From NCBI GenBank assembly GCA_964016885.1, contig OZ024741.1, positions 66,030,001 to 66,094,000 on the forward strand: DNA of 64,000 nt, in the 5' to 3' direction. The notes beneath the pieces were generated by a model, which was not told where the DNA came from, ran no database searches, and saw only the letters and a program-made list of their open reading frames with translations. This DNA comes from Eledone cirrhosa. Lineage: Eukaryota. This document shows, one piece after another, positions 1 through 64,000 of this stretch (its first letter is position 1; the number at the start of each line of letters is the position of its first letter). The position numbers and the translations under genes are program-made.

Positions 1-48
1 CTAAAGAAAGACAAATCTAGACATTCATAGTTATCTATGCATGTCTAC

Positions 49-162
<114 letters not shown>

Positions 163-789
163 CATATATAAATATATATGGGTATGCAGTTTAGAATAAG
201 TACACAGTATCCCTGAGTGTCATAAACGACTAAAAGGATTGGTGTCAAGAAGGGCATCCAGCTGTAAAACATTGCCTCAAAAAGTCTCTCTAACTCATGC
301 CAGTATGGGAAAGTCGACAGATAAATGATGATGATGATGATATATATATATACATGTATGTATGTACGTGTGTGTGTGTATATATATATTAAATGTAATT
401 GAGAAAAAAAACCTGTTTATAGGAGTGCATGCCAGATAGACAAAATGTTTAAGTATTAGAGACTAATTAACCTTTAGAAAATATATATAGATAGATAGAT
501 ACTGCAGAAAACCCATTTTCCTATGTGCACAGGATGAAAGAAACATGCAGAGGACACAAGTTTACATTAATCTCCTCCATACCCCTCCCCCCATTCATTC
601 AACTCAGTTTTAATACCCCTCCCCCACTCACCAGCTAAATATCTTACCTTCTCTATATCGATTTTGCTTAAACGTTCCCCCACCAACCCTCACTCTTCAC
701 CCCTGATACACCTCTCCTACACAACCCATGCATACAAGCATGGAAGGCTGAACAGGTTCCATGTCTGATCTCCTACAATGCTGCTGTTA

Positions 790-1250
790 CAACAAAAAAG
801 CACTAAGTCCACCCTGTATACATGAAGAAGAAAAAAAAGCTCCCAGCCCACCCTTTATGGTGTTCATGCTATGGACACAAGAAAAAAGCACCCAATCCAC
901 CTTGTAATGGTGGTCATGCTGGTGTTACAAGAAAAAAAAGCACTTTGTCCACTCTGTGAGGTGGTTGTGCTGGAGACACAACAAAAAGTGCCCAGTCCAC
1001 CCAGTAAGGTGGTTGTGTTGATGACATGATGAAAAAGCACCCAGCCCACCCTATTAGATGGTCATTTTAGTGGCACAATAAAAAGCACCCTGTCAACATT
1101 GTAATGTGGTTGGATTATGAAGCAAGCAATAGAAACCAAGCCAAAATACAGATGTATGAGCAAGATGTGGCCACCTGACCTGATGTGTTTCATAATATGA
1201 CAACACATCTAACTCATGCAAGCATGGAAAAATAGATGTTAAATGATGAT
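790..1250 (+). repeat. Degenerate tandem array (~7 units of ~47 bp) of the RTE 3'UTR repeat unit, followed by an RTE-type tail ending in (GAT)n
   Basis: Recurring AAAAAGCAC..GTCCAC.CTGTAA..TGGT units, then the same tail as the RTE 3' end at 11600-11783. Confidence 0.75.
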
Positions 1251-1251
1251 A

Positions 1252-1300
<49 letters not shown>

Positions 1301-1475
1301 AAAGTAATGAAATGAAAGGAGCTGTGTGGTTACTAAAAACAAGGTTTAGGATGGTGGTTAGGACGGAACAGGAAGAGAGAGGAAGAAAGGAGTTTCCATC
1401 GTCAGCTGTAAATCTATCCCGAACCGATGTTTCGGAGCTGAATTACAGGACATATATAACATCATCATTATCATA

Positions 1476-1632
1476 GACGCCATGCTTTCCAGCATAGTTA
1501 CGTCCCTTTACGATCTGAGTTCAAATCCCGCCGAGGTTGACTTTGCCTTTCATCCTTATGGGGTCGATAAAATAAAGTACCAGTAATACACTGGGTAATT
1601 GCTGGCCTTGTGCCTAAAGTAGAAACAATTAT
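1476..1632 (+). mobile_element. SINE family B, 5'-truncated
   Basis: B-box-like GAGTTCAAATCC, core TTTGCCTTTCATCCTTA.GGGGTCGATAAAATAAAGTACCAG, end GTAGAAACAATTAT; many copies in the window. Confidence 0.8.
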
Positions 1633-1874
1633 CATAGCTGTCATTTTTATGGCTGTTTTTCCCATGCTTGCATGGGTTGGACAGGACCTTTCAGATAGGT
1701 TATTTATGATTGTCTTTCCTGACACCAGCTCATATTTTAATCTATCAATGGTATATGCCACTGACATTCACCAATCCCTTATAGTGCAGATAATAGTGTT
1801 TATGAGGGACATAAACAACTGTCACTACTCAGCACAACATATTACATTAGTAGTGACACATGCATTTGTCACCC

Positions 1875-1953
<79 letters not shown>

Positions 1954-1965
1954 TTTGTTTGTGTG

Positions 1966-2006
1966 CATGTTCTGGCAGTCTTGCTGCACACATGCACACA
2001 AACAAA

Positions 2007-2083
<77 letters not shown>

Positions 2084-2121
2084 GTTTGTGTGCATGTGTG
2101 CAGCAAGACTGCCAGAACATG
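1966..2121. repeat. Palindrome (inverted duplication) centred on (AT)n, with a third partial direct copy at 1940-1970
   Basis: CATGTTCTGGCAGTCTTGCTGCACACATGCACACAAACAAAA is the exact reverse complement of TTTTGTTTGTGTGCATGTGTGCAGCAAGACTGCCAGAACATG. Confidence 0.9.
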
Positions 2122-2152
2122 AATTTCCCTGTGTACGAATCATTATCTATAT

Positions 2153-2335
2153 ATTGGCAGTATCGGTAGAGGGTCGAACGCCATGCTTTGACGCATAGAG
2201 TTACGGCCCTTGCCATTCTGAGTTCAAATCCCGCCGAGGTTAACTTTGCCTTTCATCCTTACGGGGTCGATAAAATAAAGTACCAGTAATACACTGGATA
2301 ATTGATGGCCTTGTGCCAAAAGTAGAAACAATTAT
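2153..2335 (+). mobile_element. tRNA-derived SINE family B
   Basis: A-box-like TGGCAGTATCGG, B-box GAGTTCAAATCC, conserved core, (ATT) tail. Confidence 0.8.
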
Positions 2336-2502
2336 ATATATATAGCAACAAGGGTTATATGGTTATATTATATATATATATATATATAAATAAAGTATTT
2401 CCGTCGGAAAGTTACAGCAAAAAAGAGTGCTCTATGTAGGCTACAGAGCTTATTAATTATGTAATAAACAACATATATAATTATCTTATGTTGTTTATTA
2501 CA

Positions 2503-2584
<82 letters not shown>

Positions 2585-2765
2585 ACCCTTGTTAGCAGAG
2601 AAAGCAGACGTTTAAATGACAAAGATATATATCATCATCGTTTAATGTCTATTTTCCACACTAGCATGGATTAGATGGGTCTGTCCCATTAGAGACAAGT
2701 TGGGTCGGGTGACCGTGTCTTGCTCATATAGGACTGTTTCTGGCTGGTTTTCTATGGCTGGATGC

Positions 2766-2828
<63 letters not shown>

Positions 2829-2874
2829 TAAAATGTGGAGAAGGAGCACACGAGTTGGAATATATATATATACA

Positions 2875-3985
2875 TGAAAATAGGGAGAAAAAGAGGATTA
2901 TTAGGAAGAAAAATTTTTTTTTTTTCCTTTTATTTTTTCTCTTTTTTCTGGGTTAGAAAATGTTTAAAACAAAATATTTTACTTTGTGTGAAGTGGTCAC
3001 CATTTGCCTCCATTATGAACCAACCAAGCTCTCTTCCCATAATAACACATTTTGAACTGCTTATCCTCAAGAACTATGCCTGTAAATAATATTATTCTTT
3101 CTTTTCCATTACCTTTTGTTTTTCTTTTTTCTTTTTACTTCAAAAACCTTGTTTGTAAATAATATTATTCTTTCTTTCCCATTTCCTTAACATTATTTTC
3201 TCATTATTTTATACCAATACAAATTCCCCCCCTTTGATAATGCATAAAATGCTGAAACCGGTAATAGACAATTATTAAATATTAGCAGAAAAACCACCCT
3301 TCAGGTGGTTTTCTGCTAGCATGTGTAGTGTGTATATTGATATTATACGCAAGTATATATACATGTAGATATGATACATCAAATAAAATCGTAATTGACA
3401 ATATACACAGAAATTGAACGAAGACTGTGTTACACTGTCTTATGTAATCAGTATCGTAATCCATGATACATTAAAAAAGACGATATTATATATAAACTGC
3501 ATTAGGAGAAAATTAGTATGTTTATTTAAGTGATCGCCACCGGAAGTGTTGACATCACACACTCTCTCTTTCTATATATATGGTAGTTGAAGTGGTGGTG
3601 GTGGCAACGATATACTGGAAGCGCAACTTCGAAAAGAAGTCAATTTTAAATTATTTATTTTTACGAAATTATTTTTGTTTACGAAATTTAGTAGATAAAT
3701 TATGTAATATTCATTCATTAGTTATTCAAAGTAATCCAACTTATTTTACTAACGGGATAAAAAAAAAACCGTACACACTCCCGCAGATCTTCCTTTATTA
3801 TAGTTTAGATATAAATAAATAAATGCCATTGTTAATTAATAAATAAATTAACTAATACCTTAACACTTCACACAAAGTAAAATATTTTGTTTTAAACATT
3901 TTCTAACCCAGAAAAAAAAAAAAAAAATAAAAGGACAAAAAAAAATATTTCTCTTCCTAATAATCGTCTCTTTCTCCCTATTTTC

Positions 3986-3987
<2 letters not shown>
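2875..3987. mobile_element. Element with ~120-bp imperfect inverted ends between (TA)n tracts, containing a hammerhead-like motif; Penelope-like remnant or MITE
   Basis: 2875-2995 is the reverse complement of 3864-3987; internal TTGATAA-TGCATAAAATGCT-GAAA-CCGG-TA at 3234-3263 and a hairpin at 3283-3319. Confidence 0.6.
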
Positions 3988-4082
<95 letters not shown>

Positions 4083-4280
4083 ATGACACCAACAAATTGC
4101 ACACTATGGTCTTAGATAAGCAAAACTCAGATAATATTGTCCATGATATACATGGCCTGAAAAAAATGATGTAATACCTTTGATAACAGAGACACTCAAT
4201 CAGGCTGACCTGACAAACAACAACACCACCACCATTTTCTATTTGTGTGTGTGCTTATATATATATGTGTGTGTGTGTGC

Positions 4281-4311
<31 letters not shown>

Positions 4312-4318
<7 letters not shown>

Positions 4319-4580
4319 ATACTTTGGGAGGGTCATGTTGCCAATAAGAAACACACGCACCAGTTGCTTTCACTTCAATTTATTATAATAAATTTATAAA
4401 TTTAGGAACCAACCGGAAATTTATAAATTCCTAAATTTATAAATTTATTATAATAAATTGAAGTGAAAGCAACTGGTGCGTGTGTTTCTTATTGGCAACA
4501 TGACCCTCCCAAAGTATAACAATATCGGTTTCAACACACGTTTTCAGATAAAGAATCTTGCTAAACAAATTCAGAAACGA
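4312..4580. mobile_element. Fold-back element: ~97-bp inverted arms plus a ~55-bp tail, inserted in (TA)n
   Basis: 4312-4408 is the reverse complement of 4428-4525; tail 4526-4580; related copy at 51001-51300. Confidence 0.75.
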
Positions 4581-4594
4581 TATATAGATATATA

Positions 4595-4610
<16 letters not shown>

Positions 4611-4634
<24 letters not shown>

Positions 4635-5320
4635 AATTATTGTGTAAAGTGCTCAGGTGCACTACAACTCGTCAATATAGTACATAGAATAATACACAAA
4701 TGTCAGGGAAGTACATGTGTGTATGTGTTAGCTGTTCTGTTGGCGGATCTCGGGAAGCATGGAGGCCTTAAAGGATGCAGTGTCTCGACAGCTAACAACT
4801 GATGCAGGTAGTTTGTTCCATGCTTCAGCAACTCTGAGCGTGAAAAAATGTTTCCGAAAGTCATGGGAACTGTGCTGTTTTCTTACTTTGTGGGCATGTC
4901 CACATGTGTTAGACACATGGAAATCGAAAAGGTACTCAGGGTTGTTGTTGGCAACATGGTTAACAATTTTGTGGGTGTTTACCAAGTCAGTTGCCAGGCG
5001 TCGGAGCTTCAATGAATCCATGCCCAGGGAAGCAAGGCGCTCAGAGTATGGTAGATGCCTGATGGAGGGTATTCGCTTGGTTGCACGTCTCTGAACAGTT
5101 TCCAGGCAGTCAATATCCTGAGCAAGATAGGGGTTCCAGACTGGTGATGCAAATTCTAAGTGTGGTCGCACCATAGCTGTATACAGCCTTAAATAGATAT
5201 CTGGAGAGCGGCTGACAAAGGTCTTGCTGAGTGATGCTAAGACACCCTCGGCCCTCTTGACAATTTTAGAGACGTGCCTCGTCCAACGTAAATCGCTGCT
5301 GACCGTAATGCCCAGGTCAC
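4611..5320 (-). mobile_element. CR1-group (CR1/L2/Crack-like) LINE, 5'-truncated 3' end
   Basis: ORF 4728-5174 VRPHLEFASPVWNPY..LETVQRRATK typical of the C-terminal part of CR1-group ORF2; (ATT)n tail; near-identical to 5960-6661. Confidence 0.9.
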
Positions 5321-5442
5321 ATGTTACAAAGAAGAAATTAATTTACAAAGCAAGTCCCAACCACTGCAAAACACCATAGCAATGCATCACTCCCATTTGG
5401 CAGTTTATATTCTGTGTCTGAGGTGGTAAATTGGCAGAGTTG

Positions 5443-6661
5443 TTAGATGGCGGCTCATGGGTGGATGTTGTTTACCTTGACTTTGCGAAGGCCTTCAATT
5501 CTGTGCCACACAAAAGGCTTATGGCAAAACTCTCTGCAATGGGTGTGAAGGATGATCTTTTTAACTGGTTGAAGTCCTTCATTCTCAGTCGAAGAGAGGT
5601 AGTCACGGTTCTGGGACAGCATTCCTCACCATATGAGATGTCATCTGGTGTACCTCAGGGATCTGTTCTTGGCCCCCTTTTGTTTGTGGCATATATTAAT
5701 GACATAGATGCCAACTTAAGGAATGCCACAGTACTAAAGTACGCAGACGACATCAAGCTGTACCTTGAGATAAAAAGGACAGATCCTGAACACTATAGAT
5801 CTTGCTTGCAGTCTGACCTGGACACAATGCAACAGTGGATCTCAGACTGGCAACTCAAGCTAGCTGTGGACAAGTGCACCACCATGCATTTTGGGAGTAA
5901 AAACCCAGCGTCCACATACTCCCTCCACAGCACTAATATCAAGAAGTCTTCCTGTGAACGTGACCTGGGCATTACGGCCAGCAGCGATTTGCGTTGGACG
6001 AGGCACGTCTCTAAAATTGTCAAGAGGGCCGAGGGTGTCTTAGCATCACTCAGCAAGACCTTGTCAGCCGCTCTCCAGATATCTATTTAAGGCTGTATAC
6101 AGCTATGGTGCGACCACACTTAGAATTTGCATCACCAGTCTGGAACCCCTATCTTGCTCAGGACATTGACCGCCTGGAAACTGTTCAGAGACGTGCAACC
6201 AAGCGAATACCCTCCATCAGGCATCTACCATACTCTGAGCGCCTTGCTTCCCTGGGCATGGATTCATTGAAGCTCCGACGCCTGGCAACTGACTTGGTAA
6301 ACACCCACAAAATTGTTAACCATGTTGCCAACAACAGCCCTGAGTGCTTTTTCGATTTCCATGTGTCTAACACACGTGGACATGCCCACAAAGTAAGAAA
6401 ACAGCACAGTTCCCATGACTTTCGGAAACATTTTTTCACGCTCAGAGTTGCTGAAGCATGGAACAAACTACCTGCATCAGTTGTTAGCTGTCGAGACACT
6501 GCATCCTTTAAGGCCTCCATGCTTCCCGAGATCCGCCAACACTACAGCTAACACATACAAACATGTACTTCCCTGATATTTGTGTATTATTCTATGTACT
6601 ATATTGACGAGTTGTAGTGCACCTGAGCACTTTACACAATAATTTCATTATTATTATTATT
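5443..6661 (+). mobile_element. CR1-group LINE, 5'-truncated, RT pseudogene with a 1-bp frameshift near 6061, inserted into a SINE
   Basis: RT motifs YLDFAKAF, GVPQGSVLGPLLF, YADD; ACCTTGTC here vs ACCTTTGTC in the inverted copy; (TTA)n tail; SINE head at ~5420-5446 resumes at ~6662-6800. Confidence 0.9.
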
Positions 6662-7195
6662 TAATTTCAGATAGATTATTTTATGGTATTCATTCCGGCT
6701 CTCTACTCCCTGAGTTCAAATCTCGCTGAGGTCAGCTTCGCCTTTCATCCTTTTGAGGTCAATAAAAAAAGTACCAATCTAGTACTAGGGTGGATTCTTC
6801 CTCTATATCTTTTTCTCATTTCGCCCCTCTCACTTTCTATCATTCTTTGGAAGAAATCTGCTGTACTCAGGCCTGGAGATGGATGGGATTTGCCAGGCTT
6901 AATATGTCCAAGAACCCCTGTATGTCAATACAGCCCCTCTATGTATCAGGAGTTACCGCACCATACATACATTCTGTGTCTGTCAGTCATTCAGCATACA
7001 AGGATGTGGAGGAAGAGCCAGCCTAAGAACACCCGGCACTGAACATTCGAAAAGGACCTAAGACACACAGGAATCAGTTGGACAAACTGGAGAACTGCAG
7101 ATCAACAATTCTAGCAGAAGCTTGTTGCCTTGTGTGTCTCAGAGCACAGAAAGACACAAATCTAAGATTAAGAGCAACCCATATAATTACCTTAA

Positions 7196-7415
7196 CATTT
7201 TAGCATTTAAACTGGTTGTATTTGGCCAGAATTCTCTCACCTCTTTCTGTTCAAACTGGTCATAACTGACCACTCATACTGATTTTAAGGTATTGTTCTC
7301 AAAATAAATAATATCAAAATCTCATAGATTCGATATTATGTGAGATAATTATGTGAGGTAAAGCCTTTACCATGAAAAATGATAGCAAATATAGAGTAAT
7401 GTAAATGCTAAAGGG
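7196..7415 (-). mobile_element. piggyBac-type MITE family 1
   Basis: TTAA on both flanks; ends C(C/A)TTTAGCATTTA...TAAATGCTAAAGGG; ten copies in the window. Confidence 0.8.
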
Positions 7416-7518
7416 TTAAGGAAGTTCTCATCTGTTTCACACATCTGAAGAGCCCTGTTAGCAGGGAAAATGAATGTAAAATAATGATGATGATGATACA
7501 TTTAAACAAATATCTGCA

Positions 7519-7712
7519 GGTCAGCTGAAAAGTTCATAGGCTGACTATGAAGGATTGATGCTAGAGCCGTGAAATCTTGCATGCATTAATTTCAACTTTT
7601 CTTATTAAATAAATACATTGTTTCTTTCCAGGTACTATGTTGAAAAATAAACCTTATTTGGTCATTCCATGAGAGTATCTAGGTCAACCTATGAACTTTT
7701 CAGCTGACCCCC
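7519..7712. mobile_element. Mariner-type MITE
   Basis: TIRs GGTCAGCTGAAAAGTTCATAGG / CCTATGAACTTTTCAGCTGACC; a solo left end TACGAGGGTTGGCTGAAAAGTTCATAGG lies at ~43610. Confidence 0.75.
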
Positions 7713-7792
7713 CCCATACCCACATACATACACACACACACACTAATACACATATATCCATAGCAACACCAAATAGATAGATGTGTGTCAAC

Positions 7793-7856
<64 letters not shown>

Positions 7857-8383
7857 TATGTTCACAATAAAACAATAACTGAGTAGACAGCACAATAACC
7901 AAGGCAGAAAGTTAATGTCCTTGTAATGAAATCAATAGTAATATTGGTGTTCACAATGCTGGAACATTTAAGTCAGTTGTGGTTAAATAATGTACTTGGT
8001 GTTAGGCTATAATGTCTATAAGATATAGAGGGACACTAACATTGACATATATAACAACAATACACATAATACACATACTCACAGATGATGGATGGATAGA
8101 TAGATTGATTGATCAATACAATGGGTGAAAGGATAGTTGTATACATACACAAACACACACAAACACACACACATGGAAAATAAGAAGACAGAGGCATCTG
8201 CAAGGAATTGATCCCTGGGATGCTAAGCAAATGTGTTAACCACTACACTAAAGAGCTGCTGACCAACAAATCTGTCTTTTTAGAAGATTTTAAGCCTGTA
8301 GCTAGAAATGTAAACAAACTGGTTGACTTTAAAAGCATCTTTTCCATCTCCAGGGGTACTTTATTCAATGTTTCTCATCTATT

Positions 8384-8628
8384 ATAATAATAATGAAAAT
8401 ATTGTGTACAGTGCTCAGGTGCACTACAACTCATCAAAAGTGTATGTATAGTACATAGGGTAATGTACGTCAGGAAAATGAAGAGTGCATGAGTCATGAT
8501 ATACACATGTGTGCATGTGTCTGGAAGGGGGACATCAGGTGTAGTTTTGGCAAATTTCAGGAAGCATGAGGGTTTTAAAGGATGCAGTGTCTCGGCAGCT
8601 AACAACTGACGCAGGCAGTTTGTTCCAT
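8384..8628 (-). mobile_element. CR1-group LINE 3' fragment (related fragments at ~15945, 33105-33330, 47055-47165)
   Basis: Matches the 3' end of 4611-4820 (TGCTCAGGTGCACTACAACTC; GCAGGCAGTTTGTTCCAT). Confidence 0.8.
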
Positions 8629-8787
8629 TAAATGATGGTGATGTTCATGTTGATATTGTTTATAACGATTGACTATTATTATGATCATTTACATTGGGGC
8701 GCACACATTGGGACACACGCATAAACAAAGTCAGCTGTACCCTATTAGCTTACAGGCTTAAAATCTAAATCAACGGAATTGGTAGCC

Positions 8788-8866
8788 AGTGGCTCATTAT
8801 CATAGTGGTTAATACACTTATAGGGCATCTGAGAGATGCAGGGTTCGATTCCTTGCAGGCATCTCT
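8788..8866 (+). other. Degenerate tRNA-like sequence or SINE head
   Basis: A-box-like TCATAGTGG and B-box GGTTCGATTCC at tRNA-like spacing; stems imperfect. Confidence 0.45.
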
Positions 8867-9053
8867 ATCCATTTTTCCCCATCTCCTGGAGTACTTCACC
8901 TGATTTTCTTAACTAATATTTATAGTGATCGACTGTTATTATGGTCATTTGTGTTGGGGTGGACATATCAAACTATATATACAGGGTGTGGACGATATTT
9001 GTTCGCAATTTTCAACTGCTAATTTTATGCAAATCTTTTTTACTTCCATTGTC

Positions 9054-11783
9054 TAGTCAGTTAGATTTTATCCTCATCAGAGGACGTGACAGATGGACGG
9101 TCGTAAACACAAAAGCCTTCCCTAGTGAGGAATGTACATCCCAACATAGCTTAGTTGTCAGCGACCTCACGGTCAGAACTAGACGAACCCGGAAACAGAG
9201 GCCAACCTGGAGAAGAAAGATCTGGAAGCTGAAAGTCCCCTCAACCAGTAACAGATTTAAAGATATTTTACTCAACGCCTACGACAGTAAAGAAGAACAG
9301 ATAGAGACATTTAACGTAGAAGAGAACTGGGAGTTCCTAAAAAATAATTTACTAGAGGCGACGGATGAGGTCTGTGGCTGGAGTAAGACCTCAAGCAGGA
9401 GGAGAGTGACTTGGTGGTGGAACAATAAGGTAGATGAAGCAGTTAAGGCCAAGAGACAGGCATGGAAAGAATGGAAGAACGGGGGGAGCAGGGTACATTA
9501 CATAGAGACCAAGAGGGAAGCTAGGCAACAAGTATACTTAGCTAGGAGGGAAGCAGAGGATAGAAAATTCAAGCATGTTTTACAACGTGGGGACCAGAAA
9601 CAGGAGGTATACAAGATTGCGAGGCAGTGTGTCAGAGATAGTTGTGATGTCATTGGAGAGAAGTGTATCCGGAATGATAAAGGTGAACTTGCCCTCACAA
9701 GTGCTGAGAAGAAAGATGCATGGAAGAGTCATTATGATAGATTACTAAATGAGGAGAATGCATGGGAAGAAGAGACCCTACCCCAAGTAGACCCTATAGA
9801 GGGACCAGCAGTACAAGTCAGCAGCAGCGTAGTAAGTAAGGCAATCAAAGATATGAAGATGGGGAAGGCAACCGGTCCATCGGGTATAGCTGCCGAGATG
9901 CTGAAGGCATCTGGGTCTGTAGGTCACACTATAACCACACGTATCGTTAACCAGGTAATACTAGAAGGGGCCATACCAAAAGATTGGTGCAGTAGCATCA
10001 TTGTCAACTGCTACAAAGGTAAAGGCGATGCACTAGATAGAGGAAACTATAGAGGTATAAAGTTGATGGACCAGGTCATGAAAGTAACAGAAAGAGTTAT
10101 AGCACAGCTGATTAGGGACCGGGTGAAAATAGACGAGATGCAATTTGGGTTTGTACCAGGAAGAGGCACCACTGATGCCCTCTTCCTTGTGAGGCAATTA
10201 CAGGAAAAGTACCTAGCTAAAAGTAAGCCACTCTACTTGGCATTTGTCGACCTTGAGAAAGCCTTTGACAGAGTTCCACGTGTTGTAATCTGGTGGGCTC
10301 TTAGAAAACTAGGAGTAGATGAATGGCTTGTGAAAGCGGTACAAGCCATGTATAGGGGAGCAGTCAGCAAAGTTAGGATTAGCAATGAGTATAGCGAGGA
10401 ATTTAGCGTACAGGTTGGGGTCCACCAGGGCTCTGTTCTTAGCCCTCTCCTGTTCATCATAGTCCTGCAGGCAATAACGGAGGAGTTTAAGACCGGATGC
10501 CCATGGGAACTCCTGTATGCTGATGACCTTGCACTCATAGCTGAATCTATGGTAGAACTAGAGAATAAATTCCAAACCTGGAAGCAGGGACTAGAAAGAA
10601 AGGGTCTCAAAGTCAACATGACAAAGACTAAGGTCCTTGTAAGTAGACGAGAAAACAGAACCCAGATCCCTTCAGGGAAATGGCCTTGCTCAGTATGTAG
10701 GAAAGGTGTAGGTAGGAACTCCATTCTCTGCCCCAAATGCAAACAATGGGTACACAAGAGATGTAACGGGATCTCAGGAAGCTTAATTAAGAATGTAGGA
10801 TTCACATGCAGCAGCTGTGCTGAAACAGCAAGCAGCAAACAGCCACAGGAAACAAGTACCACCAATCTCTGGGAGCGCCCTGTAGAAACAGTAGACAGCT
10901 TCTTCTACTTAGGTGACCGAATTAGCAACGGAGGTGGGTGTTCAGAAAGTACAATAACTAGGGTAAGAACGGGATGGAAGAAGTTTAGGGAACTACTACC
11001 ACTGCTAGCTGCAAAAGGCTTCTCCCTCAGAATGAAAGGCAAACTGTATGATGCATGTATCCGAACAGCGATGTTGCATGGTAGTGAGACCTGGGCGCTG
11101 AAGGTGGAAGACTTACGTAGATTAGAGAGAAACGAAGCCTGCATGCTCCGATGGATGTGTAACAGTAATATACGTGAAAGACAAAACATAAATGAATTGA
11201 GAGAGAGACTGAGCATAAGAGGAATCAAATGCTGTGTGCAGGAGAGGCGGTTGCGCTGGTATGGACATGTGATGCGTTTAAAGGATGACAGCTGCATAAA
11301 AAGGTGCAGAGCACTAGAAGTTGATGGAAACCGCGGAGTGGGGAGACCCAAGATGACCTGGGATGAGGTGATAAAAGCCAACCTTACCCAATTACACCTC
11401 TCAAAGACAATGACACACGACCGTGACTTCTGGCGTCACGCAGTAATACAGAGTACCCGACCTCCCATGGGTACATGCTGAAGCATATAAACAATATGCC
11501 CCCACACCCCCCACCGCAAGGTGGTCGTGGAGGTGCCACGGCAAAAAAGCACCCAACCCACACTGTAAAGTGGACGTGTAGGCGCCACGAAAAAGCACCC
11601 AGCACTCACTGTAAATGAGGTTGGTGTTAGGAAGGGCATCCAGCTGTAGAAATCAAGCCAGATCAGTTCCTGTATGAGCAAGGCATGGTCAGCCGACCAG
11701 ACACTGCACACAACAGGACAACCCGTCTAACCCATGCTAGCGTGGAAGAACGGACGTAAAACGGTGATGATGATGATGATGAT
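9054..11783 (+). mobile_element. RTE-clade (BovB-like) LINE, 5'-truncated within the APE endonuclease, with 3'UTR and (GAT)n tail
   Basis: Uninterrupted frame to the stop at 11481; motifs SQLDFIL, NYRGIKL, FVDLEKAFD, QGSVLSP, YADD, RRLRWYGHV; possible short TSD TGTC. Confidence 0.95.
9055..11481 (+). CDS. RTE reverse transcriptase ORF (partial EN, RT, C4HC3 Zn finger, C-terminus); the upstream 8941-9054 extension is read-through from flank and TIR
   Basis: 846-aa ORF in the track; RT motifs intact, no internal stop. Confidence 0.85.
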   Translation, partial: SQLDFILIRGRDRWTVVNTKAFPSEECTSQHSLVVSDLTVRTRRTRKQRPTWRRKIWKLKVPSTSNRFKDILLNAYDSKEEQIETFNVEENWEFLKNNLLEATDEVCGWSKTSSRRRVTWWWNNKVDEAVKAKRQAWKEWKNGGSRVHYIETKREARQQVYLARREAEDRKFKHVLQRGDQKQEVYKIARQCVRDSCDVIGEKCIRNDKGELALTSAEKKDAWKSHYDRLLNEENAWEEETLPQVDPIEGPAVQVSSSVVSKAIKDMKMGKATGPSGIAAEMLKASGSVGHTITTRIVNQVILEGAIPKDWCSSIIVNCYKGKGDALDRGNYRGIKLMDQVMKVTERVIAQLIRDRVKIDEMQFGFVPGRGTTDALFLVRQLQEKYLAKSKPLYLAFVDLEKAFDRVPRVVIWWALRKLGVDEWLVKAVQAMYRGAVSKVRISNEYSEEFSVQVGVHQGSVLSPLLFIIVLQAITEEFKTGCPWELLYADDLALIAESMVELENKFQTWKQGLERKGLKVNMTKTKVLVSRRENRTQIPSGKWPCSVCRKGVGRNSILCPKCKQWVHKRCNGISGSLIKNVGFTCSSCAETASSKQPQETSTTNLWERPVETVDSFFYLGDRISNGGGCSESTITRVRTGWKKFRELLPLLAAKGFSLRMKGKLYDACIRTAMLHGSETWALKVEDLRRLERNEACMLRWMCNSNIRERQNINELRERLSIRGIKCCVQERRLRWYGHVMRLKDDSCIKRCRALEVDGNRGVGRPKMTWDEVIKANLTQLHLSKTMTHDRDFWRHAVIQSTRPPMGTC

Positions 11784-11847
11784 GTCACTCTTGTCTTCAT
11801 AAAAACAGTGACTATATTTCCATTATTTATTTTCAGAATAATTGATT

Positions 11848-12445
11848 ATGAATAATTTTGAACCTCCAAATTTGTGGAAGAGACACGGAGTTCTTCTTGG
11901 AATCCACGCCGGGAGGATAAATAAGAAAATTTCAGACTTTCTCAGCGTCAGCAGGAGAATGGTGGAAAAGGTCAGAGTCATGCAGACAAAGTTTCCAGCG
12001 ACAACATTGGTCTTAGGTGTTGTCAGCAGTCAAGGTGACGTCATGCCACCTCACTTCTTCCCTGAGAGCCTCAAGCTGAACACCGATGGCTACATTCGCG
12101 TTCTGAGCGAGGTAGTAAAGCCCTGGATCGACCAGGTAGCTGCAGGTAGGCCATATGTATGGCAGCAAGACTCAGCGCCCTGCCATATCAGAGAACTTCG
12201 TCAACCACACTTCGCCTGACATCTGGCCTCCCAGCTCGCCTGACTGCAACCCCCTCGACTTCTTTGTGTGGGGCGCAATGGAACAAGACACCAACAGATC
12301 TAGCTGCAATACGAAAGACGATCTGAAAGCCAGGATCACAAGTGCCTTTAGGGGCCTAAGTCAGGGGACAGTGACGAAGGCCTGTAGCTGGTTCCGAGGC
12401 CGCCTTGAGGCCGTCATCAAAGCCATTGGCGGGTTTATCGAGTGA
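11848..12445 (+). pseudogene. Transposase pseudogene (N-terminal HTH fragment fused by deletion to the catalytic region; frameshift near 12187)
   Basis: TKFPATTLVLGVVS, WQQDSAPCH, WPPSSPDCNPLDFFVWG (last catalytic residue D). Confidence 0.88.
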
Positions 12446-12590
12446 GATCGAAAGAACAAGTCATGAAGACAAACTGACCCAAGTTTGATAAATATATCTT
12501 AAAAAATAAAACTACTGTGCTATATTTTCATAGACAGTAATCTTGCGAACAAATATCGTCCGCATCCTGTATGTATATATATAAACATAT

Positions 12591-12908
12591 ACATGGCTTA
12601 GTGGTTAGAGCATTGGCCTTGCAATCGAAAGGTTGTGAGTTCAATTCTCAGACCGGGTGATGTGTTGTTTCCTTGAGCAAGACACTTTATTTCACATTGC
12701 TCCAGTTTACTCAGCTGTAGAAATGAGATGATAGGGACTGGGGTCCATATCATTCCACTGTAAAGTGGTCGTGGAGGTGCCACGGCAAAAAAAGCACCCA
12801 GCCCTCACTGTAAATGAGGTTGGTGTTAGGAAGGGCATCCAGCTGTAGAAATGAAGCCAGAATCAGTTCCCGTCCCACCCTTGCAAGCAGGGAAAAGCGG
12901 ATGATGAT
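12591..12908 (+). mobile_element. tRNA-derived SINE family A with RTE-derived 3' end
   Basis: A-box TGGCTTAGTGG, B-box-like GAGTTCAATTC, central CCTTGAGCAAGACACTT, tail shared with the RTE 3'UTR, (GAT)n. Confidence 0.85.
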
Positions 12909-13085
12909 ATGTAGACATATACATATATATAAATATACATTATATATCTAGACATCTACATATACACACATTTGTGTGTGTATATATATATATATATGTA
13001 TGTATGTATGTGTGTGTGTGTGTATATATATATGTGTGTGTCTGTGTGTTTGTATGTGCGTGTGTGTGTATATATATATATATAT

Positions 13086-13430
13086 GGAGGTACATGGCTT
13101 AGTGGTTAGAGCATTGGCCTTGCAATCGAAAGGTTGTGAGTTCAATTCTCAGACCGGGTGATGTGTTGTTTCCTTGAGCAAGACACTTTATTTCACATTG
13201 CTCCAGTTTACTCAGCTGTAGAAATGAGATGATAGGGACTGGGGTCCATATCATTCCACTGCAAAGTGGTCGTGGAGGTGCACAGCAAAAAAGCACCCAG
13301 CCCACACTGTAAATGAGGTTGGTGTTAGGAAGGGCATCCAGCTGTAAAAATCAAGCCAGAATCAGTTCCTGTCCCACCCTTGCAAGCAGGGAAAAAGCGG
13401 ACGTAAAATGAAATGATGAAATGATGATGA
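13086..13430 (+). mobile_element. SINE family A, full length
   Basis: As at 12591; starts GGAGGTACATGGCTTAGTGG. Confidence 0.85.
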
Positions 13431-14194
13431 TATATATATGTAGTAAAAAAAACCCCAGTGGATATGAAAAAGGAAAAAGGGAAACAGTGCTCAATCTGGT
13501 AAGAGAGCTGATATATTATTTATAGAACAAAAGCACTACTTATACATAGAGACATACACATACACATGCACCCTCAGGGAAAGCTGACATTAAATGATGT
13601 TGAGTTTGATAATGATGAAGTTAGATAAGGTGAGAGATAAATATGCTAAAGTAGGTAGGTAGATAGGTATGTAGGTAGGAAGGTGTGAGGGTGGGTAGGA
13701 ATATTTTGGATAACTAGTCAACTATAACAAACATCTAGTTTTTGTTTAGCCCAGGCTCAACACTGATTGAACTGGCCTAAGATCAGACATATTCTGGCCA
13801 TGGCCAGCAAGTCTATTTTCAGGCATTGTATACCTCAGTTTACACTGTTCAAAGTGTCCTTTTTTTTTTTTTTTTTCAAGAGAGTAAAGTGTGATTTGAT
13901 AGAAATTCGTCAGCCATTACAAGCAGATCTAGCTTGTATATATAAGTCACGGTCATTGACAAATTCAAAATGAATTGTGATGGGAGGGGAAGTTCTCATC
14001 TAACCAGGTAGTTCAGCTTTTAAACTTTAGAACCTTGGCTGACAATTGTAATACTTATCACAACAGTCCTTCACCATCCCATTACCTCCTATATGCAGTC
14101 ATTCAGGAACTGCTAAAAATAGCAGCCAAATCTCAAATCATACTCTAGCAGCTTTAAGTGAAACAAAAGTACCCATTAGAGAATATAAACCTGA

Positions 14195-14231
<37 letters not shown>

Positions 14232-14240
14232 AAGGATTTA

Positions 14241-14505
14241 GGACCCTGACAACTGAGCTCCTGCTGTTTCAACAGCTACATTCGAAAAGTTCAGATCTAG
14301 CTTTTGAAATGGTAGGAGCTCAGCTGTTGGCATCCCGAATCCTTCATACTACCCGCTCTACTACTCCAAGCATTGAGTACTCTGCTAAGTAATGGTCTAA
14401 CTGGTTTTTACTGCATCCAATCTGACTTATATATATATGTATATAACAAAGAGGGTGTGATAAGATCTAGCTGTAAAAACGGCCAGAGCTCAGCCGTCGG
14501 GGTCC
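14241..14505. mobile_element. MITE with ~38-bp imperfect TIRs, probably PIF/Harbinger
   Basis: GGACCCTGACAACTGAGCTC...ACAGCTA vs TAGCTGT...GAGCTCAGCCGTCGGGGTCC; flanks TTA/TGA. Confidence 0.65.
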
Positions 14506-14659
14506 TGACTTTTTTCCTATATATATATAAACCTGCCAGAGACACTTCCGTACGAGCGAGACATGGTCTCCCGACCATTCCCACATCAAATGGAACAAAA
14601 CCGTTTAACCCATGCTAGTGTGGAAGATGGACGTTAAACGGTGATGATGATGATGATGA

Positions 14660-14740
14660 TAGGGTGAAACCCCAAAAATATATGCACACTTCAACAATAT
14701 TCTAATCAAAGTGTGTATACAGTGTTGTGTTCACCCTGTA
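14660..14740. mobile_element. ~80-bp Tc1/mariner-type mini-MITE
   Basis: AGGGTGAA...CACACTT / AAGTGTG...TTCACCCTG-TA imperfect TIRs. Confidence 0.5.
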
Positions 14741-15383
14741 TCATCATCATCATCATCATTTTACGTCCGCTTTTCCCTGCTTGCAAGGGTGGGACAGGAA
14801 CTGATTCTGGCTTGATTTCTACAGCTGGATGCCCTTCCTAACACCAACCTCATTTACAGTGAGTGCTGGGTGCTTTTTTGCCGTGGCACCTCCACGACCA
14901 CTTTGCAGTGGAATGATAGGGACCCCAGTCCCTATCATCTCATTTCTACAGCTGAGTAAACTGGAACAATGTGAAATAAAGTGTCTTGCTCAAGGAAACA
15001 ACACATCACCCGGTCTGAGAATTGAACTCACAACCTTTCGATTGCAAGGCCAATGCTCTAGACTGGGTGATGTGTTGTTTCCTTGAGCAAGACACTTTAT
15101 TTCACATTGCTCCAGTTTACTCAGCTGTAGAAATGAGATGATAGGACTGGGGTCCCTATCATTCCATTGCAAAGTGGTCATGGAGGTGCCACGGAAAAAA
15201 AGCACCCAGCCCTCACTGTAAATGAGGTTGGTGTTAGGAAGGGCATCCAGCTGTAGAAATCAAGCCAGAATCAGTTCCTGTACGAGCAAGACAAGGTCAG
15301 CTGACCAGACGCTGCCCACAACAGGACAACCCGTCTAACCCATGCTAGCGTGGAAGAATGGACGTAAAACGATGATGATGATG
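14741..15383. mobile_element. Head-to-head fused pair of SINE family A (minus 14741-15060, plus 15059-15383)
   Basis: ~220-bp inverted arms separated by ~45 bp; both heads truncated at the junction GCTCTA|GACTGGG. Confidence 0.85.
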
Positions 15384-15392
15384 ATATAGATA

Positions 15393-15455
<63 letters not shown>

Positions 15456-15457
<2 letters not shown>

Positions 15458-15655
15458 TAAAATAACAGATTAAATCGCTGCTTTCACCCTTAACGGGAGT
15501 TTCAGAATTTCCCGTTAAGGGTGAAAGCAGTGATTCTTTGCTTAAAATTTAATCTGTTATTTTAATAAATATTTGCTCTAGGGTTCTTATATATTTCATA
15601 TATATTTATCTTTATCGAGCCCTCTTTGGATTTTAGTCTTCAAGTTTATTATTAT

Positions 15656-15660
<5 letters not shown>
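15456..15660 (+). mobile_element. Short fold-back element with tail between (TA)n tracts
   Basis: TATTAAAATAACAGATTAAA-TCGCTGCTTTCACCCTTAACGGGA / TCCCGTTAAGGGTGAAAGCAGTGA..TTTAATCTGTTATTTTAATA, then a ~90-bp tail. Confidence 0.65.
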
Positions 15661-15715
<55 letters not shown>

Positions 15716-16162
15716 CGACAGGGTAGCCAGGACAGGAATGCATTTGATCAATTAGGGTTGAACTGAAGCCAAACAACAACAATGTTGATTAGAGTTGTAA
15801 CAAGGTAAGACACATCATTACAACTACTGAAAATATAAAAAGAGGTGGGTAGGTTGATAGGTATTTAAGTAGGTAAGTAGGTGAGTGTGTGTGTGAATGT
15901 ATTTAAATATAGAAATGTGTGTATGTATGCGTATCTCTATATACAGCACTGTACACAATAATTTCATTATTATTATATGTGTGTGTGTGTATGTATGCAA
16001 AAGGTAAACAGAAATAACAAAGCAACGACACAGTACAATGAAGACATATATTATATATATTTATGTGCGTACATAGACATATATGTAGGTGTGTGTGTAT
16101 AAATGTGTGTGTGTATGTATGTATATGTGTACATACATATATATATATGTATGTGTATGTAA

Positions 16163-16215
<53 letters not shown>

Positions 16216-16300
16216 AAAGGTAAACAGAAATAACAACACAATCGGTACAGTATATGGAAGGGATATATTAGGTTAACGCTTGATATAGCAGGAAGAGGGT

Positions 16301-16334
16301 CTTAACGTTTCAGACGCTAGTCCTTCATCAGAAG
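16301..16334 (-). ncRNA. Minimal type I hammerhead ribozyme motif (Penelope-type)
   Basis: Minus strand CTT-CTGATGA-A-GGAC-TAGC-GTCT-GAAA-CG-TT-AAG: canonical core, stem II, palindromic AACGTT stem III, stem I CTT/AAG. Confidence 0.8.
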
Positions 16335-16335
16335 C

Positions 16336-16890
16336 AGCATCATTTTATGTCCATAATTCCACACTTGTATGGGTTGGACAGGTCCTTTTCAGCACAGCAT
16401 CTCGCTAATTGTCGAGCTCCTTCATCCTCTCCTCCTTGAGTCTCAGTGATCTAAGATGAACTCTCATCACCTCTGCCTAGGTCTTCCTAGCCACTTCTTC
16501 ACTCAGCAATCATCATCCATATGCTTCACATTGCAATCTCCTCTCTAGCATACCACTTCTGATTCTTTTTATACCCAGTTTCTCTCTCAGTTCATCCATG
16601 CTTTGTCATTCTCGCACATTAACATTGCACAGCCGACAAAGCATGGTTGCTTCATTTCTCTCCAGCCTTTGCTGTGTTCACTGTCCAAGTCTCACTACCA
16701 TGTAGCATCACACTTTGCATACATGTATCATACAGTCAACACTTTGTGTGTAGGGAGAAACCTTCTGAGGTCAACATAGATAGCAGCTCCCTAAACTTCT
16801 TCCATCCTATCCTTATTCTATCTACTGTTTTCAGAGCAGCCTCATCCACTGCTAATTAGAACATCTAGGTAGCAGAAGCCATCAACCCTG
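16336..16890 (-). mobile_element. Degraded RTE LINE 3' part
   Basis: Antisense similarity to RTE ORF (IRIGWKKFRELL, MLHGSETW) with indels; (GAT) tail. Confidence 0.75.
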
Positions 16891-17140
16891 GCAGTCTTAA
16901 TATTGATTGATCCTGAACTACTACATACAAAAGCTTCCATACAGTTTCTGTCTACCAAATAAAATTCACAAGGCATTGGTCCACTTGCAGAAGGTGTCAC
17001 ATAGTAAGATTGCATCTAAAACCACATAATTGCAAAGCAAACTTCGTAACCACACATCCATGCTTACACCTAGCTTTATATATATAATATCATTATCATT
17101 GTTTATTGGTTGTTTTTCCAAGCTGGCATGGTTTTGATGA

Positions 17141-17219
<79 letters not shown>

Positions 17220-17640
17220 GCACATGCGCACACACACGCAAACGCTCACGTACACACACACATATACATACATATATATACACATAAAAATAAAGGTAGC
17301 CGAAACGACTCTTCAGTTGTGCCACAGTATGGCAACTTCTCTAGTGTTGGTGATCTACACAATAAACGCCTCTGGTACATGCTGTAAAGTGGTTGGTAAT
17401 AGGAAGGGCATCAAGCCATAGAAAGCTTGCCAAATAAAGGGTTGTGAGGACCCTTTAGCTGTGTCAAATACAACCTCTCCTGTGCACTCAGTAGAATTTG
17501 AGATCATATGTACGTGAGATGCAAATCTCTGGCTTGTCTGGGAGATCAGTAGCCCTGCTTCAGTACTGACTTGGTCTATGTAGACCCATCAAACCCTTGC
17601 TAACAGGGAAAGCAGATGTTAAAATGATGATGATGATGAT

Positions 17641-17687
<47 letters not shown>

Positions 17688-18518
17688 ACATTGTTCTACA
17701 TATCTATTTATACATCAATTTATTAAATAACAGAGAGAGAGAGAGAGACGGGGGGGGGGGACTTATCTATTTCAGTTTATGTAGGTTGGTAGGTAAATCT
17801 GGGATATACAATACAGTTATTGCAAATATTTATAACTAGTTATGGTGTGTATAGTGAGAAGGGGAAAGTGAGGTAAGACCTCAACCAGTGTTTTATCATT
17901 ACAATTCCCCACCAGCCACAACCACCCATGTGACCCAGTTTATCCAATGAGAAGGAAGAGGAGACACATTAACCATTCCATAACCTTATTCCTAATGAAA
18001 AATATTACATTACAATTAATTAAGGCTTTTATTACCAAACTACTTGAAACCATCTCTAGTTCTATGATACAACCCCTCCCACTTATTTTCAAGTGTTGAC
18101 ATTTATCTAACCTTCAGCCATAATTTTATATAAGAACTATTGTTAAGTTATGTTCCAAACACCATCTTGAAAATGAGAAAGTTAGTTATATTATTAAATT
18201 CTTCCAAATTTTTGATGATTCTCAAAATTATTTGAAAATCATAGGCAGTGTCTTTTACGAGAAGTATGATAAGAAAAGGGTTAATGAAGAATTTTTGAGA
18301 GATTTAATGAATTATCAATTATTTCATTGCTAAGGTGAACATATGGTTCTTATATAAAATTATGTTAGAAGAGGAATTCTTTAATCCTTTCATGGCCGTA
18401 TTTCTAATGAAGAATTTTGAGGGATTTACTAAAATTATCAATGATTTCATTACTGAGATAGTAACTTAAAATATGGTTCTCATATAAAACCATGCTGGAA
18501 GAGTTTAATTTAAACAAG

Positions 18519-19385
18519 GAAAATCCTTATTAGACTCTGTTCTAGTAATGGGCTGTCTATTATGAACACCTTATTCCAGCGCAAATACATCCATAAATAC
18601 ACATGGTATAAGGGAAATCAGAGACAGAGATCAGTAACTTATTTTTGTCTCTGATCTCTTCAATTCTGTGCTGGATGTTCATGTTAAGAGAGGGGCTGAG
18701 CTGTCAACTGATCACCATCTAGTTATCTGCAGCCTGAGGCTACCTAAAGCCTAGGAAACCCACAAAACTGGCAGGTCCAGCTTGACTTACAAGATAAAGT
18801 GGGAAGTGTTGGTGAATAAGGAAATCAGGACCAGGTATGCAGTTACTATTGCACCCAAACTCAGAGAACTCCCTGAGCAAACTGAGGATGTTGAAACGGA
18901 GTGGAAATTGTTTAGCTCAGCAGTTACTGCTTTGGCTGATAAATGTTAAGGGTGAAAGAGGATTGATGTGGTGCCGGGTAGTTGGAGGACCCCTTGGTTC
19001 AATCAGGATGTTAAAGATGCTATCCAAGCAAAAAAGGAGGCTTACAAAACTTGGCTTGGAAATTAAACCTTCTTTATGCATTTGTGGTACAAACATGCAC
19101 AAAAAGTCACAGCAGAGGCAGTAAAGGTGTTACATTTAAGACATGGGAGGACTTTGGGATTAAGCAGGAATTTGGCTTTAGATCAGCAAATAAATTGTTC
19201 TGGCAGACCATCCGCCAACTACGTAATAAGAAGTCGCCCTCCACACCTGCTATCACGAACATGTCTGGGGCTCGCCTCTCTTCAGAGAGAATATTCTGCT
19301 GATCTCTTAAACCCAGTAAAAACAACATCATCTGATGTACAGGAGGTGCATCTGGAAGCAAGACCAGCCTTCCGGAGGCTGAGAT
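18519..19385 (+). mobile_element. Degraded RTE-clade (Expander/Rex3-like) LINE, endonuclease and linker region
   Basis: Translates with frameshifts to HKYTWY..., VLDVHVKRGAELSTDHHLVICSLRL, FWQTIRQLR. Confidence 0.75.
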
Positions 19386-19550
19386 TATCAATTTAAATAT
19401 TTTGCAGAGACATTTACTATTGTTTATGCCATTATGGCTTCATTTGTATGACAATTGATTGTAAAATGTGTATATTACCAAACTCTGCCTCAGGTGCCAG
19501 GTTGACACTCAGCATGATATGACAAAGAAGCAGAATTCAAAGGAAGTTTC

Positions 19551-19772
19551 AAATAATAATAATAATAATAATTGTTTCTACTTTTGGCACAAGGCCAGCA
19601 ATTATCCCAGCGCATTACTGGTACTTTATTTTATCGACTCCATAAGGATGAAAGGCAAAGTTAACCTTGGCGGGATTTGAACTCAGAACATAAAGGGACG
19701 CATCTCTATGCTGCGAACCAGGGTGTCTGACGATCTACCGATTCTGCCAATCCACCACCCAATAATAATAAT
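19551..19772 (-). mobile_element. SINE family B
   Basis: Reverse complement of the 2153-2335 consensus. Confidence 0.8.
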
Positions 19773-19977
19773 GGTTTCTGATTTCCGTGTAAGTAACACG
19801 GTAAAAAGTTCCCAGTTCCACACTGTAAATGTGGTTGGTGTTAGGAAGGGCATCCAGCCGTAGAAAACCTGCCAGATAGTCCTATATGAGCGAGACACGG
19901 TCACCCGACCAACCTTGCCTCAAGTGGGACAACTCCCATCTAACCCATGCTAGCGTGGAAGATGGACGTTAAACGAA

Positions 19978-20008
<31 letters not shown>

Positions 20009-21874
20009 CAGGCGGGAGGGGAAAATCGATTGAATCGACCCCAGTGCAAGATTGGTACTTTATTTTATTGACCCTATAAAAAATGAAAAGTAAAGCTACC
20101 CTTTACTCGGAATGTAAAGGGCCAAACTCTATGCTGCAAAGCCTGCTGTCTGACGCTCTACTGATACTGTCAATAACAATGATAAAATGAAGTAATGAAG
20201 TTGTTTAACATTGTCATCAGACCAGAAATTAGCTATTGGTATCCTGTAATAATTTACCAGAAAATGTCTAAAAATAGGTTTGTTAATTCAAATGTTTATA
20301 GTATATTTACTTATGAACGGATTATTATGAAAACGTGAAGCATTTGACTAAAGAATTAATATTTATTGATAAGTGAATTAAGTTAAAAAATAATTGTTTC
20401 TACTTTTGGCACAAGGCCAGCAATTACCCAGTGTATTACTGGTACTTTATTTTATCGACCCCGTAAGGATGAAAGGCAAAGTTAAGTTAAAAAATAATGT
20501 TGAATATATCCGGTTGTTAATTTATTACACAATAATAATTAGAAAAATGAGTACACTAAAAATATGATGTGATGGAGGACATTAAGAGTTAATATGAGAA
20601 CAATAGAGTTAATGGAATTAAAGCCTCAGGAGGACTGTTCAGATGTGTCAAAGACAGCTTCCCTAGTGTTGGTGTTATGATGAAAACCACTTAGTAAAGT
20701 ATGGAATTGTATGTAAACAAGTTACAGATCCCTGACCTATGTGAAGGGGTCATTAGCTCCATTTGAATAATGACCTTGTCTACTGATGACCTGTCCAAGC
20801 TTTGCTAGCAGGGGAAGCAGACGTGAAATGATGATGATGATGAATACCAGTATTTAATTGAGACAATTTATCAACCCCAAGAAGGATATGAACTCAGAAT
20901 GTAAAGTGATGTAACCAGCTACTGCACTGAGTTTTGTTTATTGCTCCATCAAGTCCAACTACCAATCACACTTATATTAATGATATCTAGGATAGTCATT
21001 AGGCCAATCAGTGTGGGTGGAAGGGTTTAGACAATTAGATTGCTCCAGAAAAATGTAAGTGGCCCTTATTTTATAGAACATAGACAGCGAATTGATAGAG
21101 TCATTAGAACGTTGGATAGAATACTTTGTGATTCTTGTTCCGGCTCTCTGTGCTTTCACTTCAAATTCCACTAAAGTCAGCTTTGCTTTTCATCCGTTCA
21201 AGGTCAATAAAAGAAGTACCAATTCAGTACTGGGGTTGTTTCTTCCCCTATCTCTCACCTTCTCTATTTCTCATTCCTTCTCTGGAAGAAATCAGCTATG
21301 TTCAAATCTGGAGATGGGATGACATCCAGCAGGTATAGAAAATGTCCAAGACACATCCTAGGTCAGGGTGTGCCTCTATGACTATCAGTAGTAACAGTTA
21401 TTAGTGGGACTCCATTGGTTACGATGACAAGTATTCCTATTAATACAATCAACAGAACAGCCTGCTCATGAAATTAACGTGCAAGTGGCTGAGCATTCCA
21501 CAAACATGCATCCCCTTAACGTAGTTCTCAGGGAAATTCAGCATGATACAGAACGTGACAAGGCTGGTCCTTCAAATTACAGGCACAACTCATTTTTACC
21601 AGATGAGTGGACTGAAGCAACATGAAATAAAGTGTCTTGCTCAAGAACACAGCATGCCGTCAGGAATCGAACTCACGACCTTACAATTGTGAGCTGAATA
21701 TCCTAACCACATGAAGCATGCATACATGAAGCATGCATACATGAAGCATGCATACATGCCTACTTACATCCATACACATACAAACACACATACATACATA
21801 TTTTAACATAAAAGTTTACCAGAACAGAAATATTTTACAGGCATAGCCAACCCACCCCACATAATAAACAAGAT

Positions 21875-22390
21875 AATAAGGGAGCTTCTATATGGTTTTT
21901 CAATCTGGTAGAAACAGCAGCCAAATCCTTTCAAATCACATCCCTATGATCTTAGAAAATGACACATTGGATAATGTAGTCAGTTCTAGGTTCCCTGTAC
22001 ATATGAAGTAGATGGAGTGGTCATTATTGGAATGTCTTTGATCATAATTCTGCTTGATTGATGCTAACTTGGAGCTAAACTTCAAAAATAAAAATGAACT
22101 GTAGGAGCTTGCATGCAGTCGTTAGACCTGTTAGAAATAACAACCAAATCTCCCTCAAATGACACTCTACTATCTTAAACACTACGCCTGAAATATAGGA
22201 TGGTCATGGATGGCATGTCTTTGATTATAAGATTGCTGGATCAGACTAACCTGTGACTAAACAAGAATAACAACAATAGAGGAATTTATACATGGACACT
22301 CTAAATTCTAGAAATAACAGCCAAATCTCCTTCAAATAACAGGTTATCTCTAAAAAAAATACACAAGGAAGAGCACACTACATAACATTT
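21875..22390 (+). repeat. Tandem copies of an old ~200-bp interspersed repeat with (AAC)n tail (also 24190-24600, 14095-14190, 55135-55600 and others)
   Basis: Recurrent TAGAAATAGCAGCCAAATC...GGTCATGGCTGGAATG...GGGCTAAACAACAAC. Confidence 0.65.
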
Positions 22391-22431
22391 AATTATGAGT
22401 TGGAGGTAATAAAGTTAGTGTGTGTATTTAA

Positions 22432-22635
22432 CCCTTTAGCATTTACATTATATATACTACTGTATTTTCGCAGTGAAGGCTTTATCTTATATAATATCTC
22501 ACATAATATTGAATCTATGAGATTTTGATGTTATTTATTTTGAGAACAATACCTTAACATAAGTATGAGCAGCCAGTTAAGGCCAGTTTGAACAGAATGA
22601 AATGAGAGAATTCAGCCGGTCTAAATGCAAAAGGG
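22432..22635 (+). mobile_element. piggyBac-type MITE family 1
   Basis: TTAA|CCCTTTAGCATTTAC...AAAGGG|TTAA. Confidence 0.8.
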
Positions 22636-23713
22636 TTAATTCTGCTCTTTTCTGAAGTTGTTCTTATCATTTTTTGTTTATATATGTCAATAAAAATGTC
22701 TGGGACTAGTGAACAACAACAATATTGGTCTAGTGGTTAGGGTCTGAAAAAGAAGATGAGATGGTCACGGGTGGAATGTCTTTGAACATATATTCGTTGA
22801 ATTAGGATAACTTTTGACTAAACAACAGTAACAACGACAATAACAACAACAGTAACAACAACAATAACAACAGTAACAACAACAATAACAGTAACAACAA
22901 CAATAACAGTAATAAAAATAACAGCTGTTACCTTATAATATTGAAATAAAAAATCTGTAGAACCCATCGCTGTCATTATTATAATGTTAATGAATATTGT
23001 TGGCAAATGTGAGATGTAAAGTCAAGGTTAGAAATAAATAGTGTGTATTGATTGTGAGCAGTAATCCCCTCATAGCATTATAAAGGCTTTAATGGAAGTG
23101 ATGAAGTCTGTATGATTGGTTTGTGTGTGTGTGGAGAGGGGGGTTTGTTTTGTTTTGCTTAAATATCACAGAGGGAAAACAAACACGGAAAAGATAGATA
23201 TAAATATACGTATATCTATGTATATTATACATATAACTATATGGAGGCACATGGCTTAGTGGTTAGAGCATTGGGCTTGCAATCGAAAGGTTATGAGTTC
23301 AATTCTCAGACTGGGTGATGTTTCCTTGAGCAAGACACTTTATTTCACATGTAGAAATGAGCTGATAGGGACTGAGGTCCATATCATTGCACTGCAAAGT
23401 GGTCGTGACACCTATATATATATGTATATATATCAAAAGAGCAACCAGTTCATCATGTAACGTGGTAGTGGCACTGGTTACACGACATGTATCCAGTCCA
23501 TCCTGTAAGATGATCATGCTGGTGACACAATGGAAAACTACCCAGGCAACTACCCTGTAAATTGGTTGTGTTGATGACACAACAAAAAGCACTCAGTCAT
23601 AGAAAACAAGTCAGAAACAGTTCTGTATGAGCAAAACACGATCATCTGATATGTCTTGTCTCACAACTGGACAGCTCGTCTAACCCATGCTAGTGAGGAA
23701 AAATGGATGTTAA

Positions 23714-23932
23714 CCTTTTAGCATTTAAACTGGTTGTATCCGACCAGAATTATCTCACCTCTTTTCGTTCAAACCGGCTGTAACCAGCTGCTCATACTTA
23801 TGTTAAGCTATTGTTCTCAAAATAAATAATATCAAAATCTCATCAATTCAATATTATGTGAGATAATTATGTGACATAATGTTTACCGTGAAAATATAAT
23901 AGTAAATATAGAGTAATGTAAATGCTAAAGGG
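23714..23932 (-). mobile_element. piggyBac-type MITE family 1 nested in a SINE A tail
   Basis: TTAA duplicated; host tail GGATGTTAA|ACAGTGATGATG is restored on removal. Confidence 0.85.
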
Positions 23933-24718
23933 TTAAACAGTGATGATGAGGATAATGATGATGATATATATAAAGTGGTGAGACTAAATCTCAAAACACT
24001 GAGCCTGATGAAAAAGATGGAGAAATGGACAGGAATGCCTTTGATAATAGGTTTTATTTATCAGGGGCTGGTTTTTGATTAAATAATAACAACAATGTTG
24101 GTTGAAGAGGTAACAATAGTAGTGGAGATGGTAAATTCCATGAGCCATTGTATAATAGATTACTACCTCTCCAGGCCATAAGCTAACAAGGAAACCTTTA
24201 TGTAAATACTCAACTTGTTAGAAATAGCAGCCAAATTCTCATAAATCACAGTCTACTAAAAAAGGATACATAATGAAATATTGAATGCATTGTATCCATG
24301 GAAAAGACAGGATAGTTACAGCAAAAATGTCTTTAATATTAAGTTTGCATAATCACGAGTGGTATGGATCTAAACAACAACACCATTGTGGAATGAGCCA
24401 ACAAGAAACTGTTATGTAGTCATTCAACTTGCTAGAAATAGCAGAGAAATGAACCACAAACCTATCCTCATAAAAAGGAAAGTAAACATTGGACAATGAG
24501 CAATCCTAGATATATAAAATGGTATGGTAATGGCTGAAATGCCTGTAATTATGAGACAGCTGGATGAGCGTTGATCTGGAGCTAAATTACTACAACAACT
24601 GCAAGCTCATGCTGTGTGATTATTGCAAAGCAACCTGGCAAAAATCAAACTATTTCAATGTCATAGCAGAAACGTAATGGACCTCCTTCAGTTTCCAAGG
24701 TTGTTTGATCAATGGGAC

Positions 24719-25020
24719 AACTTCTTCTTCTTTGCCTGCTTGTTCTTGAGAGGGTTGTGGGGACAGTCTTCAAACACTCTTTCCAGCGGGTCCTGTCAGA
24801 AGCAACTGACTCCAACTGATCTGGCTGGATCCCAAGTGTGACCAGTCAAGCTCATGGATGTTATCCAACCATCTTGCTTGGACTCTACCCCTGGGTCTCC
24901 TGCCGGTTGGTTTTTGACTGTAAATCTGCTCAGCGATTTTTTCCTGAGACATTCTAACTACATGACCATATTATTGGAGATATGATCTCTCAATTCAGAG
25001 AAGTAGTGGCTCTACCATGG
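24719..25020 (-). mobile_element. 3' end of Expander-like RTE LINE (related fragment at 35170-35322)
   Basis: GRRPRGRVQARWLDNI motif; (GAA)n tail. Confidence 0.7.
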
Positions 25021-26089
25021 AATTGTTCATGAAATTAATGTGTAGGTAACTAAGCATTTCACAGACACATGTACATGATTTAGTACGGAAGGGACCTCAA
25101 ACGATTTCCATAAATGTGTTCCAGTTATTCAATCTACTGGACAACTTGGTCATGAAATTAACATGTAAGTGGCTGAGCATTCTGCAGACACATGTACCTA
25201 TAACATAATTCTCAGGGAGATTCAGTGTAACCCCATACATGATAAGGCTGGCCCATTGAATTATAAGTATAGTCCATCCGACAGGCCTCAAAACAGATTT
25301 TATCTATCAGACTGAATTCACAAGGCATGGGTTGACTTGAGGCTATGGTAAATGACAAGATGCAAAATAGTGGGTTTGAACCTGAGACTTAATGATTGCA
25401 AAGTAAACTTCTTAATCATTTGGCCAAGCTATGTCTATTACTATAAATGAACTGAATTTAGGAAGGAACATGACATGTAGTGAGATGCTGTGCGGAAACA
25501 TGACATGTAGTGAGATGCAAGTGTGGAAAAACACACAAAAAAAATGATGATGATGACGATGACAATAACAATGACGATGACGACGAGGATGAAACTAATA
25601 AGATACTGATTAATTACATAGTACTTGCCACTGTATATAACAGTGAATTGTTCTCATCCATGGTACCTATATACAGCTAAATAGATTGTGGCATTGGAAA
25701 GTTAACCACCTCAACTATGCACAAAATGTAATATTGCTGATGGTATTTGAACCTGCCACCCTGACTTCTCAGATGGTAGCCTGGTATTGTATTCAACTCA
25801 ACCATCCAAAACTGATAAAATGACAATAAAACAAACTAAAAATCTCTAACTATAATCAAATTTGCTAAACCCAGCCTACCTGTACTAGCTTTTAACACCA
25901 ACCCTAACCAGAAAAAAAAGGAAATTGCCACTAAAAAGAAATTAAAAAAAAAAGAAAAAGAATATTTGTTTTGGAAGAGAAGGAAATTGATCTTTGTGTC
26001 TTGTGTGGTTTACACACCACCACACATGACTACTTCAGTTAGGAATATATTATAAACTTACTTAAATCTTAGGAAAAAAAATGTTTTTA

Positions 26090-26725
26090 TCACCACCACC
26101 ATGACTACTACTACTACCACCATCACCACCACCACCACGACTACTACTACTACCACCATCACCATCACTACTACTACTATCACTGCCACCACGACTACTA
26201 CCACCACCACCACCATCACTACTAATACCACCACCACCATCACTACTACTACCACCACCCACAACTACTACTACTACCACCATCACCACCACCACCACGA
26301 CTACTACTACTACCACCATCACCACCACCACCATCACTACTACTACTATCACTGCCACCACGACTACTACCACCACCACCACCATCACTACTACTACCAC
26401 CACCACCACAACTACTACTACTACCACCATCACTACTACTACTACTATCACCGCCACCATGACTACTACCACCATCACCACCACCACCATCACTACTACT
26501 ACTACTATCACCACCACCACGACTACTACCACCATCACCACTACTACTACTACTATTCACCAGCACCACAACCACTACTGCTACCAACCACCATCACTAC
26601 TACTGCTACTTCCTCTACAACCACCACCACCAACAACAACAACAACACTACCACTATCACCACTACCATCACTACTACTGCCACCACTAACACTATTATG
26701 AACATCATCATCACCACCACCACTA
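26090..26725. repeat. Complex (ACC/ACT/ATC)n trinucleotide satellite
   Basis: Direct inspection; ORFs in several frames are low-complexity. Confidence 0.95.
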
Positions 26726-29009
26726 AAATTATTAATAGAACCCCATTAGCTTTTTCAGATCTTCATCCTAATTGGAATCATTCTTCTGGAAGAAATGTTT
26801 ATATTTTATCTTTTATGTTTTATATAACCCCCTCACCACCACCCAACTCTACCTCACCCCATGCCACATTTATGAAAATCCTTTTCTCTATAACATATGT
26901 ATGGGCTTTTGTCAGTCGCTCTTTTTCCCTTCTTTAACATATTACTTAATATATTTGATAATTTCTTTTGCTTCTCCTTCCGTTCCAACAAAGCCACTCA
27001 CAAGAAATGTTTAATATATAAACGAAGTGAAATAAAAGACCGATATATTTCGACATTTTCCCAAAGATATTAGCAATGTAATGGAAGGGAAATAGCATTA
27101 ATTGAACAGGGCAAAACCATGGTTAAAAACAGGGATAGCCCTTCCTAACACAAACCACATTTACAGTGTGTGCTGGGTGCTTTTTGACGTGTCTCCTAAA
27201 CAACTACTTTATATTGTGGGCTGGGTGCTTTTTTGCTTTGTCGTGACTTTGTGGTGCTTATCCCAGTTTCCACGGCATGAAGTGACTGAGAGTACAAGAC
27301 TCCCTTCCTGGACAGGAAGCCAGTCCATCGCAGTTGCTGGTATTCATTTTCTGCGATGTGACATTCAGCAATGTGAAATGAAGTGTTTTGCTCAAGAACA
27401 CAACATAGAACCCACAACATTATAATCGTAAGTCCAGCAGCCTTACCACTGAGCCACGTGCCACCAAGGTCAACATCGTCTTTTATCTTTCTGGTGGCGA
27501 ACCAATAAATAAAGTACCAGTTTAAGACAATGGATTGGTGAAATTGTTTGAGCTTGGACAGGATGTTATTTGTTACAGTTCTTTGTGTTCTGAGTTCAAA
27601 TCTTATCAAAGTCAACATGTCGTTTTGGTACTAATAAATAAAGTACCAGTCTAAAGCAGTTGACTAGTGGAATTGTTAGAGCAGGGACAGGCTGCTTTGC
27701 AAGATTTGTTTTGGCTGTTTGTCTTCTGACTTCTAATTCTGCCATGATCAACTAGCCCTCAGGGAAGGGATGTCAGTCTCTACATGTACATGTGTGTAGT
27801 TAACCATGCATAGTATTAGAGTGATCCATGGGATTTAATCCTTTTTAAACCAACCTGCCCAAACCCAGATCTGGTTCTATGAAACAAAACCACCCATTTA
27901 AAAATGTTTCTATTTAAATTAAAATATTTCAATATAATATATAAAAACCGATTGGTAAATTATTATCTCATCAAAATGATAATCTTAGTAAATCCCTCAA
28001 AATTCCTCATTCATTAATATTAATGTTAAATATATGATGGTCTCCCTTGAATTTCTGATATTGTGTGGAAGAGGAGGCTGAGATTTGCAGACCATTACCA
28101 TCGTGCCTCAAATGAAGCTATTTATCTTTTAGTGCTTTAGAAACCAACATCTGTCAAAAGCTACAGAAGTCACAAGCTCTCTTATCTAGATGTTATAGAC
28201 AGAGATTCTGGTTTTGATTGATCTAGGCAATGCTATGAGTGACAGACCTAAAAGGAGATCTACTACTGAGTCAAATTCAGCTGAAACTGCAGGATGATGA
28301 TGATGATGAACTAAAATACAGTGTATTTCATTAAAAATATGGTCACAAAAGGGTTAACCTGCTAAGAGCAGATTATAACTGATGATGCCAATGAGTGGTA
28401 GTATAGTTATTGTTACTATTTGATTGTCAAGAATTTACTGATCAAACTCAATCATACCTCGAGCCCACAGATGTGTAGTATTTTTCCTTTAACATTTCTA
28501 CTCCTGCTAGGTTTGCTTTAAAATCATGCAGTTCTGAGTTCAGTCTCACTGCATGGCATCTTTCATGGATTCTTAAAACTATGAAGATGTTAAGAGGGTG
28601 GTAGATAATCTAATCAAATTGGTAGAATCTACCATTGAAGAACTACAATAGGTTCCTAAGCAATGTGAACAAAAATAGAAGTATTTTCAAGGTGGCTCCT
28701 TTTCCCCTATTGTTCCAAAAGTGCCAAGTCCACACTGTAAAGTGGTCGTGTAGGTGTCATGACAAAAAGCACCCAACACACACTGAAAATGTGGTTGATG
28801 TTAGGAAGGGCATCGAGCCAAAATCAGTTCTGTCTGAGCAAAACACGGTCCTCCGACCTGATCTCTCACAAAGGGACAACCCGTCCTACCCATGCCAGGA
28901 TGAAAATGGACATTAAATAATGATAATGATGATGATCCTCCTCTTCCTATGATAACACCATTAGTACTGACCAAAGTGAGGATAAAGTATATGTTGGCGA
29001 AAGATGCTT

Positions 29010-29262
29010 CTAACCAATCTTTATACTAGCTGGTGTTTATGGATGATTTATAACTGTTTTCAAAGTTTCAAACAGAGTCACTCGTACAGACAGATCAGAG
29101 GTGCAGCCAAGACAAACACATGGGACTTGGCATTGCAAAATGCGCAGATGTCAATGTAAAAAGGTTGGTAAGTCCCTTGTAACTGGTATCAAATATCTAG
29201 GAATCCTAGAGATTGATGAGACATTGCCTGGACCAATGAAAGACGATGTCAGAAAAGAAAAA
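29010..29262 (+). mobile_element. Highly degraded R4/Dong-like non-LTR retrotransposon RT fragment
   Basis: VFMDDL*LFSK and KYLGILEIDE..PMKDDVRKE resemble the HLLYMDDLKL and YKYLGILE motifs of this clade. Confidence 0.55.
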
Positions 29263-29292
29263 TATATATCTATATAGGCTAAAACTTCTTAA

Positions 29293-29503
29293 CCCTTTAG
29301 TATTTATACTATTCTATATTTACTATTATATTTTCATGGTAACAGCTTTACCTCACATAATTATCTCACATAATATCGAAGCTACGAAATTTTGATGTTA
29401 TTTATTTTGAGAACAATACCTTAACATTGGTATGAGTGGCCGATTACGGGTGGTTTGAACAGTAGAATTCTGGCTGGATATGGCCGGTTTAAATACTAAA
29501 CGG
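29293..29503 (+). mobile_element. piggyBac-type MITE family 1
   Basis: TTAA flanks, CCCTTTAG terminus. Confidence 0.8.
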
Positions 29504-30584
29504 TTAAGTCCAAACTATCTTCCTTGTTGAATACATGCTTTATCTGACTTTACCTCTTTTAGGACTTTCTCCACCTGAACAACTGTGGCAGGTTCAGCTT
29601 TCCAGCATTTCTTTTTTGGTGACAATGTCTAGAAAAAGATTGCTGTTGTTTTTCATTGTTTTTGCTTTTGTCTTTATCACTGCTGTTATTGTTGTCATCA
29701 TTGTTTTTGTTGTTTGTGTTGTTGTTGTTGTGGTAGTGGTGGTGGTGGAGGCATTCCTAGTGATGAACTTTGGCAGTTGTGGAAAATTAAATTCATTACC
29801 TGCCTCACGACACCTTTGGTTTGGGGAATTGTTGGCACTGCTACCATTGCCACTTCTGCAGCTGTAATTGCTATTGTTGTTGCTGCTGCTGCTATTGTTG
29901 TTGTTGTTGTTGTTGTTACTGTTGTTGTTGCTGTTGCTATTATTGTTGTTGTTGCTGTTGTTGTTGTTGCTGCTGCTGCTGTTGCACATATTTCTCTCGG
30001 GCACAGCCCACATCTGTCACTTCACATACACTCACACACAGACACACACCAAAGACTCTGCCTTGTTTACATCTTCATCGTGCTGTTGTTGTTGTTGTCA
30101 TCATTGTTATTTATGTCACTGTTGTTAACAACAGTGACACTTTCCATACTGAAAACCATATAATTCAACAATATATTGTTTTGCTGTTTTGTTTTCAGCT
30201 CTATTGAAGAAACACTGTCTTTCTTCACTATCTCCACCATCTCCACCATAGATGTTGACAGGGACTCTCTCTCCCCCTCTCTCTCTCTCTCTCTCTATGA
30301 GTTGTATTTCTTCTGGTGTCCCTTCTCGCCAGTGTCCATGTTATCATCTTTATTTTTAAAAAAAATTTTGAAAAGTAAAAACTGTCGACAGCACCCCCAC
30401 CCCCATCGCCGGAGGGGTGTCATATCAGAGGGACAGTCTCACCTGTGACAAGCAGGTCAGCCTCTCCAAACCTTTGTCAAGTTTAAAACTCAAGCAAAAG
30501 ATTAGAGAGGTAAAAATAAAAATAAAAAAACAATTGAAACTTTCCAGAGCCAATGTGAAGCATGGCTTCCACCTCAGTAGTCAA

Positions 30585-31125
30585 TAATAATGGTTTCTTA
30601 TATAGGCACAAGGCCAGCAATTTGGGGGAGGGGAAGTCGATTAAATTGACTCCAGTGCGTGACTGGTACTTTATTTTATCGAACCCGTAAGGATGAAAGA
30701 CAAAGTTAACCTCAGCGGCATTTGAACTCAAATCATAAAGGGCCGTAACTCTATGCTGCAAAGCATGGCGTCTGACCCTCTACCGATACTGCCAATCCAC
30801 CGCCCTTCAGTAGTCAATAATAATTGTTTCTACTTTTGGCACAAGGCCAGCAATTATCCAGTGCATTACTGGTACTTTATTTTATCGACCCCGTAAGGAT
30901 GAAAGGCAAAGTCAACCTCGGCGGGATTTGAACTCAGATCGTAAAGGGACGTAACTATGCTGGAAAGCATGGCATCTGACCCTCTACCGATACTGCCAAT
31001 CCAAATAATAATAACTAGAAGTTAAGGTCTGAACTCAGACTGTAAGGGGGCGTAACTCTGTACTGAAAAGCATGGCATCCGACCCTCTACTGATACTGCC
31101 AATCTACCGCCTTTAATAATAATAA
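30585..31125 (-). mobile_element. Tandem cluster of three SINE family B copies
   Basis: Head-to-tail repeats of the family B consensus separated by (AAT)n. Confidence 0.85.
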
Positions 31126-31319
31126 TGATGTCGATGATAATGGTGACGATGATGATGGTGACGATGATGATGGAGACGATGATGATACAATATTGATAGG
31201 TCAATTCACATACACAGACACACTTCCACACGGTTTCTAATCAGTTAACATGGCAACTGACATTTCGATGGCTGCTAAGAATCAGCTCTGTTTCTCAAGA
31301 CAAGATAAAGACATCAACT

Positions 31320-32580
<1,261 letters not shown>

Positions 32581-34380
32581 AATCAGTAAAAATAACTAAT
32601 TCAGTTAATAAATGCTATCAGAAAATATCATATCACATGTTGAATGTAAATGTGTATATGTGTATACCTGTGTAGTTCAATGTGTGTGTGTGTGTGTGTT
32701 TCTATGAGAATGCCTGCTTCTTCTGTGTATATGTGTATCTGTGTGTGTTAGTGTACATGTGTACACCTGTAGTTAGGTGTATACCTGTGTGTGTGTGTGT
32801 GTATTTCCACGAGAATGCCTGCTTCTTCTGTGTGTGTGTGTGTGTTAGTGTACACCTGTACAGTTAGGTATATACCTGTGTGTGTGTATATATTTCCATG
32901 AGAATGCTTGCATCCTCTATGTGTACCTATGTGTGTGTGTGTTAGAGTATGTGCCTTTGCCTGTTTCCACGAGTATGTGTACTTCTGTGTGTGCGTGTGT
33001 TCGTGTCTGCTAGTGCACATGCCTTTGTGTGTGTTGCGTGCACATATTTGTATGTGTTTGTGTGCATGTGTATGTTGCCATCAGTATGAGTGTTTCTTCT
33101 GTGTATAATAATAATAATAATAATGAAATTATTGTGTACAGTGCTCAGGTGCACTACAACTCATCAAAGGTGCATGTATAGTACATAGAACAATGTACAA
33201 ATGTCAGGAAAATGAACAGTGTATGAGTCATGATATAATAACAATAACAATAATGAAATATTGTGTACAGTGCCCAGGTGCACCACAACTCATCAAAAAA
33301 GTGCATGTACAGTACATAGGGCAATGCACAAACATCATATGTGTGTATCTACGTGTGTGTGTATGTGTGTATGTTACTGTGTGCATGTTAATGTTTGTGT
33401 TAGTGTGCATGTGTGTGTGTGTTAGTGTGCGTCTTTCTATGAGTATATGTGTTTCTAAGTATACGTGTGTATATGTGTATATCTACATGTAAAAGTGCAT
33501 GTCATTCTCTAAGTATGTGTTTCTGTGAGTGTTTGTTTCCAAATGAGTGTATATATGTTCCCATGTGCTTGTGTGTATATAAATGTATTTGTGTGGGAAT
33601 TTCCATATATTAGTGTTTGTGTGTGTGTGTGTGTTTATATTTCCACTTCAATGTGTATATGTATACTTATATATGTTAGTGTTTACATGTGTATGTATGT
33701 GTATGTGTGGCCTCCGGATATAACGAGAATAAAGATAGGCAAAGGACAAGGTGTGTGTGTGTCTGTGTGTGTGTGTGAGAGAGAGAGAGAATAATGAAAA
33801 TTGCTAGTAATAAGAAGAGACAAGGGAGGTAACTGTGACAAATATAATTGTAAAAACTATCTTACTGGAGTGGATTCAATGTAAATGAGGGAGGAAGAGA
33901 AAACTTGTGTGGAGAAGAGAAAAAAAACTAATGTTAGTGGTAGAGATAGTGAGTGAGAGATAGAGAGATAGAGAGATAAGTGAGAGAGAGAATTAGCGTG
34001 GTGTAAGAGAACGAGAAAGAACTTGTGTGAAGTGAGAGAGATAGTACTAGTAGAGAGAGAAAACTATTGTGGAGAGAAAGAAAAAGAGAGAGAGATAGGA
34101 CTAGTGTGAAGTGAGAGAGAGAATCAATGTGAAGTGAGAGAGAGTGAGTGAGAGAGAGTTAGAGAGAGAATCAGTGAAGTGAGAGAGAGAGAGAGAGAGG
34201 GATCTTGTGTTAAAGATTGAGAGCAAGAGAAAAAGAGAATTATTGAGAAAAAGAAAGGTACTAAAGCTAACACCAAAGGAACATGTTGGGGCCTAACACA
34301 AGAAGTGCGTGTGTGTAGGGGGGCTCTAGATGGACCTGCCCCGCCGCCTACTTTTCAATGGTGCATCCCCAGATTTAGAG

Positions 34381-34436
<56 letters not shown>

Positions 34437-35592
34437 GCATTCTAAAATACATTCCTTGCGTAAGAGTGCCCACCTAAAATACACTGAAGGCTTCCACCCC
34501 CAATCCAGTGAGGACCAAAGCTTGGTGACATGCCTGCGTGTTGTTGTTGTTTAAACTCAGGTCAGTCCTAATTGAGCCAAACTATGGTCAAAGATGTTCC
34601 AGCCATGAGCATTCAGTGTTTTGTCTTCAAAAGAACTTCATGCAGAACTGTCTGGGAGGAACAATTGACTGAACATAGTGAGTTTCAATGTCAATGACAA
34701 CCACAACAGTATGTGGTGGATTAAGGCTGAAGAGACTGAGTGGCTGTGAAAATCTAATTTCAGTATCTAGCATAACAAATATTGTATTCAACTGAATGAG
34801 AGGTAAGTTGACAAGTATAGATGGTCTTACTTGCAAAATTTATTGTAGCATACTAAACTTGGATGTCCTGCTTTTAGCAAAATTCTATCAGAACTAACAA
34901 TAGACTGGAAACATTCTTATTTGTGTGAAATAAGGAATGGAGGAATGATAGGGCTACTGAAAAGGACTTGAACAAGAGGGGGTTACAGAAAATTGTAGGC
35001 CCAGAAATCTGCTGATCATTGACTTTACTCTTTTATGACCCTATTTCTAACAAGTATATACTGCCTTTTTGTTTTAATTATCAAAAATAATCCTTGCCCT
35101 TTCCCTCCTTTCCTCTCATTTTTAGCATTTATAGTCTTTTCTAATGCTACTTTCTTTTTTTATATCTTCTTCTCCTTCTTCTTCGCCCACTTATTCCTGA
35201 AAGGAGCAGAGTTCTCAAACACTCCTTTCAGTGGGTCCGGTCAGAAGCAACCGTCTCCAATTGATTCGGCTGGATCCCCAAGTGAGACCAGCCAGGCTCA
35301 TGGATGTTATCCAACCATCTGCTTTTTTTTATATGTTTGATTGAATATTAAATTCTTTATTATTTTTATGCGATTTTATCCTACAAATAAAGATCGTTCA
35401 TAAAAAAGAAAAGACAAATCAACAATTAAGAGATGTTTAGTGAAATAACTAACTTTCAATTTTATAAAAGTCAAATACCTAAGGACTGAAATCAAATATT
35501 ATTATCTAGTATGCAATAAAGAGATTTCAGACTAGTTTTAATATAAATATGGATTCTTTACTACAGGTGGTTTGGGACAGATTGGTGTTTAA

Positions 35593-35812
35593 CCCTTTAG
35601 CATTCACATTACTCTATATATACTATTATATTTTCATGGTAAAGGCTTTATCTCACATAATTATCTCACATAACATCGAATCTATGAGATTTTGAAAGTA
35701 TTTATTTTGAGAACAATACCGTAACATCAGTTTGAGTGACCAGTTACAGTCAGTTTCAACAGAAAAAGGTAGAGAATTCTGGCCGGTTTTGGTCGGTTTG
35801 AACATTAAAGGG
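35593..35812 (+). mobile_element. piggyBac-type MITE family 1
   Basis: TTAA|CCCTTTAG...TAAAGGG|TTAA. Confidence 0.8.
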
Positions 35813-38757
35813 TTAAAGAGTTAAGGATTTTAGCCAATCTGTTTGTAAAGTGTTGTAAAGATTGTAATTGGACTCACATAAACCTGTGCACCTGTGCAAT
35901 CCCAGATAGATCTATCCCAGAAAACTTTCACCACATGTGATACATCAAAGAAATGGTTGAATCTAGCTCTGGCACTTGATATGGTACTGATAAACTTGGA
36001 TAGACTTAAAGAATTTAGCTTAGTTGTTAGAGTGTTAGACTCAATCTTAAACTTATGGTTTTAATTACTTAACTAGGTAAGCAAGACGTTTCATTTCATG
36101 TTACTTTTCATGGTAGGACTGGGGTCTCTATAATTAAAAGACCTGAAAAACCTCATATGAGATCCAACCTCAGAGGAGGCCAGCAAAATCTATGTGTGAG
36201 ATAGGAATTTAAATTTAGCAGTATCTGCCAATTGTCTACAGCGAGTTTCAACAGAAAGAGGTGAGAGAATTCTGGCCAGATATGGCTTGTTTAACTGAGG
36301 TTGCCAGCACCATACTGTAGGAATATCAAGTGATAACAGTAACACTGAAAACATGCCTGTGTGTTTGTAACTTGAGATGGAGAGGAAGGTCCATGCTAAC
36401 CAGTGGTAGTGTCATCTGTTGTAGGGTCAGTCTGACTAAAGAGCTGGGGTCTGGTACAGTTCATAACTCCAGGTAGATAAGGTAGCCTTCAAACAAAACA
36501 CTATTTCCTATCTTTACATAATACTTCAAACAGAGTATAACATTCCCATATAAAAGTATTCTATTGATTCCCAGAATGGATGAAAGACACAGTTGACTTC
36601 AGTGAGATTTGAACACAGAACATGAAATGACCCTAACTAAATACCGAAAGATGTTCTAACTCATGTCATAATATTTCCCTGGTGATAAGAAACTCTCAGG
36701 AGAGCTGGACAGCAGAAGGTCTTCAGAGAAAACCCTCCTCCCCCCAAGCGAATATTTTGGCTCTTAAATTCCCTATATTAACTGTTTGTATACACTGATC
36801 TCAACCTTTATAGAGGAAGATGTATAGTTCTATTTTCAACAAACTCAATGAATTACTGGTACCTATTTTTATCAAATGGGATCAGAAAGGGGGACAAAAC
36901 TAAATAAAGGTAAGACATTTCATCTGACACTGATGTTTCTACTTTAAATAATAAGGATTTCTGACATTAATAACAGCCCCCTCCACAAATTTATGGTGAA
37001 GGAGAGGGGTATTGGCAATGGAATAACCCAGAACATTACAGCTATTTTATACTAACTCTAGTGGAATTTCAACTCATAATATATGTAAAGGAATGTAATT
37101 ACATATTGAAAGGTATTTACTCTGCTACTTCATACCCTTCATACACTGATATACAATCTACTCTTCATATGAAGGGAGAATCCCTTAATAATGATAATGG
37201 TGTCTGGTTTAGGCACAATGCCAACAATTTTGTGCATTACTGGTGCTTTATTTTATCAATCCTCGTAAGGATGAAAGGCTTGAAGTGGTTGGTACTAGGA
37301 AAGGCATATGTTTAACTTTTTTGGCACCCAGATGTGTGTTGATCAGTGTTGTTGATCATGTAGTTAAGAAGTTTTCTCCACAATCATATGGTTCTAGGTT
37401 CAATTCCATAATATGGCACAGTTGGCAAGTGCCTTCTCTCGTTACATCAAGTTGACTTAAATGAAACTGGGGTAGAAGGAAACTGTATGAAATGTTATCA
37501 GATAGATCTGTACCTGTTCTTAAATCTCTCTAAAGTCTGTCTTAAGCCAGAAGGCTTATTGGGTCGGTGCTTATCCTGGTTTCATGGCATGAATAGGACG
37601 CCAGTCCATAATGGGGTTAAACCCCCAGCTGATACTCATTTTCAGCTGAGTATACTGGAGCAATGTGAAATGAAGTGTTTTGCGCAAGAACACAACACAC
37701 AACCCAATCCAGGAATCAAACTTAACACCACTATTTGTCTCTTGACAAATAGTGGTGTTAAATTGCAAGCATCCAAACCATGTCACTGAGCTGAGAAAAA
37801 TTCTCTATTGATGCTCTACTTCTTACTGTAGGAATATGACAGGTAAAGTCAACTGATGTAGGACATAACTAAATACAAGATATTTGGTACTGAACTGTTT
37901 CTACCAATAGACCACAGTTTTAGAGCCATATTACTAGTCTAAAGATAACATGAAACATATTCCTCCCTTCCTCACAGCAGTCTCCAAGGCCATACAAAAG
38001 GTTCTTGAGCATTGCCCTTTAACTAAGCCATACAAATATAATAGATTCCACCACCATAAACTTCTTTAGTTTCAATACACAAGCTCAGATCAAATTTCAT
38101 TTGACAAGTGCGTATTAAAAATATAGTTGAGAATGCTCACCTATAATGAGATGGTGAATTGGCAGAATTGTTAGAATGTCGAATAGAATGCTTTGCGATA
38201 TTCGTTCCAACCTTCTGTGCTCTGAGTTTAAATTCCACCTAGGTCAACTTTGTTTTTCATCTTTTTGAGGTCAATAAAAAAAAATACCAGTGTCATACTG
38301 GGGTTGATATTTCCTCTCTATATATATATTTCTCACTCTCGCTCCTTCACTGGAAGTAACTGGCTGTATTTAGATCCAGAGAGAAGGGTTCCACTTATGT
38401 CACTAAAGCCCCCCACCCCCACCCCATGATTCCACCAGGAGTTACAGGTCAATGCATACATTCTATAAAGCATTAGTTACCTGTCGGCAAAGTAGAGGAC
38501 AGGTAGTCAAAGAAGTATCACCTGTTCTAAATTCCTCGCATAAACAATCATCATCATCATTTAATGTTCATGCTAGCAAAGGTTGGACAGGTCATCGTAG
38601 ATGATGTCAGTACTTAAGCAAAGCTAATGATTTCTCAAACAGGTCAGGGACCTGCATCTCACTCATCTGACCATTCATAAGGGCTGGGGGACGACATCTT
38701 GCTTACATACATTATTGTACTCTAAGCATGTACATGTGTTTGTGGCACCAGCATTAA

Positions 38758-38968
38758 CCCTTTAGTATTTACATTACTCTATATTTACTATTGTATTTTC
38801 ATCGTAAACACATTATCTCACATGGTATTGAAGCTATGAGATTTTGATATTATTTATTTTGAGAACAATACCTTAACATCAATATGAGCAGCTGGTTATG
38901 GCTGGTTTGAACAACAGAAAGAGGTGAGAGAATTCTGGCTGGATATGGCCAATTTAAATGCTAAAGAG
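38758..38968 (+). mobile_element. piggyBac-type MITE family 1
   Basis: TTAA flanks, family consensus. Confidence 0.8.
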
Positions 38969-40333
38969 TTAAGGAAGTTGGCATATCTTTGAGACAGCTA
39001 AAGAGTCCCCCTGACTCTTTGTTTGGTAGGTTTTCTATGGCTGAGTGCCCTTCTTATCATCAACTACTTAACAGAATGTAAATATAATCAATTGCAATTT
39101 TAAAGCTAGACTGAAACAAGAAGACAAACAAAACTGGGTGAAAAACAGGATGCGATTACACAACATGCAAATATTTTACCAAAAGACTATTACAAACTAA
39201 TGTGAAACAAGGTCATTGTACACTTAAACATTCTTTATAAACAGACATTCAGTTGGATAGTGATGTATAAGTTAATCCACCCAACATCTTATAACTTTGG
39301 GTGTTGGATTGGTTTATAGCTATAAGGAACCTATTGCAGAAATATAATCTGGTCGCTCCTCATCCTATTATCAAGATGTTAGATTTTTATTATAACATTG
39401 CTTTCTTGTTTATTAAAAATGAAAATTGTTTGTATCAAGATCGATCAGGAGATACAGATTTATACATTATACCATTGTGTTGAACTATAAATACATGAAT
39501 TTATTCAAATGGAGTAGAAAACAATGCAGCCATGTTTGATGGTTGAAACACCAGCAAAGAGAGTTAGTTATGTTGTTATTTAATTGACTTGGAATTGAAA
39601 AAACCCTAAAATACTTGGCAATTTTCTCAAAAGAAATGCTTAATAGAAAGAATAAGAATCAAACAACAAGACTACGCCCATTAAATACTTTCTCTTTCAT
39701 GCTTTTTTAAAATATATTTATAAATGTAGTTTCTGGTGATATAAAGGAAAACAATTGCGTAATTATTTCTAGTGAAACAGACAGCCATAGAGTTGTCTCT
39801 AATTTTAGAATTCATTGTGATACTTTTTATAGAAGACCTGGAGAAACGAAAATGGAAATAAATATAATAAATGATGTTTTCATACAATAAATGCTATAAA
39901 TATGGTCAAGAATTTCAGAGTACATATTTTATATTGATGCCGAACTTTCTAGACTGGTAGGAGTTGCATTCAATAATATGGTATACATATGATAGAGATG
40001 GTGATGGTGGTGTATGTTAAGAAGGAGGGGAAAGAATGAGGAATTGACAATAAAGGAAAGAAATGAGGGGTAATGATATAGAAGAGAAAAGAAGAAAACA
40101 GGAAAACACAAGAAAATATGAACTAAACAAAGAAGACAGAAGAATAGGGACAACAACAGCAAAAAGAATGGTATCCGATTAAAGCTATGTGGTCTGTCAG
40201 ATTGGTTAACATCTCACTACAACCCCAATGACAAGACATGTCAATAGAGGAATATATGTGGTTACTTAACATGCTAGAAATAGCAACCAAATCTACTGTA
40301 AATTACAATGTACAATCTTCAAAGAGTTTAAAG

Positions 40334-41777
40334 GTACACAAGCCATGTATAGGGGAGCAGTCAGCAAAGTTAGGATTGGCAATGAGTATAGCGAGGAATT
40401 TAGCGTACAGGTTGGGGTCCACCAGGGCTCTGTTCTTAGCCCTCTCCTGTTCATCATAGTCCTGCAGGCAATAACGGAGGAGTTTAAGACCGGATGCCCA
40501 TGGGAACTCCTGTATGCTGATGACCTCGCACTCATAGCTGAATCTATGGTAGAACTAGAGAATAAATTCGAAACCTGGAAGCAGGGACTAGAGAGAAAGG
40601 GCCTCAAAGTCAACATGACAAAGACTAAGGTCCTTATAAGTAGACGAGAAAACAGAACCCAGATCCCCTCAGGGAAATGGCCTTGCTCAGTATGTAGGAA
40701 AGGTGTAGGTAGGAACTCCATTCTTTGCCCCAAATGCAAACAATGGGTACACAAGAGATGTAGCGGGATCTCAGGAAGCTTAATTAAGAATGTAGGATTC
40801 ACATGCAGCAGCTGTGCTGAAACAGCAAGCAAACAGCCACAGGAAACAAGTACCACCAATCTCTGGGAGGGCCCTGTAGAAACAGTAGACAGCTTCTGCT
40901 ACCTAGGTGACCGAATTAGCAACGGAGGTGGGTGCTCAGAAAGTACAATAACTAGGGTAAGAACGGGATGGAAGAAGTTTAGGGAACTACTACCACTGCT
41001 AGCTGCAAAAGGCTTCTCCCTCAGAATGAAAGGCAGACTGTATGATGCGTGTATCCGAACAGCGATGTTGCATGGTAGTGAGACCTGGGCGCTGAAGGTG
41101 GAAGACTTACGTAGATTAGAGAGAAACGAAGCCTGCATGCTCCGATGGATGTGTAACAGTAATATACGTGAACGACAAAGCATAAATGAATTGAGAGAGA
41201 GACTGAGCATAAGAGGAATCAAATGCTGCGTGCAGGAGAGGCGGTTACGCTGGTATGGACATGTGATGCGTATGAAGGATGACAGCTGCATAAAAAGGTG
41301 CAGAGCACTAGAAGTTGATGGAAACCGCGGAGTGGGGAGACCCAAGATGACTTGGGATGAGGTGATAAAAGCCGACCTTACCCAACTACACCTCTCAAAG
41401 TCAATGACACACGACCGTGACTTCTGGCGTCACGCAGTAATACAGGGTACCCGACCTCCCATGGGTACATGCTGAAGCATATAAACAATATGCCCCCCCC
41501 CCCCCACCGCAAGGTGGTCGTGGAGGTGCCACGGCAAAAAAGCACCCAGCCCACACTGTAAAGTGGACGTGTAGGCGCCACGAAAAAGCACCCAGCACTC
41601 ACTGTAAATGAGGTTGGTGTTAGGAAGGGCATCCAGCTGTAGAAATCAAGCCAGATCAGTTCCTGTATCAGCAAGGCATGGTCAGCCGACCAGACACTGC
41701 CCACAACAGGACAACCCGTCTAACCCATGCTAGCGTGGAAGAACGGACGTAAAACGGTGATGATGATGATGATGATG
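40334..41777 (+). mobile_element. RTE LINE, second 5'-truncated young copy
   Basis: Near-identical to 10338-11783; open frame 40345-41475 with YADD; (GAT)n tail. Confidence 0.95.
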
Positions 41778-42571
41778 ACAAGACTGAAATACTCATTATG
41801 AGTGAAATATTCATTAAGAGGATATATGTCTGTGGAATACTCAACCACTGGCATTAATTTAATGAGTAGGCAGTACAATTGATTGAACAACTAAATGCTA
41901 ATTGTCAGAACCAACAGAGGATTTCAGGTTAAACAACACTAACTAGTAGTTATTTTTTCAAGCCCAGTGAGGGGGGAAAGCTCAAGTTAACTCCAGCTGT
42001 ATTCTTGATCAAAGCTGATCTGTGGCTAAACAATAACATTAACTAGTAATTATTTTATCAAACCTAGTGAGGAGGAAAACCCAATTCAACTCCAATTGTA
42101 TTTGAACTCAGACTGTTAGAGACAGAAGCATTTAGTGAAAGACATTTAGCTTAACCCATGTAGCAAGCTACTTGCCTTTGGCGTATTTATAAACTATTCG
42201 TGCGTGATGTGGCTAAGTCAGGCCAATCGTGAGCCGCGTACGAATTTATATTATCAACTTCCGCCCGAACAAAGATTTTCCCGATTCTTTCATATATACT
42301 CTCTTGCTACTTGAACTTTGAAAGGAAAAGACATTATTATGTAGCGGTGAGATCTTCTCCTTGGGTCTGACACAACGCCACTTCTTAACTCTTAATTGTT
42401 TGTTCCTTTATTTGACATGTCAACTCAACTTAACACTTTGTAATTAGTTGTGAATAAAAACAGGTAAAAATGTTATCAAAGACTTTACGACTAATTCCAC
42501 AAACATTCACTTCTCTCACACTTAACAAACCGTTACATTCAAACTAAACCTCTAACTGATATACTTTAGCC

Positions 42572-42749
42572 CAGTGATTCTCAACCAGTCTGCCACGATA
42601 TCTTCCTAAGTGTGCCGCAAAATTTCATTTTCGCCATGTTTTTATTTTGTAAAATTCAAATATTTTTCATATATATTTAGCCAGGTGTGCCACTATTTTT
42701 TCATGTGTTCCAAGGTGTGCCGTTGGCAAAAAAAGGTTGAGAACTACTG
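42572..42749. mobile_element. hAT (Charlie-type) MITE
   Basis: TIRs CAGTGATTCTCAACC / GGTTGAGAACTACTG; perfect 8-bp TSD CTTTAGCC (42564-42571, 42750-42757). Confidence 0.92.
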
Positions 42750-43659
42750 CTTTAGCCTAACAAAAACCATATCTGCTACAACAAAAATACATATTCTTCT
42801 TATTATTATTATAATTATTATTTTGCTGTTAATTAAACACACAACAAAATATGTCACTCCCTCTACTATCTTAACACTTTTAATACCAACCAACATAAAA
42901 CTGCTCATAATTTTGTGATATAAATAAAACCTTTCATTTTAAATTGTTTATATTTAAATTTAAAAGAAAAACATTTTTTCGTAATTCTATGTAAGAACCT
43001 TTGTTATGTTCCAAATACTAGTTTAATAATGAGAAAGTTAAGCATTTTATTTACTCCATCCATTAAAATTTTTGGTTATTTTCAAAACTATCTGAATTGT
43101 CTTTCATTAGAAATATGTTAATGAAAACATCTGAAGGAAGGTTCAAATGTGTTGGTGGCTTGGCTATAATGTAATATAATATAACAACACACCAGATGCT
43201 AACTACTTGTAGAATGTTTACAGAAAGTGAAATGAATACTTATCAACTTTTACATACATACTACTTAACTTGACTAAATCTATACAAAATAACTTTGTTA
43301 TTGAGTCTGAACAACGATGCCTTACATATGCTAGAAAAACACATTTAAACCATTAGTTTTCATCACAGTCTTAGATATATGTTAAGATGTTAATGTCTTC
43401 ATATTTTAAAACTATATAAATTAACTTGTTATGGCATTCATTTAATGATTCCTTACATGAGTTCAAGACATCACATTTTAACATTTAGCCTCGAGACTAA
43501 GAAGGGAATCTCTCAGTGTTTGCATTATTTACAATAAAAAGCAACTAAACCTTATTCAAATCACATCTGACTGTCTTTAAAAAATAAAAAGAGGACATAT
43601 TGAACAATATACGAGGGTTGGCTGAAAAGTTCATAGGCTGACTATCAGAGCCTGCTTGC

Positions 43660-44760
43660 TTAATTTCTTTATAATTTTCATAAGTCCTCTGTACACAAAG
43701 CCCAAATCTCACTACCATATAGCATTGTCATTCAAACTGTATTTTACTCTGAGGCAGAAACACTTTGTAGCTAGCAGTGGTAGTAGCACTCTGAGCTTTT
43801 TCCCATTGGTCCTTACTCTGGCCACTGTATTTTCAGAACACTCACCCCCACTGCTAATTTGGTCCTTTAGATAGCCAAGCTGTCAGCTATTTCTAGGTAG
43901 CCCTCGGAGTATTTGAAGGGCTTGTTTCCTGTGTGCTCTTGTTGTTTACTGATCCTGTGCATTGGCTACATATAAAGCCTATTTTCTTTGCTAACTCACC
44001 AGCAATCCCACATCTTCTGTGTACCCAAAGCTTACTCCTTTCCTGCATAGTGAGCAGGGCCATTTCCCAGAAGGAATTAGAGCCCTGTTTTCATTTTTAC
44101 TCTCTAGGACTTTGGTCTTTGGTGAGTTGACTCAGAGGCCTATTGTTTCTAGGTTTTGCTTCCATGTCTGGAATCTCTTCTCTAGTTCTGCTGCAGTTTC
44201 AGCTATGAGGACTAGATCATCAGCATATAAGAGTTCCAGCAGGCAGCCAGTTTTAAACTCCTCTGTTATAGCCTGAAGGACAATAATAAACAGGAGGGAG
44301 CTGAAGACTGAGCCCTGGTGCACCTTGACCAGCGCACTAAATTTGTCACTGTATTCATTATTGACTAACCTTGACTAAGGACAGTGGATTGGCAGTATCG
44401 GTAGAGGGTCGGACGCCATGCTTTGCAGCATAGAGTTACGGCTCTTTATGATCTGAATTCAAATCCCACCTAAGTTAATTTTGCCTTTCATCCTTACGGG
44501 GTCAATAAAATAAAGTACCACTCATGCACTGGGGTCGATTTAATCAACTTTCCCCTCCCCAAAAATGTCTGGCCTTGTGTCTATATAAGAAACCATTATT
44601 GACTAACCTTACTGAGTGCAGCTCTAAGTATCTTGTACCACTCATACCAACCAGTTCTCCGCCTCTAGCTTCCTAAGAGCTCACCAGATTATAGAGTGTT
44701 CAATGCTTTTTACAGATAAAGAAATGCTAGTTAAAGGAGTATACTTTTCCTACAGCTGTC
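43660..44760 (-). mobile_element. Old degraded RTE LINE interrupted by SINE B
   Basis: HQGSVFSSLLFIIVLQAITEEFKTGC..LLYADDL on the minus strand, many indels. Confidence 0.85.
44373..44593 (+). mobile_element. SINE family B with target-site duplication
   Basis: CATTATTGACTAACCTT repeated at 44356-44372 and 44594-44610. Confidence 0.88.
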
Positions 44761-45098
44761 TCACAATTATATATTTACAATCTATAATCTATATATAATA
44801 GAAAAGAGAGATGTTTGTTGGTTATTGTCTTCGCGCAATACACAAAAACGAAAACTCACAATCAAAAAGTAAGTACACCAATGGAAAAAGGATATACTCA
44901 GAAAGATTTATTGATACTCATTTTATAACATCAAAGAAGAAGAAAAATATCCTAGGTATGCTAACCAACCTGACTGCTATTTCTAGCAGGTTGGGAGAAA
45001 ACCATAAGGGATTTTCTCTGCATTGTCAGTGATGCTTGTGTTTTGTGGCCAGTGTCTCTGTGAATTCAAACACTAATTTACACTCACACACATTTAAA

Positions 45099-45659
45099 TC
45101 TATATCTATATATAATATAAAAGATTGGAACTCCCATCATCCTTTTGAGGAACGTGGACCTGCCACGTCTATGCGATGGCATATGCTTAACAGTCATGTG
45201 GATGATTAACCATCTCCTAGAGGTCGTTATTCTTAAGGGCAGTAAATGCATTTATTCCCAAGATTCCTCTTATCCCTTCCTCTACAAAGCTGCCATTCAA
45301 ATTCTCAAAACTTCAGTTCCCTGTTAGAGCCAGTTCTCCTATGACCATACATAAAGCTCAGGCTCAGAGTTTCAAAGTTGTAGGATTGAATATTGGAGAA
45401 TCAGCTTTTACCCATGGACAGTTATATGTAGATTGATATTGAGTGGAAACACCTAGAAATCTTCATATACTATGCACAAATGGTAAAACGAAGAATCTGG
45501 TGTATCTGGAAGATTTTTTACTTTTTTTTTTTTTTGGCATACACACACATCACGGTCTCACCTCATACTGTAAATCAGACAACACATCCAATACAGTCAT
45601 TTTCTCTACTGCCTGTCTTATCATCTGTTTACCTGGATGAAGCTGGATGCCTCATCTAG
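45099..45659 (+). mobile_element. Internally deleted Helitron with PIF1-helicase C-terminal pseudogene (45121-45517)
   Basis: 5' A|TCTATA.., 3' degenerate hairpin + CTAG|T; translation GTPIILLRNVDLPRLCDG.. / FIPKIPLIP..LPFKFSKLQFPVR..MTIHKAQAQS..VVGL..FTHGQLYV..GKTKNLVY with a frameshift and stops. Confidence 0.85.
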
Positions 45660-46192
45660 TATATTTATATATATATGTGTATGTGTATGTGTGTTTGTGT
45701 GTGTGTGTATTTATATATACTTATTTAATTTACTTATACCAGGATAGATGAAAATGAAAGTAAACCCTGATAGGATTTGAACTTAAAAAGCAGGTGGAGG
45801 GGGAAATCTATATACTGTTAGGAATTTGGTCTGGCACTCTACCAAAGTCTGCTTTTCTACTATCATATTAATAATAACAATAACAACCATTCAGTAGTTT
45901 TTGGTAAGCGTCTTTTGGAGAAAAAAATATAATCCAAAAACTTGCCAGCTGCACTTCCTTGCTTTTTCATACAACGACCTAGTTTGTTATATTGAGAACA
46001 TATATATGTAAGTATATATGTATATGCGTGTGTGTATAGAGTAGAGGAATATAATCGAAATTTGTATTTTTATTAAAAAAATATAAAACAAGCTTGCACC
46101 CTGTTGTTTGTGTGTGTGTGCGCGCGTGCGATGCGTGTGTGTGTGTGTGACATATCATTTCATATAATCAAAATTAACTCTTTCATTACCAT

Positions 46193-46528
46193 GGAGGCAC
46201 ATGGCTTAGTGGTTAGAGCATTGGGCTTGCTATCGAAAGGTTGTGAGTTCAATTCTCAGACCAGGTGATGTGTTGTTTCCTTGAGCAACACACTTTATTT
46301 CACATTGCTCCAGTTTACTCAGCTGTAGAAATGAGATGATAGGACTGGGGTCCCTATCATTCCACTGTAAAGTGGACGTGCAGACACCACGGAAAAAAAA
46401 GCACCCAGCACTCACTGTAAATGAGGTTGGTGTTAGGAAGGGCATCCAGCTGTAGAAATCAAGCCAGAATCAGTTCCCGTCCCACCCTTGCAAGCAGGGA
46501 AAAGCGGACGTAAAATGATGATGATGAT
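46193..46528 (+). mobile_element. SINE family A, full length
   Basis: tRNA head, central domain, RTE-derived tail. Confidence 0.85.
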
Positions 46529-47278
46529 TACCACATTTCTAAGGAAAGGCAATACTTATGATTTTCAAATCATTTAAAAAATAATCAAGAATTTCAAAAC
46601 TTTCTCATTATTAAGATGATAATTGAAGTATAACTTAATAAACATTCTTACATAGAGATATGATGAAAGGGTTTTAGGTAAATGTAAATACTTTAAAACA
46701 AACAATTTTGTATCACAGAACCTTGAGAGGTTTCAGGTAGTTTAGTTTCAAAAGAGTTAATGGATGTTGAGCAGACTTATGGTATTTTCCATGGTTATTG
46801 TATATTTGTGACTACATCATTCAATGCCTTTCTGACACTCCTTTTCAAGACAGCTGGGTGTAATTTGGAGAATATTTGGTTGCTATTTCTACCAGGCTGA
46901 GCAACAGATGACACCTTCATGGATTCATAGCAGGTGGTTATGTGATCATTTTAAGTGGAACAAATCAACACATCAACTTACCTAAGGTAAAGAAAGAAAA
47001 GCAAAACCTGATGTAAAGTGTAAATATAATGATAATAATTTCTTGTAAAAATAATATAAATAATAATGAAAATTAGTGTGTACAGTGCTCAGGTGCACTA
47101 CAACTCATCAAAGGTGCATGTATAAGACATAGAATAATGTACAAATATCAAGAAAGTGAACAGAGGCAGAAGACCTGAAATTTTGGTAGAAAGTGCCAAG
47201 ATAATTCTAGTACTTGATTGCTACTTTATTTTATCAACCTGGAAGGATGAAAGGTAAATTTAATCATAGCTAAATTCC

Positions 47279-48200
47279 GTGTACCCAGTGCCATGACCTC
47301 ATCAGACAGCTTCTTACATAATAAGGTTACATTTCCGAGGCAATCCAAATTAAAAAGACAAGGGAACGGACAAAGAGTGTTCTTGAAGCCTTTGCCCGTT
47401 TTTCTGTACTGGACTATCGTTCAATATATGGATAATATATCTGTAATATCCAATATGGATCGCCTTTTCATAATTTCTAACTATAATTTACACATCTTCC
47501 TATTTATTATATTTTTTATTTACGTCAATCAAGATTTTAACTTTTAATTTCTAATTTTCAACCTTATTTACCAATTTTAATTTCTATTATGAAACCATAA
47601 TATCTAGACTCTAGAATTAAGTTTATATTCTATTGTCCAAGCATAATTTAAGGATAGTATCGAAACCTATTGAAACTTATACTCTACCACTACCACTAGA
47701 TTTCGGTTGGCTGCCACTGGAAGAGCGACCGGCTGTGAACTCTATGACTGTGTGACCTTACTGGCCTGGATGCGGGTGATTGATTGGTTGGTTCAGGGGG
47801 AGGTGCCTAGGCTAGTTTTGTTGTGTTTTGGAGTAGTAGTTAGATGGTCAACGCCCTTCACATTTGCGCCTGCGCAAAGCTGTGGAGGCAGATTTGGGCT
47901 TACAACGGAATGGGCGAAAACTTCAAGAACACTCTTTGTCCGTTCCCTTGTCGTTTCAATTTGGATTGCCTCGGGAACGTAACCTTATTATGTAAGACGC
48001 TGTCTGATGAGGTCATGGCACTGGATACACCAAAGCATGTGGCCACTGTCATCATTGAAATATGTATCACAGCCTTATCAATAAATGACTTTAACATCTG
48101 AAACTACTTCGCATTTTCTTATTCTAAGTATACTCCGTCACTCCTATGTGGAAAAAGTACGTTGAGTGCTTGAATTGAATTACATCAATATTTACCGTAA
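47279..48200 (+). mobile_element. Penelope-like 3' end / pseudo-LTR with inverted partial pLTR and a hammerhead motif
   Basis: 47279-47388 is the reverse complement of 47921-48030; hammerhead at 47999-48073, AATAAA at 48080, tail ends in (TA)n. Confidence 0.7.
47999..48073 (+). ncRNA. Type I hammerhead ribozyme motif with extended stem II
   Basis: GCTGT-CTGATGA-GGTCATGGCA-(26 nt)-TGTCATCATT-GAAA-TATGTA-TC-ACAGC. Confidence 0.75.
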
Positions 48201-48289
48201 GTATATATATATATATATAAAGAAAAAGAGATGAAATCGAAAATGCAACTGAAGTCTTATTTTTTTTTTAAATATATATTTATTTGGTT

Positions 48290-48327
48290 CCTTTACCGGT
48301 TTCGCAGTTCTTTTGCTTTTCAAAAGG
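48290..48327 (-). ncRNA. Minimal hammerhead motif, U3:A8 variant (inverted copy, one stem II mismatch)
   Basis: Minus: CCTT-TTGAAAA-GCAA-AAGAA-CTGC-GAAA-CCGG-TA-AAGG. Confidence 0.7.
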
Positions 48328-48396
48328 TGAGTTGAGATGGAGGGTCTGTGGTTTTTCTCACAGTGAGAAAAACCACAGACCCTCCATCTCAACTCA

Positions 48397-48434
48397 CCTT
48401 TTGAAAAGCAGAAGAACTGCGAAACCGGTAAAGG
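48397..48434 (+). ncRNA. Minimal hammerhead motif, U3:A8 variant
   Basis: CCTT-TTGAAAA-GCAG-AAGAA-CTGC-GAAA-CCGG-TA-AAGG: stems I and II fully paired, palindromic ACCGGT stem III, GUA cleavage triplet. Confidence 0.78.
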
Positions 48435-49213
48435 AACCAAATAAATATATATATATTTTTTTTTTAAATAAGACTTCAGTTGCATTTTCGATTTCATCTC
48501 TTTTTCTTTATACTTCCACTCGTGTAGGACACCTCGGTTATTTTTCATTTTGTAAAAAAAACCTCACTTTCTAATATATATATATATATATATATATTAT
48601 CTATGTTCATACACACACATACACATACATATATACACACACACAAATGTGTGTGAGTATATCTAATCCTACACATACCAGTATGGAAAAATGGTTATGA
48701 TGATGATTATGATTAATTTTTATATAAAAATATTTATAACAATGACTTTTAACATAAACACAAGACCAGACGTTTTTGTTGAGAAGTGCATTTACAACAT
48801 TTTTGCCCATTTTTCAGTTTTACAATGTGAATGCTTTCATTACTAAATAAACATAACTTTCATTATTTTGGAAACTAATACAGCAATCACAAGATATTTA
48901 TGTTCTTTATCAATGTAACTTATATATATATATAAATAAACCATTGGCTTGAAATCCCTTATTATTGTTTGTTTTTTTTAAGTACATTCTATATTGTTTG
49001 CAAATTTTGAATCTCTGACATTCAAAATATAAAAATCCACAAACCTCTTCTAAATAAATGAATAAATAAATAAATAGATAATAAAAATAAAAATGAAAAA
49101 CCTTTTTCAGGGATTTATTAAAATAATTAATTATTTCACTCTAAGATAGTAACTTAAGAAATGGTTCTTATTTAGAATTATGTTAGATTTTAATTTAAAT
49201 AGGATCCCTTTAA

Positions 49214-49421
49214 CCCTTTAGCTTTTACATAACTCTATATTTACTATTATATTTTCATGGTAAAGGCTTTACCTCACATAATATCGAATCTATGAGATTT
49301 TGATACTATTTAATTTGAGAATAATACCTGAACATAAGTATGAGTGGCTCGTTACAGCCAGTTTGAACAGGAAGAGGTGAGTGAATTCTGGCCAGATACG
49401 GCCAGTTTAAATCCTAAAGGG
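49214..49421 (+). mobile_element. piggyBac-type MITE family 1 nested in an older AT-rich TTAA-type MITE (family 2, ~49105-49495)
   Basis: TTAA duplicated; flanks match the uninterrupted family-2 copy at 56447-56667. Confidence 0.8.
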
Positions 49422-50045
49422 TTAAAATTGGTGGTTTTGTTTCATAGAATATGAAGAAGTGGTTTGGGGGCAGGTTGGTATCAAAAGGATTTAAAAGTGT
49501 ATACAAAAAGACAAAACAAATTTTGCTTCAAGAATTATAGCCTGATTGTATTAGGGGAAGAAAAATAGAAAGAAGGATCAGGCAACGAAAGAAAGGGAGA
49601 GAGGAAGGGATAGTCACTACACCCCAATCTGAGCAGTGGCATAGCCGCGCCTTACAAAATAAAATGGCAAAGTGTTACCGCAGAGAATGGCTAGAATCAC
49701 TCAAATGAGCGCCCACTTCACTCCGCCAACATGGGTTATACAGGTCTTCTCCAGCATTTTTTTCCCCTGAAGCTGACATCTATCAAGCTAACAAAACCAG
49801 TGTTGCTGCTGATTTTGCTCTTAACAGTTTTATTGGTGCAACCTCTTTTTTTTTCAATTGCACATGTCACAATGACATGTTTGTTCAATTATCATTTTAT
49901 TTTTGTTTGTCTTTCTTTTTTTTTCTATATCTGCTAATTTTGGTGGGTGATTAGGGACTCAGTTTTTACTACCACCTTCATGAAAGCCTCCTCTTACTAC
50001 CATTTCAGTGAACATCATCATCATCATCACCACTTTTACACCCAC

Positions 50046-50305
50046 TTTTCCATGCTAACAAGGGTTTCTCCAAAACATTTTCCATGCTAACATGGGCTTG
50101 TCCAAAACATATTCCATGCTAACATGGGCTTGTCCAAAACATTTTCCATGCTAACATGGATTTCTCCAAAACATTTTCCATGCTAACATGGATTTCTCCA
50201 AAACATTTTCCATGCTAACATGGATTTCTCCAAAACCTTTTCCATGTTGACATGGGTTTCTCCAAAACATATTCTATGCTGACATGGGTTTGTACAAAAC
50301 ATTTT
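50046..50305. repeat. Minisatellite, ~30-31-bp unit, about 8 copies, derived from a minus-strand RTE/SINE tail
   Basis: TTTTCCATGCTAACATGG(G)TTTCTCCAAAACA units follow a (CAT)n tail. Confidence 0.9.
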
Positions 50306-50707
50306 AAGGTAGTGTTTTACAGAAGTTTTCTCTTTCTGACTTTTTCCCCAAGCTTGAAGACTTAAAGTTATTTCTTCCTCCAAACAGAGAAAAACATAAA
50401 AAAATTCCTCTACCATCTCTTTACCTGATGCTTACAAATGGGACACAAAATAAACATCTAGTTAGGACATTAACCGCATTTTTCAAAGCCTTGTGTGCTT
50501 GTAACACTCTTTTCTCATTGATACCTCCCTCTAATAACAATAATAATGATTATTTTTAATTGAGACACAAGTCAAAAAAATTAGGAGGAAGGGGAAGTTG
50601 ATTAAATCAACACTAGTCAATAATGTGTATGTGTTTGTATGTCCTCATCATCATCATCACTGTTTCATGCCATTTTTCAAAGTTATATAATATATATACA
50701 AGCCGAA

Positions 50708-50970
50708 GCTGAAGCATATAGACAATATGCCCCCACACCCTCCCACTGAAAAGTGGTCGTGGAGGTGCCACAGCAAAAAAGCACCCAGCACTCACTGTAA
50801 ATGAGGTTGGTGTTAGGAAGGGCATCCAGCTGTAGAAATCAAGCCAGAATCAGTTCCCGTATGAGCAAGATAAGGTCAGCCGACCAGACACTGGACACAA
50901 CAGGACAACCCGTCTAACCCATGCTAGCGTGGAAGAACGGACGTAATACGGTGATGATGATGGTGATGAT
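50708..50970 (+). mobile_element. RTE 3'UTR-only insertion (similar at 55718-55925)
   Basis: Begins GCTGAAGCATATA at the RTE stop codon and continues to (GAT)n. Confidence 0.85.
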
Positions 50971-51000
50971 ATATATATATACATATATACATACATACTT

Positions 51001-51300
51001 CATTTTTGTATTTCTTTTACAAGATTTCTTATCTGAAAATGTATATTAAAACAGGTATTGTTATACTTTGGGAGTGTCATTCTGCCACAAAACAAGATGG
51101 TGTAGGACAGAACAAAGGAGAGACAAAATAACAAATTAGTTGCTGAGGAGATCACAGAATGTGTGATGAAAGAGCTTTGACAATAAATAAACAACCATCC
51201 AGTTATTAAACCGACCAACCGGAAATTTGTGATAAATTGAAGTAAAATCCAACAGGTGGATGTGTTTATATTGGCAGTATGACCCTCCCAAAGTATAACA
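51001..51300. mobile_element. Second, diverged member of the 4312-4580 fold-back family in opposite orientation
   Basis: Arms 51059-51087 / 51272-51300; tail 51001-51058; shares ACCAACCGGAAATTT and ATAAATTGAAGT. Confidence 0.7.
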
Positions 51301-52258
51301 TATCTATGAATATATGATATCTGTTGGCAGCATGTTGCTCTGTTTCGGAAGCTGTACTACATGCTTGTGTAAAATAAAACCAAATGTTTATGCTTATATG
51401 TATCAAATGTTAGAGGTTGAGAGTGCATAATTTAAAAAAGCAGTTGAACAAATATGTATACGTGTGTGCGTCTGTATGTTGTTACCATTCATTTAGTCAA
51501 TAAATCTGTTAGGAATAGCAGCCACTTGTGAGTAAAACCACACCTTACTACTAATGTATGTATGTATATATGTAGGTATGTATGTCATCATCATTGTTTT
51601 TATGTCTGTTTTTTTCACGCTTGCCACCATGTATACCACCATGTTGGCCCTACCTACTATAAGTAGGCAGGGCCAACATGGTGGTATACATTTTACTGCC
51701 AGAATTTAAATTTTGACTGTTAGATTTACACCAGGACTTTAAAAAATGTGCCCAACATTAAGAAAATAAGCACTTCATACATATTACACAAGGTCACTTT
51801 ACTTTCTAAAGATTGTCTCAACCCTTGAGGCTTATTAGACTATGGTTTACTGGTTAAAGCGTAAGATTCACAAGCATGAGATTGTGAGTTCGATTCCATG
51901 ACTGGGTGATGCATTGTGTCCTTGAGCAAGACACTTTATTTCACATTGCTCCAGTTCACTCAGAAGTAGAAATGAGTTGCAATGTCACTGGTGCCAAGTG
52001 GTATCAATCTTTGCCTTTCTCTTGGACAACATCAGTGGCATGGAGAGGGGAGACTGATATGCATAGGTGACTGTTGGTCTTTCATAAAAACACCTTTGCC
52101 TTAGAAGGGGACTTTATACGTGCAAAATCAATAGTCATTCATGACCGAAGGTTTTTTAAAATCTTTTTTACTCTTTTTCACTTAACCAGGCTTAACCAGA
52201 ACCAATATCCTCCAACTAAGTGGTTTGCTCTGGTAAATTACATAGAGTAATGTCAATA

Positions 52259-52375
52259 CAGTGAAATTCCCTTATAATGAAATTCACGGGATATAAAAAA
52301 GTTTGTTGTAACAAAAAATTCTTTATAACAAGATCGACCAAAACAATCGAGCGTTTGTTATAATGGTATTCATTA
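52259..52375. mobile_element. pogo/Tigger-type MITE, degraded
   Basis: TA|CAGTGAAATTCCCTTATAATGAA ... TTTGTTATAATGGTATTCATTA|TA. Confidence 0.55.
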
Positions 52376-52504
52376 TATTAGAATTTTACCTGCATAATAG
52401 AAAATAGAGTACTGCTCATACCTGAGGTCCACAGAGTTGCACATTGCAGTGCAGGGAAGATATGTAATAAAAGTAATAAAACTACTGAATAATAACAACA
52501 ACAA

Positions 52505-53420
52505 CAATAATAATAATAATGGTTTCTTATATAGGCACAAGGCCAGCAATTTGGGGGGAAGGGATAGTCGATTAAATCGACCCCAGTGCGTGACTGGTAC
52601 TTTATTTTATCGACCCCGTAAGGATGAAAGGCAAAGCTAACCTCGGTAGGATTTGAACTCAGAATGCAAAGGGCCATAACGCTATGCTGCGAAGCAGGGT
52701 GTCTGGTGCTCTACAAATTCTGTCAATCCACCACCCTAATAATAATAATTGTTTCTACTTTTGGCACAAGGCCAGCAATTACCCAGTACATTACTGGTAC
52801 TTTATTTTATCGACCCCGTAAGGATGAAAGGTAAAGTTAACCTCGGCGGGATTTGAACTCGGGCCGTAAAGGGCCATAACTCTATGTTGCAAAGCATGGC
52901 GTCCGACTCTCTACTGATACTGCCAATCCACCGCCCTAATAATAATAATAATAATTGTTTCTACTGTTGGCACAAGGCCAGCAATTACCCAGTGTATTAC
53001 TGGTACTTTAATAATAATGGTTTCTTATACAAGGCCAGCAATTTTGAGGGAGGAGGGAAGTCGATTAAATTGACCCCAGTGCGTGACTGGTACTTTATTT
53101 TATCGACCTGTAAGGATGAAAGCAAAGCTAAACCTCGGCAGGATCTGAACTCAGCATGTAAAGGGCCGCAACTCTGTGCCATGAAGCAGGGTGTCTGGCG
53201 CTCTACCTATACTGCCAATCCACCACCCTTAATAATAATAATAATTGTTTCTACTTTAGGCACATAATAATAATGATGATACTGATGCTGATTTAAGCAC
53301 AAGGCCAGCAATTTTTTTTTTGGGGGGGGGGGGATTAAATTGACCCTAGTATGTAACTGGTACTTTATTTTATCAACCTTATAAAAATGAAAAGTAAAGC
53401 TAACCTCAGCTGGATTTATA
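52505..53420 (-). mobile_element. Tandem cluster of 4-5 SINE family B copies and fragments
   Basis: Head-to-tail consensus copies separated by (AAT)n; two subtypes alternate. Confidence 0.85.
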
Positions 53421-53726
53421 ATAATAATTGTTGTTCTCATCACCACGTTAATATTCATTTTCCTATGAAGTCATGTGCTGAGTGGATCTTCCACACGCAA
53501 CACATTGCCACTTAGCTTATTACTTCCTCGAATGTGTGGGGGTGGGTGCGAGTGTGTGTATGTGTGTGTGCATGAGTATGACTGAATGCTTGCAGCTGTA
53601 TCTGTACACAAACTCTGGAAACCATATGCTATTACTTCTCCACATACCTCTGCTACATCAATGAAATCACAAGCCACATTCCTTCTCATTGTCTATTTGG
53701 ATTATTTATATGTCTATACAATCACA

Positions 53727-54446
53727 ACAAAAAGCTCCCAGTCCACACTGTAAAGTGGTGTGTTAGTGACATGACAAAAAGCTCCCAGTCCACACTGTAA
53801 AGTGGTCATATTAGTGACATGACAAAAAGCTCCCAGTCCACACTGTAAAGTGGTCATATTAGTGACATGACAAAAAGCTCCCAGTCTACACTGTAAAGTG
53901 GTGTGTTAGTGACATGACAAAAAGCTCCCAGTCCACACTGTAAAATGGTTGTTAGTGACATGACAAAAAGCTCCCAGTCCACACTGTAAAGTGGTCATAT
54001 TAGTGACATGACAAAAAGCTCCCGATCCACACTGTAGAGTGGTGTGTTAGTGACATGACAAAAAGCTCCCAGTCCACACTGTAAAATGGTTGTTAGTGAC
54101 ATGACAAAAAGCTCCCAGTCCACACTGTAAAGTGGTGTGTTAGTGACATGACAAAAAGCTCCCAGTCCACACTGTAAAGTGGTCATATTAGTGACATGAC
54201 AAAAAGCTCCCGATCCACACTGTAGAGTGGTGTGTTAGTGACATGACAAAACGCATCCAGTACACACTGTAAATGTGATTGCCGTTTTGAATGGCATCCA
54301 GTTGTAGAAACCAAGCCAGAATCACTTCTGTATGAGCAAGATGTGGTCATCTGATCTGGCTTGTCTAACAATGGGACAACTTGTCTAATCTATGCTAGCA
54401 TGGAAAAATGGACATTAAACAGTGATGATGATGATGATGATGATGA
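53727..54446 (+). repeat. Minisatellite of 11 full 46-48-bp units plus a terminal unit running into an RTE-type tail
   Basis: ACAAAAAGCTCCCAGTCCACACTGTAAAGTGGT(GTG/CATA)TTAGTGACATG; homologous to the RTE 3'UTR unit at 11540-11615. Confidence 0.92.
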
Positions 54447-54664
54447 TACAACCATAGATGTCATGTCTGTATTCAATAATAATAATGGCTTCCATGCCTA
54501 ACCATTCGACCATTTCACTCATGTGTGTTCCATCTATCATGCACTAGGATAACAATGTCAAATGCTCTTCAGAAGAAAAATGTCTTCTCTTCTACCTTAT
54601 GGCACTAAACATCGCCTGGATGAGAGAATTTACAGATATGTTTCACTTTCACCATTTCAATATA

Positions 54665-55008
54665 CAGTCGTCCCCCAATATTCGCAGGGGTTATGTTCCT
54701 AGAGCACCCACAAAGAGTAAAAAACCGCGAATATTGCATGTGGTCCATAAAAATGCCTATAAACGACAAAATATAATGTAAAATATAGGCTGCTAAATAT
54801 GGTATATTGTTATAAATAATTTTGCGTTAAAAAGTGTGAAAAAATATATATTGCCACGAAAAAAGCCATTAAAAAATCACGGAAGATATTTACGATTCCA
54901 CGAATATGCGGTGGTTCCCACAAACAATTATTAGTTAGGTTCTAAGGAAAATCCCGTGAATAACCAGGACCGCTAATGAAGGGGGGGGGGGGGGGGGGGG
55001 GGGCACTG
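54665..55008. mobile_element. Tigger-like MITE
   Basis: TA|CAGTCGTCCCCCAATATTCGC left TIR; right end CCGCTAATGAAG(G)nCACTG; internal CCGCGAATAT. Confidence 0.6.
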
Positions 55009-56161
55009 AATTTTATAAGTCAATGTTTCATAGCATATAAAGTTTGTTGAGCTGATGTTCTTTATAAAAGATATCTTTAAATTATTTATTAGCAAAGAAA
55101 TGATATTAGAGATTACATATGGTTATAAGAGAGTTGTAATGCAGTCACTCAACCTGCTAAAGATAGCAGCCAAATATCACAGTCTAGGTCTAATGACTGT
55201 CTCAAACCCAGAGGCTCATTAGGCCGGTGCTTATCCCGGTTTCCATGCCGTGAACCGACAGAGTACAAGACTTTCCAGTACAAGACAGTATGCCAGTCCA
55301 CTGCTATTACTGATACTCATCTTCAGTTGAGTATACTGGAGCAACGAGAAGTGAAGTTGCCCAAGAACACAACACACAACCCAGTCTAGGAATTGAACTC
55401 ATGACATTATGATCATAAGTCCAGCATCCTTACCATGAGGCCCCACACCTCCACAAATATCAATGTACCTTCTATTAAAATAAAGTAAAAAGACCTATTA
55501 GATAATATGGTCCTAGATATAACATCATGTCACATCTGGAACATTTTTTTATTATAATCAATCTGCTTGATGAGGGTTGACCTGGGGCTACACAGCAACA
55601 ACATGCTTTGAATGAAACATTTTATTGCCAATAAACCAATAAAAGCGAGCATTTCTTGACAAGTGTACATTTAATTACCTAACTATGCACAAAAGTACAA
55701 ATGCATAAATCAACTCACGGACATGTAGGCGCCACGGAAAAAAGCACCCAGCACTCACTGTAAATGAGGTTGGTGTTAGGAAGGGCACCCAGCTGTAGAA
55801 ATCAAGCCAGAATCAGTTCCTGTATGAGCAAGACAAGGTCAGCCGACTGGACACTGCCCACAACAGGACAACCCGTCTAACTCATGCTAGCGTGGAAGAA
55901 CGGACGTAAAACGATGATGATGATACATTCACACAGTGTGTGTATATAGAAAGAGAGAAAGCACCTGTTTATGTAAGAATTTCTATTAAATAAACAACTA
56001 GAAACAGTTAACCAGTTTAATGTTGAGACACTCATATTTTTTAACTGTATCTGATTATTGTACAAAGAAGTTAGTTATATTATTAGTTTCTGTGTAGAGA
56101 AACAAACAAGTTGAATGATGAGCCGAGCTTTCATCCAGATTACACATGTAGACCACTTTAA

Positions 56162-56369
56162 CCCCTTAGCATTTACATTACTCTATATTTAGTATTGTAT
56201 TTTCACAGTAAAGGCTTTATCTCACATAATATCAAATCTATGAGATTTTGATATTATTTATTTTGAGAACAATACCTTAACGTCAGTATGAGTGGCCAGT
56301 AATGGCCAGCTTGAACAGAAAGAGGTGAAAGAATTCTGAACAGATATGGCCGGTTTGAAGGCTAAAGGG
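56162..56369 (+). mobile_element. piggyBac-type MITE family 1
   Basis: TTAA flanks, family consensus. Confidence 0.8.
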
Positions 56370-57412
56370 TTAAGGGTGTAGGAATTTAAACAGGAAACAT
56401 AAGGGCTAGTATATTCAGAATTGGATAAAAGTGTGATATAATAGTTTAACCCTTTTGTGATATAATAGTTTAACCATATTTCTATTTCAATTAATGAATG
56501 AGGAATTTTGAGGGAATTATTAAACTTATTAATTATTTCAATACATATGGCTCTTATATAAAATTATGTTGGAAGATTTTAATTTAAATAAGAACCCTTT
56601 TAAAGTGGGAGGTTTTGTTTCATAAACCCAAGGGTGGTTTGGGATGAGTTAGTATCAAAAGAGTTATAAGAAGAGAAAATAATGAAATTCAAGGAAAACT
56701 GTGATAGCATGTGTCAACAAAAACAAAGAATTAACAAAAGAAAAGTCAACTGTCTTTCATATTTCTGGTTTTGATAAATAAGGGGATAAACTGACAGAAC
56801 ATTTAGAGTGTTGTGTGAGAAACCCTACCCCATTTGTTCAAACTCTTTTGGTTCATAAATTCAAATTATGTTGTGGTGTATGTGGGTGGTAGACTTAATA
56901 TATCACCCAGTTTGACACCACCATTTGGCCTTTGGGTATCTTCAGCAGAGTCTGTTGTGTTGCAAGTATTCAGGTTAGGTCTTCAGTTCAAGGATACCTT
57001 TCTTCCTCCTTTCAGAAGGTTCTGACAAGGGTCATTCATGGGCATTGCTCTTCACCTTGACTAAATAATTGTTTCTACTTTTGGCACAAGGCCAGCAATT
57101 ATCCAGTGCATTACTGGTACTTTATTTTATCGACCCCGTAAGAATGAAAGGCAAAGTAAACCTCAGAATGGCAAGGACCATACTCTATGCGTCAAAGCAT
57201 GGCGTCCGACCCTCTACCGATACTGACTAAATAATAATGATAAATCTGTGTGCCATGAGCAGATATGAATTTCAGTCGTTTGGGCAAGGCACTCTTTCAT
57301 AATAGAAGATATTAATCTTTCCGATACCAAATCACCTGAAACTAACCAGAGTTCCATGATAAAAGGCTGTTTATTTTAAAGTCTAAAACCTTTTCATCAT
57401 AATTTTATTTAA

Positions 57413-57633
57413 CCCTTTAGCATTTAAACTGACCATATCTGACCAGAATTCTCTCACCTCTTTCTGTTCAAACCAGCTGTAACTGGCAACTCATACTGAT
57501 ATTAAGGTATTGTTACCAAAATAAATACCATCAAAATAAATAACATCAAAATCTCATAGATTCGATATTATGTGAGATAATTATGTGAGGTAAAGCTTTT
57601 ACCACAGAAATACAATAGTATATATAGAGTAAT
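57413..57633 (-). mobile_element. piggyBac-type MITE family 1 (one end lost), nested in a family-2 MITE (~57313-57790)
   Basis: TTAA|CCCTTTAGCATTTAAAC; host sequence resumes at ~57634. Confidence 0.75.
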
Positions 57634-57929
57634 ATAAGAATCTTTATTAAGTTGAGTGCCAAACATTAATTCGATAACAAGAATGTTAGTTATATTACTA
57701 AATCCCTCCAAATTCTTGATTATTTTCAAAATATTTTGAAAATTATAGGCAGTGTCTTTCATTAGAAACTTAGTAAAAAAAAGAGTTAAAGAGAATTTTT
57801 GTGTATTGTGATTGGTCATCAGGAAGAAAGGTGTTTTATTTTGTGGATGTGTTTATATATAAGAGATTGAAATATGGCTGTGCATGACCTCCAACCTTGT
57901 TACTTTAGCCACAAACTCAAGTACTGGTA

Positions 57930-58165
57930 TCTGTAATGCAAAGGAAGATAGCCAAATACCAGGATTTGACTGACCACTTTCTTGGCATGCCAGTCACCAT
58001 TGAGACCTCTTGTGTCTTCAGTCCCTGAACTGCCATTTTTCCTCCACAAAATTGAGAGGAATGCATGCCATATGAGGAAGGAGCCTTGTGAGCTGGTGTG
58101 GATGATGAAATGGGTGTCAATGGCTGTTCTCCATGGCAACACCTTTGCTGTTTTTGTCTACAGGG
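57930..58165 (+). mobile_element. Degraded 3' end of a CRE-like (restriction-like endonuclease) retrotransposon
   Basis: RKIAKYQDLTDHFLGMPVTIETSCVF then FLHKIER..EPCE..VSMAVLHGNTFAV resembles the K..KY..L...F.PVA.ET.G..G....LS.A..RGNA pattern. Confidence 0.55.
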
Positions 58166-59188
58166 TACAGCTGAGATATAGACAGTGTAGAGTCTGCTGC
58201 TCTCTTCCCTTACATTTGTTACTTAATTTATTTTACTCTTATTTAATTTTCTTATTGATTATTTCATATTAATAATTGATTAATCTTTACATTAGCATGT
58301 TTGTCTATTTTATTTTTGTGCTTATTAAGGATGGAGAAGCAGTGCCCATGTCCTTTGCAAGGTTTTTAAGATTGCTGTAATTGATACGAATAACATTTAG
58401 CATCGACATCTGCAGGTAAATCTCTCTCTCTCATATATATATATATATATGCACAACAAGTGCCGTAGAGTTGTAATGGGGTAGTGCTGATGCCCTGATA
58501 AAATACATCCAGTACATGTTGTAAAGTGATGGGCATTAGAAAGGGCACCTAACCATAGAAACCAAGTAAAAAATAGAATGCTTGTACAAGATATGGTCAT
58601 CTGACCATTCTAGCAAAATAAAAAGCAAAAAACGTGCCAACCCATCTAACCATTGCAAGTACGAAATATAGACATTAAATGGTGATAAAATACAGTAAAG
58701 AAAAAGTGAAATATATCAACACTAACTTGGTTGTAATTTTAAATGATTCACAACACTCATGAGCTATAGTGGCTAAGTTAAGTAGGTGAACTGTTGACCA
58801 CAACATTATTAAGGAATCAAACCACTACTCCAGTCATTGTATTGTGTCCTTGGACTTTAAAGGTTGATAAAACTAAGAACTTCACTTGGAGTGTTTCTTT
58901 AGAAATAGATCTGTGGTACCACACCCTACTATAAATCCAAATTTCTTCTTATTTTACTCAAGCTTATCTTGCAATAACTATATTGCTATGACAGCAAATT
59001 CACTTGATTTCATATGTTTGCTAGATGGAAGATAATATGCAATCCGATTTTTGACGAATGAAATGCATCTTTTTATAAACTAATATTTGTTGGGCAAAAT
59101 ATCAAAACTATCAAAGTCTTTTACTTGGTCTTTCCTGAGACTAACAATTTTTACCACATATATGGCTAACATTGGTTGATAGACTTAA

Positions 59189-59414
59189 CCCTTTAGCATT
59201 TACATTACTCTATATTTACTATTGTATTTTCACAGTAAAGGCTTTACCTCACATAATTATCTCTCATAATATCAACTCTACGAGATTTTGATGTTATATA
59301 TTTTGAGAACACGTTAACATCAGTATGAGTGGCCAGTTACAGCCGGTTATGGCTAGTTTGAACAGAAAGAGGTGAGAGAATTCTGGCCGGATGGCCAGTT
59401 TAAATGCTAAAGGG
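59189..59414 (+). mobile_element. piggyBac-type MITE family 1
   Basis: TTAA|CCCTTTAGCATTTA...TAAATGCTAAAGGG|TTAA. Confidence 0.85.
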
Positions 59415-59751
59415 TTAACTATTGGCTTGTAAGATTTACATGCTGGTCACTCAGTTATGTGTGAGAATATATGTACGCAGGGTGAAGGCTCCTGACTCAT
59501 CTGAGGGATCAATAGTTCTGCTTGAGTACTGACTTAGTCTGTGAAGACCCGTCAAACATTTTCTAGCTGGGGAAATGGATGTAAATGATGATGATGATGG
59601 AAAAGCACAACAAATATAGCCAACAAACAAATACAAGGCAATCGAAGTCATCTGATATCTCACAACAAATAGATGTAAAAAAAATAAAGACATATAGATA
59701 GATAGCTTCTTTTTTTTTTCACAGTGACTTTAAAAGAAAATATATAAATAC

Positions 59752-59895
59752 CTTAGCCACGGATTCATTGTAAGAACGGCAAGACTTCTGCGAGGGGAAA
59801 AATAGCTTCCTTAACGGCCTCAGAATCAATGTGTGTCGCAGTTTACGTCGATTGTTCAATCGCCGACAGTGCTTACAGAACTTGCAGTGGTTCAT
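59752..59895 (-). CDS. Candidate first coding exon of an unidentified host gene
   Basis: Non-repetitive CpG-rich stretch; ATG at 59895, 48 codons MNHCKFCKHCRRLNNRRKLRHTLILRPLRKLFFPSQKSCRSYNESVAK, phase-0 donor AAG|GTATTT; possible acceptor CCTTAG| upstream at 59941; no recognisable domain. Confidence 0.3.
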
Positions 59896-60861
59896 TTGTG
59901 TTAGCAATACAAGGGGGAGAAGGATCCCTCAAATCACAAACTAAGGTATATATATATTTATATATATATTTATATCTGTGTGTGTATATATATATATATA
60001 TATAAAACAAGTGATAAAAAAACAAAACTACTAAAAAAAAGAATCCCCAGAGCAATAAATATAAAAATACAATAAAAAAGGATATAATTAGGAATTGATA
60101 AAAACTTTCAGTTGTAATGAGGTGTGTGTGGATGGTGTAATTATTATAAACATTACTGTTAACAATATTACTATTATTATTATTATTATTAATGTAATTT
60201 TTTCTTGTTTTCTAATAATTTACTTACGGGTAAATCTTTGAATGCTGTAGTAACTCGTCTGTTAATAAAGAACATGTGGGTCCCACAGTTGTTAATCCCA
60301 CGAATTGACCGTACAACTCTTAATCCAAAAGGCATAATCCAACTGAAAAGTGTAGGTGGGTTAGGGGTGGGTGGGTGGGTCTAAAAATAAGGACTGGGAA
60401 GTGGGGCTTTGTTTGAAGATATTCCAGTAAGAACTTTGGACCAAATAGTATACATGTTAACTCTCTACTGCATGAAACCACATTAGTAAGACATTCTTGA
60501 AAAGTATAAAACAGCACTGAGACTGAATTACATGAAAAAGTGAAGTCGTTACTTTAGTAGTTTCCAGCAAATTTTCACAGTGATCTGTCCACTAGTAAAG
60601 ACACTATGAGTATTTGAATTAACAAACCAATTTTTAGATAAATTTTCTACTAAATCATTGTAGGAGGTTAAGAGTTAATTCGAAGTCCTGCTGACCATTT
60701 TGCTTTATAATCGTATTTACTGCCATTATTGATGCCGCTAATGTTTCTTACTTCAAAATTCTTTGAGTTTATTGTTTTTCTTGGAACTCCTGATACAGTC
60801 TATGTTTGGTTCTGTGTGTGTGTGTGTGTGTATATGTATGTATGTATATATGTATGTATAT

Positions 60862-61000
60862 AGTGGTAAAAACAATGAGGTTATATCCAAAGTTGACAAA
60901 GCACTCAGTCCAAAGGACAAGTTCAATATAGGGTTAATTCCACAACAAATTAGCAAACCATAGTTGAGAATACGTGTTTCACCTGAAGGATTCTTCAAAT
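60862..61000 (-). mobile_element. Probable Penelope-like pLTR remnant with a degenerate hammerhead motif, between microsatellites
   Basis: Minus: TTGAAGA-ATCCTTCAGGT-GAAA-CACG-TA then ~105 nt ending in TA/CATA repeats. Confidence 0.4.
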
Positions 61001-61507
61001 ATATATATATATATATATTAAGTAAGCAAGGTGAAACTTCGAAGTCACTTCTACTTTTTGACTTAGAAAATAATATAAAATTTATACTCTGAACACTAGT
61101 ATTAAGTGTTCAATCAGTTGATGTCTGAATGTTTTAAATACTATGGTATTTTAAACACATTATAAATTATATATATATATATGTGTATATATATGTAGAC
61201 ACACACATACCAATGTCAATGTACTGAACTTTATTTTGCTATTGTTTTTTGTTTTGTTTTACTTTGATTTGTCTTTTGTTTGTTTGTATTTTAAATTGTA
61301 ATTTTATTTTGAGTTAAAAGAAACTTCAACAGGAATAACAACAACAGCAATAATAATTATAAAATTCAGGCAGATAAAATCTGTGTGTGCGTGTGCGTAT
61401 GTGTGAGGGTGCATGTATGAAAGGGTGCATGTATGAAAGTGTGTGTGTATGAGGGTGTGCGTGTATGTGAGTGTGTATATATATATATGTATGTGTATGT
61501 ATATGTA

Positions 61508-61564
<57 letters not shown>

Positions 61565-62032
61565 GGGGGGGGGGGGGTAAGTAAATTTAGCACAATTTTC
61601 TTCCTCTAATTTTCTTTTCTATAATTCAATAATACATCTTACATATTTTCTTTATGAATATGTATGGGTGTGTGTGTGTGTGTTGTGTGTGTGTGCGCGG
61701 TTAAGAGACTCACTGTTACCAAAAATGAAGGATTATATTTAATGGTCAAAGTTTCAGTTTTCCTTTAGTAACCTTTCCTGTCACCCATTACATACATTAC
61801 TTAGATTCTAGATGGGTGTATATATATATATACAGAGAGAGAGGAGGGGGATGAGGGAGACACACAGATGTACTTACATGTATATTCAAGAACAAGTTAT
61901 TTTCATTTTACACTCATTCCACTTAAAGAACCACTTCTAAACGCACACAGATATCACACAATGATACTATTATCATTGACAGTGATGATGATGAATGATG
62001 AAACTAAAATAGTCAGTTGATTTTCTCTTTAC

Positions 62033-62083
<51 letters not shown>

Positions 62084-62218
62084 GTATGTATGTATATATA
62101 AGTATGTATATATATATATATATAATGTATGTGTGTGTGTACTGAGTGTGTGTGTATTGAGTGTGTGTGTATATATGTGTGTGTGGGTGTCTACTAGTGT
62201 GTATTGAGTGCGTGTGTG

Positions 62219-62295
<77 letters not shown>

Positions 62296-63342
62296 GTAGG
62301 TGTCTATATGTGTGTGTGTGTGTGTGCAGGTAGGTGTCTATATGTGTGTGCTGTGTGAGAGAGAGTTAAAGAGAGAGCAGTTATAGTTTTAAAAGAGTGC
62401 AAAAATGGATTTATAGGTTGGTGCTAGTGTGGAACAAGTTTGATGGGGTCAGCAGACACTGATAAAAGAGACAATCAATTTTTAGAAAATATGGGGGAGG
62501 TGAGGAAATAATGTAGAAATATATATAGAGAGAGGGGGAGTCTTTTTAATATCTAGAATAGCAACAAGTAAAAAATTGACAAAATAATTTTAAAAACCAA
62601 AAACCAGAGAATTTATCACATCAGTCATAAGAAGAGTAAAAAGATTAATAAATGAGAAGGAATTAATGTAGCAGTGTCCAGGTCATAAATGTACAATAAT
62701 AGTTATTGATGCTTAAATAATTGTACACTACTAAAACAAATAGTGCAACAGAAGTGAATGTAACAATGCATGTTTCTTTTCTAGTGTCAATATGACTCTA
62801 CCATAATACAATTATATCAATATAAATCTTTTGAGACCAAACTGCCTAAAATCACCCCTGATTCTCCAATATATAAACTGTTTCTTTTAAAGTGTTTATA
62901 TTTATCTAAAAACCTTCCAGCATAATTTTATGTATTATAAAAGCATTTGTTAAGTTATGTTCCAAACACCAGCATAATAATGACAAAGTTATATTACTAA
63001 ATCCCTCCAAATTCTTGAATATATTCAAAATAATTTGGAAATTATAAGGGGTGTTTTTCATTAGAAATATAACAAAAGAATTAATTGGGTTTTATTTTAA
63101 AATTTAGAAAATATGAAATTATCAAAGAATAATGTAAAAACATATTTTATTCTATCTTTAATTAAATAAATTCTAATATAAAATTTGAAGATTTCTTTAT
63201 TAGTAATACACTGGTTTCAAATGTAACAGAACCTAGTTTTATATATATGAGGGAAACTGACTATAGTTTAACACCAAATTACTTAAACTGACCCACATAT
63301 GCATCGAGTGCTCAAGTTAGTGAACCAACAGTAACATAAAGC

Positions 63343-63373
<31 letters not shown>

Positions 63374-64000
63374 TGGGGTGGGGGTTAATACATATAATAT
63401 ATGTTATCCACAATTCTCTATCTCAGACAATTCAAAAGAATATGTATAAGATAAACTTCTTTTACAAAATATAAATTGATTTCAATTTATCATATATATA
63501 TAAATATATATAAAAGACTGCAGAGAAAATTTTCAAGAATCATATAAAAAAATAATAAATTACAATAAAAAGATTTAAACAACTTCTGTCAACATTAAAA
63601 GACAGTCAGATGTTATGGGGTGTTACAGTATGGATAGAAATGTGTGGTTGTGTGATTACATTGAAACCAATTTGATCAAAGGCAAATAAGAATAACATTA
63701 TTTAACATACAGTAACAGTAGCTCTTATATAGCAATATATTATGTATGTAAGGGGAGAAGAAAACCAGTCTATAATGTAGGAGAGGAGAAAAAATGCATG
63801 GATCAAACAGAACAATTTGTGGTGAGTATATCTCAAGATAATGGATGGAAAAAACAATCAACTCAGATATCTAAACTTATTTTAAGTGTTGCACTTAGAA
63901 AGAACAGGATGAGTGAAATTTATATAAAATAATAAACTTACATCCTTTTACTATTTTCAGCCTATATATATATATACAACAGAAATTGTTTTGAACCACA

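Follow-up and report, generated by a model that had tools for sequence, protein, structure and literature searches.

A 64,000-nt stretch of the Eledone cirrhosa genome (contig OZ024741.1; here termed the window), a setting rich in microsatellites and short repeats, carries a motif with the letters of a hammerhead ribozyme around an unusually long domain II. The locus raises the questions of whether this is a hammerhead in more than its letters, what kind of element carries it, and whether, as a preliminary description proposed, its second stem is branched and supplies tertiary contacts or a platform for protein binding. A check of the sequence from 47999 to 48085 found every letter listed in that description at the position claimed, with nine of the ten stem II pairs able to form and the odd one a C·C apposition (Table 1). 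The core CUGANGA...GAAA...NUH is that of a type I hammerhead, its columns are invariant in the family (an invariance partly imposed by the search patterns), and the three helices follow the type I layout with an open-ended stem I. Judged by its sequence, the motif at these coordinates is a real hammerhead motif and not a chance pattern, since the family pattern finds at least 1,971 close copies in the genome and none in a reversed control. Rfam reports no hammerhead family at E<=5 in the window from 40000 to 56000, and none at E<=10 in eight sibling loci. The AATAAA that follows the motif is present as described, but it is not fixed in the family, in which ATTAAA is common. The window holds one more hammerhead-like motif, on the minus strand at 16286-16345 (core at 16331). 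It is of the usual minimal kind found in Penelope-like elements (PLEs) and consists of CTGATGA, one bulged base, a 4-bp stem II, GAAA-CG-TT and a 3-bp stem I; folding gives it no support (z -1.2).

Table 1. Positions of the hammerhead motif and of the repeats around it in the window.
Feature	Position	Strand	Remark
Inverted, truncated second terminal repeat	47274-47400	-	92% identity over 122 nt to 47909-48030
Penelope-like repeat, 5'-truncated, subfamily A, ~1.3-kb ORF-less	47396-48201	+	Ends in (TA)n at 48202
Stem I 5' strand GCTGT	47999-48003	+	Pairs with 48069-48073; no double-sided change in 87 copies
Catalytic core CUGAUGA	48004-48010	+	From sequence; N7 is T, C or G among copies
Domain II, 46 nt	48011-48056	+	One long helix, unbranched, interrupted by mismatches, apical loop of 4-6 nt; window copy damaged
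Stem II 5' strand GGTCATGGCA	48011-48020	+	Pairs with 48047-48056
C·C mismatch, 5' C	48014	+	Partner C48053; stem II position 4
Insert, 26 nt	48021-48046	+	Enclosed by the stem II strands
Stem II 3' strand TGTCATCATT	48047-48056	+	9 of 10 pairs; exception C48014·C48053
Core GAAA	48057-48060	+	From sequence
Stem III region ATATGTAT	48060-48067	+	Self-complementary, with two of the pairs G·U; predicted to form a dimer helix
C17, predicted cleavage site after AUC	48068	+	From the hammerhead consensus
Stem I 3' strand ACAGC	48069-48073	+	From pair counts in 87 copies
AATAAA	48080-48085	+	From sequence
Tail motif TACTCC...GAGTGCTT	48131-48171	+	Also present in coding Hydra-type elements; possible signal for the enzyme that mobilises the repeat

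A 181-nt stretch of the locus has 2,655 genomic candidates, the best siblings being 90-94% identical, and the copies are located at the 3' repeat of an element of about 1.3 kb that lacks an ORF and has PLE architecture. The unit measures 1,280 nt in subfamily A and 1,310 nt in subfamily B, with longest stop-free frames of 89 and 108 aa, respectively; an ORF for reverse transcriptase (RT) plus GIY-YIG is absent from it, and tblastn with PLE proteins gave no match. In subfamily B, units of 1,310 nt follow one another head to tail in arrays that also contain inverted blocks (G000:C1:130.88 Mb), and each tandem unit holds one complete type I hammerhead; the window copy, which is 75-77% identical over its length to three other genomic subfamily A copies, is not in a tandem array. 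Among 28 B loci, the 3' end falls mostly 64 nt past the cut site, some loci bear a tail of about 60 nt, many adjoin (TA)n, and a truncated partner in inverted orientation is often present. The inverted copy beside the window motif retains the 5' strand of stem I and CTGATGA and runs on into stem II, of which half is present before the copy breaks off. Partial-tandem terminal repeats with a hammerhead, inverted 5'-truncated copies and an optional tail are described as marks of PLE insertions in the available portions of Craig 2021 (PMC8557442). As read from its genomic copies, the family has these structural marks of non-autonomous PLE insertions, and the core, the stems and the tandem and inverted terminal repeats of PLE type together bear out the earlier assignment of a type I hammerhead to a Penelope-like repeat. 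No coding parent with the family's own hammerhead occurs among the 28 B loci and 8 longer A/C loci.

Other repeats in the window deserve a brief description. Just downstream of the element, at about 48220-48510, lies a near-perfect long inverted repeat with sub-threshold miRNA matches, which is probably a tail-to-tail pair of another repeat; its sequence also occurs in two of the fetched loci (L128 and L015) and was very high-copy in run X1. LINE reverse transcriptase fragments, which we take to be of RTE type, are found at 40270-41475 (plus strand, a 401-aa open frame) and at about 10270-10710. Finally, a 601-nt inverted repeat at 4618-6661, with arms 98% complementary and 842 nt apart, resembles the inverted structure of a PLE insertion.

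Elsewhere in the genome, hammerheads with shorter arms and the same core, stem III and C·C pair stand downstream of RT-endonuclease ORFs. These ORFs bear DKT, a CxCX5C linker, CxxC and CxH, with (TA)n insertion (L124, L125, L128, L129, L330), and RWK was seen only as RWR, in L066. DKT, CxCX5C, CxxC and CxH are given as marks of the Hydra clade in the parts of Craig 2021 (PMC8557442) drawn on here, and on the strength of these motifs the coding relatives in this genome would belong to that clade. Pfam searches of six PLE proteins found GIY-YIG in one, which is Neptune-like, and nothing in the five of Hydra type. The Neptune-like GIY-YIG fragment (Pfam PF01541; L065:1200-2510, minus strand) is followed by its own short-stem hammerhead-like motif, of a different class. 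The flanks of the window family align weakly with coding Hydra-type families (z at most 3.3). GAGTGC occurs within 200 nt downstream of the hammerhead in 15 of 30 clusters, coding ones included, vs 2 of 30 upstream; it lies 71-133 nt past the cut site, usually after ACTCC, and falls in the tail, the region in which reverse transcription of the anole PLE starts according to the accessible text of PMC11167929. From the common hammerhead architecture and the shared tail motif, we infer mobilisation by Hydra-type enzymes. Of 20 other long-stem loci, one (L330:2033-5150) combines a hammerhead whose domain II is 42 nt long with a decayed Hydra-type ORF that precedes it in sense, which implies that long arms occur in coding elements too.

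Comparison with the hammerheads reported for the Hydra clade (Craig 2021, PMC8557442, in the portions available) shows both shared and differing features. Common to both are a type I hammerhead near the 3' end, an N·Y pair (often U·U) next to the core, a stem III region of 8-9 nt and (TA)n targets. The published Hydra-clade hammerheads have a stem II of 3-7 bp, short loops and no C·C, whereas the window family has a domain II of 45-53 nt and is ORF-less. One octopus member is included in that listing, with a hammerhead of other sequence, and a motif search of the supplement, in which long sequence runs were only partly covered, found none of the window family's signatures.

Stem III is palindromic, as had been described. 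It comprises 2 bp as a monomer and 8 bp as a dimer. An 8-bp self-duplex forms at 20 C with each of the variants seen across families, namely TATATA, TATGTA, TACGTA, TGCGCA and TGTGCA, a variation seen only within the limit TRYRYA that the search pattern imposed; self-duplex energies run from -4.8 (window family) to -13.7 kcal/mol (20 C). By analogy, such a palindrome fits the published dimer model of PLE hammerheads. The further proposal that TATGTA (48061-48066) is a CpG-decayed TACGTA was ruled out. Decay of TACGTA is expected to give TACATA about as often as TATGTA. TACGTA occurs in 14 of 1,971 family copies and the sister product TACATA in 3 of 1,971, all three within the TATATA subfamily, while TATGTA and TATATA are the dominant forms, and CpG decay after insertion is rejected for this reason; other CpGs of the same subfamily are largely kept (32 of 45 at one site). 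TACGTA is over-sampled in our alignment of 87 distinct copies (inserts of 45-46 nt, picked from 127 extracted motifs), for which those loci were fetched on purpose, and it is the stem III of some sister families.

PLE hammerheads are poor cutters in vitro and are absent from some clades. Dependence on a dimer or on protein has been published for them (PMC4209133, PMC11167929 and PMC6765202, each in the parts available). We consider it probable that a protein-less PLE of about 1.3 kb, itself likely copied by a Hydra-clade Penelope reverse transcriptase/endonuclease, carries the window motif in its terminal repeat as a type I hammerhead, which is predicted to cut after C48068 only in dimeric form or when aided by a protein. 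Under this scheme, the hammerhead of the window family would be weak alone, and the two hammerheads of a tandem transcript would pair via their stem III palindromes; the distal part of stem II would be a tolerated, length-variable extension, and constraint would act on the mismatch close to the core, be it C·C or C·U.

If cleaved linear RNA were the main template, the 5' ends of insertions would be expected to pile up at the cut site. None of 107 insertion junctions falls within 2 nt of it, and 56 of the 107 extend upstream of it, although some of the far-upstream end points are alignment stops at indels and not true junctions. A cluster of 5' ends just past the cut site, seen in 28 loci, vanished in the 107 junctions: of nine ends at position 74, seven are a SINE and two are inversions. 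That position of the family B unit, 5 nt after the cut site at ATTATTATTAAA, is a SINE insertion hotspot, with one SINE end shared by seven of the 107 junctions (L165, L166, L170, L343, L370, L403, L404); the three examples examined differ in their 5' junctions, which suggests separate SINE events.

The absent footprint agrees, by analogy, with the anole PLE, and circular templates would give the same pattern. It is also a point in favour of a possible, if doubtful, alternative in which what is retained is the hammerhead fold itself, as a signal to the Penelope protein for binding or folding, with self-cleavage rare in vivo or not required. The anole PLE, for which insertion from an uncleaved transcript and a hammerhead that needs protein in order to cut are described (PMC11167929, in the available text), is consistent with such a signal, as is the weak base of stem II: position 10.1-11.1 is G·U in 13 of the 87 copies (the window copy among them), G-C in 1 and unpaired, mostly U·U, in the other 73, in contrast to the conserved G10.1-C11.1 pair described in PMC4209133 (in part). 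Yet the core and the NUH site are kept across families whose stems are fully rewritten, circular templates likewise leave no 5'-end footprint, and the parts of PMC7229834 consulted place an axolotl family whose helix II has U·U at its base among canonical retrozyme hammerheads.

It is unlikely that the family is a strict non-LTR retrozyme, that is, a set of tandem units that canonical hammerheads release as abundant circular RNAs. Non-LTR retrozymes share with it non-coding tandem repeats and type I hammerheads (PMC7229834; Li et al. 2026 preprint; both in part), its tandem units are ORF-less with one type I hammerhead each, and retrozymes have been proposed to be non-autonomous PLE derivatives (bioRxiv 10.64898/2026.07.22.740005, accessible portions). 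However, the 1.3-kb unit is larger than the consensus range of 51-972 bp given in the same portions of that preprint, a study of periods of up to 1,000 bp, and retrozyme units are mostly a few hundred bp, whereas the unit of the window family has a PLE tail and inversions; most copies are truncated or inverted PLE-type insertions, and the loop 1-loop 2 geometry of canonical hammerheads is absent.

The protein-less PLE with a dimer- or protein-dependent hammerhead is the preferred reading. Domain II in this family spans 45-53 nt, with a stem II about 19-20 positions long. Given the hammerhead structure, 83.2% of stem II cells pair in the 87 copies, compared with 11.7-53.4% when the partners are slid; for stem I the figure is 96.8%, partly imposed by the search pattern. 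Cells of stem II changed on both sides number 41, a total that none of 500 shuffles reached (their value was 17.1), and stem from few subfamily events, whereas the number of double-changed pairs, 9, is not above the shuffles (54 of 500). Covariation is seen, for example, at column 20/57, where A-U becomes G-C in 17 copies, at 24/53, where C-G becomes G·U or A-U, and at 34/43, again from A-U to G-C; RNAalifold recovered only 9 stem II pairs. Among 125 distinct long inserts (at least 44 nt, each folded, a few of them spurious matches), 121 form a single hairpin; z for folding is -3.1 to -3.4 in three sibling inserts and -1.0 in the window copy. The palindrome GTGGCCAC, intact in 46 of the 87 aligned copies, is located within the helix. 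Taken together, the aligned copies indicate a stem II that is long, unbranched and covarying; the family comparison upheld the pairing of both stems, and of the atypical domain II first proposed, the unusual length stood and the branching did not.

A branched domain II whose insert supplies tertiary contacts is highly improbable and already largely refuted: TGG-ATACA-CCA is part of the minimum-energy fold of the window copy and its three pairs can form in 19 of 45 subfamily A rows, but that fold is incompatible with the hammerhead register, 35 of the 45 rows allow the unbranched pairs, nearly all long inserts form one hairpin as above, and inserts range from 26 to 61 nt across families with unrelated sequences.

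At 10 of 81 columns the window copy carries a letter other than the one commonest in its subfamily, with changes inside stem II that include 48025, 48032, 48037 and 48051. Placed inside a stem II of hammerhead register, the TGG-ATACA-CCA hairpin reaches -6.8 kcal/mol vs -17.6 kcal/mol for the unbranched helix (20 C). In its best fold, which includes the hairpin, 48011-48019 pair instead with the GTGGCC region; for domain II alone at 20 C, this misfold has a probability of 0.77 vs 0.23 for the hammerhead register, and in the whole motif the stem II mid-pair probability is 0.02 vs a family median of 0.96. By these energy models, the window copy is predicted to misfold; it is probably inactive, and it is an ordinary decayed repeat. 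Because the hairpin-bearing fold of the mutated copy removes the hammerhead register, the "branch" is a by-product of decay. The same models place core nucleotides in alternative pairing in most copies (median 0.9), which would be weak evidence for an off state, as such models ignore the non-canonical core.

The feature of domain II that is kept is the C·C mismatch, found in 82 of the 87 aligned copies. A relaxed pattern (CTGANGA N26-64 GAAA TRYRYA TM) has 107,691 genomic matches vs 315 in the control; C stands at the fourth position of both stem II strands in 76,630 of these (4 in the control) and at that position of neither strand in 1,207 (203 in the control). Among 100 matches listed, most of those without C·C belong to one large C·U family. 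In 22 clusters, drawn from the 212 of 267 distinct motifs with a stem I of at least 4 bp, C·C is the commonest state in 21 and C·U in 1; the pair adjacent to the mismatch is T-A, G-C or A-T depending on the family, and the neighbours covary between families. Since a C·C pattern served to fetch many of the cluster loci, and since some of the clusters amount to subfamilies of a single family, it is the counts over the whole of this genome that are unbiased, though weighted by large families. Inserts of at least 42 nt occur in 4,312 C·C motifs from several unrelated families, with lengths of up to 61 nt, which argues that a long stem II is a recurring, tolerated extension. One such unrelated family (L326, L327, L328) has a 61-nt domain II of about 25 bp, the C·C mismatch and a TACGTA stem III. 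The mismatch likely matters for ribozyme function, and for a tertiary or protein-binding role it is a better candidate than the insert.

Set against published systems, each known from the parts of the sources available, this class differs in several respects. Metazoan PLE hammerheads (Cervera 2014, PMC4209133) likewise have a CUGANGA/GAAA core, a short stem I, a palindromic stem III as dimer helix, many divergent families per genome and opposite-strand pairs. Their helix II, however, is 3-8 bp, which that source presents as larger than usual and not as the very short stem II that the preliminary description held to be typical, and the richest genomes there contain about 4,000-9,000 motifs. The axolotl has 126,247 motifs (PMC7229834) in 28 Gb, a count similar to that found here in about a tenth of the DNA (3.0 Gb). 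For the long domain II, the nearest precedents in PMC8557442 are PLE-X1_sMoe of Selaginella, with a 9-bp stem II and a loop of about 35 nt, and eight Naiads labelled "HHR_half_core", one of them from Octopus, in which the second half of the core lies 35-50 nt away; in the portions available these are single entries marked as deviating, presented without structure analysis or a C·C feature. In a metagenome scan, one of 80 loci with DNA (at least 117 were listed) passed the stem filter, vs 29 of 40 genome motifs, and we read this single locus as chance. Our search of the published hammerhead literature, which left most subscription papers and Repbase outside its scope and so does not prove absence, found no description of the class. 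A hammerhead in a non-autonomous PLE is thus of a known kind; what is new is a subclass marked by an unbranched stem II of very great length, by conservation of the C·C and by about 100,000 motifs that Rfam misses.

These observations bear on the role of hammerheads in Penelope-like elements. A hammerhead class missed by standard models occurs about once per 28 kb in this 3.0-Gb genome, in many unrelated families in which every stem has been rewritten and one mismatch near the core has been kept. The C·C mismatch names a single nucleotide pair to mutate, for which the natural stem II lengths, 26 to 61 nt, serve as controls. Tentatively, and with considerable doubt, the roughly 100,000 hammerheads may form a subclass in which the C·C, three pairs from the core, replaces the loop 1-loop 2 contact and, together with the tail motif, constitutes the binding and switch-on site of the Penelope protein, so that stem II would be free to reach 20-30 bp. 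If this were true, the ribozyme would be gated by protein, and its dozens of families would amount to a mutational library supplied by nature.
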